Shown here piece by piece: positions 1 through 64,000 of a stretch of 64,000 bases of DNA. The stretch covers positions 1-64,000 of the forward strand of contig JANNVX010000004.1 of the NCBI GenBank assembly GCA_031414595.1, in the 5' to 3' direction. Both the position numbers and the translations under genes were made by a program. Position 1 is the first letter of the stretch. Every line of letters starts with the position of its first letter. The notes below the pieces were generated by a model. That model ran no database searches and was not told the origin of the DNA. It worked only from the letters and a program-made list of their open reading frames with translations. This DNA comes from Deinococcales bacterium. Lineage in GTDB: Bacteria > Deinococcota > Deinococci > Deinococcales > JAAFIG01.

Positions 1-137
1 TTATGCCACTAAACGAAAAGTCGCAGATGACTTCAAGGATTCGATGCGTATTGTGTTTGATAAGGTCATGCCGCAATGGAATTATGTGGCTAAACCGACT
101 TGAGGTGTAAATCGGGAAGTTATTTACGGACAAATCC
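1..137 (+). mobile_element. Right end of an ISAzo13-family-like insertion sequence (transposase C-terminus at 2-103 plus terminal repeat region)
   Basis: Frame 2 reads YATKRKVADDFKDSMRIVFDKVMPQWNYVAKPT*, matching the remembered ISAzo13 transposase C-terminal pattern (..WNY...P). It is followed by AAGTTATTTACGGACAAATCC, resembling that family's terminal IR. Truncated by the window edge. Confidence 0.7.
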
Positions 138-148
138 TAAACAACAAG

Positions 149-170
149 AATCCTCGCTATAGCGGGGATT
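149..170 (-). terminator. Probable intrinsic terminator hairpin after the GH32 gene
   Basis: AATCCTCGCT-AT-AGCGGGGATT stem immediately after the stop at 171. Confidence 0.6.
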
Positions 171-1607
171 CTATGATTTCTCCCAAATCGAGCGCATTTG
201 CCAAGCCTCAAAAGATTCCAAAACTGCTTGACCGCCCTCAGCCAAAGCCAAAACGCCTAGACTGTCCGACCGACAGGGATAAATCCGTGTACTGATTGAG
301 CGCCCATGTGCAAAGACTTCTAGGGTACTGGCATCCAAAAACAGGCGCAACTCGAGGCTACCTGTGAAGTCCAGCTTGATGCTTTTTTGGTCATGGGCTG
401 TCTCTGGATTCAGGCTAGAATCCGAACGGTTTATACTCAGTTGGCGGCTTAGTACATCATAAACAATGCGGGTTTCTTCTAAGCCGTCTGGACTGGCACG
501 AACAATCAGTCCAACCCGCAAGGCATTCATTAGGTTAAATACAGCCCGAATCTCGAGTGCAGTACCAAAAACATCGAGTGCTTTGCGTCCCTCGAGTAAC
601 AGATTGTGCTGTTTCCAGCCTTGACCGCGTAAAATCTCGAGTTCTGGCGCGGGCGTTTGCTCGAGAAGACCGTTTTTGCCCAAATGAAGCACCCGAGGGA
701 GGCTCATTACGCCAGACCAGCCCGCCTCGAGTTGCCTTGGAATGGGGCGGGTTTCGGGCATCCAACCAATCATCATCCAGCGCCCATTGGGTTCTTGAAA
801 TGACTGAGCCGCATAAAAAGCATCGCCAGCATCAAGTTCATGTCCGCCTGAAATCTCAAAGTGTTCTGCCTTATAAATTCCCGAAAGTGCAACCACGCCG
901 TACCCACGTCGTTCAAACCACCTCGAGATGGTCAGGGCGTGACCGTTTTCAAAGCACATCAGTTGCGGGCATTCCCAAACAGAACCCGTCCAAATGGGGT
1001 CATGTGACTTGGCATCGTGCGAAGCCAGTACCCCCAGATACGTCCAGTGCTTGAGGTCACTCGAGGTATACGACAGCACCGCCCCGCCTCGTTTTGGGTC
1101 TCTAAAACCAGCCCCGATGTTCATACGCCAGCCGTCGGATTCACGCCAAACGATGGGGTCACGAAAGCCAATCAAATCTAAATCTTTGGGACTCTCGAGG
1201 ACACAACCGTGCTTTGTAAAATGCAGCCAATCTTCGGATTCAGCGAGGCAGATACTAATATCGCTAAAATCGGTCACTGGATCGTAATTTCTCGAGCCAG
1301 TGTATATCAGGCTTAGTTTCTGACCGTCCATCACGGCGTAGCCAGACCAACACCCCGATTCGTCCGGACCTGCTTCTGGCGCGAGGGCAATTGGTAAGTC
1401 CTGCCAATCAACCAAATTAGTAGAAACCGCGTGACCCCAATGGATATTGTTCCATTGGGCTTTGCTTGGATTGTGCTGGTAAAACATGTGGTACTCGAGT
1501 TTGCCGTTGCGTTCAAGGGCAATCAGTCCATTTGGGTCGTTCAACCAGCCTGTCGGTGCGGTGAAATGATACTGCGGACGGTCTGGGTCGGGGCTGCGAG
1601 CAACCAT
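171..1607 (-). CDS. Glycoside hydrolase family 32 (beta-fructofuranosidase / sucrose hydrolase)
   Basis: Catalytic motifs WLNDPNG, FRDP and WECP, plus C-terminal beta-sandwich (LFLDASTLEVF). Start moved to ATG 1607 because the ORF-track start overlaps the upstream permease. Confidence 0.93.
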   Translation of the reverse strand: MVARSPDPDRPQYHFTAPTGWLNDPNGLIALERNGKLEYHMFYQHNPSKAQWNNIHWGHAVSTNLVDWQDLPIALAPEAGPDESGCWSGYAVMDGQKLSLIYTGSRNYDPVTDFSDISICLAESEDWLHFTKHGCVLESPKDLDLIGFRDPIVWRESDGWRMNIGAGFRDPKRGGAVLSYTSSDLKHWTYLGVLASHDAKSHDPIWTGSVWECPQLMCFENGHALTISRWFERRGYGVVALSGIYKAEHFEISGGHELDAGDAFYAAQSFQEPNGRWMMIGWMPETRPIPRQLEAGWSGVMSLPRVLHLGKNGLLEQTPAPELEILRGQGWKQHNLLLEGRKALDVFGTALEIRAVFNLMNALRVGLIVRASPDGLEETRIVYDVLSRQLSINRSDSSLNPETAHDQKSIKLDFTGSLELRLFLDASTLEVFAHGRSISTRIYPCRSDSLGVLALAEGGQAVLESFEAWQMRSIWEKS

Positions 1608-1609
1608 AC

Positions 1610-2509
1610 TTAACCTTTCACGCCGCTCGAGACGGCACTGCGAACAAAATAACGCTGGAAAATCAGAAACATAATCAGGGTTGGTAGCGATGTCATGACG
1701 GTAAACGCCATGATTTGCCCCCACTGCCTTGGCGCTTGCCCAAAAAAAGTCTGCATCGCTAGGGGTAAAGTAAAAAGGTCTGGCTGCTGTAAAATCATTA
1801 CGGGCCACAATAAATTGCCCCACTGTCCTAAAAACTGCGAAACAGCTACCGTCGCAAAAACCGGACCAGAAAGCGGCAGTACGATATTCCAGTAAATCCG
1901 AAAGCGGCTTGCGCCGTCCATTGTGGCGGCTTCCTCGAGTTCTTTGGGCAGACCGATAAAAAACTGGTAAAATAAATAAATACTAAAAGCATGGGCGATA
2001 AACGGGATAATCAGTCCAACATAGGTGTTGGCTAACTTAAACTGGTAGGTAATCAGCATCAGTGGAATTGCTACAGCTTGAAACGGAATAATAATCAGTG
2101 AAACAACCATAATAATTAAGGCATTTCGACCAAAAAACCGCATTCGAGCCAGTGCATATGCAAAACTCGAGTTGACCACCAAGCCAATAATCACAATAAA
2201 ACCCGTGACAATGCCAGAGTTGAGAAAAATTCGCCAAAAATCGGCTGTTCCAGCACTGGCATTAAACCTCGAGAAGACACCCTCGAAATTTTGTACCCCC
2301 ATGTTCGAGTTCGGCAGGAAAGCGGCGATACTATTAAGGTCACGCATCAATTGGCTTTCGTCGTTCTTGAAGGCGCTCATGAACATAAAAATGAGAGGGA
2401 AAAGAAAAAAGAAGGCGAGAAAAACCAAGACCGCATAGCTCAGGATATTAAAAATCAGTTTGCGTCTTGAAAGGCTTTCTTTAGAGGTCGGAATGGTATC
2501 GGTTTTCAT
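1610..2509 (-). CDS. Carbohydrate ABC transporter permease (MalG-like)
   Basis: EAA loop LPKELEEAATMDGAS and multiple TM helices. Confidence 0.93.
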   Translation of the reverse strand: MKTDTIPTSKESLSRRKLIFNILSYAVLVFLAFFFLFPLIFMFMSAFKNDESQLMRDLNSIAAFLPNSNMGVQNFEGVFSRFNASAGTADFWRIFLNSGIVTGFIVIIGLVVNSSFAYALARMRFFGRNALIIMVVSLIIIPFQAVAIPLMLITYQFKLANTYVGLIIPFIAHAFSIYLFYQFFIGLPKELEEAATMDGASRFRIYWNIVLPLSGPVFATVAVSQFLGQWGNLLWPVMILQQPDLFTLPLAMQTFFGQAPRQWGQIMAFTVMTSLPTLIMFLIFQRYFVRSAVSSGVKG

Positions 2510-3423
2510 TGGATTGCCCTTTCTTCTGGTAGGAGCTTGCGCTGGATTAAAGAAATCAAAAAAACAATCAAGAAAAAGACCACACTGATGGCACTGGCAA
2601 AACCTATTTTTTGTTGTTGAAAGCCGTCTTGCACCATTTTTATCACCAAGGTTAGGGTGCTGTCTTGCGGTCCGCCTCGAGTCATAATCCAGTTTTGGTC
2701 AAACAGTTGAAAAGCAAAAATCGTGGTTGTTACCACCACAAAAATCAAAGTGTTGCGAAGGCTTGGCAGGGTGATTTTCCAGAATTGTTGAACTGGTGTC
2801 GCCCCGTCAATACTGGCGGCTTCGTACATGTCTATCGAAATGGCTTGTAGCCCCGCTAAGAAAATCAGCATTTGATAGCCAGCACCCTGCCAAATGGACA
2901 AAAGCATAATGGCTGGAAAAGCAGTTGCGGCGTTGTCCAGCCATGCCACTTCTTTGATCGTACCAAAGGTGATCGAACTGACAAAAGCGTTCATCAAGCC
3001 TTGTGGACTGTTATAAATCAGACTCCAAATGACGGCAACCACAACCATCACGGTCGCCACTGGAACAAAGTAAATTGTACGAAAAACATTGACCCCGGGC
3101 AGTTTTTGATTGACCAGAAGCGCCATCCCAAGCGACAGACTGGTTTGGACTGGAACAACCACCAGTGCAAACAATAGGTTGTTAAACGCAGCCCGTAGAA
3201 ACGAGGCATCCTCGAGCATCCGCCCATAGTTTCTAAGACCGATAAACTCAGTTGGAACATTGACATTTGGGATTAAGCGCTGATTTGTAAACGACAATCC
3301 AAACGCCATTAGAAATGGCAAAATCAAAAATACACCAAGTAAAGCAAAAGCAGGGGCAGACATCAGCCAAGCAGTGATGTTATCTTCGCGGCTGGCGCGG
3401 TTCGGTTGGTTGCGGGCGCTCAT
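2506..3423 (-). CDS. Carbohydrate ABC transporter permease (MalF-like)
   Basis: EAA loop MYEAASIDGAT; GGAGG RBS; 4-nt overlap with the next gene. Confidence 0.93.
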   Translation of the reverse strand: MSARNQPNRASREDNITAWLMSAPAFALLGVFLILPFLMAFGLSFTNQRLIPNVNVPTEFIGLRNYGRMLEDASFLRAAFNNLLFALVVVPVQTSLSLGMALLVNQKLPGVNVFRTIYFVPVATVMVVVAVIWSLIYNSPQGLMNAFVSSITFGTIKEVAWLDNAATAFPAIMLLSIWQGAGYQMLIFLAGLQAISIDMYEAASIDGATPVQQFWKITLPSLRNTLIFVVVTTTIFAFQLFDQNWIMTRGGPQDSTLTLVIKMVQDGFQQQKIGFASAISVVFFLIVFLISLIQRKLLPEERAIQ

Positions 3424-3450
3424 AAAACCTCCCTTGTGTGCAGATGTCTC

Positions 3451-3497
3451 GAGACACCGCTTTGGACGAGGTTTATTCGTCTTTTGAACGGTGTCTC
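3451..3497 (-). other. Long intergenic hairpin between the binding-protein and permease genes (mRNA stabiliser or partial terminator)
   Basis: GAGACACCG...CGGTGTCTC outer stem with an inner GACGA/TCGTC stem, a common position in ABC operons. Confidence 0.5.
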
Positions 3498-3534
3498 TTT
3501 TTTTAGAGGAGTAGTGAAAAATCAGAGGCTGGAC

Positions 3535-4812
3535 TCACTTGACAGGGTAGCCGTTGTTATCCTTGATGTCTTGGTCAATCACCTTGACGGCTTTTTCAAG
3601 TTCTGCTTTGATGTCGCTGCCTTTGGCAATGTTATCGGCTGCGTCATTGAACGCCACGGCAATTGTTGGGAAGGCGGGTGTAATCGGACGCTCGAGACTG
3701 ACTCCGGCGTTCAGTTGGTCAGCATAAAGTTTTAGTGGACCACCGACGGCATAGTTTTTACTTTTTGCTAGTGCGGTCTTACGGCTTGGGACTGCGCCGT
3801 TTGCGTTGGTCATGGTCAATACCGATTGGGTGCTGACCAAATCAAGCAGTACCTTGGCGGCAGCATCTGGTACTTTGCAGTCGGTGGTCATGCCAAAATT
3901 CCATGAGCCAGAACCAGTCACAACCCGTTTGCCAAATTTTGGCATTGGAATCAGCACCAAGTCCTTGCCAAGTGCCTTGCTGTAATCGGGGTAAACCCAG
4001 TGACCAACTAAGCTGATGGCAGATTTACCTTCGACAAAATCGGTATCTGATTTTGTACCAACATTGGCGTATTTTTGCGATAGGGTCTGAAAATACTTCA
4101 TCCCAGCAATGGCTGCCTCACCGTTAAGAACACCATTGGCGCTTTGGTAATCCTTACGGTTAATCAAATCTCCACCAAAGGACTGCATGATTGGCGCAAT
4201 ACCATAAATAAACCAACCCTTGCCATAGTTGAATTTCATGTCCAACGGGTACTTCAAACCACCTTTTTGCAAAGTCTCGAGGGCGGCTAAGAACTGAACA
4301 CCTGTCCAGGCTTGGGTGACTCGAGTAGGAATGCTGATTCCAGCAGCAGCAAGCAGTTTTTTATTGCCCCATATCGCTAGACCAGACTCGAACTGCCCAA
4401 GGCTGTAGAGCTTACCGTTGTATGTGCCTTGCCTAATGATTGAAGCCACAAAATCCTTGCGGGTGGAAGCATCCACGTATTTATCAATCGGCAAGAGTTT
4501 ACCGCTCCAAGCGTAGTTGTAAAGGTTAGGACCGTCAAAGTCGAGAACACAAGGCAGTGTGCCAGCCAAAGCCGCCGCATTGACCTGATCGTTGTAGCTA
4601 CCTTCGGGCAACTGTACCGCTTCTATGACAGTATCTTTACTTTTTTCGTTAAACGAATTGATGATTGTATTCAAAGCATCACGCTCTGAACCCTGACCAG
4701 AGTGAAACCACAAAGACACTTTGGTTTTGCTGCCTTGGGCGGCGACTGTTGCGGCAGCAACCAACGCTCCTGTTAGCACGACACTGGCGGCGAAAACAAC
4801 TTTCATATTCAT
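3535..4812 (-). CDS. Sugar ABC transporter substrate-binding protein
   Basis: Signal peptide, family-1 SBP features (LDFDGP..YNYAW), GGAGG RBS. Confidence 0.92.
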   Translation of the reverse strand: MNMKVVFAASVVLTGALVAAATVAAQGSKTKVSLWFHSGQGSERDALNTIINSFNEKSKDTVIEAVQLPEGSYNDQVNAAALAGTLPCVLDFDGPNLYNYAWSGKLLPIDKYVDASTRKDFVASIIRQGTYNGKLYSLGQFESGLAIWGNKKLLAAAGISIPTRVTQAWTGVQFLAALETLQKGGLKYPLDMKFNYGKGWFIYGIAPIMQSFGGDLINRKDYQSANGVLNGEAAIAGMKYFQTLSQKYANVGTKSDTDFVEGKSAISLVGHWVYPDYSKALGKDLVLIPMPKFGKRVVTGSGSWNFGMTTDCKVPDAAAKVLLDLVSTQSVLTMTNANGAVPSRKTALAKSKNYAVGGPLKLYADQLNAGVSLERPITPAFPTIAVAFNDAADNIAKGSDIKAELEKAVKVIDQDIKDNNGYPVK

Positions 4813-4898
4813 ACGAACCTCCTAATTCTGGTGAAGCCTGAAAGAACAAACGTTTACCCAGACCACACCTGCCAATTGGTCTATAGGAAAATTAGTTT

Positions 4899-4912
4899 CG
4901 TAAACGTTTCCG
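4899..4912. promoter_or_regulatory. LacI-family operator overlapping the ABC operon transcription start
   Basis: CGTAAACGTTTCCG with an AAACGTTT core; a related site CAAACGTTTAC lies at 4847-4857. Confidence 0.75.
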
Positions 4913-4916
4913 CAAC

Positions 4917-4945
4917 AATGTAAGCCCTCGAGATGCGATTGTCAA
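4917..4945 (-). promoter_or_regulatory. Sigma70-type promoter of the ABC/GH32 operon
   Basis: Minus strand TTGACA-17 bp-TACATT. Confidence 0.75.
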
Positions 4946-5099
4946 GTACCCTAAATTTATCAATAAAATACAGAATTGATTCGCAAATAAGTTTTGATTG
5001 CACTAATAATATCGCAGTTTAAGACGTGTTAAACGAATTTAATTGATACACTGTACCTTAGAGTAAGACATCCGTATGACTTTTTACGCTGCTCGAGAT

Positions 5100-5148
5100 T
5101 TGACAACTTCAAGCCTTGTTGTATAATAAATTTCGTAAACCTTTACGA
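5100..5148 (+). promoter_or_regulatory. Promoter and autoregulatory operator of the LacI gene
   Basis: TTGACA(5100)-16 bp-TATAAT(5122), followed by the near-palindrome TCGTAAACCTTTACGA (5133-5148). Confidence 0.75.
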
Positions 5149-5252
5149 GGCATTGCTAAGACCAAGTTCTACTCGAGTCCATCTCGGATTTTGTGGCTTA
5201 ATCTGTTAATCTCTTTTAAGTTGAAATGAACCTGATGCAAAAAGTGAATCCC

Positions 5253-6263
5253 ATGCAGAAACTAACCATCACCGAAATTGCACAACTTGCAGGAGTCTCG
5301 ATAGGGACAGTCTCGAGAGCCTTAAACGGACGCTCGGGGATTAGCCAAGCGACAAAAACGGCAATCATGGAGATTGTCAAAAAGACGGGTTACGCGCCCA
5401 ACGTTAGCGCTAGGCGTTTGGTTCAAGGCACACGGCAACTGGTTGGGGTCGCCCCATTTTCGCAAGTCACGGCTCGCAGCCCGTACTATGCCTATTTATT
5501 GGACGGCATTCAGGAACGCCTTTACGAAAAAGGTTTTGTGGCTCGTGTTTTAGACCCCAGCGATAGCAAGGCTTTGCGCGAATGTTCGGGTTTTATTGTG
5601 CCTGGAATGTACCTCAATGACCCAAGGGTCAATGCCTTACAAAAGCGTGGTGTACCTGTGGTGGTGGTCGGGCGCTCCGATGGCAATGTTTCATGGGTTG
5701 ATGCCGACAGTGACGATGGCATCCGTTTAGCGATGGAACACCTGATTAAACTTGGGCATCAAAAAATCGCCCATTTAACAGGCTCACCGATAGGTCAATC
5801 TACACAAGTTCGGCTCGAGCGATACCGCCAGAGTCTCGAGGCAGCAAATCTTAAATTCGAGCCTAGCCTAGTCTTTGACGGAGGATTCACCGATTTAGGG
5901 GCATATCGGGCAATTCGGGAAGGGCTTGAACGCTCGCTCGAGTTGCCATTTACGGCAATTAACGCCGCCAGTGATGAAATGGCAATCGGTGCAATTCTGG
6001 CAATGACCGACCTAGGCTTGCAAGTACCCCGTGACATCTCGGTGACAGGCTTTGATGACCTACCTCTAGCCTTGCTGTCTAATCCGCCACTAACCACGGT
6101 ACGTCAACCTATTCATGAAGCTGGTCACTTGGCAGCCGATTTACTGCTTAAGCAATTCGAGGGGCAAAGCCCACAGCAGTTAATTTTGCCGGTAGAACTG
6201 ATTGTGCGTTCTTCAAGCGGTCCATTGGTAGACCACCGCGTCAAAACCCGACCTGTTGTCTAA
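5253..6263 (+). CDS. LacI-family transcriptional regulator
   Basis: HTH TITEIAQLAGVSIGTVSRALNG; sugar-binding domain VPRDISVTGFDD...PPLTTVRQP. In-frame ATGs also exist at 5226 and 5235. Confidence 0.95.
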   Translation: MQKLTITEIAQLAGVSIGTVSRALNGRSGISQATKTAIMEIVKKTGYAPNVSARRLVQGTRQLVGVAPFSQVTARSPYYAYLLDGIQERLYEKGFVARVLDPSDSKALRECSGFIVPGMYLNDPRVNALQKRGVPVVVVGRSDGNVSWVDADSDDGIRLAMEHLIKLGHQKIAHLTGSPIGQSTQVRLERYRQSLEAANLKFEPSLVFDGGFTDLGAYRAIREGLERSLELPFTAINAASDEMAIGAILAMTDLGLQVPRDISVTGFDDLPLALLSNPPLTTVRQPIHEAGHLAADLLLKQFEGQSPQQLILPVELIVRSSSGPLVDHRVKTRPVV

Positions 6264-6304
6264 CACCAATCTCTCGAGCCACCTATTCTTTATTTCTGTT
6301 ATCT

Positions 6305-6331
6305 AAAAAACCCCGCCTAGGCGGGGTTTTT
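6305..6331. terminator. Bidirectional intrinsic terminator
   Basis: AAAAAACCCCGCC-TA-GGCGGGGTTTTT between convergent genes. Confidence 0.9.
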
Positions 6332-6354
6332 ACTTATAGCTCAAGACTCAAAGC

Positions 6355-8100
6355 TTATCTATTCCAGCTAAAGCCTTCTTTGCCATAACTGCGTAATCTA
6401 TTGCCATCAGCTAAAGAGTACCCATAACTGACTTGGGTACGTGAAGTGTACGACTCGAGCCAATCACCAAAAGCGGTGACTAAGCTGCTTGGTACGTCCT
6501 TCTCGAGTTCAAAGGCTTTTAAGAGGGCATTCAGCCCAGCATCAATTTCGCTGCGAGGGGTGCGAATTGGGGCAGTAAAGGACAAACCGTTAATTCGACT
6601 TGGAAAAACAATGGCTTTGAATAAGGGGTTATCAAGCAGAGGGGCAGCCGCTAAGTTCATCTCGAGCTTGGCTTTGTTGGCACTAATGATAATCGTGTTG
6701 TTTTTATTGACGATGTACACGGCTTCGCTGACCATACCCTCACTGCTGGTTCGCTTGTACTCGAGGGTATCAAATCCACCGAGTTTAATGCGTTCTAAAG
6801 TGGTGGTGTAGGTTGGTTCGACTGGTTCAGGATTCTGTACAGGTGGGGTTGGGGCAGTGGTTGCTGGGGTGGCTGGGCTAACTGTAGCTGGTTTGACTGG
6901 TTCTTCGACGGGTTTGTTCATTTCGGTTCTGATGGCGGTCTCGAGGTCGGTTAAGACCAATGCACCATCTTTGGCATTGTTGTAGTACACCGAGTCTGTG
7001 CTGGGGCTAAGCAGTGAACCTAAACCGCTCAAAGCCGAACCAAGTCCAGCCGTGGTCAGTAAGGTTTCTGGACTGATGCTGTTGCTGCCACCAACCACTG
7101 CCCATTCGTTGCCAAGGCGGTCTTTGAGACGAGCAAAGGCACTGAGTAAATCTTTTTGCTCACTTACACTAAACTCGAGGTCTGGCAACCAAGCCCCGAT
7201 ATAATCTAGCCAACCACTGGTGTCGGTGGCAAGTACCGCCGCACTTGGCGCAGTGATGGGCAATTGCTTCAGTAACTCGAGACTGCTTGGGGTGTAGGTC
7301 AGTAATTTTAGTAAAGCAGCATCGCCACCATTTGGGTTCAGTTGGGTGGTGCTTCTGGTTTCCATGCCGTCGGTCACAATACTCGAGGCACTAGCCGTCA
7401 GATTCAAGGTTTTTAAGGTGTTGATAAAGCGCTTTGGGACATCTTTGTCTCGAGCTAATAACTGCGAAACACTGGTTAAGTTAATCATTTGCTTCAAAAA
7501 ACCGTCGCCCGTGTTCTGCAAGGCGGTCACATAATTGATATTATTGACCAGCACTGGTAAAACCTGACCATTGACCCGACGCAAGTACGAGCGCAATAAA
7601 TCGGCATTGGTGGATAAATAGAGTAAATTATTGCCGACACCCAAGGCAATACCATCGTTTAATGCCAGAAAATTACCTTCACGGATGCGTTGAGCGGGTT
7701 TGAGATTACGAATTTCATCATTAAAGAGTTTGCTTAAACTGTTTACGATTGGATTACCAGAGGTTAAACGCACCGAAACCAGCACTTGAGGTTGGTTCTG
7801 CACGGTGTATGCGCCAATGGCGATGTCTTTAATCGAGGCAATCATGGTGCGAACTGTGATGTCTCGTAAAGCCCCCGGAATTTCTTCGCCCAGTTCGCTT
7901 TTTAGGGCATCATTTAAGAGAACCCCTAAAAACTTCTGGGTATCCTCACCAAAAGAGCCTGTGGCTTTGACCGATTCCTGCAAATCCTTGGCTTCAAAAA
8001 CCGCCAATGGGAAATCTGGGAAATACCGAGTTAGTGGCGTAGCCAAGGCACTCGAGGAAAGTGCAAGCAGAGAAGCTGTGAGATATAAATGTTTTTTCAC
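6355..8100 (-). CDS. Secreted hypothetical protein with a Pro/Thr-rich insert (possibly DUF3352-like)
   Basis: Signal peptide (VKKHLYLTASLLALSSSALA); leaderless TATAGT box 6 nt before GTG 8100. Confidence 0.7.
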   Translation of the reverse strand: MKKHLYLTASLLALSSSALATPLTRYFPDFPLAVFEAKDLQESVKATGSFGEDTQKFLGVLLNDALKSELGEEIPGALRDITVRTMIASIKDIAIGAYTVQNQPQVLVSVRLTSGNPIVNSLSKLFNDEIRNLKPAQRIREGNFLALNDGIALGVGNNLLYLSTNADLLRSYLRRVNGQVLPVLVNNINYVTALQNTGDGFLKQMINLTSVSQLLARDKDVPKRFINTLKTLNLTASASSIVTDGMETRSTTQLNPNGGDAALLKLLTYTPSSLELLKQLPITAPSAAVLATDTSGWLDYIGAWLPDLEFSVSEQKDLLSAFARLKDRLGNEWAVVGGSNSISPETLLTTAGLGSALSGLGSLLSPSTDSVYYNNAKDGALVLTDLETAIRTEMNKPVEEPVKPATVSPATPATTAPTPPVQNPEPVEPTYTTTLERIKLGGFDTLEYKRTSSEGMVSEAVYIVNKNNTIIISANKAKLEMNLAAAPLLDNPLFKAIVFPSRINGLSFTAPIRTPRSEIDAGLNALLKAFELEKDVPSSLVTAFGDWLESYTSRTQVSYGYSLADGNRLRSYGKEGFSWNR

Positions 8101-8142
8101 AAAAAAACTATAGCACCAAGTCAAAAAACCTTTGTCTCATCT

Positions 8143-9213
8143 TCAACAAAGACTGTTCACCAAGCGTTCAAGCGCCGTTAAACCGACCATTAAACTGCTT
8201 GATTCGACCCATTCGTCCAAACGGTGTGCGTTGCCACCAATGTAGACCCCAAAGCCAATCGAAGGAATATTATAAGGCACAGCCGCATTTGCATCGGTGC
8301 TGCTGGCAACGCCTCGGGACTGAATTCCTAAACCCTCGAGAACTTCGGTTGCCGCCTGCATTAAAAAACCATTTTGGGTTATACCAGCCGGTCTATCGCC
8401 CACCAACTCGAGATGATGCTCTACTTTGGCGCGTTTTGCGCCTCGCTGCACTGCAAAACGGGCTTCTTTATCGAGTTGTTCTAAGGTACGCGAATCTAAA
8501 CTGCGTAAATCGAGTAAAAACTCGGCACTGGCAGCAATACTATTGACACTGACCCCACCCGAAACCGTACCAACACTGAGGGTACTGCGCGGCTCGAGCG
8601 GCACAGCAATTTTATAGAGTTCGTGAATTGCCTCGGCTAAGCCGTGAATACTCGAGGGATTGCCCGCATTGCCCCAAGAATGCCCCCCTTCGCTCGAGAA
8701 ACCAACACGGTAACGCCGTACTCCCACAGCTTGATTAACCAGTAAACCGACATAGCCATCCACGGCGATAAAGGCATCAATGTCGTCTTTGTGTTGCGCT
8801 AGAAAATGCTTTGCGCCGCGTAAATCACCTAAGCCTTCTTCGCCAGTGCTTGCCACCAACCACAATTCGCAGGGTGCGCCGTTTTGTGCCACAAGTTGGG
8901 CGTAGGCGGTCAGCACCGTCAAACTGGCGGCATTGTCACCAATTCCAGCCCCAATAATCCGTTTGCCATCGTGCCGCATCTCGAGATTGGTACTGGCATC
9001 AAAAACCGTATCCAAATGGGCTGCCAAAGCTAAGCGCCGCCCTCCCGAACCGACTTTGGCAATTACATTTCCAGCCGCATCAATGTGCGGCTCGAGACCA
9101 AAACTTGCCCAACGCGAGGCAATTAAACTGGCGCGTTGACCCTCGCTAAAGGTTGGCGCGGGGGTCTGAGCAATCTCGAGAAGTAATTTAGTAAGTGATT
9201 CAGTGGACGACAT
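8143..9213 (-). CDS. M20/M25/M40 family metallopeptidase
   Basis: AHLDTV, GIGDN, GEEGLG, GGHS and NAHRLDEW motifs. Confidence 0.9.
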   Translation of the reverse strand: MSSTESLTKLLLEIAQTPAPTFSEGQRASLIASRWASFGLEPHIDAAGNVIAKVGSGGRRLALAAHLDTVFDASTNLEMRHDGKRIIGAGIGDNAASLTVLTAYAQLVAQNGAPCELWLVASTGEEGLGDLRGAKHFLAQHKDDIDAFIAVDGYVGLLVNQAVGVRRYRVGFSSEGGHSWGNAGNPSSIHGLAEAIHELYKIAVPLEPRSTLSVGTVSGGVSVNSIAASAEFLLDLRSLDSRTLEQLDKEARFAVQRGAKRAKVEHHLELVGDRPAGITQNGFLMQAATEVLEGLGIQSRGVASSTDANAAVPYNIPSIGFGVYIGGNAHRLDEWVESSSLMVGLTALERLVNSLC

Positions 9214-9236
9214 GAGTCGGTAGTCTACCCTATAAC

Positions 9237-9812
9237 TCAACGAGCCAAACGCAACACGCCATCTAAACTTTCAAATAACTGATTGCCAAAGCGCTGGTCT
9301 TTAGATAATTTCCAAGTATTGCCAACTTTGACCAAAGAAATTTTAGCATCCTCGGTCATTCGAGCCACATTTGGGGCAGACATGGCTTTTTTGAACAACG
9401 CCAAGATTTCTTTTTGCATTTCTTGTTCCAATTTCTCACGGTTTTGACTGTTTGCACCGAGCATCAGTTTCTTAAGCATGGCTTTGAATTCTTGATCCAA
9501 GTTCTTCATCGCGGCTTGAACATTCACAAAACTGAGTTTGATATTAACCACAGCTTCATTTCCCTTGACTTCACTCGAGCCGAGCGTCGTTTGTAACTGC
9601 CCAAACATGGCTTTGATCATTTCTTTGGCTTCGGGTTTCATACTCTTTAACTGGGTTAAGTTGGAATCGCCCTCCATATAGGTTTCAATTTTCTCAAAAT
9701 CAGCATTCTTCAAGGTATTAAAAAACCCATTGACAGCATCTTCAGGACGGCTTCCACCACCACAAGCCACCAGCGTAAATACAAACAACACCAATAAAAC
9801 AACCTTTTTCAT
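9237..9812 (-). CDS. Lipoprotein (DUF4878/NTF2-like)
   Basis: Lipobox LVAC; GGAGG RBS; P...V..F and C-terminal LVKVGNTWKL pattern. Confidence 0.75.
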   Translation of the reverse strand: MKKVVLLVLFVFTLVACGGGSRPEDAVNGFFNTLKNADFEKIETYMEGDSNLTQLKSMKPEAKEMIKAMFGQLQTTLGSSEVKGNEAVVNIKLSFVNVQAAMKNLDQEFKAMLKKLMLGANSQNREKLEQEMQKEILALFKKAMSAPNVARMTEDAKISLVKVGNTWKLSKDQRFGNQLFESLDGVLRLAR

Positions 9813-9929
9813 ATGCACCTCCAAAAACACTGTACACCTTGGGGTGTGATGTCAGCGTTATGTGAAAAAACTTAAAAAGGCTAGGTCACTGTCTATGCCA
9901 AATCAAGCGCTAACGTGTTAATTTTAATC

Positions 9930-11093
9930 ATGCGTTACTTAACGGCAGGCGAATCGCACGGACCAAGTTTAACCACCATTCTCGAGGGTTTTCCTTCGCA
10001 AGTGCCATTAAGTATAGAAGATGTCAACCCGTGGCTCGAGAAACGCCAACAAGGGTACGGGCGTGGCAGACGAATGCAAATCGAAAAAGATGCGGTAGAG
10101 TTTTTAAGTGGTGTTCGGGCTGGACGCACCACAGGCGCACCAATTACGCTACAAATTATCAACAAAGACCACCAGAATTGGCTCGAGATTATGGACGTAA
10201 ATGCAGGCAACGAACCACGCAAAAAAGCCTTAACCGCCGCCCGTCCGGGTCATGCCGATTTGGTCGGCGGCATCAAATACCGTCATAAAGATTTACGAGA
10301 TGTGCTGGAACGCGCTTCGGCAAGAGAAACCGCTTCAAGGGTTGCAGTTGGTGCGATTGCCCTGAAATTCTTGTCTGAACTTGGTGTGCAAGGCGCAAAT
10401 TACGTTGACCGCTTGGCTGGAATTGCCAGTAGCGTACCGTTTGACTGGGAAAAACTCGGCGAAATCGAAGCCTCGGCTGTGCGCTGCCTAGACCCGAACG
10501 CCGCCGAACAAATGATTGCCCGAATAGACCAAGCCAAAACTGATGGCGACACTTTGGGCGGAATTCTCGAGGTGCGCTTTAGAAACCTTGTCCCCGGGCT
10601 GGGCAGTTACACCCACTGGGACAGAAAACTCGATGGACGAATCAGCCACGCAATTATGGCAACCCAAGCGGTTAAAGGTGTGGAAATCGGACGGGCATTT
10701 GCCAATGCCGATTTGCCCGGCTCATCGGTTCATGATGCCGTGTACTACCGCGAGAGTATTCCCACCCAAGGGCATTACCAACGCGATACTAACGGGGCGG
10801 GTGGACTCGAGGCTGGCATGACCAACGGCGAAGACCTGATTATTCGGGTGGCATTAAAACCAATCGCTACACTGATGAAGCCCCTGCCAACCGTGGATGT
10901 GGTCACGCACCAAGCGGCTGATGCTGCCCGCGAACGCTCAGATACCACGGCTGTCCCTGCGGCTGGGGTGATTTTTCAGTGCGTGATTGCCACGGTGCTA
11001 ACCGAAGCGTACCTCGAGAAGTTTGGGGCGGATACGCTACCAGAGATTCAAGAACGTATTCTCGAGTATCAAAGGTTTATAGAACAGTATTAG
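9930..11093 (+). CDS. aroC: Chorismate synthase
   Basis: MRYLTAGESHGP, RPGHAD and ERASARETA signatures. Confidence 0.97.
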   Translation: MRYLTAGESHGPSLTTILEGFPSQVPLSIEDVNPWLEKRQQGYGRGRRMQIEKDAVEFLSGVRAGRTTGAPITLQIINKDHQNWLEIMDVNAGNEPRKKALTAARPGHADLVGGIKYRHKDLRDVLERASARETASRVAVGAIALKFLSELGVQGANYVDRLAGIASSVPFDWEKLGEIEASAVRCLDPNAAEQMIARIDQAKTDGDTLGGILEVRFRNLVPGLGSYTHWDRKLDGRISHAIMATQAVKGVEIGRAFANADLPGSSVHDAVYYRESIPTQGHYQRDTNGAGGLEAGMTNGEDLIIRVALKPIATLMKPLPTVDVVTHQAADAARERSDTTAVPAAGVIFQCVIATVLTEAYLEKFGADTLPEIQERILEYQRFIEQY

Positions 11094-11135
11094 CCGCACT
11101 AGGAAAATGAAGTTTCCTCTGCTACCATTTACCTT

Positions 11136-12023
11136 ATGGCAAACGTCTTTGTTAATCCATTCACTGATTTTGGATTCAAAAAAATCTTTGGTGAAGAGGC
11201 GAGTAAACCGCACCTGATAGATTTCCTGAATGCGATTCTGCCCAGCAAAGCCCAAATTGCTGACCTTAACTTTAAGAATCTCGAGCAATTACCCGCCAGC
11301 GAAGACCGTCGTAAAGCGGTTTATGATATTTACTGTCAAGGTGTGAGTGGCGAGTATTTTATTGTTGAATTACAAAAAGCCAGACAGAATTACTTCAAAG
11401 ACCGGACGATTTATTACTCAACTTTTCCAATACAAGATCAAGCCAAACAAGGGGAATGGGATTATCAATTACAAGCGGTGTACTGCATTGGTGTTCTTAA
11501 TTTTAGATTTGCCGAAACAGCTAAACTCGAGAAGCACAAAGTCATTCACACGATTAAACTCAAGAATCAACAGAATCAAGTGTTTTACGATAAGCTGAGT
11601 TTTATTTACCTCGAGATGCCAAATTTTAATAAATCACTCGAGGAACTAGAAACACGACTTGATAAATGGTTGTACTTCATTAAGAACTTAGGGGATTTAC
11701 AAAGTATTCCAGAATTATTCAAAGATAAGGTCTTCACAACTGCTTTTGAAACAGCCAAATTAGCCAATCTTGACCCTACAAGCCGAGAACAGTACCAGCA
11801 AAGCCTGAAAGTGTTGCGAGATAATTATTCGGTGATGAAAACCGCGATAGACGACGCGGTACAAGAAGCTCGAGAAGTAGCCCTTGCTGAAGGGGAGGCT
11901 CGAGGCGAACTCAAAGCCAAACTTGAAGTTGCAAGAAACTTAAAAGCGGCTGGATTAAGCAAAGAGCAAATTCAAATTGCTACGGGATTAAGTGCAGGGA
12001 TTCTCGAGCAGTACGGGATTTGA
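11136..12023 (+). CDS. Rpn family recombination-promoting nuclease / PD-(D/E)XK putative transposase
   Basis: NPFTDFGFKKIFG, YDIYC, IVELQ and a C-terminal EG..(K)AKLEVARNL..GL tail. Confidence 0.9.
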   Translation: MANVFVNPFTDFGFKKIFGEEASKPHLIDFLNAILPSKAQIADLNFKNLEQLPASEDRRKAVYDIYCQGVSGEYFIVELQKARQNYFKDRTIYYSTFPIQDQAKQGEWDYQLQAVYCIGVLNFRFAETAKLEKHKVIHTIKLKNQQNQVFYDKLSFIYLEMPNFNKSLEELETRLDKWLYFIKNLGDLQSIPELFKDKVFTTAFETAKLANLDPTSREQYQQSLKVLRDNYSVMKTAIDDAVQEAREVALAEGEARGELKAKLEVARNLKAAGLSKEQIQIATGLSAGILEQYGI

Positions 12024-12064
12024 ATACATGCACAAGCGGGTTAAAGCAGAGGGTACGGTATTTT

Positions 12065-13012
12065 ATGAAATTGCAGTCTATTGAAGATAGTAGCATTCCT
12101 GATTACATTGAATTTGAGTATAAAAATCTGAGTTTTCAAGAAAAACAAGAAAAGATTAGTAAAACGCTAAATGATCTAAAAATTGGAAAATTGAATCTTG
12201 AACACTACTTAAGCCTTGTAGAAAACAACCAAATTATTGGCTTGCTAAGGTGGCGAATTGGGGAATTAGATGGGCAAAAAGTAGTAGAAACTCTTGGTAG
12301 TCCAAGTATTGCTCTACTCGAAAAACGACATGAAGCTATGGAAATAATGATTCAAGCGTTATTGGAATTGTCATCTAAGCATCTAGCCTTAACAAAACTG
12401 ACATTGGACGAGGAGCGAATCGGACATTTTTCACCCGAGTTTTTCTTAAAGTTCAATCTGGCGCTCACTTTCCACAACCAAGGTTATTCTTCAGACCTTC
12501 AAAATCTCGAATCTACCAATTCAGAACTGGAACTCGAGAGCATAGAAGAAACTGAAAACAGCTTATCAAAAGCCGCAAAATTACTTGAAGTAATTCAAGC
12601 GGATTCGTTTGACCCAACTGCAATTGAAGATTTGGATGATTCCTTGGCGAGCATAGAAGACCGAATTGCTCAGGGTCAGTATTTAGACAGTATTGGTGGT
12701 GCTGCAAGAAATTATATTGTCAAGTATCACAATCAAGAAATAGGGCTTCTGTTCTCGCGGTACACGCACATCAAAGAACGCCAAGGTGGAATGTTTTGCG
12801 GCGTTATTCCTGAATTTCGCCAGAAAGGTTTAGGTCGTCAAGTGCATCATCTTGGACTCGAGAGCCTCAAGGAAATGGGGGCTTTACATTACCGAGGAGA
12901 AACATTTGTTGGAAATACACCAATGAAAAGCATTTTTAGAGCTAATCAGTGCTTACTTATACCGAATTCAAATTACTGGGAATACCAGACAACCATAACA
13001 GCAAAAACTTAG
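12065..13012 (+). CDS. GNAT family N-acetyltransferase
   Basis: Motif A GVIPEFRQKGLG and N.PM..IF in the C-terminal domain; the start may be TTG 12020. Confidence 0.75.
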   Translation: MKLQSIEDSSIPDYIEFEYKNLSFQEKQEKISKTLNDLKIGKLNLEHYLSLVENNQIIGLLRWRIGELDGQKVVETLGSPSIALLEKRHEAMEIMIQALLELSSKHLALTKLTLDEERIGHFSPEFFLKFNLALTFHNQGYSSDLQNLESTNSELELESIEETENSLSKAAKLLEVIQADSFDPTAIEDLDDSLASIEDRIAQGQYLDSIGGAARNYIVKYHNQEIGLLFSRYTHIKERQGGMFCGVIPEFRQKGLGRQVHHLGLESLKEMGALHYRGETFVGNTPMKSIFRANQCLLIPNSNYWEYQTTITAKT

Positions 13013-13223
13013 CATTGTGGTCTGGGTTTTACCCACAATATCATTCTTCACATTACCCATCTCTTGAGTTAAAACTTGGCTTCAATTACCACCCCAGCTT
13101 GCCTAGGCTCGAGCCGAAATAGTCACAGCAAATTCAAGTTCATGCGCCACCGTAAAACTCGAGATTTCAAGGTTGGTGTGGCTGTTCTCGAGTTTTCGTA
13201 GTTGTGCATTGCCCACACTTGGT

Positions 13224-13895
13224 TCAGACTCGGGCGGTTGTCGCCTTTTGCCTTGCCTGAAGCCTGCGGCGGATGACCCACTCGGCAATCGCAAAGTTGA
13301 TGACCCAGCCCGCTCCAAGGCTGATGGCTCTGGTGAGGTCATTCAAATACTCAGTAAAGAAGAGAAATAACGGCGCGGCAGTGAATACCTGCGTGCTTCC
13401 TCCCGCTCCGACAGCATAAGCTCGAGTCATCCAAACCCCGTGGTTGTTAAAGTCCCGCCGATAAATGGCAGCCACCCCCAACACAATCGTCAGCACCATC
13501 CATGCACTAAATAACATCCGTATGCCGTACACCAGCGCACCGTCGTATTTGGGCAGATTGTAGAAGTGTGCCATCCACATGGCTGAAAATGCCACCACTA
13601 ACCCACTTGGGATAAGGATTCGCCCGAGCATTTTGTGCCAACCCGGTTTCGGGCGGCGCAACCTTGGGGCAAACTGCAAAGCTCCCAAAATGAGGAACAT
13701 AATGCCGCTTAGACTATGCGCTATGATGGGTAGAGGGTCGGCAAAGAAGCGCTGATTCTCGGGAGTGATGACGGTTGTACTGCTACTCTGCTCTAATAAC
13801 CGTACAACCCCTGAGCCAGAAGGAACTAACGCCAGTAGAATTAGGGCTGCGGGGGCTAACCACTCGAGCTTGTTCGGTGTAGATGTTTGTTTCAT
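13224..13895 (-). CDS. DUF2306-type membrane protein
   Basis: Conserved His pattern (IAH..., WHKMLGR, HGVWMTRAYA) and 6 TM helices; GGAG RBS. Confidence 0.8.
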   Translation of the reverse strand: MKQTSTPNKLEWLAPAALILLALVPSGSGVVRLLEQSSSTTVITPENQRFFADPLPIIAHSLSGIMFLILGALQFAPRLRRPKPGWHKMLGRILIPSGLVVAFSAMWMAHFYNLPKYDGALVYGIRMLFSAWMVLTIVLGVAAIYRRDFNNHGVWMTRAYAVGAGGSTQVFTAAPLFLFFTEYLNDLTRAISLGAGWVINFAIAEWVIRRRLQARQKATTARV

Positions 13896-14020
13896 ATTTA
13901 ACTCCTTTTTTTGAAAAAACGACCCAGTTCTATTGATTGCAATAGAACGACTCACTCAGCCACGTGACAACAGCGAAATGAGGTCAATGATTGAGCTTTG
14001 TGTTTATGACTGTGCTTTTC

Positions 14021-14242
14021 TCACTGCGGGTCGTCTTCTAAGAAGAAAACTTCTACTAAGGAAACGTTTAATCCCAGTGAAAGTTGGAAAGCTAACTCGA
14101 GTGAGGGGTAATACTTTCCTTTTTCGACTGCCACGATGGTCTGGCGTGTCACTCCAATTTTTGCTGCCAACTGCTCTTGGGTTAGCTCGCCCTGATTGAA
14201 GCGCAATTTGCGAATATTGTTGCCAATGCGAATCTTGCTCAC
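14021..14242 (-). CDS. XRE-family HTH transcriptional regulator
   Basis: LTQEQLAAKIGVTRQTIVAVEKGKYYPSLELAF. Confidence 0.92.
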   Translation of the reverse strand: MSKIRIGNNIRKLRFNQGELTQEQLAAKIGVTRQTIVAVEKGKYYPSLELAFQLSLGLNVSLVEVFFLEDDPQ

Positions 14243-14692
14243 CTAGTGACCCCTGCGGTATAGATAAAACTGAACCACATAGCCCACAACCTGACTGACC
14301 AGCAGACCCACCATCAATCCCTGAAAGATAACCGTTGGGGCTGCGTTCAACGCAGCCAACAGCATAGCCAGCATGAACACAGAGAAAAATGTGAAGTTAC
14401 TGTAGCGGTCAACCCGCATTTCAAACAAGCGATCCCGTTCGTCCATCAACGAAGATTCTTGCTCTCGAGTCGAGGCTGTGTGCAGAATCTTGGTCAAAAA
14501 TTGGAGGGCGAAATGAACCGCAAGGCTCAAAGCGACGTACCACAAAATAGTTCCGCCCCAAAACTTAAGCACGGTTTGGGCATCAGTCCCAACAGTCGGA
14601 GGATGCTGAGGAAAGACACTTAACCAGAAATAGCCAAACAGCAACAACGCCCCCACGATATTTACCAGACTTTTCTTTTCTTGAAAGGTCAC
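14243..14692 (-). CDS. Small membrane protein co-transcribed with the XRE regulator
   Basis: 4 TM helices with a DERD motif; GGAGG RBS before GTG 14692; upstream TTGACA...TACATT promoter at about 14745-14773. Confidence 0.75.
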   Translation of the reverse strand: MTFQEKKSLVNIVGALLLFGYFWLSVFPQHPPTVGTDAQTVLKFWGGTILWYVALSLAVHFALQFLTKILHTASTREQESSLMDERDRLFEMRVDRYSNFTFFSVFMLAMLLAALNAAPTVIFQGLMVGLLVSQVVGYVVQFYLYRRGH

Positions 14693-14849
14693 CCTGCCTC
14701 CATTCGTCTGCTGGTTTTTACATATAGTCAGCTTAACAAGACATAATGTAAAACAAAACATACATTTTGTCAAATGAAACATTCGCACCATGAGCTTGAT
14801 TGGTATTAGCGAGGGCAACAGGTGGGTGGAGATCTAAGCTACGTTTTGC

Positions 14850-15005
14850 CTACTCTGTCCACGGATTAAGCAATGTTACGGGTAAAACCCCTAAATCTTT
14901 GGTATTTCGGGTCACCAGAATTAAACCTTGTTCTATGGCGGTGGCTGCAAGTAACGAATCTAGGATTAGGGGTGTAAAACCACGGGCGGTGGCTCGAGTT
15001 TCCAT
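14850..15005 (-). pseudogene. C-terminal remnant of a VapC/PIN toxin
   Basis: Unlisted frame METRATARGFTPLILDSLLAATAIEQGLILVTRNTKDLGVLPVTLLNPWTE*; the N-terminal half is absent (in-frame stop at 15051-15053). Confidence 0.8.
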
Positions 15006-15078
15006 GTGGTTGCCTTGCCAAGTACGGCGTTTTGAAATGCAGAAACCTTTTCACTATTTACCTCGTATACTCGAGGTA

Positions 15079-15804
15079 ATGATTGAGGTTCAAAATTTAT
15101 CGAAGCGCTATTCGCCCAAAGTCATCGCCGTGGATAATCTGTCGTTTCAAGCTAAAGCTGGCGAAATTTACGGCTTACTAGGACCAAACGGGGCGGGTAA
15201 AACCACCACGCTGCGAATGCTGGCAACCCTGCTCGAGCCGACGGGTGGCAGTGCAAGTGTGGCTGGTTTTGACACCAAACGCCAACCTGAAGAAGTACGG
15301 CGCACAATTGGTGTGGTCAACGGCGGTATGGGACTCTATGACCGCTTAACTGGACAAGAAATTCTCGAGTATTTTGCCGGTTTTTACAACATGGGTAAAT
15401 CCGATACTGCCAAACGTATCAAAGAACTGTCCGATGCGCTCGAGATGAACGAACTCCTGAATCGCCGCGCAGGAGAGTACAGCACAGGGATGAAACAAAA
15501 AATTGTGATTGCTCGCGCTGTGATTCACAACCCAAGTGTATTGATTTTGGATGAAGCCACCAACGGCTTAGATGTGGTGGCACGCAGGGCGGTTCTTGAA
15601 TTTGCCCGCAACTATAAAAACTCGAGCCGAGTTGTGTTGTACAGCACTCACATTATGGCAGAAGCCGAAGAACTCTGTGAACGAGCCGCAATTATTGACC
15701 ACGGCAAACTGATAGCTGAGGACAGCCTTGCGAACTTAAAAAAGAGAACGAATTCCACAAATCTCGAGGAAGCCTTCTTTAGATTAACAAGGGGGATGGC
15801 ATAA
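15079..15804 (+). CDS. ABC exporter ATP-binding subunit (NatA-like)
   Basis: Walker A GPNGAGKTT, signature YSTGMKQK, Walker B LILDE; leaderless TATACT at 15066. Confidence 0.92.
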   Translation: MIEVQNLSKRYSPKVIAVDNLSFQAKAGEIYGLLGPNGAGKTTTLRMLATLLEPTGGSASVAGFDTKRQPEEVRRTIGVVNGGMGLYDRLTGQEILEYFAGFYNMGKSDTAKRIKELSDALEMNELLNRRAGEYSTGMKQKIVIARAVIHNPSVLILDEATNGLDVVARRAVLEFARNYKNSSRVVLYSTHIMAEAEELCERAAIIDHGKLIAEDSLANLKKRTNSTNLEEAFFRLTRGMA

Positions 15805-17042
15805 TGCGCTTAAATTTTATTTGGCGAGTGGCGTACAAAGAATTACTTTCGACCGTGCGGGATACCAAAGCATTTCGTGCCAGCGTTATTATGCCCTTTA
15901 TTCTGACTCCACTTTTTCTGATTGGGTTTCCGTTGCTGTTTGGTAATTTGTTTGGTGGCGAAGTACAAAAAAAACAAGTTGTTGGTGTAGAAAACCTTGC
16001 CCAAATGCCTCTCGCCTTACGCAGCTTGCTCGAGTCCGGCGATGGTGGGGCGGGGGTGGAACTCAAATCAATAGAAAAGCCATTAGAAGCAGTTCAAACT
16101 GGAGATGTCGAAGCTGCTTTAAGTATTCCCAAAGGTGGCGTTCCTAATGAGGCAGGTGGTAGACCAGTTGGGATTCAAGTTTTCGTGAAATTTAGCAGTT
16201 CAAAAGCTCGTGTAGTACGCGATAAGCTCTCGAGCGCTATAGAAAACTACAGTAAATCCTTGGTACTCAAAAAACTTGCGGCAGTAGGCTTAAGCCCTGA
16301 TACGCTCGAACCAGTCAAAGTCCAAGCAGTCAATGCCGAAACGATTGCCGAAAGTTCAGGAGGTCTTTTTGCGTTTCTATTCCCAATGCTTATTTTCTTT
16401 GCAATTCTGGGCGGAGCAAGTACCGTCGCCGTGGATAGCACCGCAGGCGAAAAAGAACGTGGTAGTCTGGAAATTCTGCTGGTCTCCCCAATTAAACGGC
16501 TTGAAGTGGTCTTAGGGAAATTACTAGCTGTGACTCTATTTGCCTTATTTGGCGTGGTGGTACAAGTCATGGCTTTTATCATCTCGAGCAACTTGAGCCC
16601 AATTATTCTCAAGCAATTTGGTCCAAAAGGTAGCGAGGACATGACCGCCCTTTTTGGCGGGAATCTAAATCTTGGCTTTAGTGGTTTTTTCTCGATGTTC
16701 TTAATTGGAATTACAGTGGCTTTAATGCTTTCTGGTGTATTGGTGGCAATTGGCATCTATGCACGTTCGTTTAAAGAAGCTCAAACTTACCTTGTACCAC
16801 TGCAAATTATTTCACAATTTGTTTCTATCGGAATGCAATTCGGTGATTTTATTACCCGCAGCACTTTGCTGTACGCCACACCTGTGATTGGTAGCACCCT
16901 TGGGATATTGGATATTGTCAAAGGCAAAGCCACCCCAGAAATTGTGGCAATTATTGTGATTGCCAACCTTATTTTTGCAGTTGGTACGGCTTACCTTGCG
17001 CTTCGTAATTTTTCCAAGGAACAAGTGCTGTTTCGCAACTAA
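15804..17042 (+). CDS. ABC exporter permease (NatB-like)
   Basis: AGEKERGSLEILL motif, extracellular domain, TM helices. Confidence 0.9.
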   Translation: MRLNFIWRVAYKELLSTVRDTKAFRASVIMPFILTPLFLIGFPLLFGNLFGGEVQKKQVVGVENLAQMPLALRSLLESGDGGAGVELKSIEKPLEAVQTGDVEAALSIPKGGVPNEAGGRPVGIQVFVKFSSSKARVVRDKLSSAIENYSKSLVLKKLAAVGLSPDTLEPVKVQAVNAETIAESSGGLFAFLFPMLIFFAILGGASTVAVDSTAGEKERGSLEILLVSPIKRLEVVLGKLLAVTLFALFGVVVQVMAFIISSNLSPIILKQFGPKGSEDMTALFGGNLNLGFSGFFSMFLIGITVALMLSGVLVAIGIYARSFKEAQTYLVPLQIISQFVSIGMQFGDFITRSTLLYATPVIGSTLGILDIVKGKATPEIVAIIVIANLIFAVGTAYLALRNFSKEQVLFRN

Positions 17043-17120
17043 AGAAATGCTTTATCCGCACACAATCCGCCTCGAGTCGCAAAGTGTTAATCTGTTGGCT
17101 ATGTCGTCTCGAGGCAAATT

Positions 17121-18146
17121 GTGAAAAACGCCATTCAAGCCCTACTTATCACCTTGGTCTTTTCGGCACTGGGAATTTTTGGTCTGCTCAGCCTTGGCAA
17201 AGAATTTAATCCTGCCGAATTTAGTCGCACAGTGCAAATTCATCCGCTTTGGGCAGTGATTTTTGTGGCATCAGTTATCGCGTGGTGGCTGGTGGCTGGC
17301 TGGCGGATTCAGTTACTTGCCAACGATAAAAATGTCACGCTGGCTCGAGCCACCCGAGCATTTTTACTCTACTTATTTGGAGCATCCACCACCCCCAGTG
17401 CCAGTGGTGCAAATGTAGCCATGGCTTGGTATTTAAGCCAGTACACCGACTCGAGACGCGCCACAGCCGTAGCAATTTTTTCGGTCTCGCTTGACTTGGT
17501 TTTTTATGCTTACGCGCTTCCGCTTTCTTTTGCTTATTTGTACTTGGCTGGGATTGACTTGCACTTGCCAATTATTGGTTCGTTTTTAGGTGTGTTGGTG
17601 CTGCTTGGGACAGTCGTGGCGATTGGTTTAGCGTATGGGGTTGCCTACCAAGCGCATCGTCTCGAGAAACTGATTTTTATGATTTGTAATCTTAAATTCC
17701 TAAAGCGTTTCCAGCGTGGCGCACTGCGTTTTATTGGTGAAACCGCCGATGCTATGGCGCAAATGCGACAATTGCCTTTTTCGACCCAAGTTAAACTTCA
17801 TTTTTCTACCTTCTTAAATTACACCTTTCATTTTGCCGCCGCAAATTTAGTGCTGGCAACGCTGGGTTATAAAGTAGATGACCTTGGTTTAATCGCTGCC
17901 CAGATTTTACTGGTCTTTTTTAGCTTCTTTATCCCAACACCCGGCGGGGCTGGGTACTTTGAAATTGTGCTTGGCACAAGCAGTTCGGCGCTTGGGATTG
18001 CCAAAGAAGCGGTTGTGCCATTTGTGCTGATTTGGCGCGTTTTATCGTATTACTTGTATTACCTTATTGGTCCATTTATTGGTGGTGCGGCTGTCCTGGC
18101 ACAAGCCCAATCTGCGGCGCAACAAGCAAAAGAGGCAAAACCATGA
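17121..18146 (+). CDS. Lysylphosphatidylglycerol synthase TM-domain / flippase-like protein
   Basis: TTPSASG and PTPGGAGYFE motifs, WR..SYY. Confidence 0.85.
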   Translation: MKNAIQALLITLVFSALGIFGLLSLGKEFNPAEFSRTVQIHPLWAVIFVASVIAWWLVAGWRIQLLANDKNVTLARATRAFLLYLFGASTTPSASGANVAMAWYLSQYTDSRRATAVAIFSVSLDLVFYAYALPLSFAYLYLAGIDLHLPIIGSFLGVLVLLGTVVAIGLAYGVAYQAHRLEKLIFMICNLKFLKRFQRGALRFIGETADAMAQMRQLPFSTQVKLHFSTFLNYTFHFAAANLVLATLGYKVDDLGLIAAQILLVFFSFFIPTPGGAGYFEIVLGTSSSALGIAKEAVVPFVLIWRVLSYYLYYLIGPFIGGAAVLAQAQSAAQQAKEAKP

Positions 18147-19264
18147 AACGCATCCTCTTCTTAATGTCCGACACTGGCGGAGGACACCGCGCTGCCTGTA
18201 ACGCCATCACTGCCGCTCTCGAGGAAAAACACGCTGGGGAATTCGAGTTTGAATTGGTGGACATGTGGAAGGATTATACCAGTTACCCTTTTAACACCAT
18301 GCCTACGACCTACGGCAAATGGGTCAATCTGCACCCCTCGAGTTATGAAGCCCAATACTGGATAGGTGACCGACTTTTTAAGAATAAATTAGCTGCGAAG
18401 CTGTATGAACGCAACATGTACCCACGTATTCGGCATTTGTACCAGCGCCACCCATCTGACATTGTGGTTTGTGTTCATAGTGTTTTTGTGCGCCCAAGTG
18501 TCTACGCCTTACGAAAACTCGGGCTTCAGACACCATTTATTAGTGTGATTACCGACTACGCCCTACCAACAATTTTGTGGTACGACCCTCGAGCCGATAA
18601 AACCCTTGTGCCAGTCCAACCCGCTTATGACCGTGGTTTGGAGCTTGGGCTAGACCCGAAAAAACTGATTTTAACCGGACCTGTGATGCACCCAAGGTTC
18701 TCGAAAATGAATTTAAGTCAACTCGAGGCTCGGCAGAAACTGGGCTGGGATGAAAACGCAAAAATTGTGATTCTGGTCGGCGGCGGCGATGGCGTGGGAC
18801 CGCTACTCGAGACGGCTAAAGCCATAGACGCGAGTAGCGCCGATTCACAATTGGTGGTGCTGGCAGGTAAAAATACAACCTTAAAAAATGCGCTCGAGGC
18901 TGTATCTTGGAAGAAGAAAACCACGATTTACGGATTTACTGACTTGTTTGATGTCTTCTTGCGGGCTGCCGATTTACTGATTTCAAAAGCTGGACCTGCC
19001 ACCATTACCGAAGCGGCGGCGCTTGGCACACCGATGATTATTAACGGGGCGATTAAATTCCAAGAATCCCCTAATGCCGAATATGTGGTGGCTCAGGGGG
19101 CTGGGATGTATGCCGAAGGTGCAAGTAAGGTTGCCTTGGCACTCGAGCAAGTGCTATCCACACCAGATAAACTCGAGCAACTCAAAGCTGGGGTCAAAAA
19201 ACTTGCCGATGCCTCGGCGGTTTACCGAATTGCTGATGAAATTTGGCAAAGCCTTGGTGTTTGA
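18143..19264 (+). CDS. MGDG synthase / UgtP-like glycosyltransferase (GT28)
   Basis: SDTGGGHR, GGGDG, KAGPATITEA and QE..N motifs. Confidence 0.9.
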   Translation: MKRILFLMSDTGGGHRAACNAITAALEEKHAGEFEFELVDMWKDYTSYPFNTMPTTYGKWVNLHPSSYEAQYWIGDRLFKNKLAAKLYERNMYPRIRHLYQRHPSDIVVCVHSVFVRPSVYALRKLGLQTPFISVITDYALPTILWYDPRADKTLVPVQPAYDRGLELGLDPKKLILTGPVMHPRFSKMNLSQLEARQKLGWDENAKIVILVGGGDGVGPLLETAKAIDASSADSQLVVLAGKNTTLKNALEAVSWKKKTTIYGFTDLFDVFLRAADLLISKAGPATITEAAALGTPMIINGAIKFQESPNAEYVVAQGAGMYAEGASKVALALEQVLSTPDKLEQLKAGVKKLADASAVYRIADEIWQSLGV

Positions 19265-19302
19265 GCTAAAACTTCTATCGGCTACATTGTCAATTTTTGC
19301 GT

Positions 19303-19336
19303 CTCTTACAAAAAAATTACTGAATTCGTGTAAGAG
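19303..19336. promoter_or_regulatory. Inverted-repeat operator candidate upstream of the S8 protease
   Basis: CTCTTACA-N18-TGTAAGAG, upstream of the extended -10 TGcTAGAAT (19353-19361). Confidence 0.55.
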
Positions 19337-19378
19337 CTTTGTGATTTTTACTTGCTAGAATTGCCCGCGAGGTTAATC

Positions 19379-21136
19379 GTGAACAGTCTCTTTCAAATCA
19401 GTCGTTATACTTTAGGCGTTCTGCTTTGTACCATTTTTGTTGCCTGTACTTCGCTCCAGACAAGCGAACCGAGCAGAGAATTTATTCTGACTGTTAATTT
19501 AATTGCAAATGACACCGAGCAAGGCTTAATAAGTCGTTATGGTGGCAATCTGCTTTCTTTTAACCCAAAAGCAGGGTATGCAGTTCTAAAAGTAAATACA
19601 CCACCAGTCAGCACCGATTTGGCAGTCAAGCACCTCGAGCCAAATATTAAAATTGGTTCTACCGACGCTAAAATTAGTCTTGACCGTCCAAACATCACCA
19701 CCCAAGGCGCAAGCACCGGCATGGCTAGTGTTGGTATGAGTGGTTGGGCTACATGGTCAAGTGGTTGGGCTACATGGTCAAGTGGCGAGACACTTCCGCG
19801 TATGCCTCTGCAAACCAGTGGTGTTTATATGAATTCTCGAGTTCCACAAGCCCATGCGATTGCCCGTAATTTTGGGGCTGGTGTGATTGTGGCTGTTTTG
19901 GACACGGGTGTAGACGTATATCACCCAGGGATTTTTGGGCGTTTAATCGAACCTACCAAGCGTTGGAATTTTGTGGACAATAATAATAATGTCAATGAAA
20001 TCAGTGGAGGCGCAGGGTACGGACACGGTACAGCTGTGACTGGCATTGTTTTACAGGTTGCCCCCAAAGCCACAATCATGCCACTTAAGGTTTTAGATGC
20101 AAATGGGGCTGGCGACTTAGACAACGTGATTGCTGCGATTGACTATGCGGTCAAAAATGGCGCTCGAGTAATCAATATCTCTTTGGGTTCACATCAATTT
20201 TCAGATGCCCTATGGACAGTGATTAACAATGCCATCGAAAATAAAGTTTATGTTGTGGCGGCTGTAGGAAACGAAGGGCAATCTAATTCCGCCGATTACC
20301 CGGGGGCGCTAGGCTATAGACGACCAGGTTATATGGTTGGGGTTGGCAGTGTCAATGCTGACGACCAATTGTCGAGCTTCACCAATCGTGGCGGAGATGT
20401 GTTTATGTACGCTCCGGGTGAAAATGTTCCAACTTTAGCCCCAAATTTCCAAACTGCTAATGCCACAGGTACTTCGTTTTCCACACCTCTGGTGGCGGGA
20501 GCATTGGCTTTGGCTTATGGTGAAGCCACAACTTCAGAAGCCCGAGAAGGTATTGGCAATACATTATGGAATTCTAACGAGCGAAATCGTTTATGGTGGC
20601 GATTTTATAGAAATGCGTTCATTTGTGACCTTTTAGGCAATACTTGGTGTCATAGCGAAGGTGGACTCGACGTTGAAAGGTTACTTTTGCAAATGTCTGG
20701 TTTTGTCCCGGCAGTCCAAAAAAGCACCGTGGACTTTATTCGCAATGGCAACTTTGAACTTGGTGGGTTACAAGGTTGGACATCCTCTAGTTTTGTTGGC
20801 TATGACTACAACTCATTTTCAGGGGATTACGCGGCGGCAATTTATGGCACAGGCAACCTTAGCCAAAAAATAACTGGCTTAACCCCAAACACCACTTATC
20901 GCTTAACCGGGTGGACGCAAGTGAATAGACTGACTTCTTCGGTTCGTTTTGCGGTTCGTAACTTTGGTGGGACTTCGGTCATTGCTTCTAGTAATCAATT
21001 TAGTTTTGGGAATCTAAAACCACTCAGTCTAATCTTCACCACAGGTTCGTCGAGTACCACGGCTGATGTCGTGATTGAAAAAACTTTAGGAAAAGATATA
21101 GGTTGGATTGATCTTGTGACCCTCACCCGCAACTAG
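19379..21136 (+). CDS. S8 (subtilisin-like) serine peptidase lipoprotein with a C-terminal carbohydrate-binding-like domain
   Basis: Triad motifs VLDTG, HGTAV and GTSFS; lipobox FVAC; C-terminal NGNFE..W domain. Confidence 0.9.
   Translation: MNSLFQISRYTLGVLLCTIFVACTSLQTSEPSREFILTVNLIANDTEQGLISRYGGNLLSFNPKAGYAVLKVNTPPVSTDLAVKHLEPNIKIGSTDAKISLDRPNITTQGASTGMASVGMSGWATWSSGWATWSSGETLPRMPLQTSGVYMNSRVPQAHAIARNFGAGVIVAVLDTGVDVYHPGIFGRLIEPTKRWNFVDNNNNVNEISGGAGYGHGTAVTGIVLQVAPKATIMPLKVLDANGAGDLDNVIAAIDYAVKNGARVINISLGSHQFSDALWTVINNAIENKVYVVAAVGNEGQSNSADYPGALGYRRPGYMVGVGSVNADDQLSSFTNRGGDVFMYAPGENVPTLAPNFQTANATGTSFSTPLVAGALALAYGEATTSEAREGIGNTLWNSNERNRLWWRFYRNAFICDLLGNTWCHSEGGLDVERLLLQMSGFVPAVQKSTVDFIRNGNFELGGLQGWTSSSFVGYDYNSFSGDYAAAIYGTGNLSQKITGLTPNTTYRLTGWTQVNRLTSSVRFAVRNFGGTSVIASSNQFSFGNLKPLSLIFTTGSSSTTADVVIEKTLGKDIGWIDLVTLTRN
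19739..19785 (+). repeat. 21-bp in-frame tandem repeat (SGWATWS x2) in the S8 gene
   Basis: AGTGGTTGGGCTACATGGTCA repeated twice, then AGTGG. Confidence 0.9.
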
Positions 21137-21165
21137 GCAACCCAAGACCCTCAAGGCGAAACCAT

Positions 21166-22218
21166 ATGACTAATCAAAGCCAAATTCAGGAACTCAATCA
21201 AACGGCTTGGCAATTGCGCCACACTGACCGTAAGGCTTGCGAAACACTCAGTCGCCAAGCTCTAGAATTGGCTGAATCGAGCAACGATAAAATCGGTCAA
21301 GGTTTTGCCTTGCGCTCCCTCGCTCATTGCTGTGTTACAACTGGACAACCCGAACAAAGCCTTGAATTACTAACCCAAGCCCTCGAGATAGCCCAAACCC
21401 AACAAAATCAGCTACTCGAGCGTGACTGCCTAAATTTGCTGGCAGGGGTTCATAACTGGTTTGGTGATTTAGAACGGGCTGTTGGTCTGGTCAGCCAAGC
21501 CTACCGCCTGAGTATGCTCCTACAAGACGATGCCCAAATTAGCTCATGCTTAAACAACATCAGTCTGATGTACCACCAACTCGGTCAAAACCTGACTGCC
21601 CTCGAGTACGCCCAAGAAGCCATTCAACAAGCCGCCAACACGGGCGACCAAGTACGTGAGGCTATCGCCCTGTCAAATGCAGCCTTGGCATTAAGTGGAT
21701 TATCCCAATTTGCAGAAGGTTTAAGCGCAATCGAAAAATCACAAACCTTCTGTCAAGAACTTGGTCTCGAGGAATTACAACTCCGCAACCGAGTCAACCG
21801 AATCGAAATCTTGATTGGCTTAGAAAACCTTGCAGAAGCCCAGTCCGAAGTGAGTCAATGCTTAGAAATAGTACGCAGCCTTGATATTGCCGAAGGCGAA
21901 GCCCAGTGTTTGCTGCTGCAAAGCCAGATTCATCTAGCCCAAGCCAATTATAGCCAAGCCCAACAAACCGCAAGTCTTGCCCTCGAGATTGCACGCACCG
22001 CTAAAATGCGTGGACTAGAAGCCAAAATTTGTTCTGAACTTGCCCAAGCCAATAAAGGCTTAGAGCAGTATGCCATTGCCCTCGAATACACCGCCCAAGC
22101 CCAAGCCATCGAAGCCGAAATGCGAACCGAAGGCGCACACCGTCGGATGCGAACCTTATCTAAACTCAATCTGGTGGATCGGCTCGAGAGTTTACTGCGC
22201 TTGGAGCGGGTTAGTTAA
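21166..22218 (+). CDS. Stand-alone tetratricopeptide repeat protein
   Basis: Successive ~40-aa MalT/RRNPP-like TPR units with no recognisable output domain. Confidence 0.85.
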   Translation: MTNQSQIQELNQTAWQLRHTDRKACETLSRQALELAESSNDKIGQGFALRSLAHCCVTTGQPEQSLELLTQALEIAQTQQNQLLERDCLNLLAGVHNWFGDLERAVGLVSQAYRLSMLLQDDAQISSCLNNISLMYHQLGQNLTALEYAQEAIQQAANTGDQVREAIALSNAALALSGLSQFAEGLSAIEKSQTFCQELGLEELQLRNRVNRIEILIGLENLAEAQSEVSQCLEIVRSLDIAEGEAQCLLLQSQIHLAQANYSQAQQTASLALEIARTAKMRGLEAKICSELAQANKGLEQYAIALEYTAQAQAIEAEMRTEGAHRRMRTLSKLNLVDRLESLLRLERVS

Positions 22219-22294
22219 ACCAAAAATACTAAAAGCCAAATGAACCTGCTGATTTTTGTGCAAAACCCTTGCAATTTCACCTATGCTCTTAGGT

Positions 22295-23002
22295 ATGAAG
22301 AACAAACGGGTTGAACTGCTTGGCTTACCTCTGGATTTAATCACGCTCGAGCAGACCCTCGAGTTACTTAGCACTTGGACAACTGATGCGACCTCGAGAA
22401 AAACCGTGGTCACCTCTAACCCAGAATTTATTGTCCAGTGCCAAACAGATACGGTTTTTGCCTCCGACATTCGCAATGCCGATTTAATCACTGCTGACGG
22501 TATTGGTATGGTGCTGGCAGGTAAAAAATTTGGTTTGAAAGTCCCTCGAGCCACAGGAGTGGATATTGCTCGCGGTATCATGCAAAAACAAGGCTCGAGT
22601 CTACGGGTTTTTTTCTTAGGGGCAAAACCAAATGTGGCACAACTTGCCGCCGAGACCTGTGCTGCACTTTACGGAATTCAAATTGCTGGGGTGCAAGATG
22701 GGTACTTTACACCAGACCAAGAAGCCGAAATTGCTAAGCGGATTCTCGAGTCAGAGGCGCATTTGGTACTGACTGGTTTAGGGGCGGGCAAACAAGAACG
22801 ATTTAATGAACAACGTCTAGCCAGAGTTTCAATAGGTTGTGGTGGCACAATAGATGTCTTGGCGGGTGTTGCTCCACTTGCCCCACAATGGATTCGCGGC
22901 ATTGGTTTTGAATGGCTGTGGCGAATCGTCAAATTTAAGCGCTGGCAGCGTGGCTTAAAACTGCTCGAGTTTGCGGGACTTGTCTTAACCCGACCCAATT
23001 AA
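22295..23002 (+). CDS. WecB/TagA/CpsF family glycosyltransferase
   Basis: NPEF, ADGIG, ATGVD, GKQE, GGTID and AP.W..EWLWR motifs; leaderless TATGCT. Confidence 0.92.
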   Translation: MKNKRVELLGLPLDLITLEQTLELLSTWTTDATSRKTVVTSNPEFIVQCQTDTVFASDIRNADLITADGIGMVLAGKKFGLKVPRATGVDIARGIMQKQGSSLRVFFLGAKPNVAQLAAETCAALYGIQIAGVQDGYFTPDQEAEIAKRILESEAHLVLTGLGAGKQERFNEQRLARVSIGCGGTIDVLAGVAPLAPQWIRGIGFEWLWRIVKFKRWQRGLKLLEFAGLVLTRPN

Positions 23003-23204
23003 GCTATAATCAAAGGCGTGCATAGGTTCAAAGTTCTACCACTCGTCTCGAGTTCATGGGGCTTGGTACTGTGCGCTCAGAATTTGATGGGGACAAACAC
23101 CCACCCAATTTGTGAAGTCTTTTTTTATACCCCAATCACTTAAATCCTTCGAGAAAATGTAGGGCATTTACCGACTTAACGAATTTTTTCTAGGAGGCAC
23201 TATT

Positions 23205-24365
23205 ATGTACGAGGCAAAACCCGAGCATCACTTTACTTTTGGACTTTGGACAGTAGGCAACATCGGACGCGACCCATTTGGCAATCCAACCCGTAACCCA
23301 CTGACTGCACCGTATATTGTCCATAAACTGGCAGAATTGGGTGCGTATGGTGTGAATTTACACGATAACGACCTAATTCCCATAGACGCAACCCAAGGTG
23401 AACGCCAACAAATTTTGCGTGATTTCAAAAAAGCCCTCGCCGACACGGGAATGAAAGTCCCAATGGCAACCACCAACTTATTTTCCGACCCTGCCTTTAA
23501 GGACGGCGCATTTACCAATGCCAATGCCCAAATTCGTGGTTATGCCATCCAAAAAGCCATGAACAGCATGGACTTGGGCGCAGAACTCGGGGCAAAAACC
23601 TATGTTTTTTGGGGAGGACGTGAAGGCGCAGAAGTAGACGCTGGCGGCAATATGCTCAATGCCCTTAGCTACATGCGTGAAGCCATGAATTACTTAGCTG
23701 AGTACAGCCAAGACCAAGGCTACGGCTTTAAGTTTGCGCTCGAGCCAAAACCCAACGAACCTCGCGGCGATATTTACTTTCCTGTGGTTGGTTCGGCACT
23801 GGCTTTTATTTACACCCTAGATAAACCAGAACTTTTTGGCTTAAACCCAGAAGTTGCCCATGAAACCATGGCTGGCTTAAATTTTGTTCATGCCATCGCC
23901 CAAGCCATAGATGCTGGAAAGCTCTTTCATATTGACTTAAACGACCAGAAAATGGGGCGTTTTGACCAAGACTTGCGCTTTGGTGCAGAAAACATCAAAC
24001 AAGCCTTCTTGCTGGTTAAGCTGCTCGAGGACACGGGCTACACAGGCATGAAACACTTTGATGCCCACGCCCTTCGCACCGAAGACGAAGCTGGGGTCTG
24101 GGCTTTTGCCAAAGGCTGCATGAGGAATTACTTGATTCTTGCTGAAAAAGCCAAGCGCTTTAACGATGACAAAGAAATTCAAGCCCTGCTCGAGCATTAC
24201 CACTTCAAAGACCCAGCAGTCTCGAGCTTAACTGCTAAGTACAGCCCAAGCAATGCTGCCACCCTAAAAGCCCATAGCTTTGACCGAGTTGCATTAGGCG
24301 CTCGTGGACCCGGACTAGAACTGATTGACCAATTGACGATGGAACTCTTGATGGGCATTCGCTAA
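23205..24365 (+). CDS. xylA: Xylose isomerase (Thermus/actinomycete type)
   Basis: [33 protein letters not shown] and [17 protein letters not shown]. Confidence 0.97.
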
Positions 24366-24423
24366 ACCTACCACTCGAGTTATTATTCTCATGATTGTCT
24401 GGGTACGATAGCTCGAGTTTTTT

Positions 24424-25047
24424 ATGAAAATCATTTCTTTGATGCGCGAACCAATCAACACCATCACCCACGGAATCGGTGCGGTTATGGCACTTCTTTT
24501 TACAATCCTGATGCTGGTTTTATCAAACGGCAACTGGATTAACTTGGTGTTTGGCGTAAGCATGATGGTTTGTTACATCGCCAGTACCCTGCACCACGGC
24601 ATACGCTCGAGTGAAAAAATTGAAGAATGGCTGCGCCGCCTTGACCACAGCGCTATTTACTTACTGATTGCTGGAACGTATACCCCAGTTTTATGGCATG
24701 TTCTCGAGGGCGAGACCCGTTTGTACTGGTTACTTGGCGTTTGGGGTGTGGCAGCTTTTGGTGTGCTGCTGAAAACCTTGACCAGACCACCCGAATGGTT
24801 TTCCTTAACAATTTACATCGGCATGAGTTGGTTCGCCATTATTTTACTGCCCAAGTTTATCGCTGGCTTACCATTGGCTGCCTTCATCGCCTTGGTGATT
24901 GGTGGGCTTTGCTACACCCTAGGTGTACCGTTTTATGCTCTAGGCAGACGGGTTCTCAAAAAAGGTTTATGGACATCCCATGAAATCTGGCATTTATTTG
25001 TACTGGCGGGCAGTGTTAGCCATTTTGTGATGGCAATCAATCTCTAA
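24424..25047 (+). CDS. Hemolysin III family (PAQR) membrane protein
   Basis: N.ITH, STLHH, RRLDHSAIYLLIAGTYTP and HEIWH. Confidence 0.93.
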   Translation: MKIISLMREPINTITHGIGAVMALLFTILMLVLSNGNWINLVFGVSMMVCYIASTLHHGIRSSEKIEEWLRRLDHSAIYLLIAGTYTPVLWHVLEGETRLYWLLGVWGVAAFGVLLKTLTRPPEWFSLTIYIGMSWFAIILLPKFIAGLPLAAFIALVIGGLCYTLGVPFYALGRRVLKKGLWTSHEIWHLFVLAGSVSHFVMAINL

Positions 25048-26689
25048 GCTGAGGACGGGTACAATTACGCCCAGCGTTCTTGGCGGAGTACATCGCTCGG
25101 TCAGCAATTTCAAAGAGCTTATTTTGATGCGCCACAGAAACATCGTCACACCAACCTAAACTGATTGTCACGCTTAAATCAGGGTGAATATCGGTCATGT
25201 CGGTACGGGCAATCACCTCCCGAATTCGTTCGCATAAACGGTAAACCGCTAAACCACCAATTCCGGGCAGAATTAAAGCAAATTCCTCACCACCATAGCG
25301 AGCCACCAAATCATGACTTCGGCACTGCTCAGATAAAATTTTGGCGATGCGTTGCAGCACCAAATCCCCAGCAGCATGTAAATACTTATCATTGACCAAC
25401 TTAAAATGATCGATGTCGAGCAAAACAATGCTCAGTTTAGAACGGGTTTCGGTGGCTTCTAAAAAAACTCGAGCCACAAAGGTTTCTAAAGTGCGGCGAT
25501 TGGCTAACCCAGTCAGGGAATCCTCGCTGGCTTGACGATCCAATTGCACATTTAAGCGGGTTAATTCCTCAGAACGCTGCTGATACCACAGGGCTTCACG
25601 GCGCACATTCTCACGTTCTATTTTAACCGCCAAAGCCTGAGATTGCCGTTCGGCACTTTCGGAACGCACCAACGAATCGAATTTATGAAACATTTCAAGA
25701 TGCTGTAAGGCTAACTCAAACTCAGAACGAGCCTTAAAAACCTTATAAAATTCTTTATGGACATCCGACAGGTATTTTTTAGCCGTATTGACTTCAAAAT
25801 GGGCTTTTGCTTGACTTAAATGTCCTAACGCCGCCTCGAATTGGCGTTGCAGTGCAAAAACCCGTCCAAATTGCAATTCGCATTCACCCAAAGACTCGAG
25901 CGACCCATAACGCTGGGCATGAACCATCCCTTGCCCAACTGCCAATTCTGCTGCCACAAAATCTTCTAAACCAGACATGATTTTAGACTGAATAATATAG
26001 GCTTCGGATAGTGTTGCCTGATCATCCGCCCGAATCAAATAAGTCAAAGCCAATTCGAGATGACCCAAGGCAAGCCTAAAATCCTCTTCTTTGGTTGGCT
26101 GATTTTTTTCTTCAATGATGGCATTGGCTAATGCCATTAGCGCACCACCCTCGGCTCGAGTCCGCCCCATTTTTTGCGCCAAAATAATTGCTTGATTGGC
26201 ATAATCAAAAGCAAAACTCCAATTTTTTAAGCACCGATGGGTCTGACTTAAGTAAATTAAGCTGGCTAAACGTCCACCATCAATGCCATGGGTATTGGCG
26301 ATTTCTAAGGCTTCTTCAAAAATACTTAAAGCATCAGAAAAGTCGCCCAAGTCTTGGTAAACCACGCCAATTTCCATCTGACACGCCAAGGCATTTGAAA
26401 AAGCACCATGCAAAAAATAAGTATCACAGGCTAAAAATAAATTTTTTAGCGCATTTTTAACATCAGACCCTCGAGCATGAACCTTACCAATCATTCGTAA
26501 GCCAAACGCATGAACTCGAGGGTTATCGTTGATTGAAAATTTCAATAACGCCTCACCAAGTTCACGCTGTTCTTCTTTGGTGCTTTCAGCAAACTCGATA
26601 TACACCGTATTGGTCAATAGCCGAATATCCTCATCAGATAAAATCTGCCGAAAACGATTGACGGCACTTTGAACATTAGTTTTCATCAT
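25037..26689 (-). CDS. TPR-containing diguanylate cyclase (GGDEF)
   Basis: N-terminal TPRs, coiled coil, DSLTGLANRR, DIDHFK.VND, I-site RSHD, active site GGEEF. Confidence 0.93.
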   Translation of the reverse strand: MMKTNVQSAVNRFRQILSDEDIRLLTNTVYIEFAESTKEEQRELGEALLKFSINDNPRVHAFGLRMIGKVHARGSDVKNALKNLFLACDTYFLHGAFSNALACQMEIGVVYQDLGDFSDALSIFEEALEIANTHGIDGGRLASLIYLSQTHRCLKNWSFAFDYANQAIILAQKMGRTRAEGGALMALANAIIEEKNQPTKEEDFRLALGHLELALTYLIRADDQATLSEAYIIQSKIMSGLEDFVAAELAVGQGMVHAQRYGSLESLGECELQFGRVFALQRQFEAALGHLSQAKAHFEVNTAKKYLSDVHKEFYKVFKARSEFELALQHLEMFHKFDSLVRSESAERQSQALAVKIERENVRREALWYQQRSEELTRLNVQLDRQASEDSLTGLANRRTLETFVARVFLEATETRSKLSIVLLDIDHFKLVNDKYLHAAGDLVLQRIAKILSEQCRSHDLVARYGGEEFALILPGIGGLAVYRLCERIREVIARTDMTDIHPDLSVTISLGWCDDVSVAHQNKLFEIADRAMYSAKNAGRNCTRPQLRD

Positions 26690-26721
26690 AAATAAAAGAG
26701 GTTTGGGACATGCCCAAACCT
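26690..26721 (-). terminator. Terminator-like hairpin between the peptide gene and the TPR-GGDEF gene
   Basis: Minus strand AGGTTTGGG-CATGT-CCCAAACCT followed by CTTTTATTT and then the GGDEF ATG. Confidence 0.7.
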
Positions 26722-26739
26722 AAAAGACCTTTATTAAAT

Positions 26740-26916
26740 CTAGCAATCTCCATTACAAAAACCCTTGGCTTTCGGTTTAGACGGTTCTGGTGAATCTGGT
26801 GGGTCTTGATACGCGCCGACTTCTGCTCTATCCCAACGATCACCTTTTGCCAATGCTGCTGGTAATGCAATTAAGCAAAACGCTAAACCAATTCCGAATA
26901 GCAACCTTTTAATCAT
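26740..26916 (-). CDS. Small secreted peptide precursor (58 aa), absent from the ORF track
   Basis: MIKRLLFGIGLAFCLIALPAALA-KGDRWDRAEVGAYQDPPDSPEPSKPKAKGFCNGDC*; GGGGG SD 6 nt upstream; Sec-type signal peptide with an ALA cleavage site. Confidence 0.8.
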   Translation of the reverse strand: MIKRLLFGIGLAFCLIALPAALAKGDRWDRAEVGAYQDPPDSPEPSKPKAKGFCNGDC

Positions 26917-26943
26917 TTTGTACCCCCGTTATAGTTCTTATAC

Positions 26944-26991
26944 CTTACCAAGTAAATACTTACAAAGACCTTACTAAAAAATTTTGTAAGA
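26944..26991. promoter_or_regulatory. CTTAC-rich operator candidate upstream of the peptide gene
   Basis: CTTACA(26959)-N20-TGTAAG(26985) plus extra CTTAC copies; resembles 19305-19334. Confidence 0.5.
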
Positions 26992-27089
26992 ATTACAATC
27001 CCATTGTTTCAGACAACAAGAATAAGAACTGATTGGATTTGCAAAAAATAATGTGAGAGACTTTATAAAAACCATGCCGCCATATCAAC

Positions 27090-27117
27090 TTGACACCAGA
27101 CAACAAAAGGCTATACT
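27090..27117 (+). promoter_or_regulatory. Promoter of the T-box leader
   Basis: TTGACA-16 bp-TATACT. Confidence 0.8.
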
Positions 27118-27123
27118 CGAGAC

Positions 27124-27375
27124 GGGAAGAGTACCGAGTAAAAGCCCCCACAGAGAAGTGTTCCATAAGCTGAGAAGAACACTGGGAAAGCCGCAAGGGA
27201 ACGTCACCCAAGCAACACCGAGGAAAGAAAGCCTAACCGCAATTAGAATCCTCTGGGTGCGCCCATCACAGCGCGTTTGAGCGCTCGAGACAACTCGAGA
27301 AAAGCGGTGGTAACGCGGGAGCGATTTTTTTCAAAAAACGCCATCTCGTCCGCAGATTTTACGGACGAGGTGTTT
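27124..27375 (+). ncRNA. T-box riboswitch, valine specifier
   Basis: AGTA/GAA specifier loop with GTC at 27203-27205; CAGAGA AG bulge; GCTGAGA distal loop; T-box GCGG-TGGTAAC-GCG (27304-27317) able to pair with CGTCCGC; competing hairpin CATCTCGTCCG/CGGACGAGGTG (27342-27372). Confidence 0.9.
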
Positions 27376-28332
27376 ATGTTCACAAAGTATGCCAATTTTG
27401 AAACCGCCCAAGCCCATGCCAAACAGAACGGTACTCGAGAACGTGTGGTGTGTTACATCACCAGAGGACTCGAGTTACTGGTTTTTCTTCACGAAGCCAA
27501 GTACCCAACGGCTGGAATTCAAGTTCCAGCCGGCGGACTCGAGGCAGGGGAGAGCATTTTTGAAGCTGCTATCAGGGAAGCCTTTGAAGAGACTGGTTTA
27601 CAGAACCTCGAGATTAAAACACACCTTGGTTCTGGACTGTACAAAAATGGCAAAAGGCACGAAATTTGGCATTTTGTCTGGCTAACGCTAGGGCAGGGCG
27701 AGGCATACTGTCTTGACCCTAAAGATGCACCTGTCGGGCTGGGTCGCCTCGCCCCTACGGTGAATGAATGGCAACATTTTGCTGAAAATAAATACACTTT
27801 TTACTGCCGTTTTGAACTGCTCGAGAATGTGGTTTTGCATTACGATATGGATGCTATGCTGCCCGAACTAGCACAGCGGCTTGGACTCGAGTTGCAAAGT
27901 CGGCAAACAAAGCCTCGCTCTGTTGCGATTTGTTACATCACACGCGGTTCGGAAATCCTGACTTTTAGCGGACATCCAGACGGCGGTATTGGCATACCTG
28001 CTGGTGGCATTGAAGACGGCGAAACGCCATTAGAAGCTGCCATGCGTGAAATTCTTGAGGAGAGCGGGCTGAGTCTCGAGAATCCGATTTACCTTGGACG
28101 GCAAGATTATTATTTTAAGGGGCAGCACCCAGAAAATGGTACGCCGCTCGAGTTTCTTGAGGACAGGTATTACTATTGGTTTAAGACACTCGAGCCGAGG
28201 GATTCTTGGGAGTGGGTTGTGTCGGATGGTGTTGGCGATAAGGGCAAGGTTTTTAAGCATTCGTTTGTGCCGCTCGAGGAAGCAAAGATTGATTGGGAAA
28301 TGGATGAGTTTATGGGAGAACTTAAGCAGTAG
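27376..28332 (+). CDS. Tandem NUDIX hydrolase
   Basis: Two Nudix boxes (GGLEAGESIFEAAIREAFEETGL; GGIEDGETPLEAAMREILEESGL); contains an in-frame REP-derived insert. Confidence 0.9.
   Translation: MFTKYANFETAQAHAKQNGTRERVVCYITRGLELLVFLHEAKYPTAGIQVPAGGLEAGESIFEAAIREAFEETGLQNLEIKTHLGSGLYKNGKRHEIWHFVWLTLGQGEAYCLDPKDAPVGLGRLAPTVNEWQHFAENKYTFYCRFELLENVVLHYDMDAMLPELAQRLGLELQSRQTKPRSVAICYITRGSEILTFSGHPDGGIGIPAGGIEDGETPLEAAMREILEESGLSLENPIYLGRQDYYFKGQHPENGTPLEFLEDRYYYWFKTLEPRDSWEWVVSDGVGDKGKVFKHSFVPLEEAKIDWEMDEFMGELKQ
27696..27758 (-). repeat. GTAG-type REP carrying a 39-bp internal insertion, in frame in the Nudix gene
   Basis: Minus strand GTAGGGGCGAG[39 bp]GTATGCCTCGCCC, the same arms as the purL REP. 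Confidence 0.8.
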
Positions 28333-28373
28333 CCCAACTAGCCAAAGCCTCAAGTATCGAGAAAAAAGGATGT

Positions 28374-28820
28374 ATGAACCAAAATTTGATCATCACAGAT
28401 GAATTTTCGAATCCAGATTCCGAAATGGAATACCTAAGTGATTATCCTTTAGATGCCAAAGCTCGAGCCAATGCCGAACAGTGCTGGCAATGCGGTGGTT
28501 GCTCGTATTTTTCACCATTTACTACAAGTTATGGTTTGTGTCACAACCAAAATTCAAGGCATTATCTCGAAACTGTTTTTGAGCATTTTACCTGTGCTGT
28601 TATTGATATTGAATCGTGGGAATACCATAGTTTTGGTGCTGGAGAAATCACAACTGAAATTCCAGAAAATGAATTGGATGCAAATGTTTGGGAAGCTGCC
28701 AAAAATGCGGTGCTTGCGTTGAAATCACATTATCCAGATGGTGAATCACATGATGCTGTTAAACTGGTTTATAGAGTTTTAGACAACAAAGTCAAATTTG
28801 TTCTTGAAAAGAAATTCTAG
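28374..28820 (+). CDS. Cys-rich hypothetical protein (DUF3027-like)
   Basis: QCGGCSYF...YGLC.N..S.....VFEHFTC pattern. Confidence 0.65.
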   Translation: MNQNLIITDEFSNPDSEMEYLSDYPLDAKARANAEQCWQCGGCSYFSPFTTSYGLCHNQNSRHYLETVFEHFTCAVIDIESWEYHSFGAGEITTEIPENELDANVWEAAKNAVLALKSHYPDGESHDAVKLVYRVLDNKVKFVLEKKF

Positions 28821-28860
28821 AGCCAAAGCATCAGGCTCGAGCCTCGAGAAAGAAGGAATC

Positions 28861-30789
28861 ATGAACCAAATTTCTATTGACAAAGCCGCCACAATTATGG
28901 GTGTTTCCTCTGCGACCATCAGAAATTGGGTCAAAGCTGGACTGATAGAGCCTATCAATGCGCGTCCTATCGCTTTTTCCGAAGAAAGTGTGGCGCTCTT
29001 AAAAAATCAAGTCTCGAGTGGTGCGCTACAAAAATTACAAACCAGAGCCAATAAAGCCCAATCGAAAAATGATTTTATTCCGCTCGAGTACAATTCAAAT
29101 TCTGGTTTTATCAGTATCTTAAACACCATTTTAGAACAATTTAAGAACCATTCTTTAGCCATTGAACCGCTTTTATTTTTAGCTGCTCTTTGTTGTCTCG
29201 AGCAGAATAGCGAACTCAAACGCCCAATTCAATCAGATGTTTTTGATTTGACCCAAGCAGAATTTACTCGAGTTTTGGTTAGACAAGAAATACTTGGCTG
29301 GCGAACTTCTCTGGGGGAAATAACCCATAAGGAACGTTACAAGGATATTTATGACTTACTTTTTACCAAAGACACAGAAGATTTACTGGGGATTTTATAC
29401 CAGTCTTTACGCAGCGAAGGCAATAAATCGAATTTGGGTTCGTATTACACCCCAACGCATTTGGTGCAAGATGCCTTACAATCTGTTCGGCTCGAGACGG
29501 TCAGTAATTTCCTAGACCCTTGTTGTGGCACTGGAAAATATTTAATCGAGGCAGCAAAAACTTTTTCTTTGCCACCAGAATCTATTTATGGTTTTGATAT
29601 TGACCAATTGGCTGTACAGATAGCCCGTGTCAATCTGCTGATGCACTATAAAAAAGCAGAATTTTCCCCCAATATTTTTTGTCTGGATGCACTTTCTGAC
29701 TTAGCCAATGGAGACTTTTTTTGCACCACAAATCACCTGATGGGGTTTTTTGATTTGATTGCCACCAATCCACCTTGGGGAGCGTATAAAAACTCGAGTA
29801 TTCCAGTTCAGTTTCAGAATGTCCTCGAGTCCAGCGAAACCTATTCGATGTTTATTCTCAAATCCATGCAATTGCTGAAAAAAAGTGGAGCGCTTTCTTT
29901 TATTTTGCCTGAATCTATTCTAAAAATCCGAACTCACAGCGACATTCGAGAATTTATTGTTAAAAACAGTACAATGATAAAAATAATTCAACTCGGACGA
30001 CAATTTAGTGGGGTTTTTACACCAGTTGTTCGCTTAGATTTGAAAAATGAAATCCCAAACAACAATATGCTTGAACTGCATGACGAAAATAAATTGGTTA
30101 CTCGAGTTGGTCAAAACAGATTTCTATACAATACCGATTATATTTTTGATACTCGAGTAGATGATACCGTAGAAGCCTTAATTCAAAAAATTTATGCAAA
30201 ACCGCATTTGACTTTACAGGGTCATTCAGAGTGGGCGCTTGGGATTGTCACAGGCGATAACACTAAGTATTTACTCGAGCAGCCAACTCCCACTGCCGAA
30301 GCCATTTATAGAGGCATGGATATTAGCCCTTTTTACTTAACTGCTGCAAAAACATTTATCGAATTTACGCCAAGCCAGTTCCAACAAGTCGCTCCAGAAC
30401 GGTTTTTTAGAGCAGATGAAAAACTGATTTACAAATTTATTTCAAAGAAATTGGTTTTTGCATTCGATGATACCCAAGCCCTAACGCTAAACAGCGCCAA
30501 TATCCTGATTCCAAAATTGCCGAACATGAGCATCAAAGTTACAATGGCATTTTTGAACTCGAGTGTATTTCAGTTCTTATTTACCAAAAAATTCGCCACC
30601 CATAAGGTGCTGCGTGGAGACCTTGAAAAATTACCATTCCCGAATCTCGAGCCAGATGTCCACAATCAACTCGAGCAGCTTTTAGATAATGTGCTGGAAA
30701 CAAAAATAGTGAGCGCAGAAATAGACAATTTGATATTTCAGATTTTTGAACTCACCCAAGAAGAAATAGATTTGATAGAGGGGACATAA
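28861..30789 (+). CDS. Type II N6-adenine DNA methyltransferase (gamma class, TaqI-C-like specificity domain) with an N-terminal HTH
   Basis: GSYYTP, LDPCCGTG, NPPW, FILPES and LGIVTGDN; N-terminus GVSSATIRNWVK; AAGGA RBS before ATG 28861. Confidence 0.9.
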   Translation: MNQISIDKAATIMGVSSATIRNWVKAGLIEPINARPIAFSEESVALLKNQVSSGALQKLQTRANKAQSKNDFIPLEYNSNSGFISILNTILEQFKNHSLAIEPLLFLAALCCLEQNSELKRPIQSDVFDLTQAEFTRVLVRQEILGWRTSLGEITHKERYKDIYDLLFTKDTEDLLGILYQSLRSEGNKSNLGSYYTPTHLVQDALQSVRLETVSNFLDPCCGTGKYLIEAAKTFSLPPESIYGFDIDQLAVQIARVNLLMHYKKAEFSPNIFCLDALSDLANGDFFCTTNHLMGFFDLIATNPPWGAYKNSSIPVQFQNVLESSETYSMFILKSMQLLKKSGALSFILPESILKIRTHSDIREFIVKNSTMIKIIQLGRQFSGVFTPVVRLDLKNEIPNNNMLELHDENKLVTRVGQNRFLYNTDYIFDTRVDDTVEALIQKIYAKPHLTLQGHSEWALGIVTGDNTKYLLEQPTPTAEAIYRGMDISPFYLTAAKTFIEFTPSQFQQVAPERFFRADEKLIYKFISKKLVFAFDDTQALTLNSANILIPKLPNMSIKVTMAFLNSSVFQFLFTKKFATHKVLRGDLEKLPFPNLEPDVHNQLEQLLDNVLETKIVSAEIDNLIFQIFELTQEEIDLIEGT

Positions 30790-31529
30790 TGGAAATCTTA
30801 AAACAACATTTAGACAATTTACTCGAGCAATTAGAGCAAGAAAAACGCGAAGAAATCATGCAGCGATTAGATGATTTACTTTCGGTCTACCCTTTTAACG
30901 AATTTGAATTTTTAATCGCAACACTGATGGGAAATAACAAAATTTTATTAAACGATTACTACGATCTACGCGACGAATACTTAGCTCGGAATATGTACTT
31001 GCATCTTTTTGAAATGACTTCACCCCGAGGATTTGGAGAAAGTTGGGCGCAAGGTCACTTAAAAGAAATCGTTCCAGAACTGGTTAAGCCTACTCAGAAA
31101 TTAGACTCGAGCTATTCAGGACAATACGATTTTCTACTCGGCGACATCAAAATCGAAGTGAAAGCCTCTCGAGCCGTAGATTTTAATAGCCAAGAAGCAC
31201 TGTATGTCAAAGCCCTAGCCTCGAGTTCAGGAAAACGCTTCGATATGAACTTCCAGCAAGTCAAACCCGCTTGTGCCGATGTTTTTATTTGGATTGGCGT
31301 TTGGCGAGATGTGATTCGGTACTGGGTACTGGCATCCAACGAAATTGCAAACAACAAGTATTACTCGACTGGTCAACACCGAGGTAACACAGGCGAAGGG
31401 CAAATACACCTCAAAGACGATAATATCAGTAGTTTCGCAGCTTTTGAAACCAGCCCAAGGGATTTACTCGAGAAAATAAGGAAAGCCCATCGGAGGCAAC
31501 ATCAAAAAACTCGAGGACGGAGAAAATAG
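30789..31529 (+). CDS. Probable cognate restriction endonuclease (PD-(D/E)XK)
   Basis: YD...IEVKAS motif and FQQVKP; 1-nt overlap with the MTase stop. Confidence 0.75.
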   Translation: MEILKQHLDNLLEQLEQEKREEIMQRLDDLLSVYPFNEFEFLIATLMGNNKILLNDYYDLRDEYLARNMYLHLFEMTSPRGFGESWAQGHLKEIVPELVKPTQKLDSSYSGQYDFLLGDIKIEVKASRAVDFNSQEALYVKALASSSGKRFDMNFQQVKPACADVFIWIGVWRDVIRYWVLASNEIANNKYYSTGQHRGNTGEGQIHLKDDNISSFAAFETSPRDLLEKIRKAHRRQHQKTRGRRK

Positions 31530-31641
31530 TAGTAAAAATACACAGTGCCGAGCGCAGTGCCAAGGCTTAGGTTTCTCGAGGAAAGGATTTATGAATAATT
31601 TCGACCCAACCATCAAACCAAATTGTCAAAAAATACCCTCT

Positions 31642-31761
31642 CACAGGGCGACCACAAGCGACCATGCCCGTAAGGTGCGTGTTTATGGTCAAGATAGGGT
31701 CGCCCTGTGGTTGGATTGCAAATTTGTGTCCAACCGTAGGGGAGGGTCTTGTACTCTCCCT
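31642..31761. repeat. Intergenic REP cluster (REP with nested 39-bp element, plus a second GTAG REP)
   Basis: CACAGGGCGACC...GGTCGCCCTGTG hairpin (31642-31709) and GTAGGGGAGGGTCTTGTACTCTCCC (31736-31760). Confidence 0.75.
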
Positions 31762-31811
31762 GACCAGCCAAAGCCCCAAGCTCGAGCCTCGAGAAAACTA
31801 AGGATAAAGAA

Positions 31812-32585
31812 ATGAATTTGAAAAAAGCTAGAAAACATTTGAAAGAATGGGCAGAACAAGGCTCTGGTTATGTGCAAAAACTTCATTTGGAAAACATTGA
31901 TGAAGTGAGTGACTTACTATGTTTCGTAGCTGGATACTGCTTTGAACTTTCTCGAGAAAAATTTTACGACATAAAACCTAAATCAAATTGGCACTGGAGA
32001 ATCAATCATAAGAGAACAATATCTCACGGAACTGTATATTGGGATGAACTATTGATAGATGTGGTTGATGCTGAAAACTATGAACCCCAATATCAGTTTC
32101 TTTTAGGTATATATTTTTTATTGCAGAGTAGTGCAATCTATTCAAGTTCACTTTATCAGATTTGGCTAGGGGGCGAAGAATTTCAGACAATGGTGATTGA
32201 AGATGAAGTCCCGATAGCGATTCTGCCGCCAGACTCGCAAAAAATAATTTATTGGTATGAAACTGATTTCGCTGAAAGTGATTTTTCCCCTGAATTCATG
32301 CCTGCACCAAATATGTTTGCCCGAATTTATTGGCAGGATTTTTTAAGAAAAAAGTATCCAAAAAAATCTACTTGTTTTGATTGCGGTTCAGACAATGCGA
32401 CTCATGCACATCATGATGGCAAAGAAGTATCTGAACTTGCAAAAGAGGGGATTTGGCATCGTCCAGATGAACACAAAGTAGTAATGCTTTGTGCAGAATG
32501 TCATGTAAAACGTCACGAAGGTACGAAATCAGCAAATTTCTTAAAAGTATTTACTGTTGGTCGTCAAAAAAGGAAACAACCATGA
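31812..32585 (+). CDS. Hypothetical protein with a C-terminal Zn-finger HNH-like domain
   Basis: CFDC..THAHH..LCAECHVKRH; ATGA overlap with valS. Confidence 0.65.
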   Translation: MNLKKARKHLKEWAEQGSGYVQKLHLENIDEVSDLLCFVAGYCFELSREKFYDIKPKSNWHWRINHKRTISHGTVYWDELLIDVVDAENYEPQYQFLLGIYFLLQSSAIYSSSLYQIWLGGEEFQTMVIEDEVPIAILPPDSQKIIYWYETDFAESDFSPEFMPAPNMFARIYWQDFLRKKYPKKSTCFDCGSDNATHAHHDGKEVSELAKEGIWHRPDEHKVVMLCAECHVKRHEGTKSANFLKVFTVGRQKRKQP

Positions 32586-35215
32586 ATGAATTACCCGCCA
32601 AATACGAACCATCGTCTGTCGAATCTTCTTGGTCTGAACTCTGGGCTAAACCTGGTACGTTTCGTGCCGATGCTACCTCGAGCAAACCTGCTTTTACCAT
32701 TGTTATCCCACCGCCTAATGTAACGGGTAGCCTCCACCTTGGTCATGCGCTCGATAACACAATTATTGATGTCCTGACCCGCTTTAAGCGCATGGCGGGC
32801 TTCGAGGCGCTGTATTTGCCGGGGACTGACCATGCGGGAATCAGTACCCAAGTGCTGGTCGAAAAAGAACTTGCCCTCGAGGGGCTGCACAAAAACGACC
32901 TCGGGCGCGAGAAATTCCTCGAGCGAGTCTGGGCATTCAAAGAAAAAAATGGCGGCACGATTCTCAAGCAACTGACCCGCCTTGGTATCTCTGCCGATTG
33001 GTCTCGAGAACGTTTTACCATGGATGCTGGGCTTTCCAAAGCCGTGCGACGTACTTTTGTCGAATACGTAGCGAAGGGCATGGCGTACCGTGGCGAGAAA
33101 ATTGTCAATTGGGACCCTGTTGCCCAAACCGTTCTGTCTGACCTCGAAGTTGACCGTGAGGATCGTCAGGGCAAAATGTACACTTTATCCTACGCCCTCG
33201 AGGATGGAAATGGCGTAATCAACGTGGCAACTGTCCGTCCTGAAACGATTTTTGCTGACCAAGCCGTGGCGGTTCATCCCGATGATGCGCGGTTCTCGAG
33301 CCTTGTTGGGCAAAATGTGCGGATTCCGCTAACCGATAGGCTGATTCCAATTATTGCTGACTCGAGTGTTGAAATGGATTTTGGAACGGGTTGTCTTAAA
33401 ATCACCCCAGCCCACGACCCAACCGATTTTGAAATTGGTTTGCGCCACAACTTAGCCACGCCCAGTGTGATTGATAAATTTGCCAAACTGACTTCCGACC
33501 TTGTGCCAGAAGAATTTAGGGGTATCGAGCGTTTCGCTGCCCGTAAAGCTGTGGTCAAGGCACTCGAGGCATCAGGCGCACTGCTCGAGGCAAAAGATTA
33601 TAAAGTCAGTATTGGCATTTCGGAGCGCACCAAAGAACCAATTGAGCCAATGGTCATGACCCAGTGGTGGTGCAAAATGGATAAGCCCGCCAAGCAAGTT
33701 CTCGAGGCACTGGAAGATGGCAGAATAAAAACTGTGCCTGAGCGCTACACCAAGGTCAATCGTGATTGGCTCGAGAATATCCGTGAATGGGCGATTGGGC
33801 GGCAACTCTGGTGGGGGCATCAAATTCCAGCTTGGTACGATGCGGATGGTAAAATCTATGTGCCAGACCTCGAGAATCCTGATTTGGATTGTGACCAAGA
33901 CCCTCGTTACGCGCATCTGAATCTGACTCGAGACCCTGATGTTTTCGATACGTGGTTTTCGAGCGCACTCTGGAATTTTAGTACCATGGGCTACCCTGAC
34001 CAAACCGAGGATTTAGCCAAGTTCTACCCGAATAGTGTGCTGGTGACAGGTTATGACATCCTGTTTTTCTGGGTAGCACGGATGCAAATGGCGGGCTTTG
34101 AATTTACGGGTCAAGCGCCGTTTCATACGGTCATGCTGCATGGTTTGTACTTGGATGCCAAGGGTCAGAAGATGAGTAAATCCAAGAATAATGGCATTGA
34201 CCCACTCGAGTTAATGGATAAGTACGGCGTGGATGGTTGTCGTTTTGCATGGGCGTATTTGTCTACGGGTGGGCAGGACATCAAGCACGATGAACGCCGT
34301 TACGAAATGGGACGAAATTTTTCCAATAAACTCTGGAATGCGTCGCGTTTTGCAATGATGAATCTCGAGCTTGGGCATTCGGAAATGGGCATGAGCTTAG
34401 GCGCTGCGCCAGCCAGTTTTGGTGCGACCCTGGCGGATGCTTGGATTGTCTCGAGGCTGTCCGAAACCATTGCAACTGCCACGGCACAACTCGAGGCGTA
34501 TGACCTTGGCGCTTCAATTCGGACCATTTACAGTTTTACTTGGGATGATTTTTGTGATTGGTACATCGAAGCGGCTAAACCAGCTTTGAAAGCACAAAAT
34601 CCTGTTACCCAAACCACGATTAAACGGGTTCTCGAGGCGATTCTGAAATTGCTTCATCCGTTCATGCCATTTATCACTTCAGAAATTTATGCAGCATTAA
34701 ACCCTAAGCATGGACAATTGGCGTTTGAACCTTTTCCTCGAGCCGATGAATTTGCGGTGGATACAGCTTCACTCGAGGAATTCGAGAAAGTCAAAAATGC
34801 AATTACGGCTGTGCGGGTCTTGCGGAATGAATTGATGATTCCGCCAATGCAGATGCTGACCGTGGCTGTGGACGGGGTGAACTCTGGTGCAGTAGCCAAG
34901 AACCTCGAGACGTTTACTGGACTTGCCAAAGCCGAACTGGGCGAGGTGAGCGGCAAAATTATTAACTCGGTCGCGCCTGGACTCGAGGTGCTACTAGCAC
35001 TCGAGGGGCTGATAGATACTACCGAATACGTGGCTCGGGGCAAGAAAAAAGTGGTTGAACTCGAGAAGCAAGTGGCACAAGCCAAAGGTAAGTTAAGCAA
35101 TGAGAATTTCTTTAAGAATGCCCCACAAGAAGTTCTGCTCGAGGAACAAAGGCGGATAGAGGATTTTGGAATGCAGTTAGAGCGCTTGCAAAAAGTTTTG
35201 GCGCAATTTGCTTAA
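32582..35215 (+). CDS. valS: Valine--tRNA ligase
   Basis: PPPNVTGSLHLGH (HIGH), KMSKS, DTWFSSAL and C-terminal coiled coil. Confidence 0.98.
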   Translation: MNELPAKYEPSSVESSWSELWAKPGTFRADATSSKPAFTIVIPPPNVTGSLHLGHALDNTIIDVLTRFKRMAGFEALYLPGTDHAGISTQVLVEKELALEGLHKNDLGREKFLERVWAFKEKNGGTILKQLTRLGISADWSRERFTMDAGLSKAVRRTFVEYVAKGMAYRGEKIVNWDPVAQTVLSDLEVDREDRQGKMYTLSYALEDGNGVINVATVRPETIFADQAVAVHPDDARFSSLVGQNVRIPLTDRLIPIIADSSVEMDFGTGCLKITPAHDPTDFEIGLRHNLATPSVIDKFAKLTSDLVPEEFRGIERFAARKAVVKALEASGALLEAKDYKVSIGISERTKEPIEPMVMTQWWCKMDKPAKQVLEALEDGRIKTVPERYTKVNRDWLENIREWAIGRQLWWGHQIPAWYDADGKIYVPDLENPDLDCDQDPRYAHLNLTRDPDVFDTWFSSALWNFSTMGYPDQTEDLAKFYPNSVLVTGYDILFFWVARMQMAGFEFTGQAPFHTVMLHGLYLDAKGQKMSKSKNNGIDPLELMDKYGVDGCRFAWAYLSTGGQDIKHDERRYEMGRNFSNKLWNASRFAMMNLELGHSEMGMSLGAAPASFGATLADAWIVSRLSETIATATAQLEAYDLGASIRTIYSFTWDDFCDWYIEAAKPALKAQNPVTQTTIKRVLEAILKLLHPFMPFITSEIYAALNPKHGQLAFEPFPRADEFAVDTASLEEFEKVKNAITAVRVLRNELMIPPMQMLTVAVDGVNSGAVAKNLETFTGLAKAELGEVSGKIINSVAPGLEVLLALEGLIDTTEYVARGKKKVVELEKQVAQAKGKLSNENFFKNAPQEVLLEEQRRIEDFGMQLERLQKVLAQFA

Positions 35216-35220
35216 AAGAA

Positions 35221-35261
35221 TTTACCTCACGCACTATCTAAAATTAGGTGCGTGAGGTAAA
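35221..35261. other. 14-bp-stem hairpin after valS
   Basis: TTTACCTCACGCAC...GTGCGTGAGGTAAA; no U-tract on the plus strand. Confidence 0.55.
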
Positions 35262-35322
35262 AATCAATTGGGATAAAACTTAACTCAAAAAGCAAGTGAT
35301 TAGATTTAGAGGAAAACAAAAC

Positions 35323-36345
35323 ATGATACTGAGTGGACGTTACCTTGGTGAAATTATTGATGCTTTTGGCACTATCGCCGAACGCGCCGAACTTCGTGCC
35401 AAAATTGGATTTACGGATTTACATCGTGTCCTTGAAGATTTTTTCATGAATATCCTAAATGAATTGGATAACCTGAGTCTGACAAATACCAATAGAGAAG
35501 CTGCTAATAGTGCTGGAATAGATCTGTACGATGCCAATTCAAAAATCGGTATTCAAATCACAACGGTTAGTAGTTCGGACAAAATAAATAATACTCTACG
35601 TGTGGTTCACGAACAAAATAATACTCTCAAAAGTTCTAATGTCGAAGCGTTGTACGTGTTAATTATTGGCAAAAAACAAGGCTCATATAAACTAGATTCT
35701 ACGCTGTGTGAGGCGCTTGATTTCAATGAAAAAGACAATATTTGGGATATTGTTACATTGTCCCGAAAACTTATTGGAATTAAACCTGATGTACTTGAGA
35801 GCATTTATAAGTTTGTCATGCGTGAACTTACTCGAGTAAGAATAGAACTTGAATTACCTGACTCTAATGGCGAATTTCCCACCGATTTAGGGCAATACAT
35901 GGAAGTAAGCCCATCAAATGAATTAGGAGAATGTAAGAAGCTCAAAGAATTCTGCACTGCTAATGGGTGGGACAATGGTTTTGAAGAGGCTATTTCTGAG
36001 CTAAGACTTTACTTTCAAAAATTAAGCTCATTGCCAAGAATTACCCGACAAGTGCTTGGTGAAATTATTGATAATCGTGAACCTAATCAATCCAAAATAT
36101 ATGTTATTTGGGAAAAATTTCGACGAATTTGTACATATCCTGAACTTGATACGGAATTTAACATTCTTGTATACGACAATTATCTTACACGAAACATTCA
36201 TGAAGAGGAACGAATTATCACAGTTCACGTTAAGGGTGATGGGGATAGGATTCTAGGGTATCTTGAGCCTTTCCTACAGCGGGAAAGTAAAACTTTCAAT
36301 AAATTATTTTCAACTTTTGATTTCTCAATCTTTGAGAACCCATAA
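35323..36345 (+). CDS. SMEK domain-containing protein (putative defence nuclease)
   Basis: N-terminal D.H..LEDFF..ILN...L.N.N....N..GIDL.D....IGIQIT pattern; AT-rich. Confidence 0.75.
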   Translation: MILSGRYLGEIIDAFGTIAERAELRAKIGFTDLHRVLEDFFMNILNELDNLSLTNTNREAANSAGIDLYDANSKIGIQITTVSSSDKINNTLRVVHEQNNTLKSSNVEALYVLIIGKKQGSYKLDSTLCEALDFNEKDNIWDIVTLSRKLIGIKPDVLESIYKFVMRELTRVRIELELPDSNGEFPTDLGQYMEVSPSNELGECKKLKEFCTANGWDNGFEEAISELRLYFQKLSSLPRITRQVLGEIIDNREPNQSKIYVIWEKFRRICTYPELDTEFNILVYDNYLTRNIHEEERIITVHVKGDGDRILGYLEPFLQRESKTFNKLFSTFDFSIFENP

Positions 36346-36496
36346 ATTCTGTTACTAATTTTCAAATGTATAGTTTCGCATTTCGCATAATTTCACGTTT
36401 TTGCACGTCCGTTAGAACAACATTTTTTATGCGAAAAATCCCTCATTTACTTCATAAATTGCAATTCACTTATTTCACTTGTGCTATACTCGAGCT

Positions 36497-36916
36497 ATGC
36501 GACCGATTGTTCTGTCTGCCCAAGCCGCCCAGACTGCTCGAGAAGTTGGGCAACAACTCCTATCCGGACAACTCGCTTTTCACTCGAGCAATGGCGAAGT
36601 TACGTTATTGCCACAAGAAACCTTGCGTGTTTTCCAAGAAGTTCTCGAGCAATTGGGGCAAGAACGCTCTGTGGTGGTTTTACCGCTTGATACAGAACTT
36701 AGTACCTTTGAAGCTGCCGATGTGCTGAATGTCTCACGTCCCTTTGTGACCAAACTACTCGAGCGCGGCGAAATGCCGTTTCGGATGGTTGGGGCGCACC
36801 ATCGGGTACTACTGGCGGATGTGTTGAAATACCAATCTGAGCAACGTCAGCGCAGTCTAATTGCGATGCAGGAATTAGCCGAACTCTCACAAGAACTTGG
36901 GTTGTACGATTCGTGA
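36497..36916 (+). CDS. Excisionase-family HTH protein (antitoxin/regulator of the PIN gene)
   Basis: ELSTFEAADVLNVSRPFVTKLLERGEMPF.MVGAHHRV; leaderless TATACT at 36485. Confidence 0.88.
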   Translation: MRPIVLSAQAAQTAREVGQQLLSGQLAFHSSNGEVTLLPQETLRVFQEVLEQLGQERSVVVLPLDTELSTFEAADVLNVSRPFVTKLLERGEMPFRMVGAHHRVLLADVLKYQSEQRQRSLIAMQELAELSQELGLYDS

Positions 36917-37476
36917 TTGCGGTTCTCGATGCTAATGTGTTGTACTCGGCACGTTTACGAGATTTTTTTATTTGGCTGGCATTACAAAATGCGTACCAAG
37001 CCCATTGGACAGCCGAAATCCAAGCCGAATGGAAACGTAATTTATTGCAAAATCGACCTGAAATTCTTGTGGCTAATCTCGAGCGTACCCAAAAACTGAT
37101 GGATAGGGCTTTACCTGATGCGTTACTCGAGAATGTGCCTCGGCTCGAGGTTATTCTTCCAGATACGAACGACATTCATGTTCTTGAGGCAGCCATTTAT
37201 GCACAAGCGGGTTATGTGGTGACAAACAATTTACGAGACTTTCCTCAAGCCATCCTCGAACCTTTTGGTGTGATTGCTTTGGGTCCTGATGACTTTGTGA
37301 TGCGTATTCTTGAACGTACACCAAATCTTGTGTTGAAGGCGATTCAAATGCAGGTGGCGAATTTACAACGCCCTCCAATTGGCATCAATACCATGTTGCT
37401 GCAACTCGAGGAACAGGGATTGGTGAAAGTTGTGGATTGGTTGCGCGGACAATTGTTACCAGAAAGTCGTGCTTGA
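36913..37476 (+). CDS. PIN domain protein (toxin)
   Basis: AVLDANVLY, LPD.ND.HVL.AA and VTNNLRDFP. Confidence 0.9.
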   Translation: MIAVLDANVLYSARLRDFFIWLALQNAYQAHWTAEIQAEWKRNLLQNRPEILVANLERTQKLMDRALPDALLENVPRLEVILPDTNDIHVLEAAIYAQAGYVVTNNLRDFPQAILEPFGVIALGPDDFVMRILERTPNLVLKAIQMQVANLQRPPIGINTMLLQLEEQGLVKVVDWLRGQLLPESRA

Positions 37477-37630
37477 ACTCGAGAAGCAAGTGCAGCAAGC
37501 AAAAGGCAAATTGTCTAACGAGAATTTTGTCAAGAATGCCTCAGAAGAAGTGCTTCTCGAGGAACGCCGTCGGATTGAAGATTTTGGAATACAACTCGAG
37601 CGGTTACAAAAAGTGCTGGCGCAATTCTAA
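37473..37630 (+). pseudogene. valS: Displaced, diverged duplicate of the valS 3' end
   Basis: Encodes ELEKQV...LQKVLAQF, 45/51 aa identical to the ValS C-terminus; the first 20 bp are identical to 35055-35074. Confidence 0.92.
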
Positions 37631-37641
37631 GTAATTTTGAA

Positions 37642-37671
37642 CTAGGACGGTTAAATTTTTGACCGTCCTAG
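37642..37671. other. Hairpin after the displaced valS end
   Basis: CTAGGACGGT...ACCGTCCTAG. Confidence 0.55.
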
Positions 37672-37750
37672 ACGATTCAAGTGCATAAATTTGACGAACA
37701 CTGAATACTGTGCTATTCTTATTCCTATCAGCAGCCAAGAGGCTGTTTTT

Positions 37751-38668
37751 TTATTGCTTAAATTCCGTATCGCGTTCTGCTTCTAAAACTGCATTCTCGA
37801 GGGCAAGCAGTGCAGTCTCGCCTTCTCCACCATGAGCGCGTTCTGGACGGTCTACCCATGCTTGGAAACCCTGTTCTTTGCGTCGAATCAGAATTTCTGA
37901 GTAGCCAGCAGCTTCGGCTCGAGCAAAAAGTGCGTTGACATCGCTGTGCTTAAATCCTTGCTTCTCGAGAACACGCCGTAATGTGATTTCCCGTGCTTCC
38001 ATTGTTCCGCCCTTGGCAAAGTATCGTGCCAGACTTTGCGCCCAGTCACCTCTGGCGGTAATTCTTGCCATGCGCTCTAAGGCAGTCTCGAGTTCAGATG
38101 CGCTTGGAATTCTGTAGGTGTTTTCGTGCATGACCAATTCGGGCTGAATCCTTGGGCGTTGGTCTGGGGTTTCGTCAGGTACGCCAATCGTCAGCCCAGC
38201 AAATGGCAGCACCCCATTTGGTAACTCGCACAAGTCTATAATTTCCTCGAGTGCGCTTAAGACCCCACCAATCCAGCAGCCTTGGTAGCCAAGGCATTCG
38301 GCGGCGTGTAACATCGTCTGACCAGCCAAGACCGCATCTCCGATGCCAAAATGAATTGCCACAGCATCCCAAGTCCCAAATTCATAGCCTTTATGCTCGA
38401 GCAGGAGTTGTAGGCGTTTGACATCGGCACAAATCAAAAATGCTTCGGGCGCAGTCTCCATATGGGCGTTGTTGGTTAGTCCTGCCACTCGAGTTTTGGT
38501 TTGGTTGGTTAAGCGAATAAAGCTATACATCTGGGCAGTTGCATCAGTTGGGGCGTGCTGAGCGCAGTACAGAATTTGCTCGAGATGCCCAGTTTCCAGT
38601 GGTTGGGGTTTGTATTTACGAATGGTGCGGTGGTTGACAAAAACGCTTAGGCGCGGGTCTAGGTTCAT
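37751..38668 (-). CDS. Nitroreductase family protein (NfrA-like)
   Basis: HRTIRKY, APT and DAVLAGQTML.AAE.LG.GCWIGG; leaderless TAAGTT. Confidence 0.9.
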   Translation of the reverse strand: MNLDPRLSVFVNHRTIRKYKPQPLETGHLEQILYCAQHAPTDATAQMYSFIRLTNQTKTRVAGLTNNAHMETAPEAFLICADVKRLQLLLEHKGYEFGTWDAVAIHFGIGDAVLAGQTMLHAAECLGYQGCWIGGVLSALEEIIDLCELPNGVLPFAGLTIGVPDETPDQRPRIQPELVMHENTYRIPSASELETALERMARITARGDWAQSLARYFAKGGTMEAREITLRRVLEKQGFKHSDVNALFARAEAAGYSEILIRRKEQGFQAWVDRPERAHGGEGETALLALENAVLEAERDTEFKQ

Positions 38669-38689
38669 GGGTCTAACTTACCAAAAAAT

Positions 38690-38715
38690 CAGCGCAGCTT
38701 TTAAGGGCTGCGCTG
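38690..38715 (-). terminator. Intrinsic terminator of the lipoprotein gene
   Basis: CAGCGCAGC...GCTGCGCTG stem with a T-tract on the minus strand. Confidence 0.75.
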
Positions 38716-38733
38716 CAAAATAAGGTTTAGAAT

Positions 38734-39735
38734 TTACTGATAATTCCAAGTTCCGTCACCGCAACCTGTAATTGTCCAAGTCAAGGTGTTCTTACCATCG
38801 GTGAATTTTACATTTCCGCTATTGACCATTTTGTTGCTTCCACAAGCATTGCGGTCTACAATCATAGCGTTTGAAGAAAACTCCAAGCTCGATTCGTATT
38901 TATTTCCTGCGTTATTGACCTTAAAAGAAAATCTGTTATTGAATTTCAGTGTGCCTCGAGCAAAACGGTCATTGTTGGTGGCACTGGGTTGGGGAGTATA
39001 CTCCAAAGTTCCATTTGTCGAGTATTCAAAACTCGAGATTACGCCGTCATCTATCGAAACAGCTATGAAATTGAAATTCTGGGTAATGGTGTATTTGCCA
39101 TTAGCACCAACTGTTACTTTGGTGTCCAAATTGGTCTGTAAGGCAATACCGAAATTGTTGGCAGGGTCAATGTAATAAAAGGTTAAATTCGTCAGTTTTA
39201 CCTCGTAACCACTGGTTGCACCATTTGTATTGGGGTTATCGTTATAGTCTTTGATATAAACATCACCGAGTAGAACGGCTGTAACTCCATTATAGGTTGT
39301 ATTGCAATCAAAATTATAATTGAATAAGAGTGGAATACCGTCCCCATCGGCATCTGTCGTAGACCCGACACCGCATTTATTGCCACCTGCTGGAGCTTGT
39401 GGCGATAGTTTGAGGCTTGAGTAAGCGGCTGGAAGAACAAATGGCGTGCTGCTGGCTTGTGTTCTCAGGCTCGAGAAAGCCATGCCAAGGTTTTCAGGGG
39501 CTTTTTTAAGCATGATCTCGAGTTTGGGGTTGCCTTTGGCAAACTGCATGACAATTTCGGTTGCACCTAAAGCACTAACAGGCGCACCCTTTAAGAATTG
39601 GGTAGAGCTTGCGACCGCATTTGGTCCGAAATTTTTTAAGTTTTCAGAATTTTGGCTATCAAACGGTCGAGTTGTTGGACACGCGGTTAATGCCAACGCC
39701 AATGCTGCCGTCCCTAATAAACTAAAGAGTCTCAT
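38734..39735 (-). CDS. Beta-rich hypothetical lipoprotein
   Basis: Lipobox LTAC; DADGDGIP Ca-binding-like loop; leaderless TAGGAT. Confidence 0.75.
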   Translation of the reverse strand: MRLFSLLGTAALALALTACPTTRPFDSQNSENLKNFGPNAVASSTQFLKGAPVSALGATEIVMQFAKGNPKLEIMLKKAPENLGMAFSSLRTQASSTPFVLPAAYSSLKLSPQAPAGGNKCGVGSTTDADGDGIPLLFNYNFDCNTTYNGVTAVLLGDVYIKDYNDNPNTNGATSGYEVKLTNLTFYYIDPANNFGIALQTNLDTKVTVGANGKYTITQNFNFIAVSIDDGVISSFEYSTNGTLEYTPQPSATNNDRFARGTLKFNNRFSFKVNNAGNKYESSLEFSSNAMIVDRNACGSNKMVNSGNVKFTDGKNTLTWTITGCGDGTWNYQ

Positions 39736-39791
39736 GGTTCTTATCCTAGCAGAGTCCCAAAGAATCAGATGAGGAAAAACCAAAGAAAACG

Positions 39792-42700
39792 TTAATCTGA
39801 AGGTGAATCACTGAGCGACAGCATCACATCTCGAGCCAAAACACCAATGGGTGAAGCAATATACTGAGGACAAAGTAATGCCAGTCTTGCCTCGTTTTCG
39901 GGAGTCCTTGGTTGCAAAACAAGTTCTATAAATTTTATAAATTCTCGAGTCAGTTCTGCCGTCAGATTTGGGTCGGTTGCAACTCCATCAAGCACCTGTT
40001 TTATGGCGGTATCATCTTGTAAACCCAAGCGCCAACCTGCATGAACTCGAGCCAAAGCCCAATGCCAATCAGCTTCATCTAATTCTACAGATGTCATGTC
40101 CCAAACCTTTTGATAATCACCAAAAGACAGCGCCAGCAACGCTTGCGTTAGCTGATAGTACCCATAGCCATAGTCCTCTTTTGCAATTTCAGGCACTTGC
40201 AACACAAAACCGTCGCCTAACTCGACGGTGATGCGTGTTTCCCAAACTCGGGCTACTTTCTCCAATGAATGCTCACGCACTTTTTCCATTTCAGTTCTGG
40301 CTTCTATCAGTTGATTTTTTCCGTATAAACAATTTGCCCGATTGTAAATTGCGTACTTTTCGAGACTTTGCATTCCTATTCGTTGTGCTAACTGGATGGC
40401 ACGTTCAAGTGTTTGAATCGCGTTATCAAAATCTGTATCCTGCATAAGAATAAGTGCCTTATTGACATCTATAATCACCAAAATACGAATATTGCTAACA
40501 ATTTCAGCGAATTTCGCGGCATTTTCCCAAGCTGAAAAAGCCTCTGCTCGAAAATTTGCACTGTAATAAGCGACTCCTAATTCATTCCACACCACAGAAA
40601 GTAAATAATGATTGCCTGTCACTTCTGCCACCTTAGTAGCCATTTGGATAATGCTAATTTTTCGTTTTTTTGGTTGAATAACAACTGATAGAACAGACAA
40701 AGCATTAACCAAATCTTCTTTATTTTTTTGTTTCTTAGCAGCCTCAACAGCTTCTAAGGCATAGAATCGTGCTTTTATTAAATCTTTTTGTACTAAAAGT
40801 AAGCTCAAGTTTGCACAAAGCAGCGTATACAATGGTTCTTCTTTTTTTGGTTCACCAATAAGCTCGAGGGCATTTTGATTTTCACCTGTAAAGCGCATCA
40901 CTCGAACCAGTTCTACTTTGGCTCGAGCAATCAACTCGCCACTGTTGGGCAGCCATTGGGCGTGTTCAATCACATCGCGCCATAAATCTTGGGCTTCGCT
41001 GATTCGCCCAGCTGCACTCAATACCTCTCCTAAATGGTGCTTGGCTTGCATCCGCAAAAGCTGCTGGGCTTCGCTGGCGCTGTTATCGTTTTCTAAATGG
41101 GTGGCTGCCTCGAGAACCAAGCGGTAGGCTCGTTCGGCTTGTGGGTAAGCAAAAGTGGCTTGGGCGCTTAGTCCGGCTTGCATAGCAATTTCTAAGGCTT
41201 GCGGGTAGTTTTCGGCAGCGTACCAATGTTCGCCCAACTCGAGCAGTTCGGCTTTGCCCGTGCGTAACGTGGCAGCTTTGGCATGAAGGCGTTTGCGTTT
41301 TAAGCGCATGATGCCTTGGCGCAGCAGTTCGTTGTACATCGGGTGGGTGAACCTGAATCCTTCACCGTTTGTGCCGGGTGTTTCGGCAATCAGTCTGGCT
41401 CGAGAAAGGCTTTCTAAAGCATCTAAAGCGTCATCATCGCGCCAGTCAAGCATGGCGCGGGCATCTTCAAACCAAAAGGCTCTGCCTAAAATGCTGGCAG
41501 CACGGGCAAACTCGAGAACATTGGGGTCAAGCACTGCTAAACGGTGGGCGAGTAATTCGCCGAGGCTTTCGGGTAAGCCAGTTAAACTTCTGTTCCATTC
41601 GTAGACCTGGGCGCGGCGTTGAATTGCGCCGTTCTCGAGCATGGCTTTAAGCCGTTCCTCGAGTACCCAAGGGTTGCCGCCAGCGTGAGAGACCAATTCG
41701 TTTTCTAAAGCAGCTTCGATTTCACCACCGAGTAAGGCTTGTAGTAATTCAAACATCTGTTCGTCGGTTAGGGCGCTTAGAGCAATGGTTTTGCGTGGCT
41801 TGGGGAATCCTTTGGGGCTTTGCTGCCCTTCGGGTAAGTCCTCGAGTCGGTAGGTGATAATCACTCGGGCATCTGGCGCGGCTCGAAGCGCGTGGGCAAG
41901 CAGCGCAAGGGTGCTTTCGTCTGCCCAGTGGAGGTTTTCAAAAGCAACTACGGTCAGGCTCGAGATGCGTTCTAAAAGCTCGGTAAAGGCTTCAAATAAG
42001 CGCAATCGGGCAACTTCGGCAGGGATGTTCGGGTCTGAAGGCGGGGCTGCACCAAATTGTGAGGCAATGCGGGCGAGTTCATTTTGTGAAGTTGGCGAAA
42101 CTTCATCAAAAATAAAGCGGTAATGTTTTTCTAAGTTTTCAATTAAGCGTTTGACCGTACCAAATGGGGTCGGGTCATCCGCAATCGCTTCGCCGATGCC
42201 AAGCCGAGCGCCAGAACTCTGGGCGCGTTCGCCGAGGGCGCGAAGCAGACGAGTTTTGCCAGTGCCAACATCGCCAATAACCGTGTACAAGCCAGTTAAA
42301 CCCGTTTCAAAAAGTCCAGCCAAGGTCTCGAGTTCGGTTTCTCGTCCAATCAAAGGCGAAAGCAACAGCGCGTCGGCTCGAGCCGATTGCGCCTGCATCT
42401 GAATGGTTTGGCTTAATGGGGATTCTAAGGCACGAAGCAGCGCTTCGCGCACCGCTTCGGCGCTGCTTGGGCGTTCGGCTGGGTTTTTGGACAACATGGC
42501 GAGGCAAATGTTCTCGAGGGCTTCAGGGATGGCTGGATTGCGGGTCGTGGGCGGAACGGGGGCTTGTTGGATGTGCTGCATAATCACTTGAACAATGCTG
42601 TCGCCTAAAAATGGCGGTTGCCCAGTCAATGCCCAGTACAGCACTGCGCCTAGGGCGTATAAATCGGCACGGTAATCGAGTTGAGCGCCTCTGCACTGCT

Positions 42701-43223
42701 CGGGTGCCATGTAGAGGGCTGTGCCAACCATAGCGCCGACTTTGGTCAGGGCAACCGTGCCTTCCATGGTTTTTGCCAGTCCAAAATCCATTAACTTGGG
42801 TTGTCCGTCGGTGGTGACGCGAATGTTTTCTGGTTTTAAGTCGCGGTGAATCACCCCTTGGGCATGAACTGCGCCTAGCGCCCCAGCGATGCCGACAAAA
42901 ATTCTTGTAATGGTTGGAAAATCTGGGTTTGTGCCAAGCCAATCGGATAAATCCTGACCTTTAATAAATTCCATCACCAAAAATGGCATACCGCGTTCTT
43001 CGCCTAGCTCGAGAACCCGCACCACATTAGGATGATCTATTTGCGACAAACTGCGGAACTCGCGGCGCATTCGAGCGCCACCAGTTAAAGCCACCATCTC
43101 GTGCATTTTTTTGATGGCGACCAATGTGCCAGTCTCGGTGTCCATGGCGAGCGTGACCTGACCCATTGCTCCAGCCCCGAGTTCACGGACAAACTGGTAA
43201 CGCTGGTTTGAAGCCACGGTCAT
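39792..43223 (-). CDS. Ser/Thr protein kinase fused to an AAA/STAND-like ATPase and TPRs
   Basis: GAGAMG, HRDLKPEN, DFG, YMAPE; P-loop GDVGTGKT; ENLHWAD; GGNP; C-terminal TPRs. Confidence 0.92.
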   Translation of the reverse strand: MTVASNQRYQFVRELGAGAMGQVTLAMDTETGTLVAIKKMHEMVALTGGARMRREFRSLSQIDHPNVVRVLELGEERGMPFLVMEFIKGQDLSDWLGTNPDFPTITRIFVGIAGALGAVHAQGVIHRDLKPENIRVTTDGQPKLMDFGLAKTMEGTVALTKVGAMVGTALYMAPEQCRGAQLDYRADLYALGAVLYWALTGQPPFLGDSIVQVIMQHIQQAPVPPTTRNPAIPEALENICLAMLSKNPAERPSSAEAVREALLRALESPLSQTIQMQAQSARADALLLSPLIGRETELETLAGLFETGLTGLYTVIGDVGTGKTRLLRALGERAQSSGARLGIGEAIADDPTPFGTVKRLIENLEKHYRFIFDEVSPTSQNELARIASQFGAAPPSDPNIPAEVARLRLFEAFTELLERISSLTVVAFENLHWADESTLALLAHALRAAPDARVIITYRLEDLPEGQQSPKGFPKPRKTIALSALTDEQMFELLQALLGGEIEAALENELVSHAGGNPWVLEERLKAMLENGAIQRRAQVYEWNRSLTGLPESLGELLAHRLAVLDPNVLEFARAASILGRAFWFEDARAMLDWRDDDALDALESLSRARLIAETPGTNGEGFRFTHPMYNELLRQGIMRLKRKRLHAKAATLRTGKAELLELGEHWYAAENYPQALEIAMQAGLSAQATFAYPQAERAYRLVLEAATHLENDNSASEAQQLLRMQAKHHLGEVLSAAGRISEAQDLWRDVIEHAQWLPNSGELIARAKVELVRVMRFTGENQNALELIGEPKKEEPLYTLLCANLSLLLVQKDLIKARFYALEAVEAAKKQKNKEDLVNALSVLSVVIQPKKRKISIIQMATKVAEVTGNHYLLSVVWNELGVAYYSANFRAEAFSAWENAAKFAEIVSNIRILVIIDVNKALILMQDTDFDNAIQTLERAIQLAQRIGMQSLEKYAIYNRANCLYGKNQLIEARTEMEKVREHSLEKVARVWETRITVELGDGFVLQVPEIAKEDYGYGYYQLTQALLALSFGDYQKVWDMTSVELDEADWHWALARVHAGWRLGLQDDTAIKQVLDGVATDPNLTAELTREFIKFIELVLQPRTPENEARLALLCPQYIASPIGVLARDVMLSLSDSPSD

Positions 43224-43301
43224 GACCCTATTATGACCTGTTTTAATGACATTTTTGTATGGGGTTTTTTACTTGGGTATCAAAACGGTAAGATATGCCC
43301 A

Positions 43302-44513
43302 ATGATTTTTCATTCCCTGCTCGAGAATGGGCTGTTACTGCTGCTCGAACCTGTGGAAAGCTCAAAGCTCGTCAGTATTGAATTGTTTGTGCCGAACGGT
43401 GCATTGACCGAAGATATTTCGGGGAGTGGCAGTGTAATGGACGAATGGTTGCGCCGAGGGGCTGGCTCGCGCAATGCCAAAGAACTCGAGAATGCTTGGG
43501 ATGAACTTGGGGCAATTCGTGGTGCAGAAATCGGACTCGAGGGCATGGAATTTAGCGTGACTTGCCTAGCCCCAGACGCGGCAGCCGCTCTTGAATTGCT
43601 GTCTGATTGGGTGCTGCGTCCGCATTTAAGCACGGATGGTTTTGCACCCAGTCTCGAGTTGGCTGTGGCTGCACTGGACAGCCTAGAAGATTCACCAGAT
43701 GAACTCCTGTACGCTCGGCTGTGGGAAGCCGCCTTTGGCAGTCCGCATCAGCGAAGTCCGTATGGCACAAAAGCGGGTTTCTCGAGTCTCACGCCCGAAT
43801 TTCTGCGATTAGATTATGCACAGCGTTGCACCCCACAAGGCGCGATTCTGGCTTGTAGTGGAGCGCATCAATCGGCAGAATTGCTCGAGTTGGTACAGCA
43901 ACATTTTGGCGGGTGGTCTGGGGATGGTTTAGAAGTGCCAGAAGTGGTTTGGAATCCGCCTTTTACACGCTTTGAGCCACGGGACACCGCCCAAACCCAA
44001 ATTGGGATGATCATGCCGTTGGTGGAATTTGCCGAGTCTGGGTATTACGAATCACGTTTCGCCCTCGAGATACTAGGTGGCGGCAACAGCAACCGCTTAT
44101 TTAACGAAGTCCGAGAAAAACGCGGCTTGGTCTACGGGATTCATGCAGGTAGCAGTTTTGTGCGTGGGGCTGGAACACTAGAAATCTTTGCCAGTTGTAC
44201 CCCCAATCACACCGAAGAAACGATTGCGGTTATTCGCGCAGAACTCGAGACATGGCGCGAAGGGGTGAGCCAAGAAGAGTTCGCTCGAGCCAAAGTCGGG
44301 ATTGAAACTGGGCTTGCCATGAGTTTAGAAAGCATTGGCGCAAGGGCAGCCTCTTGTCTGCGCGATGCCCAATTATTAGGCAGAGCCAGAGGCATAACAG
44401 AAATCCAAGCTGGATTGCAAAATGTGACGTTAGAAAGCCTGAATGCTTGGTTGCAAACTCTAGATTTTAAGCAGCTACGAACCTTTGTTTTGGGCGCGGA
44501 TGTGCAGACATGA
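43302..44513 (+). CDS. M16 family peptidase, non-catalytic subunit
   Basis: RLFNEVREKRGLVY present, HxxEH absent; leaderless TAAGAT. Confidence 0.88.
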   Translation: MIFHSLLENGLLLLLEPVESSKLVSIELFVPNGALTEDISGSGSVMDEWLRRGAGSRNAKELENAWDELGAIRGAEIGLEGMEFSVTCLAPDAAAALELLSDWVLRPHLSTDGFAPSLELAVAALDSLEDSPDELLYARLWEAAFGSPHQRSPYGTKAGFSSLTPEFLRLDYAQRCTPQGAILACSGAHQSAELLELVQQHFGGWSGDGLEVPEVVWNPPFTRFEPRDTAQTQIGMIMPLVEFAESGYYESRFALEILGGGNSNRLFNEVREKRGLVYGIHAGSSFVRGAGTLEIFASCTPNHTEETIAVIRAELETWREGVSQEEFARAKVGIETGLAMSLESIGARAASCLRDAQLLGRARGITEIQAGLQNVTLESLNAWLQTLDFKQLRTFVLGADVQT

Positions 44514-45718
44514 AACCCTTACAAGTTATCCTAGCAAACGGACTAACTGTGATTGCCCAGCCGATGCCAACTGCCCGAAGCCTCGCTATGGCAGTGGTGC
44601 TGCGCTCTGGCGCAAGGCAAGACTTAAAACTTGGTACAGCCCATTTTCTCGAGCATATGCTTTTTAAGGGCAACCTAAAATATTCTGCCCTCGAGTTATC
44701 CAAGGCGTTTGATGCGCTGGGCGCTCATGCCAATGCTTTTACTTCGCATGAAACCACGACCTACACGGCTTGTGGGTTACCGCAAATTCAATCAGAACTA
44801 ACGCGGTTATTGCTTGGAATGCAAACCCCACGTTTAGATTTATCTGATATTGAACTTGAACGTCAAGTGATTCTCGAGGAAATCGAATTGTACCGCGATG
44901 ACCCCATGAGTCTGGCACTCGAGCGCAGTGCTGCCGATTATTTTCAGTCGCATCCGCTTGGAAGACCCGTGATTGGCACAAGCAGCATGGTTGCCAGCAT
45001 TTCACAAACAGATTTACAAACGTATCTGAACAGCCATTACACCACCAGCAACATGGTTTTGGCAGTTTGTGGGATTTTTGATTGGCAGCAATTACTCGAA
45101 GATGCACAAGCCTTTAGTGAAAGATTACCCATTGGGCAGCTTCTCGAGACAAACAGCACCGAATTTAGTCCACAACAAGGACTAATTCATGTGCCGCACG
45201 ACTGCACCCATAGTCAAATTAGTTTCATTGCTCGCGGCTTTAAGGCTGGTCATGCCCTCGAGTTACCCGCCGCGATTGCTTCACGGATTATCGGGGACTC
45301 GGAAAATTCAAGATTTGCATGGGCTTTTGTAGATGATGGTACAGCCCTTGCCGCCAGTTTAGAACACGAAGGACACACCGATCTTGGCGCGTTTTATGGC
45401 TCGCTCGAGTGCGCCCCCCAAGACACCCAAGAATGCTTAGAGCGCTTGTATAGCCAACTAAAAACGATTCGTCAAAATGGGATTACGGCGGCAGAACTAA
45501 GCCGTATGAAACGCAAACTTGAAGTTGGTTTAGCCCTGCGACTCGAGACCCCTAGCGCTTGGCTTGGTGCGTTTAGTGAAGATTATGTGTTGCAAAATGA
45601 CCTGCGCCAACCGAGCGCGGTACTCGAGGAATTAAGCGCCATAACTTTAGAAGAAGTCAATGCTGCGCTATTTGAAAGTGGTCTCGAGTCTCCGAGTATT
45701 GTGACGCTTGGGGTTTAG
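44510..45718 (+). CDS. M16 family peptidase, catalytic subunit
   Basis: HFLEH motif, NAFTS.E.T, E..VILEE. Confidence 0.9.
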   Translation: MKPLQVILANGLTVIAQPMPTARSLAMAVVLRSGARQDLKLGTAHFLEHMLFKGNLKYSALELSKAFDALGAHANAFTSHETTTYTACGLPQIQSELTRLLLGMQTPRLDLSDIELERQVILEEIELYRDDPMSLALERSAADYFQSHPLGRPVIGTSSMVASISQTDLQTYLNSHYTTSNMVLAVCGIFDWQQLLEDAQAFSERLPIGQLLETNSTEFSPQQGLIHVPHDCTHSQISFIARGFKAGHALELPAAIASRIIGDSENSRFAWAFVDDGTALAASLEHEGHTDLGAFYGSLECAPQDTQECLERLYSQLKTIRQNGITAAELSRMKRKLEVGLALRLETPSAWLGAFSEDYVLQNDLRQPSAVLEELSAITLEEVNAALFESGLESPSIVTLGV

Positions 45719-45728
45719 CGCTGGACAT

Positions 45729-45757
45729 AAAAAAGGCATGGTCAAAAAACCATGCCT
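45729..45757 (-). terminator. Terminator between convergent M16 and hup genes
   Basis: AGGCATGGT...ACCATGCCT with flanking A tracts. Confidence 0.7.
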
Positions 45758-45772
45758 AAAATACAAAACGAA

Positions 45773-46075
45773 TTACTTCTTAACGTTGTCTTTAAGTGCC
45801 TTGCCCGGTTTGAAGGCAGGGTACTTGCTGGCTGGGATTTTAATTTTGGTTTTTGTGCCTGGTTTAACACCGGTGCGGGCTTTACGGCTACGCACTTCAA
45901 ATGTACCAAAGCCCGTAATTTGGACTTTACTGCCTTTGTCAAGCGCTCCGCTGACTTCGCCAATAAATGCGTCAATCAGGGCTTTAACATCTTTTTTCTT
46001 GCTGGCGGTTTTTTCTGCCAAGATGTCAATGAGGTCGGACTTGGTGATCGTTTTCTTAACTACTTTCTTTGCCAT
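45773..46075 (-). CDS. hup: DNA-binding protein HU
   Basis: GFGTFEVR.RKARTG..P and PAFKPGKALKD. Confidence 0.95.
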   Translation of the reverse strand: MAKKVVKKTITKSDLIDILAEKTASKKKDVKALIDAFIGEVSGALDKGSKVQITGFGTFEVRSRKARTGVKPGTKTKIKIPASKYPAFKPGKALKDNVKK

Positions 46076-46334
46076 ATTGTTGCTCCCTGAGCATTTTTAT
46101 TATTATGGTTGAAACACGATTTTTGCGTACTTTCAACCACTCCCTATGCTCAGCACGAACTTTAGCATGTTTATATGTAATTTGCAACGTCTTGGAGGGC
46201 TTTTTGTAGACTATACTTAAGTTTGGCAAAGTGACATAAAATATGAAGTTTTTCACACCAGTAAAAAAATAGTGTACTGAAAAGGATGTTTTAGAGGTCA
46301 TTTCCTCGGCAATAAGGAAGGCTATCTATGGTTC

Positions 46335-47111
46335 TTACTGACTGTCTTTTTTCCAAGAACGTTGAACTACCATGTCGCCTATGGCTGGAATCAAATGCTC
46401 GAGCCAAATCAGTGGCTGATACCAATTTGGCACAACCACTTCGGCTTTTGGATGCTCGAGTAACCGCAATACAGTGGCAGCAATATGTTCGGGTTCAACC
46501 ATTGGTAGGGGGCGCTTGCCACCTTTGGCAGTCATGGCGGTGCGAACAAAACCTGCGGTTAATAGAGAAACATTCACCCCAGTGCCACGTAACTCGCGGT
46601 GTAGGGCTAAACTCATACCACGCAGCGCAAACTTACTTGCGCCGTACAAACTCGAGAGTGCCAAAGTCCCCTGAACACTGCCCATGTTAATAATTTGCCC
46701 GTTGCGCTCGGATAGCATTTCGGGCAGCACCAACTGCGATAACCAATATGGTGCAAGCACATTGGTTTCATACATGGCGTTTACATCCAAAGCCGAGCGT
46801 TTCCACCAAGACTGCCCGCCAGAATCCATTCCCGCGTTGTTAAAAACCACTTGTACCGCCCCAAATGTAGCTCTGGCTCGAGCTACCAAGCGCTCTAAAT
46901 CGGCGTGGTTACGCACATCACACGGTACACCAATCACCCGTTTACCCGAAGGATTCAGTTCAGTCACCAAATCTGTAAGAACATCTTCGCGCCGAGCCGC
47001 CAAGACCAGCCGGTGTCCAGCCGCTACCAAAGCCCGTGCAGTAGCCGCCCCGATGCCACTGGATGCACCCGTGATAATAATATGCAAACCGCCCGAACCT
47101 TCAATACTCAT
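46335..47111 (-). CDS. Short-chain dehydrogenase/reductase
   Basis: TGASSGIG, NNAG and YGASK; leaderless TATGCT. Confidence 0.92.
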   Translation of the reverse strand: MSIEGSGGLHIIITGASSGIGAATARALVAAGHRLVLAARREDVLTDLVTELNPSGKRVIGVPCDVRNHADLERLVARARATFGAVQVVFNNAGMDSGGQSWWKRSALDVNAMYETNVLAPYWLSQLVLPEMLSERNGQIINMGSVQGTLALSSLYGASKFALRGMSLALHRELRGTGVNVSLLTAGFVRTAMTAKGGKRPLPMVEPEHIAATVLRLLEHPKAEVVVPNWYQPLIWLEHLIPAIGDMVVQRSWKKDSQ

Positions 47112-47232
47112 AGTGCAAAGCATAAATAGACTCGGTGTAAAGTGCAAATAGGGTGCAATAGCCTTGACCAAACCGTAAATTTTTGAAAGACTGCTAAAAC
47201 GTGATTGAAGCTACTGTTCTAAAGGCTCACGG

Positions 47233-48735
47233 ATGAATTTTTTTGATGATAAACCGCACGAAGAATGCGGGGTTTTTGCTGTCTACGCGCCAAGCCGCGA
47301 CGTACCACGACTGGCTTTTTTTGCCTTGTACGCTTTACAACACCGAGGGCAAGAAAGCGCTGGGATTGTTAGTTCCGACGGGCAGACCGCCAAGATACAT
47401 AAAGAAATGGGTTTGGTTTCTCAGGTCTTTAAGGAAGAACACCTCGAGATGCTCCAAGGTACACATGCCATCGGACACACTCGCTACAGCACCACTGGCT
47501 CGAGCCACGTTAAAAATGCCCAACCATACCTGATTCAAACCCTGCACGGGGCATTATCGGTGGCGCACAACGGCAACCTGACCAATGCCCACACCCTGCG
47601 TAAGCGCCTGCTCGAGCGCGGCGGTGGTTTAAGCAGCACTTCGGATTCTGAGGTGCTGACTTATATGCTGGCAGTCCCGACCCAGTTATCTGGCTTTGAA
47701 ACGGCTCGAGTCAAAACCGAAGATGGCTCGAGTGTCCAAATTAAAGATGTGGATTTCTGGCAATCGCAACTCATCAGTTTTATGCTCGAAGCCGAAGGTG
47801 CATACACCCTTGGGGTTCTGACCAAAGATGCAATTTATGGTGTCCGCGACCCGCAAGGACTGCGCCCATTGTGCCTTGGCAAACTCGAGGGCGGCTGGGT
47901 TTTTGCTTCTGAGTCCTGCGCCCTGAACACGATTGGCGCAGAATTTGTACGCGACATCGAACCGGGCGAAATTGTTCGTATAGACCAGCGTGGCGTGACC
48001 AGTCTAAAACTCGAGCATACCAAGCAACTGGCAATGTGCAGTTTTGAATATGTGTATTTTTCGCGCCCAGACACCAATCTCGAGGGCAATGTGGTTCATG
48101 ATGTGCGCCAACGCATCGGGCGGCGTTTAGCCAAAGAAGCTCCTGTCGAAGCCGATATTGTTGTAGCAGTCCCCGACAGCGCTACCCCACACGGCATTGG
48201 TTACAGTTTAGAAAGTGGTATTCCGTACACCGAAGGACTGATTAAAAATCGCTACATCGGGCGGACGTTTATTACCCCAGACCAGAGCTTGCGCGAAATT
48301 GGAATGCAGTTAAAATACAACCCGTTACGTGCCAATCTCGAGGGTAAACGGATTGTTTTAATAGATGACAGCATTGTGCGCGGCACGACTTCTGGACCAT
48401 TGGTTAAACTGCTGCGCGACGCTGGGGCTAAAGAGGTTCATTTGCGGGTGGCATGTCCACCGATTCGCCACCCGTGTTTTATGGGTGTGGATATGGCAAC
48501 ACGCGGGCAGTTAATCGCCCATAATCGCAGTCTCGAGGAAATCAGGGTGCATATTGGGGCAGATAGCTTGGCGTATATTTCTGAGGAAGGCTTACGGGCT
48601 GCCATCAGTAATACCGATGTGCCAAAAGAGGACACAGGGCATTGTTATGCCTGTATGACAGGAAAATACCCGCTCAAGATTCCAGCTTGGTTATTTGAAG
48701 AAACGCGAGATAAAAATGTTTTTGAGGGCGCATAA
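47233..48735 (+). CDS. purF: Amidophosphoribosyltransferase
   Basis: EECGVF propeptide site, QHRGQE, GHTRYST and DDSIVRGTT. Confidence 0.97.
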   Translation: MNFFDDKPHEECGVFAVYAPSRDVPRLAFFALYALQHRGQESAGIVSSDGQTAKIHKEMGLVSQVFKEEHLEMLQGTHAIGHTRYSTTGSSHVKNAQPYLIQTLHGALSVAHNGNLTNAHTLRKRLLERGGGLSSTSDSEVLTYMLAVPTQLSGFETARVKTEDGSSVQIKDVDFWQSQLISFMLEAEGAYTLGVLTKDAIYGVRDPQGLRPLCLGKLEGGWVFASESCALNTIGAEFVRDIEPGEIVRIDQRGVTSLKLEHTKQLAMCSFEYVYFSRPDTNLEGNVVHDVRQRIGRRLAKEAPVEADIVVAVPDSATPHGIGYSLESGIPYTEGLIKNRYIGRTFITPDQSLREIGMQLKYNPLRANLEGKRIVLIDDSIVRGTTSGPLVKLLRDAGAKEVHLRVACPPIRHPCFMGVDMATRGQLIAHNRSLEEIRVHIGADSLAYISEEGLRAAISNTDVPKEDTGHCYACMTGKYPLKIPAWLFEETRDKNVFEGA

Positions 48736-48790
48736 AAAGCAAGGCTTTATTGGCAATGTCAACTAAATTATCTCGTTTCGCATGAGTAAA

Positions 48791-49615
48791 TCAATCAGAA
48801 TTAGTGTGATTCGGTATTGCATTGCGCTCAATCCACAAAGCAACATCTTCTAAAAACCAACCTAACTTTTGTACGGATTGGAATTCAGTAATTGTTCTAA
48901 GCCAAGTTGAAAGTTCTAAGAAGGTCAATTGAAAAACAGGAATTCCCTGACTCTCTTTCCATCCTTGGACTTCAATATGATCATTAGCATTTGGTGAAAA
49001 ATAAACAAAAGCTAATTTAACTGGCAAAGAAGGACGAAAATCTTTACGAATAGCACGCTGGACTAAAGAAACCAACCTTTGCTTATCATTAATAATTGCA
49101 ACTAACAAAGACTGAGGAAGAATAACAAGACAAAACTCGGGTTCAAAATTTTTGGCAAACACTCGAACTATGACCTGATGATTTTCAAGAGTCAGATATA
49201 GAAACTCCACGCTCATTGCATCATAAATTGGAATACACGCCCGAAGTTCGGATTTAAGGTCAAGGAAAGATTCAAAAACACTATTCTTAAAACGATAATT
49301 TAATACCAAAACATCTTCCAAAACGTGCATCATCTGCGATTCACTGAACGGCTGTTCGTAAGCCTTAGGGCGGTTTTCAATAAAAGCCTCGAGCATTCTA
49401 ACTCGCTGTTCAGCATTAAAATACTTATAACGAAGCATTTCATAAATAAGATCACATCGAAAGGGTTCGTTTTCTAGGGGGAAAACCAATTGAAAAAGAC
49501 TAAATCCATATTCGTGGATTAAATCTGAAACATCCAATTCTTTATCAGACAGCCTAAATTCATCTGGTTCATCTTCCACAATGGTTCTCGTGGTGGTGTA
49601 AGCAACAGTAGACAT
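48791..49615 (-). CDS. Hypothetical protein (AT-rich)
   Basis: 274-aa ORF with GGAG RBS; no family recognised. Confidence 0.65.
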   Translation of the reverse strand: MSTVAYTTTRTIVEDEPDEFRLSDKELDVSDLIHEYGFSLFQLVFPLENEPFRCDLIYEMLRYKYFNAEQRVRMLEAFIENRPKAYEQPFSESQMMHVLEDVLVLNYRFKNSVFESFLDLKSELRACIPIYDAMSVEFLYLTLENHQVIVRVFAKNFEPEFCLVILPQSLLVAIINDKQRLVSLVQRAIRKDFRPSLPVKLAFVYFSPNANDHIEVQGWKESQGIPVFQLTFLELSTWLRTITEFQSVQKLGWFLEDVALWIERNAIPNHTNSD

Positions 49616-49696
49616 AATAAAACTCCAATCTTAAAATAAGTGAATGAATCTCTCGAGCCAACCTGAGTCAAGCGACTCACTAGAAATACCGATAGG

Positions 49697-50311
49697 CTAA
49701 AGCTCGAGCAAATGCCAACGCCCAGCCGTGTTAATAATTCGTGTTTCGCGCAGAACAGCTTCGCCAGCCGCTTCGTGAATATGACCGCAAATGAAAAGTT
49801 TAGGTTGCTTCTGACGAATATAAGAAAGAGCTTCTCTCGAGCCTGCACGCTTACCAGAATGGGTTAAATCCACATAACCAAATGGTGGACCATGCGAAAC
49901 AACAATATCCACAGCTTCAAAATCCCAAGCAGCAGCTTCTTCGTCTTCATCAATGGTCATGAATTGCCACCGCAGCAGCATTTCAGGTCGGTCATAAGCT
50001 GGCGTGAGCGCCACGCCGTAAATAGTCAAACCACTCGAGTGTGTATAAGTGATGCCATCAATTGGAGTAACGCCCCACTGTTTCCAGAGATGATTACTAA
50101 AGCCAAGGTCGTGATTGCCATGCAGTGCCAGAACCACGGGGTATTTTTCTCGAGCTTCGGACAGGAATTTCTCGAACAGAGCGCATTCGGCTTTGGTGTG
50201 ACGGTAGCCAAGGTTAGTCCAATCGCCACCGTGAATGAAGATGTCAGCATCAGGCAGGAACTCGAGTGTCGGGAAAACCTGATGGGTGTCTGATGTAATT
50301 AAGATTTTCAG
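49697..50311 (-). CDS. Calcineurin-like metallophosphoesterase (CTG start)
   Basis: Frame extends beyond the track: LKILITSDTH...HGGD...GNHD...SHGPP...GHIHE; AAGGTG SD 7 nt before CTG; in-frame stop just upstream. Confidence 0.85.
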   Translation of the reverse strand: MKILITSDTHQVFPTLEFLPDADIFIHGGDWTNLGYRHTKAECALFEKFLSEAREKYPVVLALHGNHDLGFSNHLWKQWGVTPIDGITYTHSSGLTIYGVALTPAYDRPEMLLRWQFMTIDEDEEAAAWDFEAVDIVVSHGPPFGYVDLTHSGKRAGSREALSYIRQKQPKLFICGHIHEAAGEAVLRETRIINTAGRWHLLEL

Positions 50312-50376
50312 AAATTGTCACCTTTGACGGTTCGTTTTTAGCTATCTGCACTTAGTTTTCTTGATTCTAAAATTTG

Positions 50377-50742
50377 TCAGAGGAGGAATACTTTACGTGT
50401 CCAATCATCGTCGGCAGCAAAAGGTCCGTGAATTGACGCAAAACAGCCTTTGGATGCAACTTCTCTCTGAAGATCAGTATTTGCCCAATGAATATAGACT
50501 CTTTTGTCGTACAGATCGATTTCAGTGACTATACCGATAGCACGAATTTCTATATTGGGAGAACCCTGACCGAGCATTTTTTTGATTGCAATACGATCAC
50601 CAACTTTGATTTGATCTCGTGCCGCAGCTTGTGAAGGTTGTTCTTCATCATTCCAGCCCAAAAACCAATAACCACGACGGGTAAACACGTCAAACATATC
50701 GTCACCACTGAAATTTGCACCTACAACCCAATAATTTGCCAT
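50377..50742 (-). CDS. Small stand-alone EVE/PUA-like protein (resembles McrB-type N-terminal reader domains)
   Basis: YW.VGA...W..GW...IKVGDRIAIK...AIGIV pattern; AGGAG RBS. Confidence 0.6.
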   Translation of the reverse strand: MANYWVVGANFSGDDMFDVFTRRGYWFLGWNDEEQPSQAAARDQIKVGDRIAIKKMLGQGSPNIEIRAIGIVTEIDLYDKRVYIHWANTDLQREVASKGCFASIHGPFAADDDWTRKVFLL

Positions 50743-50846
50743 ATAACTCCTTTTGATTCTGAGCGTTCTTCCAATTTGTAACTACCCTTAACAAAGCATA
50801 GCACAGCTTCAATCTTCTGTCAATTTCAAATTTGAATTTCTTATTG

Positions 50847-51518
50847 CTAAGACTTCAAAATCTCGATTGCTTTAAGTCTGGTTGATTCCGAAGCACTATC
50901 AAGTAGCTTGACGGCTGCTTGTGTTCTAATGTCTCTCGAGTCACTTTGAAGCAGTCCCAAAAGGGTCTTTTCGATTTTTGCTTCCACTGCTTCTGGTAAT
51001 GTGCTGGGCGTGAGCGCATTACCATCTACAATTGCAAACACAGTTTCTTCATTGCGTCCTTGCAGCTTGGTTACAGCTTTTTTGGCAGCATTAAGCATAT
51101 CTTGAAATTCAGTGGGAAAAACTGCTCGAGACACGGTTTTCAAGTGCTTCACTCGAATCTGATGCGGATTCCCAACGTCGTCAGACATGGCTTTTTCATC
51201 AAAATAATACTCACTTGTGGTCTCGAGTAAGTGAATGTCTCGAGTTTTAATGCTTGGTGTAACAATAATTGACCCAATAGGTAGGTTCGCAAATGCAAAA
51301 ATCTGCGTTGTGGCGAGTGAAACACTATGGCTATCCCCGTATTCTTTGCTCACAATTTCAAGAATTTCTTCATGAGATAGAATTTGATTTTTTGAATTTC
51401 TCAAATCTCCCAAACTTGGGTATCCTAAACTAGCAATCCTGCCACTTAAAAACTGCTCTTCTTTGTCCTTCCCGTCAGGTTTTGCTCGAACTACACACGC
51501 TTGTCTATTCGTTTTCAT
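50847..51518 (-). CDS. Hypothetical protein resembling the N-terminal domain of Mrr-type restriction proteins
   Basis: VVRA.....F.....SLGYP.LGDL...IGSIIVTP...Y.F...H..RV pattern; no nuclease motif seen; leaderless TATCAT. Confidence 0.55.
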   Translation of the reverse strand: MKTNRQACVVRAKPDGKDKEEQFLSGRIASLGYPSLGDLRNSKNQILSHEEILEIVSKEYGDSHSVSLATTQIFAFANLPIGSIIVTPSIKTRDIHLLETTSEYYFDEKAMSDDVGNPHQIRVKHLKTVSRAVFPTEFQDMLNAAKKAVTKLQGRNEETVFAIVDGNALTPSTLPEAVEAKIEKTLLGLLQSDSRDIRTQAAVKLLDSASESTRLKAIEILKS

Positions 51519-51621
51519 TTTTCTATGATAACACTTCAAAAGAGTTTTTGAATACCAATTGAAAACATGCAGATTGATTCTAGTGGTTGCTTGCTGCTTA
51601 AAATCTTTGTACACTCGAACC

Positions 51622-51906
51622 ATGACCATGATTACTGTTTCTACCAAAGCCCTTGCCGCGCTTGATCGTATCCGCTCTCAGCGTGGTATTCGCACTCGGG
51701 CTAAGGCGCTTGAGGTGATTGCTTTTGAAGCTGCGCCAGAACACCCGCTCGAGCAAAAAATCAGGGATGCTAAGACCGTTAAGCCCACTCGCCTTGAAGC
51801 TGACCGCGCTACGGCTTACTTGGCACGTAAAAAAGCGGGTACGGTTGAAACGTTTTCACCAGCCCAAGCTCTTAAAGAAGCGGCTAAACTGCGCGGGTCA
51901 AAGTGA
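51622..51906 (+). CDS. Putative antitoxin
   Basis: Small basic protein with GTGA overlap into a RelE-like gene; leaderless TACACT. Confidence 0.65.
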   Translation: MTMITVSTKALAALDRIRSQRGIRTRAKALEVIAFEAAPEHPLEQKIRDAKTVKPTRLEADRATAYLARKKAGTVETFSPAQALKEAAKLRGSK

Positions 51907-52202
51907 TTAAACCAGAGTTTGCCCCATACCGACTCGAGATTGAAAAACCAGCCTTGAAAGACCTTGCCGACTTTTCGGCTGAGGATGCAGAACACATTAT
52001 TGAAGTTTTGCAGCGTGTTGCGCTTACAGGCTCAGGCAATGTCGAATGGTTAGAGGGTCATCGGTTACTCCGCCTTAAAGCGCCTCCTGCTCGAGCTTTG
52101 GTAGATGTGACTGATGGTGTGATAACGGTGGTACTTATCGAATCTCGAGACCAAGTGTATTCTAAAAAAACATTAAAACGAGTCAAAGCCTACAGGCGTT
52201 AA
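51903..52202 (+). CDS. RelE/ParE-family toxin
   Basis: YRLEIEKPALKDL...L.G....RL....RA....V..I.SRDQVY. Confidence 0.7.
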   Translation: MIKPEFAPYRLEIEKPALKDLADFSAEDAEHIIEVLQRVALTGSGNVEWLEGHRLLRLKAPPARALVDVTDGVITVVLIESRDQVYSKKTLKRVKAYRR

Positions 52203-52405
52203 GTCTATTTTATACAAAGCTTACATACGCTTAAATTCCTCCTCTAAAAGACTTAAATCTCGAGTAACCGCCGAATTTATTGTGTGGCTCGAGATTGCAA
52301 AACAAATTTGGAAAATAACAAGCCCAGTGCTAAACTTCTGCCCGAGATGATTGTCTTTGAAACTCAAGGCTTGCCTGAAACTGGGCAATCACGTACAGTG
52401 ACTTT

Positions 52406-52657
52406 ATGACCCTGACCCTAGACCAAAATGGAAAACTCGAGCTTCCCAAAGCGATAAAGGAAGCACTTCATCTTGAATCAGGCAGTCAGCTTTATGCACA
52501 AATTGAAGGGGATAAATTGATTTTAACAGGTGTAAAAACAGCCGAACTTAAACGCATCGGAAAACTTTTGATGTGGACAGGTGAAATAGACTCGAGTTTA
52601 CCCGATGCGCTCGAGGTCATGCGTTCAGAACGAATCGGGCAAGTGGGTGGCTTTTGA
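52406..52657 (+). CDS. AbrB/MazE/SpoVT-family antitoxin
   Basis: LDQNGKLELPKAIKEALHL..G..L......LIL. Confidence 0.85.
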   Translation: MTLTLDQNGKLELPKAIKEALHLESGSQLYAQIEGDKLILTGVKTAELKRIGKLLMWTGEIDSSLPDALEVMRSERIGQVGGF

Positions 52658-52758
52658 AAGTTTTAATTGATACTAATGTGCTAATTGCAGCCGTATTTTT
52701 GAATCATGAATGGAAAAAATTGAAAAACTCATTCATACACTTTAGAGATTACTTATGA
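52654..52758 (+). pseudogene. Truncated PIN/VapC toxin (N-terminal fragment)
   Basis: MKVLIDTNVLIAAVFLNHE... only 34 aa; overlaps the antitoxin stop (TTGA) and the purD start (ATGA). Confidence 0.8.
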
Positions 52759-55076
52759 AAAAACAAAACATCCTGATTATTGGAAGCGGCGGACGTGAAC
52801 ACGCGATTGCATGGAAGGTCTTACAAAGCCCTCGAGTTAAAAAAGTCTTTGTTGCCCCCGGAAATGGTGGCACAGCCTCGAGTGCAAAACTCGAGAATGT
52901 AGACATTAAAGCCATGGATTTTCCTGCCCTGCTCGAGTTTGCAGTTACTCAAAAGATTGATTTAACGATTATTGGACCAGACGACCCATTGGCGGCTGGA
53001 ATTGTGGACGTGTTTGAAGCACAGGGCTTACGGGTTTTTGGTGCAAGTAGGGCAGCTTCTAAGCTCGAGTGGAGCAAAGGTTTTGCCAAAACCATGATGC
53101 GGCAATGCAGTGTGCCAACTGCCGATTTTGCGGTTTGTACCAACTTAGAGGACGGCTTAGAATTGGTACGCGATTTTCCATTTAGCACTGAGGGCTTTGT
53201 GATTAAAGCCGATGGTTTAGCACTGGGCAAAGGCGTGTTGATTTGCGACACAGTGCAACAAGCCGAATATGCTTTAGAACAAATGTTTAGTGGTGCTTTT
53301 GGCGAAGCTGGACAAACTGTGGTGATTGAACAGCGCTTATTTGGGCGTGAAGTTAGTGCTTTATGTTTTTGTGATGGCAAAATTGCTAAAATGATGCCAC
53401 CTGCAAGGGATCATAAACGGGCTTTGAATGGTGATAACGGACTGAACACGGGTGGTATGGGCGCATACGCCCCAGCCCCAGACATCAGTGCTGCCTTGCT
53501 CGAGGAAATACGGGTTAGGGTGGTACAACCCATTTTAGAGGGTATGGCAGCCCGAGGCGAACCGTTTACGGGTGTTTTGTACCCCGGTATCATGCTGACC
53601 GAAAACGGCATCAGTGTGCTTGAATTTAACGCCCGATTTGGCGACCCAGAAACCCAAGTGCTACTCCCGCTTCTCGAGACGGACTTGCTCGAGATTATAG
53701 ATGCTTGTATAGATGGCACACTGCATAACCTCGAGCCAATTTGGAAAAAAGAATCTTGTGCGACGGTCGTGATGGCAAGTGGTGGTTATCCAGAAAAGTA
53801 CGAAACTGGTTTTGAAATTCTGGGACTAGGGGCAGTGCCAAAGGATGTGATGGTCTTTCATGCGGGGACAAAACTCGAGCAGAAAAAAATCGTCTCGAGT
53901 GGTGGACGGGTTTTAAGTGTCAGTGCTACGGGCAAGAATCTCGAGGAAGCACTGCATAAAGCCTATTCTGGGGTTAAACAGATTTCGTTTCGTGAAGCCC
54001 ATTATCGCACCGATATTGGACAAACTCTCTCCCCCAAAGAACAAGAGAGGGGAGCAACTGATGCTTATGCTGGGGCTGGGGTGAACATTGCCGAAGGAAC
54101 TCGAGCCGTGGCACTGATGCAGGACGCGGTACGTTCGACCCATGATGCTCGAGTGGTGGCTGGGGTTGGGGCATTTGGTGGGGTCTTTGACATTTCAAGC
54201 CTCAAGAATATGCAGCGTCCATTGTTGGTTGCCAGTACCGACGGGGTAGGCACAAAAACAATGGTGGCGGCTCAAATTGGCAATTGGACTGGGATTGGTG
54301 CTGATATTGTCAATCATGGGATTAACGATATTCTGGTTCAGGGCGCAAAACCACTTTTTTTCTTAGATTATATTGCGGCTAACAAATTACAAGCCGAATG
54401 GGTCGCCAGTATTGTCTCGAGTATGGCAGAGGCTTGCCGTGCTGCCAATTGCGTGATTTTGGGCGGCGAAACCGCCGAGATGCCTGGAGTCTATAAAACA
54501 GGTGAATCGGATGTGGCTGGGACAATGGTCGGTGCTTTAGAACATGGAAACCTAATAGATGGCACTCGAGTTGAGGTCGGCGATTGTATTTTAGCGCTGC
54601 CCTCGAGTGGTTTACACACCAATGGGTATAGTTTGGCTCGAAAAACGCTGTCTGGGTTATCTTGGACAAAACCTCGAGCCGATTTAGAAAGCATGACCAT
54701 AGGCGAAGCCCTGCTGATGCCGCACCGTTCGTACTTAGACCATATTAACGCCCTCGAGGAAGCTGGAATAGACATTCGGGCAATGGCACACATCACAGGC
54801 GGGGGACTCTGGGACAACATTCCGCGTACCCTGCCAAAAGACAAAGCCGCATGGATTAAACGCGGTACTTGGCGCATTCCAAGTATTTTTAAGTTAATTC
54901 TCGAGCGGGCAAAACTAAGTGAATACGACGCATATCACGCTTTTAACATGGGTGTTGGGATGACTGTGATTATCCCAGAGAATCAACTTGTACAAGCCCT
55001 CGAGATTCTAGGCGATGATGTGTTTTTGATTGGCGAAATTATCCCTCGAGCCAGCCAAAGTGTGGTGTTGCAATGA
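52755..55076 (+). CDS. purD: Bifunctional phosphoribosylamine--glycine ligase / AIR synthetase (PurD-PurM fusion)
   Basis: GSGGREHA, NTGGMG and RFGDPETQ (PurD); YAGAGVNI, STDGVGTK, GGETAEMP and SSGLHTNG (PurM). Confidence 0.95.
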   Translation: MKKQNILIIGSGGREHAIAWKVLQSPRVKKVFVAPGNGGTASSAKLENVDIKAMDFPALLEFAVTQKIDLTIIGPDDPLAAGIVDVFEAQGLRVFGASRAASKLEWSKGFAKTMMRQCSVPTADFAVCTNLEDGLELVRDFPFSTEGFVIKADGLALGKGVLICDTVQQAEYALEQMFSGAFGEAGQTVVIEQRLFGREVSALCFCDGKIAKMMPPARDHKRALNGDNGLNTGGMGAYAPAPDISAALLEEIRVRVVQPILEGMAARGEPFTGVLYPGIMLTENGISVLEFNARFGDPETQVLLPLLETDLLEIIDACIDGTLHNLEPIWKKESCATVVMASGGYPEKYETGFEILGLGAVPKDVMVFHAGTKLEQKKIVSSGGRVLSVSATGKNLEEALHKAYSGVKQISFREAHYRTDIGQTLSPKEQERGATDAYAGAGVNIAEGTRAVALMQDAVRSTHDARVVAGVGAFGGVFDISSLKNMQRPLLVASTDGVGTKTMVAAQIGNWTGIGADIVNHGINDILVQGAKPLFFLDYIAANKLQAEWVASIVSSMAEACRAANCVILGGETAEMPGVYKTGESDVAGTMVGALEHGNLIDGTRVEVGDCILALPSSGLHTNGYSLARKTLSGLSWTKPRADLESMTIGEALLMPHRSYLDHINALEEAGIDIRAMAHITGGGLWDNIPRTLPKDKAAWIKRGTWRIPSIFKLILERAKLSEYDAYHAFNMGVGMTVIIPENQLVQALEILGDDVFLIGEIIPRASQSVVLQ

Positions 55077-56428
55077 GTATCAAAAGTATTTCCCCGATAG
55101 ATGGGCGGTATGCGAGGGTTACGCAACCGCTCGAGGATTTTGTCTCTGAATTTGCCTTAATGAAGTACCGTGTTTTTGTTGAACTTAAATGGTTAGAGTT
55201 TTTAACTCATGCAAATCTCGAGGGGATTCGGGCTTTGCAACCCTCCGAGTTTGTTTTCTTGGATTCATTGAACTCGAATTTTGCAGTCGCAGATGCCGAA
55301 CGCATCAAGGAAATTGAGCGCACCACCCGACATGATGTTAAAGCTGTAGAGTATTTTATCCGCGAGAAATTCAAAGGCACAACCCTTGAAGATGTTGGCG
55401 AATTTGTGCATTTTGCCTGTACCTCTGAGGACATCAACAACCTCGCCTATGCCCTGATGTTAAAAAAAGCCATGAGTCATTGTCTTCAACCGCTTCTGCT
55501 CGAGGTCATGGATGCTGTTTCCTACCTTGCGGCAACCCATCAAGCACTGCCGATGATGGCACGTACCCACGGGCAACCTGCTAGTCCAACCACACTTGGT
55601 AAAGAAATGGCAGTCTTTGTGTACCGTTGGCAACGTCAAATGCGCTTTCTCGAGTCGCAAGAAATTCTGGGCAAGTTTGCTGGGGCAGTCGGTAATTTTA
55701 ATGCCCACACCAGTGCCTATCCAAATGCCGATTGGCGTGGTTTAGCCAAGGATTTTGTGACTTCTTTGGGCTTAACCTATAATCCACTGACCACCCAAAT
55801 CGAATCCCATGATTTTATTGCCGAACTTTTCCATACCTTAATGCGTTTTAACCAAATTGCGCTTGGTTTTGCCCAAGATATTTGGCAGTACATCAGCCTT
55901 GGGTACTTTAAGCAACGAACCGTGGCAGGAGAAATTGGCAGTAGTACCATGCCGCATAAAGTCAATCCAATAGATTTTGAGAATGCCGAAGCCAATCTGG
56001 GCTTAGCAAACGCGACTTTTGCACATCTGGCAACGAAGCTCGAGGTCTCGAGGTTACAACGCGATTTATCCGACTCGAGCGCCCTGCGTAACATTGGCGT
56101 GGGCTTGGCACACACCATGATTGCGTTCTCGAGCTTAAAAGCTGGAATTGCCAAACTCGAAGTCAACACAACCAAAATTGCCGCCGACCTTGAAAACGAA
56201 TGGATGCTCTTAGCCGAACCAATTCAAACGGTCATGCGAAAATACAATGTGCCAAATGGGTATGAGCGTATGAAAGACCTGACTCGAGGTGAATCTGTTA
56301 ATGCTGCTACAATGCAAGCCTTTATTTCGAGCCTCGAGATTCCAGAAACCGATAAAAAACGCCTCCTCGAGATGCGCCCAAGTTCGTATGTGGGTTTAGC
56401 GGCTGAATTGGTCTCGGAAATTGGCTAG
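55073..56428 (+). CDS. purB: Adenylosuccinate lyase
   Basis: ISPIDGRY, RTHGQ and GSSTMPHKVNP. Confidence 0.97.
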   Translation: MSIKSISPIDGRYARVTQPLEDFVSEFALMKYRVFVELKWLEFLTHANLEGIRALQPSEFVFLDSLNSNFAVADAERIKEIERTTRHDVKAVEYFIREKFKGTTLEDVGEFVHFACTSEDINNLAYALMLKKAMSHCLQPLLLEVMDAVSYLAATHQALPMMARTHGQPASPTTLGKEMAVFVYRWQRQMRFLESQEILGKFAGAVGNFNAHTSAYPNADWRGLAKDFVTSLGLTYNPLTTQIESHDFIAELFHTLMRFNQIALGFAQDIWQYISLGYFKQRTVAGEIGSSTMPHKVNPIDFENAEANLGLANATFAHLATKLEVSRLQRDLSDSSALRNIGVGLAHTMIAFSSLKAGIAKLEVNTTKIAADLENEWMLLAEPIQTVMRKYNVPNGYERMKDLTRGESVNAATMQAFISSLEIPETDKKRLLEMRPSSYVGLAAELVSEIG

Positions 56429-56449
56429 ACTAAGGCTAAGAGGTGAAGC

Positions 56450-56677
56450 ATGAAAACGGTTACAATTTCACAATTTGAAGCAGATGTCCATGAACTCCTA
56501 AAAGCATTAGGTGATGGCGAAACAATTACAATTGAAAAAGATGGCGAACCATTTCTTGAATTGCAAGGCAAAAAGACAAAAACAAGCAATTGGTCGCCAG
56601 AGGTACAAGCACATTTGGACAATCCCAATCCTCATTGGTATCTCGAGCCTGACCCGTTTCCACGAGAAGTAGATTAA
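56450..56677 (+). CDS. Phd/YefM-like antitoxin (orphan)
   Basis: MKTVTISQF......LL....GETITIEKDGEP; GAGG RBS. Confidence 0.65.
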   Translation: MKTVTISQFEADVHELLKALGDGETITIEKDGEPFLELQGKKTKTSNWSPEVQAHLDNPNPHWYLEPDPFPREVD

Positions 56678-56985
56678 GGCGTGTTTTTGCTATCTGTCCC
56701 AATGACCCAATCAAAACTATTCACGGCTTCTTGCAGAGAATCGTACAGTGTCAAGTCTTTAGTCAACTCTGAATAGATAAGTTGGTCAAGGAAATATGCT
56801 TCATGGTCAAGGAAGTATTGAGTAGGGTTTTTGCGATTTATCGGATCGCAATTTAGAGCAGCAAACCTACCATCTGACAGACTCTTAATGCAATGAATGC
56901 GATATAAAGCTCCTTCAGCCGTTTTTGTATAAACTTTAATATGTTCAAAAAATTCCTGCATACTCCACTCTATCTCTTCAAGCAC
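56674..56985 (-). CDS. Hypothetical protein
   Basis: 103-aa ORF filling the gap; start uncertain. Confidence 0.5.
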   Translation of the reverse strand: MLEEIEWSMQEFFEHIKVYTKTAEGALYRIHCIKSLSDGRFAALNCDPINRKNPTQYFLDHEAYFLDQLIYSELTKDLTLYDSLQEAVNSFDWVIGTDSKNTP

Positions 56986-57034
56986 GTATCTGCAATTTCA
57001 TTGAGGTTTTTATAAAAAAAGTTAGGACACAACC

Positions 57035-57625
57035 TTGAAACCCCGTCTGATTGTCTTGATTTCTGGCGCTGGAACAAACCTCCAAGCCCTGATAGATGCT
57101 GTGCAGAACGATATTCTCGAGATGGAAATTGCATTAGTTGTCTCAAATCGCAAAGCTGCATTTGGTCTCGAGCGAGCTAAAAATGCTGGTATCCCCACGC
57201 TGTATTTTCCCTTAAAACCCTATAAAGATGCCGGCAAAACTCGAGAAGATTTTGACACCGATTTAGCCAAAATTCTCGAGCAGCACAACCCAGATTTAAT
57301 TGTTTTAGCGGGTTGGATGCACATTGATTCTGGTGCGTTATGTCAGACTTTTCTTGGGCGAATTATTAACTTGCACCCAGCCTTACCCAACGAATTTGCT
57401 GGCGCTCATGCGATAGAAGATGCTTTTGCTGCGTGGCAACGCGGTGAAATCTCGAGGTCGGGCTGCATGGTGCATCATGTGATTCCAGAATTGGACGCAG
57501 GAGAAGTGATTGTAACAAAGGAAATACCGTTTATGGTAGGTGATACGCTCGAGACATTTGCATCTCGAGTACATGAAGCTGAACACCAGATTATTGTAGA
57601 AGCCACAAAGAAAATGCTTTCGTAG
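57035..57625 (+). CDS. purN: Phosphoribosylglycinamide formyltransferase
   Basis: LISGAGTNLQA, LAGWM, INLHPALP and LDAG; TTG start. Confidence 0.95.
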   Translation: MKPRLIVLISGAGTNLQALIDAVQNDILEMEIALVVSNRKAAFGLERAKNAGIPTLYFPLKPYKDAGKTREDFDTDLAKILEQHNPDLIVLAGWMHIDSGALCQTFLGRIINLHPALPNEFAGAHAIEDAFAAWQRGEISRSGCMVHHVIPELDAGEVIVTKEIPFMVGDTLETFASRVHEAEHQIIVEATKKMLS

Positions 57626-57646
57626 GGGCGAACCTTGTGTTCGCCC
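57622..57646 (+). repeat. GTAG-type REP supplying the purN stop codon
   Basis: GTAGGGGCGAACCTTGTGTTCGCCC; TAG 57623-57625 is the purN stop. Confidence 0.8.
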
Positions 57647-57706
57647 TGTGCAGCACATGCCCTTTTCAAGAATGTCCAGCAAGACATCCATTGGAGGAGA
57701 AATAAA

Positions 57707-60700
57707 ATGTCCACATACCGAATTGAAATCCGCAACCGTAATAATCTCGAGGTCAACCGCTCAAGACTATACTTTGTCAAAGCCCTAATTCTCGAGCAGC
57801 AAGCAGTCGAACGCCTCTGCCGTGAAGTCTTATGCGACCCTGTGACCGAATCATTTGTCGTGCAAACCGTAGGGGCGAGGCATGCCTCGCCCCTACAACC
57901 AAACATTTCTTTTTTTGAATTAACCCTCCAAGCTGGTGTAACCGATTCTGCCGCCGAAAGCCTGCTCGAGGCGGCAAAAATCTTAAGCATCCCGCTCGAG
58001 TCGGCTGCGACTGGCGAACGCTTTGAATATGCCCAAGAAACCACACTCGAGGAACTAAAAGTCTTAGCCCATGAACGTGCCAACGAAGTCATCGAACGCT
58101 TCACCTTAAACCAAGAAATCACCCCACCATTTGTTGAACACGCGAACCTTTCCAGCGCCGAAGTCGAGTACACCGATTTGCGTGGCGTAACTGATGCCCG
58201 TCTGCTTGAGGTATCCAAGGAACGCCGCCTAGCACTGGATTTACTCGAGATGCAAGCTGTTAAAGCCTATTATGAAAAAGAAAACCGCCCAGCCGCCGAT
58301 GTTGAACTCGAGATGATTGCCCAAACGTGGTCAGAGCATTGTGTCCATAAGACCTTTCGGGCGCGTATCGAAACCAACACGGGCGAAGTGGTGAATGGCT
58401 TACTGAAAACCTTTATCGCCAAAGCCACCAAAGACTTAAATAAATCGTGGGTGCGCTCAGCATTTGTAGATAACGCTGGAATTATCGAATTCGATGATGA
58501 TTATGATGTGGCTGTGAAAGTCGAAACCCATAATCATCCAAGCGCCCTCGAGCCGTTTGGTGGGGCAAATACCGGTGTCGGTGGCGTGATTCGTGATGTG
58601 CTGGCATTGGGCGCAAAACCGATTGCCAATATGGATGTCTTGTGCTTTGGGAGTCTCGAGCAGGAATCTGTGCCAGACGGTGTGCTGCACCCTAAACGTG
58701 TTCAAGAAGGTGTGGTGCGAGGCATCGAAGACTACGGCAATAAAATGGGTATTCCGACGGTCAATGGTGCGGTTTTGTACCACAAGGGTTATACCGCCAA
58801 TCCACTGGTGTACTGCGGTTGCGTGGGTATCTTGCCAGCCTCGGTTAAAAACGCTAAGCCGCTCGAGGCAAAAGCAGGGGATTTAATCATCGCTATCGGT
58901 GGACGAACTGGGCGCGATGGTTTGCGCGGCGCGACCTTCTCGAGTTTAGAAATGGACACCAGCACTGCCGAAATTGCCAGTACCAGTGTACAAATTGGGC
59001 AGCCAATCACCGAGAAAAAAGTTCAAGAAGTGTTGCTTCGAGCTAAAGCCGAAGGTTTGTATACCGCCATGACCGATTGTGGTGCGGGTGGCTTCTCGAG
59101 CGCCGTCGGAGAAATGGGCAAAGACCTAGGCGCGTACATTCGCCTCGAGAATGCGCTCTTAAAGTATCCCGGTTTGCGCCCATGGGAAATCTGGTTATCC
59201 GAAGCCCAAGAACGCATGGTGCTGAGTGTGCCGCAGGGGAATTTAGAACCTTTACAAACCCTGTGCGATTCTCAAGATGTTGAACTGGTTCACTTGGGAG
59301 AGTTCACCGACTCCGAACGACTTGTTCTAACCCATGAAGGCAAAACCGTTGGAGAACTTGACCTCGAGTTCCTGCATGAAGGCATTCCACAACGTCAACT
59401 AAAAGCCACTGTAGGGGAGAGGTATGCTTCGACCCTGACCGAGCGCGACCCTCGAGAAATAGACCCCGAAATAGATTTATTAAATTTACTAGCACACCCA
59501 AACATCCGTTCTCGAGAAAAAATTATTCGCCTTTTTGACCATGAAATCAAAGGCGGCACCGCTGTTCGTCCTCTGGTTGGTGCTGCCAATCATGGACCCT
59601 CCGACGCAGCCGTGATTATTCCCAATCCGGGCAAGTCCCAAAAAGCCTTGGCGATTTCTAACGGCATCTGCCCGCAATTTGGCTTGTCCGACCCCTACGC
59701 CATGACATGGGCAGCCATAGACGAAGCCGTGCGAAACGCGGTTTGTGTTGGCGCTGACCCAGACCAAATTGCTATTCTCGATAATTTTTGCTGGGGCAAC
59801 CCAACCCTGCCAGACCGCATGGGCAGCTTGCTCGAGACTTCACGGGCGTGTTATGACGCAGCGATGGCGTATGGCACACCATTTGTTTCGGGTAAGGACA
59901 GTTTGTACAACGAGTACACCGACGAGGACGGTAACAAACACGCCATTCCGGGAACGCTTCTAATCTCTGCGATTGGAATTGTGCCAGACGCAACAAAAAC
60001 TGTAACAATGGATTTCAAGCAAGCGGGTAATTTGGTCTATCTATTGGGCGAAACTCGAGATGAATTGGGTCAAAGCCATTACGCGCTCATGCACGGTCTC
60101 GAGGGTGGGATTGTACCGCAACCGATTCAGAATCCGCTCGAGCGTTACCGCGCTGTGCACCAAGCCATTCAAGAGGGTTTAGTCCAAAGCGCTCATGATT
60201 GCTCAGAAGGTGGTTTAGCCGTTGCCTTATCCGAAATGTGCCTTGCTGGACGGCTTGGGATGAACTGGCAACTGCTGGGGGACAACCAAGACCCTGTTTT
60301 TGATACCCAGACCATTTTATTTTCGGAAACGGCTGGTAGAATTGTTCTCGAGGTACGCCCAGAACACCAAGCACAACTCGAGATATTATTCGCGGGTATT
60401 TCACTCTCTCAAATTGGTTTGGTCACAGCCGAACCAGAATTCATTGTTTTTTTTGGAATGGATGAAGTCATAGAAACCCCCATTGATGTTCTCGAGATGG
60501 CATGGCGTGATGAAATCGCTCCAAATCCTGTTCCAACCGTAGGGGCGAGGCATGCCTCGCCCTTGCCCTCGCCCGTCGTAAAAGCAGGACAGACACAGGG
60601 GGCTGTCCCTACAAGTACAACAAAAACCAAAACCATAATTATTCATGCCAACGGCACAAACCGAGACCACGATGCAGCCTTGGCGGTTGAATTGGCTGGT

Positions 60701-61366
60701 GGAAACCCAGAAATTGTGCATTTGAACCAGCTTTTTGCTGGTCAGCGCAAACTCGAGGATTACGGTTTTTTAATTGTTCCTGGTGGTTTTTCGTATGGCG
60801 ACGACCTCGGGGCAGGGGTGATGTGGGCTTTGGCATTGCGTGAAGGTCTTGGCGAACAACTCGAGAATTTTGTCTCGAGCGGCAAGCCAGTCTTGGGGAT
60901 CTGCAATGGTTTCCAAACACTGGTAAAAGCGGGTGTCCTACCGGGCGGTTTTGAACCAAGAACCAGTACCCTGACGTACAACGCCCAAGGACATTTTGAA
61001 TGCCGTTGGGTGACACTCGAGGCGAATCAAAACTCGAGCAGTTTTTGGTTGGCGGGTTTAGATGATGGTCTGGACACACCCATTGCCCACGGTGAAGGAC
61101 GTTTCTTGTGTGATGATACAACCCTAGCGCATCTCGAGGAAAACAACTTAGTGGCACTGCGTTACCTTGGCGATGAATACCCCACCAACCCAAACGGCAG
61201 CCTCTCGAGAATCGCGGGAATTACCAACGTGGCGGGCAATGTGCTTGGGCTAATGCCGCACCCAGAAAATCATATTTTTGATTGGCAACATCCGCGTTAT
61301 CATCGTGGTGAGCGTGGGCGCAGTGGCTTGACGCTTTTTGAGAATGCGTTAAAGCAGATAAAATGA
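57707..61366 (+). CDS. purL: Phosphoribosylformylglycinamidine synthase, single-chain PurS-like + PurL + PurQ
   Basis: WSEHCVHK, KVETHNHPS, DCGAGG, SGKDS; glutaminase PGGFSYGD, GICNGFQ, LMPHPE; GGAGG RBS before ATG 57707. Confidence 0.96.
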   Translation: MSTYRIEIRNRNNLEVNRSRLYFVKALILEQQAVERLCREVLCDPVTESFVVQTVGARHASPLQPNISFFELTLQAGVTDSAAESLLEAAKILSIPLESAATGERFEYAQETTLEELKVLAHERANEVIERFTLNQEITPPFVEHANLSSAEVEYTDLRGVTDARLLEVSKERRLALDLLEMQAVKAYYEKENRPAADVELEMIAQTWSEHCVHKTFRARIETNTGEVVNGLLKTFIAKATKDLNKSWVRSAFVDNAGIIEFDDDYDVAVKVETHNHPSALEPFGGANTGVGGVIRDVLALGAKPIANMDVLCFGSLEQESVPDGVLHPKRVQEGVVRGIEDYGNKMGIPTVNGAVLYHKGYTANPLVYCGCVGILPASVKNAKPLEAKAGDLIIAIGGRTGRDGLRGATFSSLEMDTSTAEIASTSVQIGQPITEKKVQEVLLRAKAEGLYTAMTDCGAGGFSSAVGEMGKDLGAYIRLENALLKYPGLRPWEIWLSEAQERMVLSVPQGNLEPLQTLCDSQDVELVHLGEFTDSERLVLTHEGKTVGELDLEFLHEGIPQRQLKATVGERYASTLTERDPREIDPEIDLLNLLAHPNIRSREKIIRLFDHEIKGGTAVRPLVGAANHGPSDAAVIIPNPGKSQKALAISNGICPQFGLSDPYAMTWAAIDEAVRNAVCVGADPDQIAILDNFCWGNPTLPDRMGSLLETSRACYDAAMAYGTPFVSGKDSLYNEYTDEDGNKHAIPGTLLISAIGIVPDATKTVTMDFKQAGNLVYLLGETRDELGQSHYALMHGLEGGIVPQPIQNPLERYRAVHQAIQEGLVQSAHDCSEGGLAVALSEMCLAGRLGMNWQLLGDNQDPVFDTQTILFSETAGRIVLEVRPEHQAQLEILFAGISLSQIGLVTAEPEFIVFFGMDEVIETPIDVLEMAWRDEIAPNPVPTVGARHASPLPSPVVKAGQTQGAVPTSTTKTKTIIIHANGTNRDHDAALAVELAGGNPEIVHLNQLFAGQRKLEDYGFLIVPGGFSYGDDLGAGVMWALALREGLGEQLENFVSSGKPVLGICNGFQTLVKAGVLPGGFEPRTSTLTYNAQGHFECRWVTLEANQNSSSFWLAGLDDGLDTPIAHGEGRFLCDDTTLAHLEENNLVALRYLGDEYPTNPNGSLSRIAGITNVAGNVLGLMPHPENHIFDWQHPRYHRGERGRSGLTLFENALKQIK
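57869..57896. repeat. Perfect 28-bp REP palindrome in frame within purL
   Basis: GTAGGGGCGAGGCATGCCTCGCCCCTAC, read as VGARHASPL. Confidence 0.9.
59411..59435 (+). repeat. Degenerate REP in frame within purL
   Basis: GTAGGGGAGAGGTATGCTTCGACCC, read as VGERYAST. Confidence 0.7.
60539..60612. repeat. Inverted REP doublet in the PurL-PurQ linker
   Basis: GTAGGGGCGAGGCATGCCTCGCCC ... GGACAGACACAGGGGGCTGTCCCTAC. Confidence 0.85.
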
Positions 61367-61884
61367 CAAATCGGGAATTGTACCTTCATGTCAGTGCGAT
61401 TTGTCAGGGAACGACTCACTCACTCGAGGATTATTTACTTGCCTTGTATACCTTGACTAAAGATTGTCCAGAAGATTCTATTCCGATTGGCAATTTTGCA
61501 GCTTTTCTTGAACAGGCTTTTGTGATTGAACCCTTGCCTTTTGATGAACAATGGTTTGAGATAAGCGTCCTAACCCTCAATTCTTGGCATGAGCTTTTGG
61601 CTTTTCAGATTGCCGATTTACGACGAATGCGTGTGGCGGGTTTATTAGACGGAATGAATACTTATTTTGGGATAGATTCTTCAAGCGGTGTTCGTTGGTA
61701 CAATCTTGAACCCCTGACTTATTTGGAGTGTGCTGTACGGGGAACATTTGGCGGATACGAAGCCGATGAGGTAATTATTTTGGTCTCAAGCCCCGATGGT
61801 GATAACAGTGAAGTATTTGCAATTGAATCAATCAGTGAACATGACTTTTTTAATTTTTTACAGTGCGGCGCAACTTATGAATAA
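61363..61884 (+). CDS. Acidic hypothetical protein
   Basis: ATGA overlap with purL; YFGI....G.RWYN...YLECA pattern. Confidence 0.7.
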   Translation: MTNRELYLHVSAICQGTTHSLEDYLLALYTLTKDCPEDSIPIGNFAAFLEQAFVIEPLPFDEQWFEISVLTLNSWHELLAFQIADLRRMRVAGLLDGMNTYFGIDSSSGVRWYNLEPLTYLECAVRGTFGGYEADEVIILVSSPDGDNSEVFAIESISEHDFFNFLQCGATYE

Positions 61885-61904
61885 TTGCTTTAATCTAAGA
61901 CTAA

Positions 61905-62351
61905 TTAAAACCCAAATGCCTCGAGAACCACAGGCGGTATGCGTTTTGGGCGGTTGGTCACTGGGTCTATCCAAACCCAATTGGTTTTGATTTGTACCAA
62001 TAGCGCATTGTCCTCGAGCCGTCGCATTTCGTGGTAGCGCACAGCCCTGAATCCAGCGCATTCGGCTGTCCATGTGGTGTCCTCGAGCGTATCACCGAGT
62101 ATCGCCGATTTGTGGTACTTAATGATGTGTCCGTGAACCACGGGAACAATCCCTAGGCTTTTCATTTTATTAAATGGCATTCCGAGTTTTGCCGAGTGAA
62201 TTATTGCGGCAGTGTCGGCATAGCGCAGGTAAACACTGTTATTCACATGTTCGAGTTCGTCTATATCGGCAAGGGCAACAATAAAATCTTGTTTGTGATG
62301 CCGGCGCTCGGGGAGTGACGGGTCAAAGTTTTGAAATTCAAATTCGGGCAT
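61905..62351 (-). CDS. Acyl-CoA thioesterase (4HBT family)
   Basis: DIDELEHVNNSVY and WVWID...RPKRIP; leaderless TAGGCT. Confidence 0.9.
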   Translation of the reverse strand: MPEFEFQNFDPSLPERRHHKQDFIVALADIDELEHVNNSVYLRYADTAAIIHSAKLGMPFNKMKSLGIVPVVHGHIIKYHKSAILGDTLEDTTWTAECAGFRAVRYHEMRRLEDNALLVQIKTNWVWIDPVTNRPKRIPPVVLEAFGF

Positions 62352-62382
62352 TGGTAACAGCCTAGCATTTGTGACTCGAGAC

Positions 62383-62414
62383 AAAAAAGCGGCTACTCGA
62401 GGGCAGCCGCTTTT
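62383..62414. terminator. Intrinsic terminator after the ABC permeases
   Basis: AAAAAAGCGGCT...AGCCGCTTTT. Confidence 0.8.
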
Positions 62415-62461
62415 AGGGGTCTGGTTTTTAGCTTAAAACTAGAAGCTAGAAGCTGTCGTCC

Positions 62462-63334
62462 TTATCCTTTTGTCGCACCAACAGTTAAGCCACCAATAAA
62501 GTAGCGTTGTAGTGCAAAGAAAACAATTAAAGTTGGAGCGCAAGCGATGATGCTTCCTGCCACAATCAACGGGTAGTCGGTGGTGAATTGTCCACGTAAA
62601 TTGGCTAAACCAGTGGTGATGGGTTTTAAGGAGTTATCGGTGATTAAGACCAATGCCCAGAGGTAATCGTTAAAAATCCAAGTGAACTCGAGGGTAGCAA
62701 GGCTGGCGATCCCCGGCATCATTAACGGAAAAGCAATCCGTAGAAAAATTGTCCATTCGGTTGCGCCGTCTATCATGGCGCTTTCAAAGAGGCTGGCGGG
62801 TACGGTTTTCATAAAGTTTCGCAGTACAAAAGTGCAAAATGCCAGTTGGAAAGCTGTATGAAAGAAAATCAATGCCCAATAGGTGTTGTACACCCCTAGG
62901 TCGTTGGTCAGCTTAAAGACTGGCAGCAGCAGCATTTGAAAAGGCAGCAGTAAGCCAGCCACAAACATATAGTACAAGGGTTTGGCTAACTTAAATTGAA
63001 AACGAACCAAGGCATAAGCGCACATGCTGGCAAGCATGATGCAGCCAATTAGGGATGGGATGGTGACAATAAAGCTGTTTAAGAGGTATTTGTCTATGCC
63101 CATTTTGCCCCAAGCCTTTACATAATTATCTAAGGAGATGCTTTCGGGGATACTCCAGAACCCCCTTGCATTAAAGTCATCAAAGCCGCGCAAACTGGTC
63201 AGAATCGAACCAACAATTGGAATCAGCCAGATAAACGCACCAATCCAAACGATGGTCAGAATGATAGGATGAACGCCTCTTTTCTTTTCTTTTCTCGAGC
63301 CTGTGGTTGGAATATTTTTGGTAATGGCACTCAT
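62462..63334 (-). CDS. Carbohydrate ABC transporter permease
   Basis: EAA loop LFESAMIDGAT. Confidence 0.92.
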   Translation of the reverse strand: MSAITKNIPTTGSRKEKKRGVHPIILTIVWIGAFIWLIPIVGSILTSLRGFDDFNARGFWSIPESISLDNYVKAWGKMGIDKYLLNSFIVTIPSLIGCIMLASMCAYALVRFQFKLAKPLYYMFVAGLLLPFQMLLLPVFKLTNDLGVYNTYWALIFFHTAFQLAFCTFVLRNFMKTVPASLFESAMIDGATEWTIFLRIAFPLMMPGIASLATLEFTWIFNDYLWALVLITDNSLKPITTGLANLRGQFTTDYPLIVAGSIIACAPTLIVFFALQRYFIGGLTVGATKG

Positions 63335-64000
63335 TAGCTTTCCTCCTGTTTCATGACTTCACGTAAGTACAAGAAAATAAAGATGAGACTGATACCAAAC
63401 AGCACCACAGCTATACTGGCAGCGTATCCCATGCGGTAATCTTCAAAACTGAGGTACATGTAATTTGCCAGCACGTTACTCGAGTCAAATGGGTTGCCCC
63501 TGGTCATGATGTTGACCATATCAAATGAACGCAAGCTGTCTATAACGCTGATGACCACCACAATTGTGGTGACTGGCGCAAGCATTGGAAAGACCATGTA
63601 GCGAAACAGTGTCCAGCCTTCTGCCCCATCCATTTTAGCTGCCTCGAGAACTTCTTGGTCTACGGTTTTTAGCCCAGCCAAATAAAGAATCATCACATAG
63701 CCAACTTGTCGCCAAACGGCTGCACCGATGACACTCCAAATTGCTAGGTTAGGGTCGCCTAACCACTGAATTTTATAGGCTTCGTCGCCAATAAACAGTG
63801 ATAAGAAGGTATTCAGTAAGCCAGAACGTGGATTGTAAATGCCTTGCGCCCAAACCAAGGCGGTGACCACAGTGGCAAGCACAAGTGGCAAGTAATAAGC
63901 AACTTTGAGGAAACGATCAAATTTAACATCAGTGTTTAAGACCATCGCTAAACCAAGTCCAGCCGCAGGTGGAATGGTAATAAATACAAGTATCCAAAGG
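63334..64000 (-). CDS. Carbohydrate ABC transporter permease (5' end outside the window)
   Basis: EAA loop VLEAAKMDGAE; frame runs to the window edge. Confidence 0.9.
   Translation of the reverse strand, partial: LWILVFITIPPAAGLGLAMVLNTDVKFDRFLKVAYYLPLVLATVVTALVWAQGIYNPRSGLLNTFLSLFIGDEAYKIQWLGDPNLAIWSVIGAAVWRQVGYVMILYLAGLKTVDQEVLEAAKMDGAEGWTLFRYMVFPMLAPVTTIVVVISVIDSLRSFDMVNIMTRGNPFDSSNVLANYMYLSFEDYRMGYAASIAVVLFGISLIFIFLYLREVMKQEES

Follow-up and report, generated by a model that had tools for sequence, protein, structure and literature searches.

A gene for a 58-aa peptide with a predicted signal sequence lies directly upstream of a gene for a TPR-GGDEF diguanylate cyclase in Deinococcales DNA, and the end of the peptide gene has been inherited as one mosaic block with the beginning of the cyclase gene. 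We analyzed a 64-kb stretch of this DNA (64,000 nucleotides; the window) together with related loci from databases. It is quite possible, if short of probable, that the pair is a putative peptide-receptor cassette, RRNPP-like but not of the RRNPP family, whose output would be c-di-GMP.

The small ORF encodes a putative exported peptide

The peptide ORF is on the minus strand and runs from an ATG at 26916 to a stop codon at 26742..26740 (58 aa; MIKRLLFGIGLAFCLIALPAALAKGDRWDRAEVGAYQDPPDSPEPSKPKAKGFCNGDC). A Shine-Dalgarno-like GGGGG (26923..26927, minus strand), identified by eye, is 6 nt 5' of the ATG, and a run of G residues is present at this position in 6/6 loci in an alignment of the window with five related loci. 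Residues 1-23 (26848..26916, minus strand; MIKRLLFGIGLAFCLIALPAALA) make up the signal-peptide part, as defined by a heuristic and by alignment. They begin with K/R, continue with an uncharged hydrophobic stretch and end in A-L-A, after which cleavage is predicted by the -3/-1 rule. Residues 24-45 (26782..26847, minus strand) form a charged, Pro-rich pro-region, defined by alignments, that has at least two sequence types across the peptide family. The C-terminal tail, which is the putative ligand part, comprises residues 46-58 (26743..26781, minus strand; SKPKAKGFCNGDC; defined by alignment). In this tail, x-[FYLW]-C-G/N-x-x-C comes after a basic stretch, K-P-K-x-K, and both Cys residues are invariant in the 11 family members that were aligned (11/11).

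Signal peptides were called with a crude heuristic of our own, applied to every ORF of 40-100 aa with an ATG start in the window. Only two of the 156 such ORFs passed, the peptide ORF among them, and so did all database family members tested (11/11). By this heuristic and the alignments, the peptide has the layout of a Sec/SPase I substrate (basic n-region, uncharged hydrophobic h-region, small residues at -3/-1). It is also the sole M-start ORF of 30-150 aa in the window with a C-x(3,4)-C end. Pfam and NCBIfam contained no family for the window peptide or for the peptides of two related loci (L002 and L005), and a look-alike search of the ESM Atlas gave a best score of 0.78, which is under the lead level.

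Two other readings of the product were rejected. The Cys in the h-region is not part of a lipobox, because it is absent from the L005 peptide and from P0130, P0132 and P0134, and the residues that precede it are unlike a lipobox; this removes a lipoprotein. A bacteriocin or RiPP is disfavored by a window without neighboring modification, export or immunity genes, and probably also by the mature part itself, which is acidic and Pro-rich, not amphipathic.

The downstream gene encodes a predicted diguanylate cyclase with a TPR-type sensor end

The cyclase ORF (26689..25037, minus strand; ORF and Pfam) encodes 550 aa. Translation may instead start at the second ATG (26686), because most orthologues have 549 aa. 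The N-terminal TPR helices (approximately residues 1-101, H1-H6 of the structural model; 26382..26689) are hypervariable, as delimited by alignment and a max-chi-square analysis. The rest of the TPR superhelix extends to approximately residue 323 (25721..26381; Pfam TPR_12, AF2 model and Foldseek). In the AF2 model, a long single linker helix (residues 324-379; 25553..25720) then connects the TPR superhelix to the GGDEF domain (residues 388-542; 25064..25528; Pfam and TIGR00254), which has a GGEEF sequence and an RSHD I-site. All of these features are on the minus strand.

The Pfam matches were TPR_12 and GGDEF (residues 388-542, E 2.3e-38), in which PF00990 scored 132 bits (cut-off 23.8); TIGR00254 matched with E 3.6e-44 and 150 bits against a cut-off of 37.4. 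The active-site region reads RSHD-LVARY-GGEEF, with the RxxD inhibitory site five residues upstream of GGEEF. G465-F469, R456 and D459 are invariant in 11 cyclase orthologues, and KIERENVRRE of the linker helix is invariant among the orthologues. The dN/dS ratio was 0.05-0.09 for the GGDEF domain and 0.09-0.12 for the TPR domain within a type (window-L001 and window-L002), indicating purifying selection. There was no hydrophobic segment in the protein (maximum 19-residue Kyte-Doolittle mean of 1.18) and no signal peptide. These are the marks of an intact diguanylate cyclase, predicted to be cytoplasmic, with a TPR-type sensor end.

An earlier note on this DNA, made from the sequence alone, had described the small ORF with its ribosome-binding site, signal-peptide-like N-terminus and CxxxC end, a following hairpin with a U-tract, and an adjoining cytoplasmic TPR protein with GGEEF and an RxxD I-site. 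All of the former are in the sequence, and Pfam, motif reading and the Kyte-Doolittle profile bear out the latter.

The AF2 model of the cyclase contains a confident TPR superhelix (pLDDT 92.5, 17 helices). In a Foldseek search with the model, LGN/Pins ranked first (E 4e-10, TM 0.5-0.6), followed by Rap proteins, some of them in peptide-bound form (E 5e-7 to 9e-6, TM ~0.6); the closest solved folds are thus TPR domains that bind peptides. Pins/LGN was also best in a sequence search for solved relatives (E 9e-6 to 1e-5), with NprR at E 0.22. Neither Pfam nor NCBIfam gave a match of the cyclase to an RRNPP-specific model or to an HTH.

The gene pair is conserved in one lineage

We fetched five related loci (L001-L005), all of which have Deinococcales or Deinococcota MAG titles; these titles (5/5) support the assignment of the window to Deinococcota. 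Identity of the cyclase N-terminus to that of the window ranged from 92% to 43%. In 6/6 loci (the window and L001-L005), a small ORF on the same strand is directly 5' of the cyclase orthologue. The earlier note had named a conserved small ORF beside homologues as a test beforehand, and its proposal withstood that test. Every small ORF has a predicted G-rich ribosome-binding site, signal peptide, Pro-rich middle and K-x-[FYW]-C-x3-4-C end. There is only one such signal-peptide/Cys-tail ORF per locus, and 53-70 nt separate its end from the cyclase start in the six loci. The reading frame, both Cys residues and the prolines are retained at 36-39% peptide identity, and dN/dS for the mature peptide was 0.35-0.5. 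Judged by these comparisons of sequence, the small ORF is a real, conserved gene.

The family is small. A profile search of 1.84 billion representatives returned 7 proteins at E≤1e-3, all with an identical layout, and a word-indexed search with the peptide returned 13 proteins at E≤1, for a total of 13-14 members in the databases. P0126 and P0008 are each on a single contig of length 6468, and P0132 and P0010 are each on a single contig of length 10875; these are probably two further peptide/cyclase pairs.

The surroundings of the pair are also conserved. A T-box block is present 5' of the cassette in 6/6 loci, and genes for HlyIII and xylose isomerase are 3' in four of the five loci that reach that far (L001 ends inside the cyclase gene). 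We considered the nucleotide-conserved block 5' of the peptide gene as a part of the cassette and rejected it; it is instead a divergent T-box leader, with a match of 61 bits that is under the family cut-off of 93. No Rfam family matched anywhere in the window at gathering thresholds. Because the whole region is syntenic in one lineage, adjacency alone is weak evidence of a functional link.

This synteny fits an alternative in which the two genes are neighbors without a direct link. The exported mini-protein would then have another role (envelope, redox, or metal-binding through C-x3-C), the cyclase TPR would sense something else, and the block shared by the two genes (see below) would be a local hot spot of recombination or divergence. 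More distant proteins also fit. A tblastn search of plasmids led to five regions, three of which (H2, H3 and H7) were set aside as not comparable, since they encode proteins of >1200 aa. Neither of the two comparable Deinococcus plasmid paralogues (L006 and L010; 24-29% identity) had a signal-peptide/Cys-tail ORF upstream, so these TPR-GGDEF proteins work without such a peptide. The expectation that homologues in Deinococcota would show the pairing thus held in the window and its five related loci (6/6) and failed in the distant paralogues (0/2), and a general rule that Deinococcus TPR-GGDEF proteins come with peptides was dropped. Against mere neighborhood, the pair is retained in L005 even though the downstream neighbors differ there, the spacing is tight, the hairpin between the genes is structurally conserved, and the cyclase gene has no recognizable ribosome-binding site. 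Taking these points with the inheritance patterns described below, we regard neighbors without a link as fairly unlikely.

A structurally conserved hairpin separates the two genes

By eye, we found promoter candidates upstream of the peptide gene, all on the minus strand. An inverted repeat (26959..26990) consists of CTTACAAA (26990..26983) and TTTGTAAG (26966..26959). It overlaps a candidate -35 element, TTGTAA (26965..26960), which is followed after 17 nt by a candidate -10 element, TATAAG (26942..26937). TTGTAAG is invariant in the six-locus alignment. The candidate is missing from a promoter scan because the last base of the -10 element is not T.

A scan identified a terminator-like hairpin at 26721..26699 (minus strand; 9 pairs, 5 of them G-C, a loop of 5, and the tail CTTTTATTTA). 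The U-rich tract that follows (26698..26690, minus strand) abuts the cyclase ATG at 26689. The scan found one site in the region compared to 1.3 expected from shuffled sequences; a single site is not above chance, and the weight therefore rests on conservation across loci. A stable intergenic hairpin is present in 5/6 loci (z -2.7 to -4.3). The hairpins of L004 and L005 have unrelated sequences with the structure retained, and in L003 the spacer forms no stable hairpin (z 0.5). Inspection by eye revealed no recognizable ribosome-binding site for the cyclase, and no convincing -10 element for a cyclase promoter inside the spacer or for a leaderless start.

These features bear on the possibility that the small ORF acts in cis as a leader peptide. 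Its translation or export would then control read-through of the hairpin and hence expression of the cyclase. The ORF has a signal peptide, its Pro-rich region (PPPPPPPQPQ in L005) or its conserved C-terminal motif could pause a ribosome, and the hairpin is placed between the small-ORF stop and a gene without its own ribosome-binding site. SecM, MifM and VemP are secretion monitors; an arrangement of their type, in which a stalled ribosome opens a hairpin that hides a downstream ribosome-binding site, was not found here. The G-C core of the hairpin starts ~19-21 nt past the peptide stop codon, probably beyond the reach of a terminating ribosome, the cyclase start codon is outside the hairpin, and the hairpin is absent from L003. 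A leader peptide would also leave unexplained why the tail and the receptor N-terminus show matching dimorphism, and we consider this reading very improbable.

The peptide tail and the cyclase N-terminus are inherited as a unit

Outside a 400-nt block (26781..26382), the window and L003 share 93% identity; within the block, identity drops to 52%. This block spans the last ~13 codons of the peptide gene, the spacer and the first ~101 codons of the cyclase gene; the block defined by max-chi-square has 48% mismatch inside and 6.7% outside. The window, L001 and L003 differ from one another by 0-2 nucleotides across the signal-peptide part. Between the window and L002, the divergent block is the neighboring one (27081..26772), which spans the candidate promoter and peptide codons 1 to ~48. 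Each of the two mosaic junctions lies near peptide codon 45-48. Two independent junctions thus fall at one place in the peptide gene, and the tail therefore always stays with the receptor end.

The first ~100 residues of the cyclase occur as two deeply diverged types, with 40-45% identity between types. Type I comprises four proteins that are 69-90% identical and type II three proteins that are 77-85% identical. Residues 111-549 are 81-96% identical across types, and their phylogeny is incongruent with the N-terminal types. All four type I pairs have a tail with C-x-[GS]-[DE]-C (4/4), and both type II pairs with a known peptide have FCGEGC (2/2), an association with a Fisher p of ~0.07 among pairs that are not independent. 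The L004 N-terminus forms a type by itself (45-49% identity to type I), although the L004 tail, FCGSDC, is type I-like.

The earlier note had suggested looking for covariation of the peptide with the TPR domain. We did find the tail and the N-terminal TPR helices inherited together. The mature peptide taken as a whole does not diverge in step with the receptor N-terminus (Spearman 0.17, p 0.39), so simple co-divergence was rejected, and correlations of the peptide with the rest of the cyclase protein are phylogenetic background. The lack of correlation for the whole peptide is what unlinked neighbors would show. Furthermore, the tail and the receptor N-terminus are only ~60-100 nt apart, so that any imported block spans both and their co-inheritance could mirror physical linkage alone. 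Against unlinked neighbors, the two independent junctions coincide within the peptide gene, leaving the tail with the receptor end, and the deep dimorphism is centered exactly on the junction of the two genes. The exchange of the tail and the N-terminal TPRs as one unit suggests a peptide-sensing signaling pair, as far as sequence comparison can indicate.

The same unit, with its types and mosaic block, would be expected if sensing were intracellular, with the TPR domain binding the free C-terminal tail of the unexported precursor and the cyclase reporting Sec load or build-up of precursor. TPR domains of Hop and PEX5 bind C-terminal tails, and this arrangement would require neither re-import nor a switch between oxidized and reduced forms. 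It is nevertheless improbable in our view. The strong ribosome-binding site, the terminator and the classical cleavable signal peptide point to an export product, it is difficult to see why a housekeeping sensor of secretion would diversify into types, and the literature searched contained no precedent.

Predicted complex of the TPR domain and the peptide

Structure prediction of the complex, which the earlier note had proposed, gave weak support for binding and applies equally to intracellular sensing. TPR residues 1-380 with peptide residues 24-58 scored 0.59, compared to 0.19 for the best of three controls. Of 80 solved complexes, 58 reached the mark that we used for this score, as did 2 of 110 mismatched pairs; these counts hold only roughly here because we used our own alignments. 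Scores of 0.60 or less account for only 7 of those 80 solved complexes, plus both passing mismatches. A score of 0.59 is in a range in which predictions fail more often than they hold, except for pairs that were already likely partners. The runs shared at least 41% of contacts, and the fold of the peptide is uncertain (pLDDT 42-48).

Proposed function of the cassette

In the peptide-receptor cassette that we propose, the 58-aa product would be made in excess, given its strong ribosome-binding site and the terminator-like hairpin before the cyclase gene. It would be exported via Sec and its signal peptide removed. The active part would be the C-terminal tail, the 7-13 residues after K-P-K-x-K that end in x-[FYLW]-C-x3-C, perhaps freed by an extracellular protease. 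The tail, presumably once re-imported, would be recognized by the TPR-GGDEF protein in the cytoplasm through its N-terminal TPR helices, and occupancy of the TPR superhelix would act through the long linker helix on the GGDEF domains, altering synthesis of c-di-GMP. Strains would hold alternative matched types of tail and receptor N-terminus, much like pherotypes. The sequences and models show a conserved gene pair, its domains and fold, and its mosaic inheritance; we infer the steps of export, processing, re-import and binding, and the sign of any change in cyclase activity.

Two further points count against the cassette. A cytoplasmic receptor requires re-import of the peptide, and no oligopeptide permease could be assigned within the 64-kb window. 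In addition, the cytoplasm would reduce any C-x3-C disulfide that had formed extracellularly.

Somewhat more tentatively, the pair may be a pheromone system outside the Bacillota: a Sec-exported pro-peptide with a Cys-loop tail read directly by the TPRs of a cyclase, with recombining pherotypes and an RRNPP-independent, LGN-like origin. A peptide signal would in that case be wired to c-di-GMP without a kinase or transcription factor. The strains that exchange pherotypes would belong to a low-GC, uncultured lineage of Deinococcales.

Signaling by gene-encoded peptides that cytoplasmic TPR receptors detect is considered characteristic of Bacillota and their mobile elements. To our knowledge, the outputs of such receptors are transcription factors, phosphatases and anti-activators, and we know of no signal for most GGDEF sensor domains. 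If the cassette is what we propose, this logic of peptide/TPR-receptor signaling reaches another phylum, the Deinococcota, and c-di-GMP signaling gains a defined, genetically encoded ligand. The compact two-gene system would also offer natural specificity variants for studies of co-diversification or for orthogonal switches. The literature that we searched contained no description of an exported-peptide/TPR-GGDEF cassette.

Comparison with known systems

A close parallel in organization is the RRNPP(A) group of peptide quorum-sensing systems (Rap/Phr, NprR/NprX, PlcR/PapR, Rgg/SHP, PrgX and AimR/AimP), in which, as here, a gene for an exported pro-peptide is beside a gene for a cytoplasmic TPR receptor. 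The proposed active part is likewise the last few residues of the pro-peptide, the peptide and receptor diversify into types, and the cyclase model matches Rap structures, some of them peptide-bound (TM ~0.6 by Foldseek). The RRNPP peptide gene is usually downstream of, or divergent from, the receptor gene, whereas the cassette has its peptide gene upstream with a terminator-like hairpin between. The effector in RRNPP(A) is an N-terminal HTH or a helical bundle that binds response regulators; in the cassette it is a C-terminal GGDEF domain. The cyclase TPR showed no specific sequence homology to RRNPP(A) (NprR at E 0.22, with Pins/LGN higher). Of the RRNPP-like module first suggested for this DNA, an exported-type peptide gene beside a TPR receptor gene stands, and membership in RRNPP is not supported. 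RRNPP(A) is found in Bacillota and their phages, the cassette in Deinococcota. Two RRNPP surveys concern Firmicutes; as far as their main texts go, one (PMC9765709) contains neither "cyclase" nor "Deinococc-", and the other (PMC10075063) none of "cyclase", "GGDEF", "c-di-GMP" and "Deinococc-".

Vibrio vulnificus RcbB is similar in having an N-terminal TPR domain fused to a C-terminal GGDEF domain. The GGDEF domain of RcbB is reported to be held in check by the TPR domain until a binding partner, the product of an upstream gene in the same operon (RcbA), relieves this repression (PMC12282931), which is a precedent for the gating proposed here. That partner is a folded cytoplasmic TPR protein, in contrast to the 58-aa putative exported peptide of the cassette. 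An operon of the RcbAB type, with a TPR-GGDEF protein and a folded TPR partner, was not found here. A TPR-only protein encoded at 21166..22218 was rejected as an RcbA-like partner: it is 3 kb away, is not in an operon with the cyclase, and has only repeat-level similarity (E 0.003).

The TPR domain of LGN/Pins (GPSM2) is the best match to the cyclase TPR in both sequence (E 1e-5) and fold (E 4e-10). It is an eight-repeat superhelix that wraps extended partner peptides. LGN/Pins acts in cell polarity in eukaryotes and lacks a cyclase domain, and the likeness indicates only the kind of TPR scaffold.

Pherotype loci such as agrBDC and comQXP differ from the cassette in having membrane histidine kinases, modified peptides and dedicated processing enzymes, the last of which the cassette lacks. 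In these systems, a hypervariable segment covers part of the signal gene and the sensing part of the receptor gene; conserved sequence borders this segment, and its phylogeny conflicts with that of the strain backbone. The cassette has such a hypervariable, backbone-incongruent segment, spanning signal and receptor.

A small gene precedes the cyclase gene

The 58-aa ORF on the minus strand (26916-26740) has a GGGGG run 6 nt 5' of its ATG and is followed by a terminator-like hairpin of 9 bp with the U-rich tail CTTTTATTTA (26721-26699, minus), detected both by reading the sequence and with an independent scan tool. The gene for a 550-aa TPR-GGDEF cyclase (26689-25037, minus) lies directly 3' of the hairpin. 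The ORF, its ribosome-binding site, the hairpin with its U-rich tail, and the TPR-GGDEF gene, which an earlier note had combined into a peptide-sensing diguanylate cyclase cassette, were all confirmed in the sequence. The sole amendment is that most cyclase orthologues start at the second ATG, at 26686.

We scanned species-representative genomes, using the N-terminal 380 residues of the cyclase as the confirmation sequence. The scan returned five loci (L001-L005), all from Deinococcales or Deinococcota MAGs, with identities over the cyclase N-terminus of 92, 86, 81, 67 and 43%. A conserved small ORF beside the homologues had been set as a test of the cassette, and a same-strand ORF was present 5' of the cyclase gene in all five loci, ending 53-70 nt before the cyclase start. 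Each is preceded by a G-rich ribosome-binding site, and the encoded peptides share an N-terminus of the basic-hydrophobic-AxA form, a middle rich in Pro, and a K-x-[FYW]-C-x3-C ending, for which L005 has C-x4-C. Identity to the peptide of the window falls to 36-39% in the related loci, and the frame, both cysteines, and several prolines and lysines are retained. The window and each of the five loci contain a single M-start ORF of 30-150 aa with a C-x(3,4)-C ending, namely the peptide ORF. Of 156 small ORFs with an ATG start in the window, 2 passed a crude signal-peptide heuristic, the peptide ORF among them, and all 11 database relatives tested passed it too. These sequence comparisons identify the small ORF as a gene.

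The peptide family is small. Searching 1.84 billion representatives with a profile recovered seven members at E≤1e-3, and a word-indexed search recovered 13 at E≤1, with the same layout in every sequence read. No Pfam or NCBIfam model matched the family.

In the three closest copies (window, L001 and L003), dN/dS of the mature part of the peptide is 0.35-0.5. The 69 nt encoding the signal-peptide part (26848-26916, minus) have 0-2 differences (dS 0-0.06), and dS is much higher in the adjacent mature part, at 0.26-0.69, and in the TPR region, at 0.32-0.51. The near absence of synonymous change in the signal-peptide part suggests that it is constrained at the nucleotide level or that the module has recently swept. 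Further upstream, an inverted repeat, CTTACAAA / TTTGTAAG (26959-26990, minus), lies across the peptide gene's candidate -35. The TTGTAAG at this repeat is unchanged across the six loci (window and L001-L005), and the repeat may be an operator for some regulator.

The spacer between the two genes

In five of the six loci the two genes are separated by a stable hairpin with a U-rich stretch behind it (z -2.7 to -4.3 versus shuffles), and the hairpins of L004 and L005 are built from sequences unlike that of the window. The spacer of L003, which lies inside an exchanged block of sequence, has no stable hairpin (z 0.5). The start codon of the cyclase comes directly after the U-tract (26690-26698 in the window), and inspection by eye found no recognisable ribosome-binding site 5' of the cyclase in the six loci; read-through coupling and a leaderless transcript are candidates for how its translation is initiated. 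The earlier proposal of a high peptide-to-receptor ratio set by the hairpin is a reasonable inference. The hairpin geometry disfavours the small ORF being a SecM-like leader peptide, which we consider the least probable of the explanations.

The peptide tail and the receptor N-terminus are inherited as a mosaic

A T-box leader lies upstream of the cassette in all six loci. Downstream of it, the window, L002, L003 and L004 have genes for an HlyIII-family protein and xylose isomerase, which L005 lacks there; L001 ends within the cyclase gene. Because the whole region is syntenic in the lineage, adjacency alone is weak evidence of a functional link. That the peptide and cyclase genes are unrelated neighbours is a reading that we consider unlikely.

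The most informative result of the analysis, in our reading of the alignments, is a mosaic pattern. The window and L003 mismatch at 48% of positions within a 400-nt block (26781-26382) that covers the last ~13 peptide codons, the spacer and the first ~101 cyclase codons, versus 6.7% outside it. The window and L002 mismatch at 53% within a neighbouring block (27081-26772) that takes in the promoter region together with the first ~48 codons of the peptide, versus 12.3% outside it. Both block junctions fall near peptide codon 45-48, just 5' of K-P-K-x-K and the Cys tail. Because the junctions coincide, the peptide gene can be seen to act as two modules, and the tail module is kept together with the receptor N-terminus. 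The same pattern is found in pherotype loci such as agr and comQXP.

Seven close cyclase orthologues are 81-96% identical over residues 111-549, and their residues 1-110 are of two types. Type I (window, L001, L002, which is the database protein P0006, and P0008) is 69-90% identical within the type, type II (L003, which is P0007, with P0009 and P0010) is 77-85% identical, and identity between the types is only 40-45%. The types are incongruent with the backbone: over the remaining residues, identity is 96% between the window and L003 and 90% between P0008 and P0010, both being pairs of unlike type. All four type I tails (FCNGDC, FCGGDC, YCGSDC, LCGSEC) fit C-x-[GS]-[DE]-C, and both known type II tails are FCGEGC. 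The association of tail type with receptor type has a Fisher p of ~0.07 over six non-independent pairs, two of which (P0008 with peptide P0126, and P0010 with P0132) were assigned from same-size single contigs. The tail and the receptor N-terminus are physically adjacent, and their co-inheritance could be an effect of linkage alone. L004 has its own N-terminal type, yet a type I-like tail, and divergence of the whole peptide does not track that of the receptor N-terminus (Spearman 0.17). The matched dimorphism also disfavours a SecM-like leader peptide.

We found Deinococcus TPR-GGDEF paralogues at 24-29% identity by tblastn of plasmids. Three of the five plasmid regions encode proteins of >1200 aa and were set aside; in the two comparable regions (L006 and L010), there was no ORF with a signal peptide and Cys tail upstream of the paralogue. 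Since the ORF is lacking there, the pairing is a trait of one orthologue group, and not of TPR-GGDEF proteins at large. The host lineage is uncultured low-GC Deinococcales (GC ~46%).

The cyclase and its predicted binding of the peptide

The cyclase matches Pfam GGDEF (E 2.3e-38), TPR_12 and TIGR00254, and its RSHD-LVARY-GGEEF motif contains an intact active site and I-site. The protein lacks a hydrophobic segment, the highest Kyte-Doolittle mean over 19 residues being 1.18. Within one type, dN/dS of the TPR domain is 0.09-0.12, indicating purifying selection. A confident AF2 model of residues 1-380, from a 59-row alignment (pLDDT 92.5, pTM 0.87), has 16 paired helices and then a single long helix (324-379) toward the GGDEF domain. 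Foldseek against the PDB placed LGN/Pins TPR domains at the top (E 4e-10, TM 0.5-0.6), followed by Rap proteins (E 5e-7 to 9e-6), several of them in complex with Phr-type peptides. In sequence searches, matches of the TPR domain were significant for Pins/LGN and designed consensus TPR proteins alone. Based on these fold and sequence matches, the predicted TPR scaffold is of the kind that wraps extended peptides.

We modelled the complex of TPR residues 1-380 with peptide residues 24-58. The support for binding was weak, with a score of 0.59 versus 0.19 for the best of three controls. In the calibration of the tool, 58 of the 80 solved complexes reached the mark, as did 2 of the 110 mismatches; these counts are only a rough guide here because both partners were entered as self-made alignments. 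Scores of ≤0.60 were obtained by only 7 of the 80 solved complexes, plus both passing mismatches. The runs agreed in at least 41% of contacts, with a partner pLDDT of 42-48. The modelling nudges the odds toward binding of the peptide by the TPR domain and does not settle them.

A possible mechanism

The reading that we consider most likely, and hold tentatively, is that the pro-peptide would be exported and its tail released, that the tail would re-enter the cytoplasm and be bound by the N-terminal TPRs of the cyclase, and that the linker helix would relay the bound state and so alter cyclase activity. Alternatively, the cyclase could sense the C-terminus of the unexported precursor, which we regard as quite improbable. 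In Bacillus, Phr peptides are processed by subtilases. The window contains a gene for an S8 subtilase whose N-terminus (..FVAC) resembles that of a lipoprotein and, 30 nt on, one for a 350-aa TPR-only protein (19352-22218, plus). The exported subtilase is 5.6 kb and the TPR-only protein 3 kb from the cassette, and nothing ties either to it. The sole characterised TPR-GGDEF protein found in the literature searched is RcbB of Vibrio vulnificus, whose TPR domain is reported to keep the cyclase repressed until it is bound by a partner (PMC12282931). By analogy with RcbB, the peptide would activate the cyclase.

Other features of the window

The T-box leader (RF00230; 27110-27356, plus; 61 bits, under the cut-off of 93; E 5e-13) carries AGAGA and GGUGGUAACGCG boxes and diverges from the peptide gene, with a promoter-like TTGACA-16-TATACT beside it (27090-27117). 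The ORF that it precedes (likely start ~27376, end 28332) encodes two NUDIX domains, and such a gene is unusual downstream of a T-box. L001 and L003 carry a 271-aa ORF, unmatched in Pfam, between the T-box and the NUDIX gene. On the other side of the cassette, the convergent HlyIII-family membrane protein gene (24424-25047, plus) overlaps the cyclase 3' end by 11 nt (25037-25047).

The GC content is 40-41% at 28000-32000 versus ~46-47% elsewhere. Within this segment, possibly an island, are ORFs that have no family and a gene (28798-30789) for an N6-adenine methyltransferase of the Eco57I/TaqI_C type, which carries a MerR/HTH_17 motif at its N-terminus. A further TPR-based signalling protein, of 1143 aa (39792-43223, minus), has a Ser/Thr kinase domain and an AAA_16 ATPase in addition to its TPR repeats. 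In a purine-synthesis cluster, a 773-aa ORF fuses GARS (purD) and AIRS (purM) domains (52755-55076, plus).

Comparison with RRNPP systems

Our searches of the main texts of open-access papers yielded no description of a TPR-GGDEF protein that has a peptide gene as its partner. The terms cyclase, GGDEF, c-di-GMP and Deinococc- are all absent from the main text of the RRNPP_detector paper (PMC10075063). The RRNPPA evolution paper (PMC9765709) deals with Firmicutes and was queried for cyclase and Deinococc-, neither of which occurs in it. The resemblance to RRNPP receptors consists of an NprR match at E 0.22 and Rap fold matches (TM ~0.6) that rank below LGN/Pins. The earlier note had called the cassette RRNPP-like. 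The design of a peptide gene with a candidate TPR receptor holds; membership is not supported, as the effector feature of RRNPP systems, which we tested, is absent. We therefore regard the cassette as like those systems in its proposed working design, and not as a member of RRNPP.

Follow-up and report, generated by a model that had tools for sequence, protein, structure and literature searches.

A valine T-box operon as a candidate accretion site for defense and toxin-antitoxin cassettes in an uncultured family of Deinococcales

To our knowledge, T-box leaders are thought to control amino-acid-related genes only, and little is known about the regulation of defense islands. The ilv-leu operon of Bacillus subtilis is a multi-gene operon with a T-box leader at its head. 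Sedentary chromosomal integrons have a single upstream promoter and compact, co-oriented cassettes with a repeated junction, among which toxin-antitoxin cassettes are interspersed. The metICFE-mdh operon of Staphylococcus aureus is likewise a multi-gene operon headed by a T-box leader (PMC7913692). In Table 2 of Wels et al. 2008 (PMC2494555), small hypothetical ORFs stand behind Val, Ala, Gly, and Thr T-boxes of streptococci; for Deinococcus radiodurans, that paper has Ile and Gly T-boxes alone and thus does not include the Val leader of the order. Defense islands and chromosomal integration hotspots are treated, for example, by Hochhauser et al. 2023 (PMC10121019).

We analyzed a 64,000-nt stretch of DNA (the window) from an uncultured Deinococcales family, a relative of Deinococcus, in which 5,226 nt separate the end of a Val T-box from the start of valS, the sole valyl-tRNA synthetase gene of the genome (one match in this genome, G000). 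Targeted searches of the papers available found no report of this arrangement. Both the separation and the gene order given in the earlier note (Nudix, a 148-amino-acid gene, MTase, REase, an HNH-like gene, and valS, all co-oriented) were confirmed (Table 1), as was the ATGA overlap, where the TGA stop of the last cassette gene sits within the ATGA of the valS start.

Table 1. Features of the Val T-box operon and of the genes that follow it (positions in the window)
Feature	Position	Strand	Details or evidence
Sigma-70-like leader promoter	27090..27117	+	TTGACA-16-TATACT; consensus scan
Val T-box leader	27110..27356	+	RF00230, model 1-219 of 219
Specifier GUC	27203-27205	+	Context GAA-C-GUC-A, 27199-27206
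T-box bulge UGGU	27308-27311	+	Complementary to A73-CCA of tRNA-Val(GAC)
Antiterminator	27304-27352	+	cmscan alignment, RNAalifold support
Terminator/sequestrator hairpin	27342..27380	+	11-bp stem CAUCUCGUCCG / CGGACGAGGUG
Tandem Nudix hydrolase, 318 aa	27376..28332	+	PF00293, 2 stretches, E 3.5e-29
Junction module copy 1 (variant)	28336..28361	+	AACTAGCCAAAGCCTCAAGTATCGAG, then SD
Cassette gene p148, 148 aa, Cys-rich	28374..28820	+	GC 0.374
Junction module copy 2	28821..28848	+	AGCCAAAGCATCAGGCTCGAGCCTCGAG, then SD
Type II N6-adenine DNA MTase, N-terminal HTH, TaqI_C-type specificity domain	28858..30789	+	Pfam, PADLOC
Candidate type II REase, 246 aa	30789..31529	+	PADLOC REase_II PDLC03414, 6.8e-68
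Noncoding REP-like hairpin spacer	31530..31761	+	CGTAGGGG...GCCC family with nested insert; sequence/folding
Junction module copy 3	31762..31793	+	GACCAGCCAAAGCCCCAAGCTCGAGCCTCGAG, then SD
Cassette gene p257, 257 aa, HNH-like	31812..32585	+	C-terminal CxxC..HxHH..CxxCH
valS	32582..35215	+	tRNA-synt_1 1.9e-129, Anticodon_1, Val_tRNA-synt_C
SMEK-domain protein, defense-like	35296-36345	+	After valS, in stretch 35296..37476
HTH_17 protein	36479-36916	+	After valS, in defense-like stretch 35296..37476
PIN_3 protein	36913-37476	+	After valS, in defense-like stretch 35296..37476

The promoter and the full Val T-box together span positions 27090 to 27372. With 11 of 12 consensus matches, the promoter ranked first among 20 promoter-like sites in a scan of positions 26600 to 36600, and both of its hexamers are kept in the alignment of the genus. 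A permissive RF00230 scan matched the model at full length (61 bits; E, 7.9e-13; E for the same T-box in a whole-genome scan, 1.4e-12), which is under the Rfam cutoff of 93, an operational threshold; at gathering thresholds, Rfam reported nothing in the window. Across the order, a T-box match rose above the cutoff in 4 of 41 genomes, although leaders precede glyS, ileS, and valS. Scoring below the cutoff, these leaders escape standard annotation, a possible reason for the arrangement having been overlooked. Among 18 aligned Val leaders from 5 families, the GUC specifier is invariant (18/18) while its flanking bases vary, and 32 of 49 predicted pairs show compensatory changes (both partners altered in one or more sequences). 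A tRNA-Val(GAC) ending in A-CCA is encoded in the same genome (C18:21599-21673); for Gly, UGGA in the leader goes with U73 in tRNA-Gly. The strand CUCGUCCGC is common to the 11-bp terminator hairpin and the antiterminator, so that the two helices are mutually exclusive. We regard the Val leader as a true T-box attenuator responding to tRNA-Val(GAC), with predicted tRNA-dependent read-through, and the promoter and complete T-box with its specifier and bulge described earlier all hold. The Shine-Dalgarno (SD) sequence of the Nudix gene, GAGGUG, is part of the 3' arm of the hairpin, and the Nudix AUG is part of the hairpin's tail (UUUAUGUU), which in this genus makes a weak U tail. Beyond the genus, relatives show an uninterrupted stretch of 5 to 7 U as well as a separate SD and start.

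The genes behind the leader are of two kinds by composition, with a GC content of 0.36 to 0.41 for the cargo versus 0.49 to 0.50 for Nudix and valS (cargo overall, 0.29 to 0.41; core, 0.49 to 0.50), which marks the cargo as compositionally foreign. The Nudix gene resembles core genes (GC, 0.487; 10.4 CTCGAG per kb), and homologues of it stand behind the Val T-box across the whole family as well as in g7, a genus that is Deinococcus-like; the T-box-Nudix-valS unit is also present in cultured Deinococcus-like genomes. The tandem Nudix gene is an old, conserved first gene of the operon and not cargo. The next gene, p148, had no match in Pfam, NCBIfam, or PADLOC and drew leads only from Atlas (0.81), leaving the proposed likeness to DUF3027 unconfirmed; a 75%-identical N-terminal stretch occurs in the array of another family genome (G007). 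The MTase matched N6_Mtase (3.1e-21, PF02384), TaqI_C (2.1e-20), Eco57I (3.3e-20, PF07669), and PF12950 in Pfam and MTase_II in PADLOC (1.8e-105), and an NPPWG motif is visible in its translation; at its N terminus, HTH_17/MerR scored ∼24 bits, below the cutoff. The REase, whose gene shares 1 nt with the MTase stop at its start, had no Pfam or PDB sequence match. The two components that characterize a type II restriction-modification (R-M) system, an MTase with N6-adenine domains and an adjacent candidate REase, are both present, and the PADLOC matches bear out the earlier designation of this pair.

The 282-nt REP-rich spacer that follows the REase gene is strongly structured (z = -4.1), with no U run after its hairpins, and might stop or process transcripts, which would count against read-through. 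A 74-amino-acid ORF across it (31591-31815) had no family match and is probably spurious. The HNH-like label of p257 (GC, 0.362; 1 CTCGAG site) stands in part: its C-terminal motif and its nearest Atlas clusters (HNH; 0.93, a lead) favor it, and Pfam gave no match. Beyond valS, the defense-like stretch includes a PADLOC match to Aga_REase-PNTD (7.3e-33), and the SMEK gene also follows valS in G001 and G003.

Relatives differ widely at this position. In 10 genomes of the family, the gap between the Val leader and valS is between 220 and 5,226 nt long, and in an eleventh (G003) it reaches ∼10.1 kb, compared with 33 to 956 nt in four sister families (14 genomes with both features on one contig). 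The gaps hold differing gene sets, with R-M, DRT, HEC-01, DUF1016 nuclease, PIN, and HicB modules. For instance, the G000 gap contains the type II R-M system, that of G003 contains DRT UG13b, HEC-01A/B, PDC-S02, and R-M, and other arrays of the family contain HicB, PIN with DUF2281, or YhcG/DUF1016. We therefore retain the earlier proposal that cargo was inserted between leader and valS, on the grounds of gap lengths, differing gene sets, and foreign GC, except for the Nudix gene, which belongs to the operon. The companion idea, that linkage to an essential gene protects the cargo from loss, is contradicted by the patchy distribution of the cassettes (REase in 3 of 19 family genomes, p257 in 1 of 19) and by G002, in which the T-box and valS are kept but the Nudix gene and all cargo are gone, with a 20-codon Nudix remnant in between. 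It is extremely improbable that the arrangement is an artifact in which a fragment with T-box and Nudix was misjoined to cargo and valS. The metagenome assembly does comprise 120 contigs, and repeats (CTCGAG, REP, and junction) could mislead assemblers, but leader, cargo, and valS share one contig in 10 family genomes, one of them a single-contig genome of 5.1 Mb, and gene order is coherent with intact reading frames. As judged by these comparisons, the Nudix-to-valS stretch appears to be a cassette-accretion site, where compact, co-oriented modules for defense or toxin-antitoxin functions are acquired, exchanged for others, and deleted.

The Ile operon varies in a parallel manner. The gap between the Ile leader and ileS was 89 to 4,326 nt in 14 family genomes, against 76 to 132 nt in the 5 outside genomes computed, whereas the Gly leader lay 33 to 129 nt from glyS in 20 genomes. 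In the host genome, the Ile T-box is 4.3 kb from ileS, and the gap (on C18) holds a Septu system (PtuA ATPase, 2.2e-119, beside the PtuB HNH nuclease, 8e-93); the same pair lies in the Ile gaps of G005, G007, G003, and G016. We interpret the stretch between the Ile T-box and ileS as a parallel site of cassette accretion, such that two of the three T-box operons in the family appear as variable docks for defense or toxin-antitoxin genes.

Orientation within these intervals is nearly uniform. Among ORFs of at least 80 amino acids in 22 intervals, greedy calls gave 62 co-oriented and 5 antisense, 3 of the latter lying beneath Pfam-supported co-oriented genes. Co-oriented ORFs cover 65 to 100% of the interval in 18 of the 22; the other four (46% in the Ile interval of G006 and 0% in three gaps shorter than 900 nt) are calling artifacts or very short gaps. 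In this genus, cassettes are preceded by a junction of 30 to 70 nt, made up of a REP hairpin, then AACCAGCCAAAGCCCCAAGC(TCGAGC)CTCGAG, and then a ribosome-binding site; we found 13 distinct copies of this repeat in 5 genomes.

Different defense systems thus occupy one position between conserved genes in close relatives, the pattern that defines a hotspot, and tentatively the region between Nudix and valS may be just an ordinary recombination hotspot, filled by homologous recombination of the flanks after DNA uptake, with REP elements accumulating in the spacers and the T-box context incidental and of no consequence for defense. The window has no integrase, transposase, or recombinase family between 19 and 46 kb. 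The REP family occurs genome-wide (CCGTAGGGGC, 57 occurrences versus 8.6 expected), and REP together with the first half of the junction also adjoins ordinary genes, but the hotspot alternative leaves unexplained why the exact full junction is confined to the Val locus (8 of 8 19/20-mers within the Val interval, 19 family genomes searched). Nor does it explain the co-orientation of all supported cargo or why two of three T-box operons were invaded and the Gly operon never was (20 genomes). It is compatible with read-through and differs in meaning more than in mechanism.

With moderate confidence, we propose that the T-box attenuator heads a single unit and that the Nudix-to-valS stretch became a cassette site read by read-through from the leader. 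Leader, Nudix, cassettes, and valS would form one long co-directional transcription unit; when tRNA-Val is uncharged, polymerases from the T-box promoter would pass the attenuator and read the cassettes and valS, at least partly. In this genus, the attenuator hairpin would also cover the Nudix ribosome-binding site, and modules would each arrive behind the common junction. In simple consensus scans, whose site counts do not exceed those of shuffled sequences, the plus strand of positions 26600 to 36600 contained no terminator-like site (all 7 lay on the minus strand), and between leader and valS no promoter-like site exceeded 9/12 besides the leader's own. This agrees with the earlier note, which had seen no clear U-tailed terminator between the genes and had held that strong internal promoters or terminators would speak against its view. 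We infer co-transcription because the genes share one orientation and are closely spaced, because the last cassette overlaps valS by ATGA, and because consensus terminators and strong promoters are lacking; if so, cassette expression would be coupled to tRNA charging. Because no consensus terminator or strong promoter intervenes and valS lacks a conserved upstream region, the cassettes and valS would most likely be read from the T-box promoter.

It is rather unlikely, in our estimation, that the units are instead decoupled, with the T-box controlling the Nudix gene only (by attenuation, SD sequestration, or both) and with cassettes and valS transcribed from promoters inside the AT-rich cargo; insertion of cargo would then free valS from control by tRNA-Val and not place defense genes under the T-box. 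The weak U tail and sequestered Nudix SD indicate that control could be mainly translational and confined to Nudix, although the Val leader is fully conserved in the genomes with the largest arrays and the G002 deletion rejoins it to valS. Promoter-like sites of 9/12 do occur in p148 and the MTase gene (28603, 29946, 29960, and 30517), but no internal site is better, and the plus strand from 30545 to 33150, the stretch in which valS would require its promoter, has no such site at all. Moreover, the DNA adjoining valS differs in every congener examined (the sequence directly 5' of valS is nonhomologous among G000, G003, and G006), so each new cassette would need to supply the promoter on which an essential gene depends. 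The N terminus of the MTase carries an HTH domain, a feature that accompanies autoregulation from an own promoter in other R-M systems, and the structured, REP-rich spacer also fits separate units, whereas the strictly co-oriented, tightly spaced cassettes do not. Decoupling would likewise suit the Ile T-box of G000 and G005, which lacks ∼50 nt of Stem I and scores 27 bits only; this truncation could reflect weaker selection for control by the leader after cargo has entered.

Returning to read-through, it would mean that immune genes may be under the control of the tRNA charging state, a coupling that may be useful or just tolerated. The R-M pair, as the earlier note had proposed, may then be induced by uncharged tRNA-Val. 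We think it doubtful that the Val and Ile operons go as far as being integrase-less, integron-like platforms, in which promoterless immune and toxin-antitoxin cassettes, captured behind a locus-specific junction adaptor, would remain untranscribed unless the leader senses uncharged tRNA, so that tRNA damage by phage or translation stress would switch on the defenses. Each new cassette would then land next to an essential synthetase gene, and several of the stacked defenses would themselves have tRNA or translation as their target (Septu, PIN toxins, HicA-type toxins, and a Lit-like protease). The docks lie between a sensor of tRNA charging and an essential gene. If read-through is true, they would show a link, evolved in nature, between immune genes and the state of translation in the cell, with a simple rule for docking (co-oriented, terminator free, and with a common ribosome-binding adaptor). 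The junction repeat is also a handle for finding further cassettes, including many unannotated ones seen here.

Compared with canonical T-box leaders (RF00230, e.g., Bacillales valS), this leader likewise has a cognate specifier in Stem I, a UGGN bulge complementary to the NCCA end of the tRNA, and an antiterminator helix that competes with a terminator helix. It differs in scoring under the Rfam cutoff, as do nearly all T-boxes of the order, and in its distance from the synthetase gene, 5.2 kb with unrelated genes between. That T-boxes normally abut their synthetase gene was borne out in Firmicutes, where the T-box core lay 67 to 373 nt before valS at 58 of 74 loci, the other 16 being without a regex match for the core (6 of 80 loci were excluded, 3 as cut matches and 3 as Deinococcales). 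In multi-gene T-box operons, one leader also attenuates several kilobases of downstream genes, so distance alone is no obstacle, but their genes belong to the same amino acid pathway, whereas here defense, toxin-antitoxin, and nuclease genes vary between congeners. The streptococcal cases, as listed in that table, share a non-synthetase ORF directly behind an aaRS-type T-box and differ in being single small ORFs, with no multi-kilobase variable array and no defense content. Defense islands and hotspots share variable defense sets at one chromosomal position between conserved genes; here, however, the position belongs to an operon of the riboswitch type and is flanked by the leader-proximal gene on one side and an essential gene on the other, and all cargo is co-oriented, with no mobile-element gene seen. 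Sedentary integrons share the upstream promoter, compact co-oriented cassettes, repeated junction, and toxin-antitoxin cassettes. In contrast to them, no IntI accompanies the array (the best TIGR02249 match in the genome, 56.9 bits against a cutoff of 265, is on another contig), the junction stands in front of each cassette, and the array ends in an essential gene.

Leader-to-valS gaps were obtained by combining the positions of valS with those of T-boxes where the valine (Val) leader and valS lay on one contig. Among 14 genomes from four other families, the gap was 33 to 132 nt in seven, 596 to 647 nt in four (the Deinococcus-like genus g7), and 936 to 956 nt in three. The g7 gaps held one single-domain Nudix gene, and the two 936- to 956-nt gaps inspected held one inserted gene each. 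In contrast, the gaps in 10 genomes of the window's family measured 220, 863, 1,789, 2,145, 2,678, 3,084, 3,485, 3,993, 4,084, and 5,226 nt (the last in the source genome, G000), and that of a congener, G003, was about 10.1 kb, with the leader cut by the contig end. In a Firmicutes control, a T-box core motif was found 67 to 373 nt before valS in 58 of 74 loci (16 loci had no regex match, and 6 of the 80 loci retrieved were left out). These distances agree with the earlier note, which held that T-boxes normally sit next to their synthetase gene and that genes had been inserted here between leader and valS.

The features of this region in G000 (4.49 Mb, 120 contigs, 94% complete) are listed in the table. 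As the earlier note had described, the genes are co-oriented and the last overlaps valS, but its label of "DUF3027-like" for the 148-aa gene was not confirmed. A PDB sequence search with the putative restriction endonuclease (REase) gave no match up to an E value of 1, and the methyltransferase (MTase) of this putative type II restriction-modification (R-M) pair matched only generic gamma-class adenine MTases. A substrate search with the Nudix protein likewise returned only generic matches, all below curated cutoffs.

Features of the Val operon and related loci. Positions are those of the window unless a contig (C) or locus (L) is named.
Feature	Position	Strand	Description
Promoter-like site	27090-27117		TTGACA-16-TATACT; 11/12 in consensus scan
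Val T-box	27110-27356	+	RF00230, model 1-219 (full length)
Specifier	27203-27205		GUC, in loop GAA-C-GUC-A
T-box bulge	27308-27311		UGGU
Terminator hairpin	27342-27372		11 bp
Tandem Nudix	27376-28332	+	two PF00293 stretches
Junction copies	28336-28361 (variant); 28821-28848; 31762-31793		repeat module before cassettes
p148		+	148 aa, Cys-rich, without family match
MTase		+	643 aa, N6-adenine, N-terminal HTH, TaqI_C domain; PADLOC MTase_II 1.8e-105
REase		+	246 aa, start overlaps MTase stop; PADLOC REase_II 6.8e-68
Spacer	between REase and p257		282 nt, noncoding
REP-like copies	31640-31760		CGTAGGGGCGAGGCATGCCTCGCCC
p257		+	257 aa, HNH-type Cys/His motif; stop within ATGA of valS start
valS	32582-35215	+	sole ValRS gene of G000
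Hairpin after valS stop	35215-35262		perfect, TTACCTCACGCAC...GTGCGTGAGGTAA
SMEK-domain protein	within 35296-37476		directly after valS; PADLOC Aga_REase-PNTD 7.3e-33
HTH_17 + PIN_3 pair	within 35296-37476		downstream of valS
Ile T-box, G000	C18:17358-17562 (L063 8359-8563)	-	27 bits
Ile paralogue pair, G000	C18 (L063 7199-8332)	-	123 and ~150-250 aa
Lit-like cassette, relative G006	L034 3508-4572	-	354 aa, HExxH motif
Y1_Tnp match, G000	C98:106848-107018		marginal, 23 bits

The gene content between Nudix and valS differed from genome to genome. While G000 carries p148, the R-M pair, and the HNH-like gene, the sole cassette of G006 encodes a protein weakly matching the phage exclusion protease Lit (E = 0.0085). 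The G003 array holds a 212-aa protein, a DUF2281 antitoxin with PIN, an R-M pair, PDC-S02 (DUF1016), HicB, HEC-01A/B, and DRT UG13b. Those of G007 and G004 hold a YhcG/DUF1016 nuclease, an AAA_21 ATPase, DUF2281 with PIN, and unknowns, and those of genera g5 and g2 hold HicB, PIN, DUF1016, and unknowns. Of 19 family genomes, three had the REase and one had the HNH-like gene. A single gene family common to the position before valS was rejected, as nine valS-adjacent proteins of relatives did not align as one family (mean column identity, 22%).

ORFs of at least 80 aa were called greedily across 22 Val and isoleucine (Ile) intervals. Of the ORFs called, 62 were co-oriented and 5 antisense, with three of the latter beneath Pfam-supported co-oriented genes. 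Co-oriented ORFs covered 65 to 100% of 18 intervals; coverage was 46% in the G006 Ile interval and 0% in three gaps shorter than 900 nt, in one of which (G010) the script missed a Pfam-supported Nudix gene. The stretch between Nudix and valS is an array of strictly co-oriented cassettes that is particular to this family and changes fast, and it holds defense and toxin-antitoxin genes.

The leader heading this array carries the features claimed for it, a promoter and a complete T-box with GUC and UGGU. No RNA family was found in the window at Rfam gathering thresholds, and a permissive RF00230 scan of positions 26900 to 27500 recovered the full-length model at 61 bits, against a cutoff of 93 (E = 7.9e-13; whole-genome E = 1.4e-12). 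Such a low score is normal for the clade, since T-box matches above the cutoff occurred in only 4 of 41 genomes. The leader's site was the top promoter-like site of 26600 to 36600, and G000 encodes a tRNA-Val(GAC) with an A-CCA end. We aligned 18 homologous Val leaders drawn from five families within the order (G009 was left out); the GUC was kept in all of them while neighboring bases varied. The structure recovered by RNAalifold contained the antiterminator as well as Stem I and the middle stems, and 32 of its 49 pairs showed compensatory changes. On this evidence we regard the Val T-box as real and functional-looking.

In other genera and families, the terminator hairpin is followed by 5 to 7 U, with the Shine-Dalgarno (SD) sequence and start codon separate, so the family, to judge from this layout, uses classical attenuation. 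In the window's genus, the hairpin tail is in every case an interrupted U run, UUUAUGUU. In the window, the Nudix SD sequence GAGGUG lies inside the 3' arm and the Nudix AUG inside this tail. The terminator hairpin of this genus can additionally hide the ribosome-binding site of the first gene.

The earlier note had counted Nudix among the inserted cargo, and here our reading differs. The gene is always behind the Val leader, across the family and g7, with a single domain in g2, g4, and g7, two domains in the window's genus, and three in g3 and g5 (125 to 199, 318 to 327, and 420 to 479 aa, respectively; L036, L037, L041, L042, and L045). This constancy marks Nudix as an old operon member rather than cargo, and the T-box-Nudix-valS unit as evidently ancient. 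In G002, which has the shortest family gap, a 20-codon ORF still encodes the first ∼14 Nudix codons, a remnant that identifies its short gap as a secondary deletion.

Base composition also separates cargo from its surroundings. The G000 genome has a GC content of 0.472 and 23,235 sites of the palindrome CTCGAG (5.18 per kb); in the 64-kb window alone, the two strands together gave 364 matches (182 sites), versus ∼8 expected. Nudix, valS, and ileS have a GC content of 0.49 to 0.50 and 9 to 11 CTCGAG per kb, and cargo has a GC content of 0.29 to 0.41. The synthetase-adjacent cassette was the most foreign each time (p257, 0.362; G003 DRT, 0.33; G006 Lit-like, 0.285; p196 of the Ile array, 0.293), a hint that the arrays gain new cassettes on the side of the synthetase gene. 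The Lit-like and p196 genes have no CTCGAG sites, but this count adds little because the motif is in any case less likely at low GC. The window's R-M pair, of TaqI_C type, was rejected as the cause of the family-wide CTCGAG abundance, as no more than 3 of the 19 family genomes have it.

Each cassette in the window's genus is preceded by a junction consisting of, often, a REP hairpin (CCGTAGGGGC...GCCC), then AACCAGCCAAAGCCCCAAGC(TCGAGC)CTCGAG, a purine-rich SD sequence, and a start codon. With up to 3 mismatches allowed, the Val arrays of five genomes yielded 13 distinct copies, with unrelated genes downstream. All eight exact 19/20-mer copies in 19 family genomes lay within the Val leader-to-valS interval; the junction is thus locus specific, and we rejected the full junction as a genome-wide repeat. 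Its first half plus REP also occurs at a few ordinary loci, and CCGTAGGGGC has 57 copies genome-wide versus 8.6 expected. We attributed 20 matches to the 19/20-mer in a metagenome collection to chance (unrelated DNA, CTCGAG at ≤1.4 per kb, coding contexts); none had Nudix or ValRS nearby, and they added no arrays. valS has no preceding junction, and the DNA before its ATG differs among G000, G003, and G006. The REP-like family has ∼100 genome sites besides those in the window, and some copies carry a nested ∼40-nt insert, GCGACCATGCCCGTAAGGTGCGCGTTTATGGTCAAGAA, in the loop. An integron was rejected, with no integron integrase found in the genome, and no recombinase families were found in the window between 19 and 46 kb. 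A search for a RAYT-type transposase, an enzyme that may move the REP-flanked cassettes, gave one marginal Y1_Tnp match.

In the arrangement that we favor, transcription would start at the leader promoter and pass through the cassette array into valS. A simple scan of 26600 to 36600 found no terminator-like site on the plus strand, in line with the earlier note, and no promoter-like site above 9/12 besides the leader's own; between 30545 and 33150, the plus strand had no promoter-like site at all. A search for sequencing runs covering 27000 to 35300 listed none of RNA. Together with the tight spacing and the ATGA overlap at valS, this makes it reasonably probable that the array is read through. 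The same is suggested by the different DNA upstream of the essential valS in every congener, by the full conservation of the leader in front of an array as long as 10 kb, and by the G002 deletion, which rejoins leader and valS. The weak U tail and sequestered SD sequence in the window's genus, possible promoters in AT-rich cargo, the HTH of the MTase, the strongly structured REP-rich spacer (z = -4.1), and the loss of part of Stem I from the Ile leader count against read-through. They would fit an array and valS fully decoupled from the leader, which we consider rather unlikely. Directly after valS, the perfect hairpin, unflagged by the terminator scan, precedes an A run on the plus strand and has T-rich sequence on its other side; it may mark the operon end or an opposite-strand terminator. 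The SMEK gene also follows valS in G001 and G003, and with the HTH_17/PIN_3 pair it extends the defense-like region past valS.

G000 has three T-boxes. While the Gly leader adjoins glyS (33 to 129 nt in 20 genomes), the Ile leader, whose AUC specifier is invariant in nine aligned sequences, lies 4,264 nt upstream of ileS in G000. The genes between are co-oriented and comprise a pair of paralogues of unknown family, Septu (PtuA, 2.2e-119; PtuB, 8e-93), and a further two small ORFs. Ile gaps ranged from 89 to 4,326 nt in 14 family genomes, compared to 76 to 132 nt in the five genomes outside the family for which the gap was computed, and Septu occurs in the Ile gap of four further genomes, one from another genus. 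A second cassette array precedes ileS. A common family before ileS was rejected, the ∼200-aa proteins there being only 18 to 24% identical to that of G000. The paralogue pair, which comes first after the Ile T-box, shares the motif LEW..NQ..L...IE...NP.W..P..LHS and had no match in Pfam, PADLOC, or NCBIfam. In G000 and G005, Stem I of the Ile T-box is shorter than in congeners, with ∼50 nt missing from its 5' half and distal part, which explains the low score of the G000 leader. This leader retains both the AUC specifier and the T-box sequence, along with a U-tailed terminator, and would be either a working form that has been shortened or a leader in decay. Septu is reported to cleave a tRNA (PMC13096335), and its position behind a tRNA sensor is suggestive in this light.

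In the literature searched, we found no report combining a T-box riboswitch with phage defense and nothing on Deinococcus Nudix, valyl-tRNA synthetase, or T-boxes bearing on this arrangement; the downstream-gene passages of the TBDB paper mention no such cargo. Wels et al. (2008; PMC2494555) list small hypothetical ORFs behind aminoacyl-tRNA synthetase-type T-boxes and give only Ile and Gly T-boxes for D. radiodurans. Long operons under T-box control (PMC7913692) and defense hotspots between core genes (PMC10121019) are already known. Against this background, we regard a dock for defense and toxin-antitoxin cassettes inside T-box operons as a new form of a known kind of arrangement.
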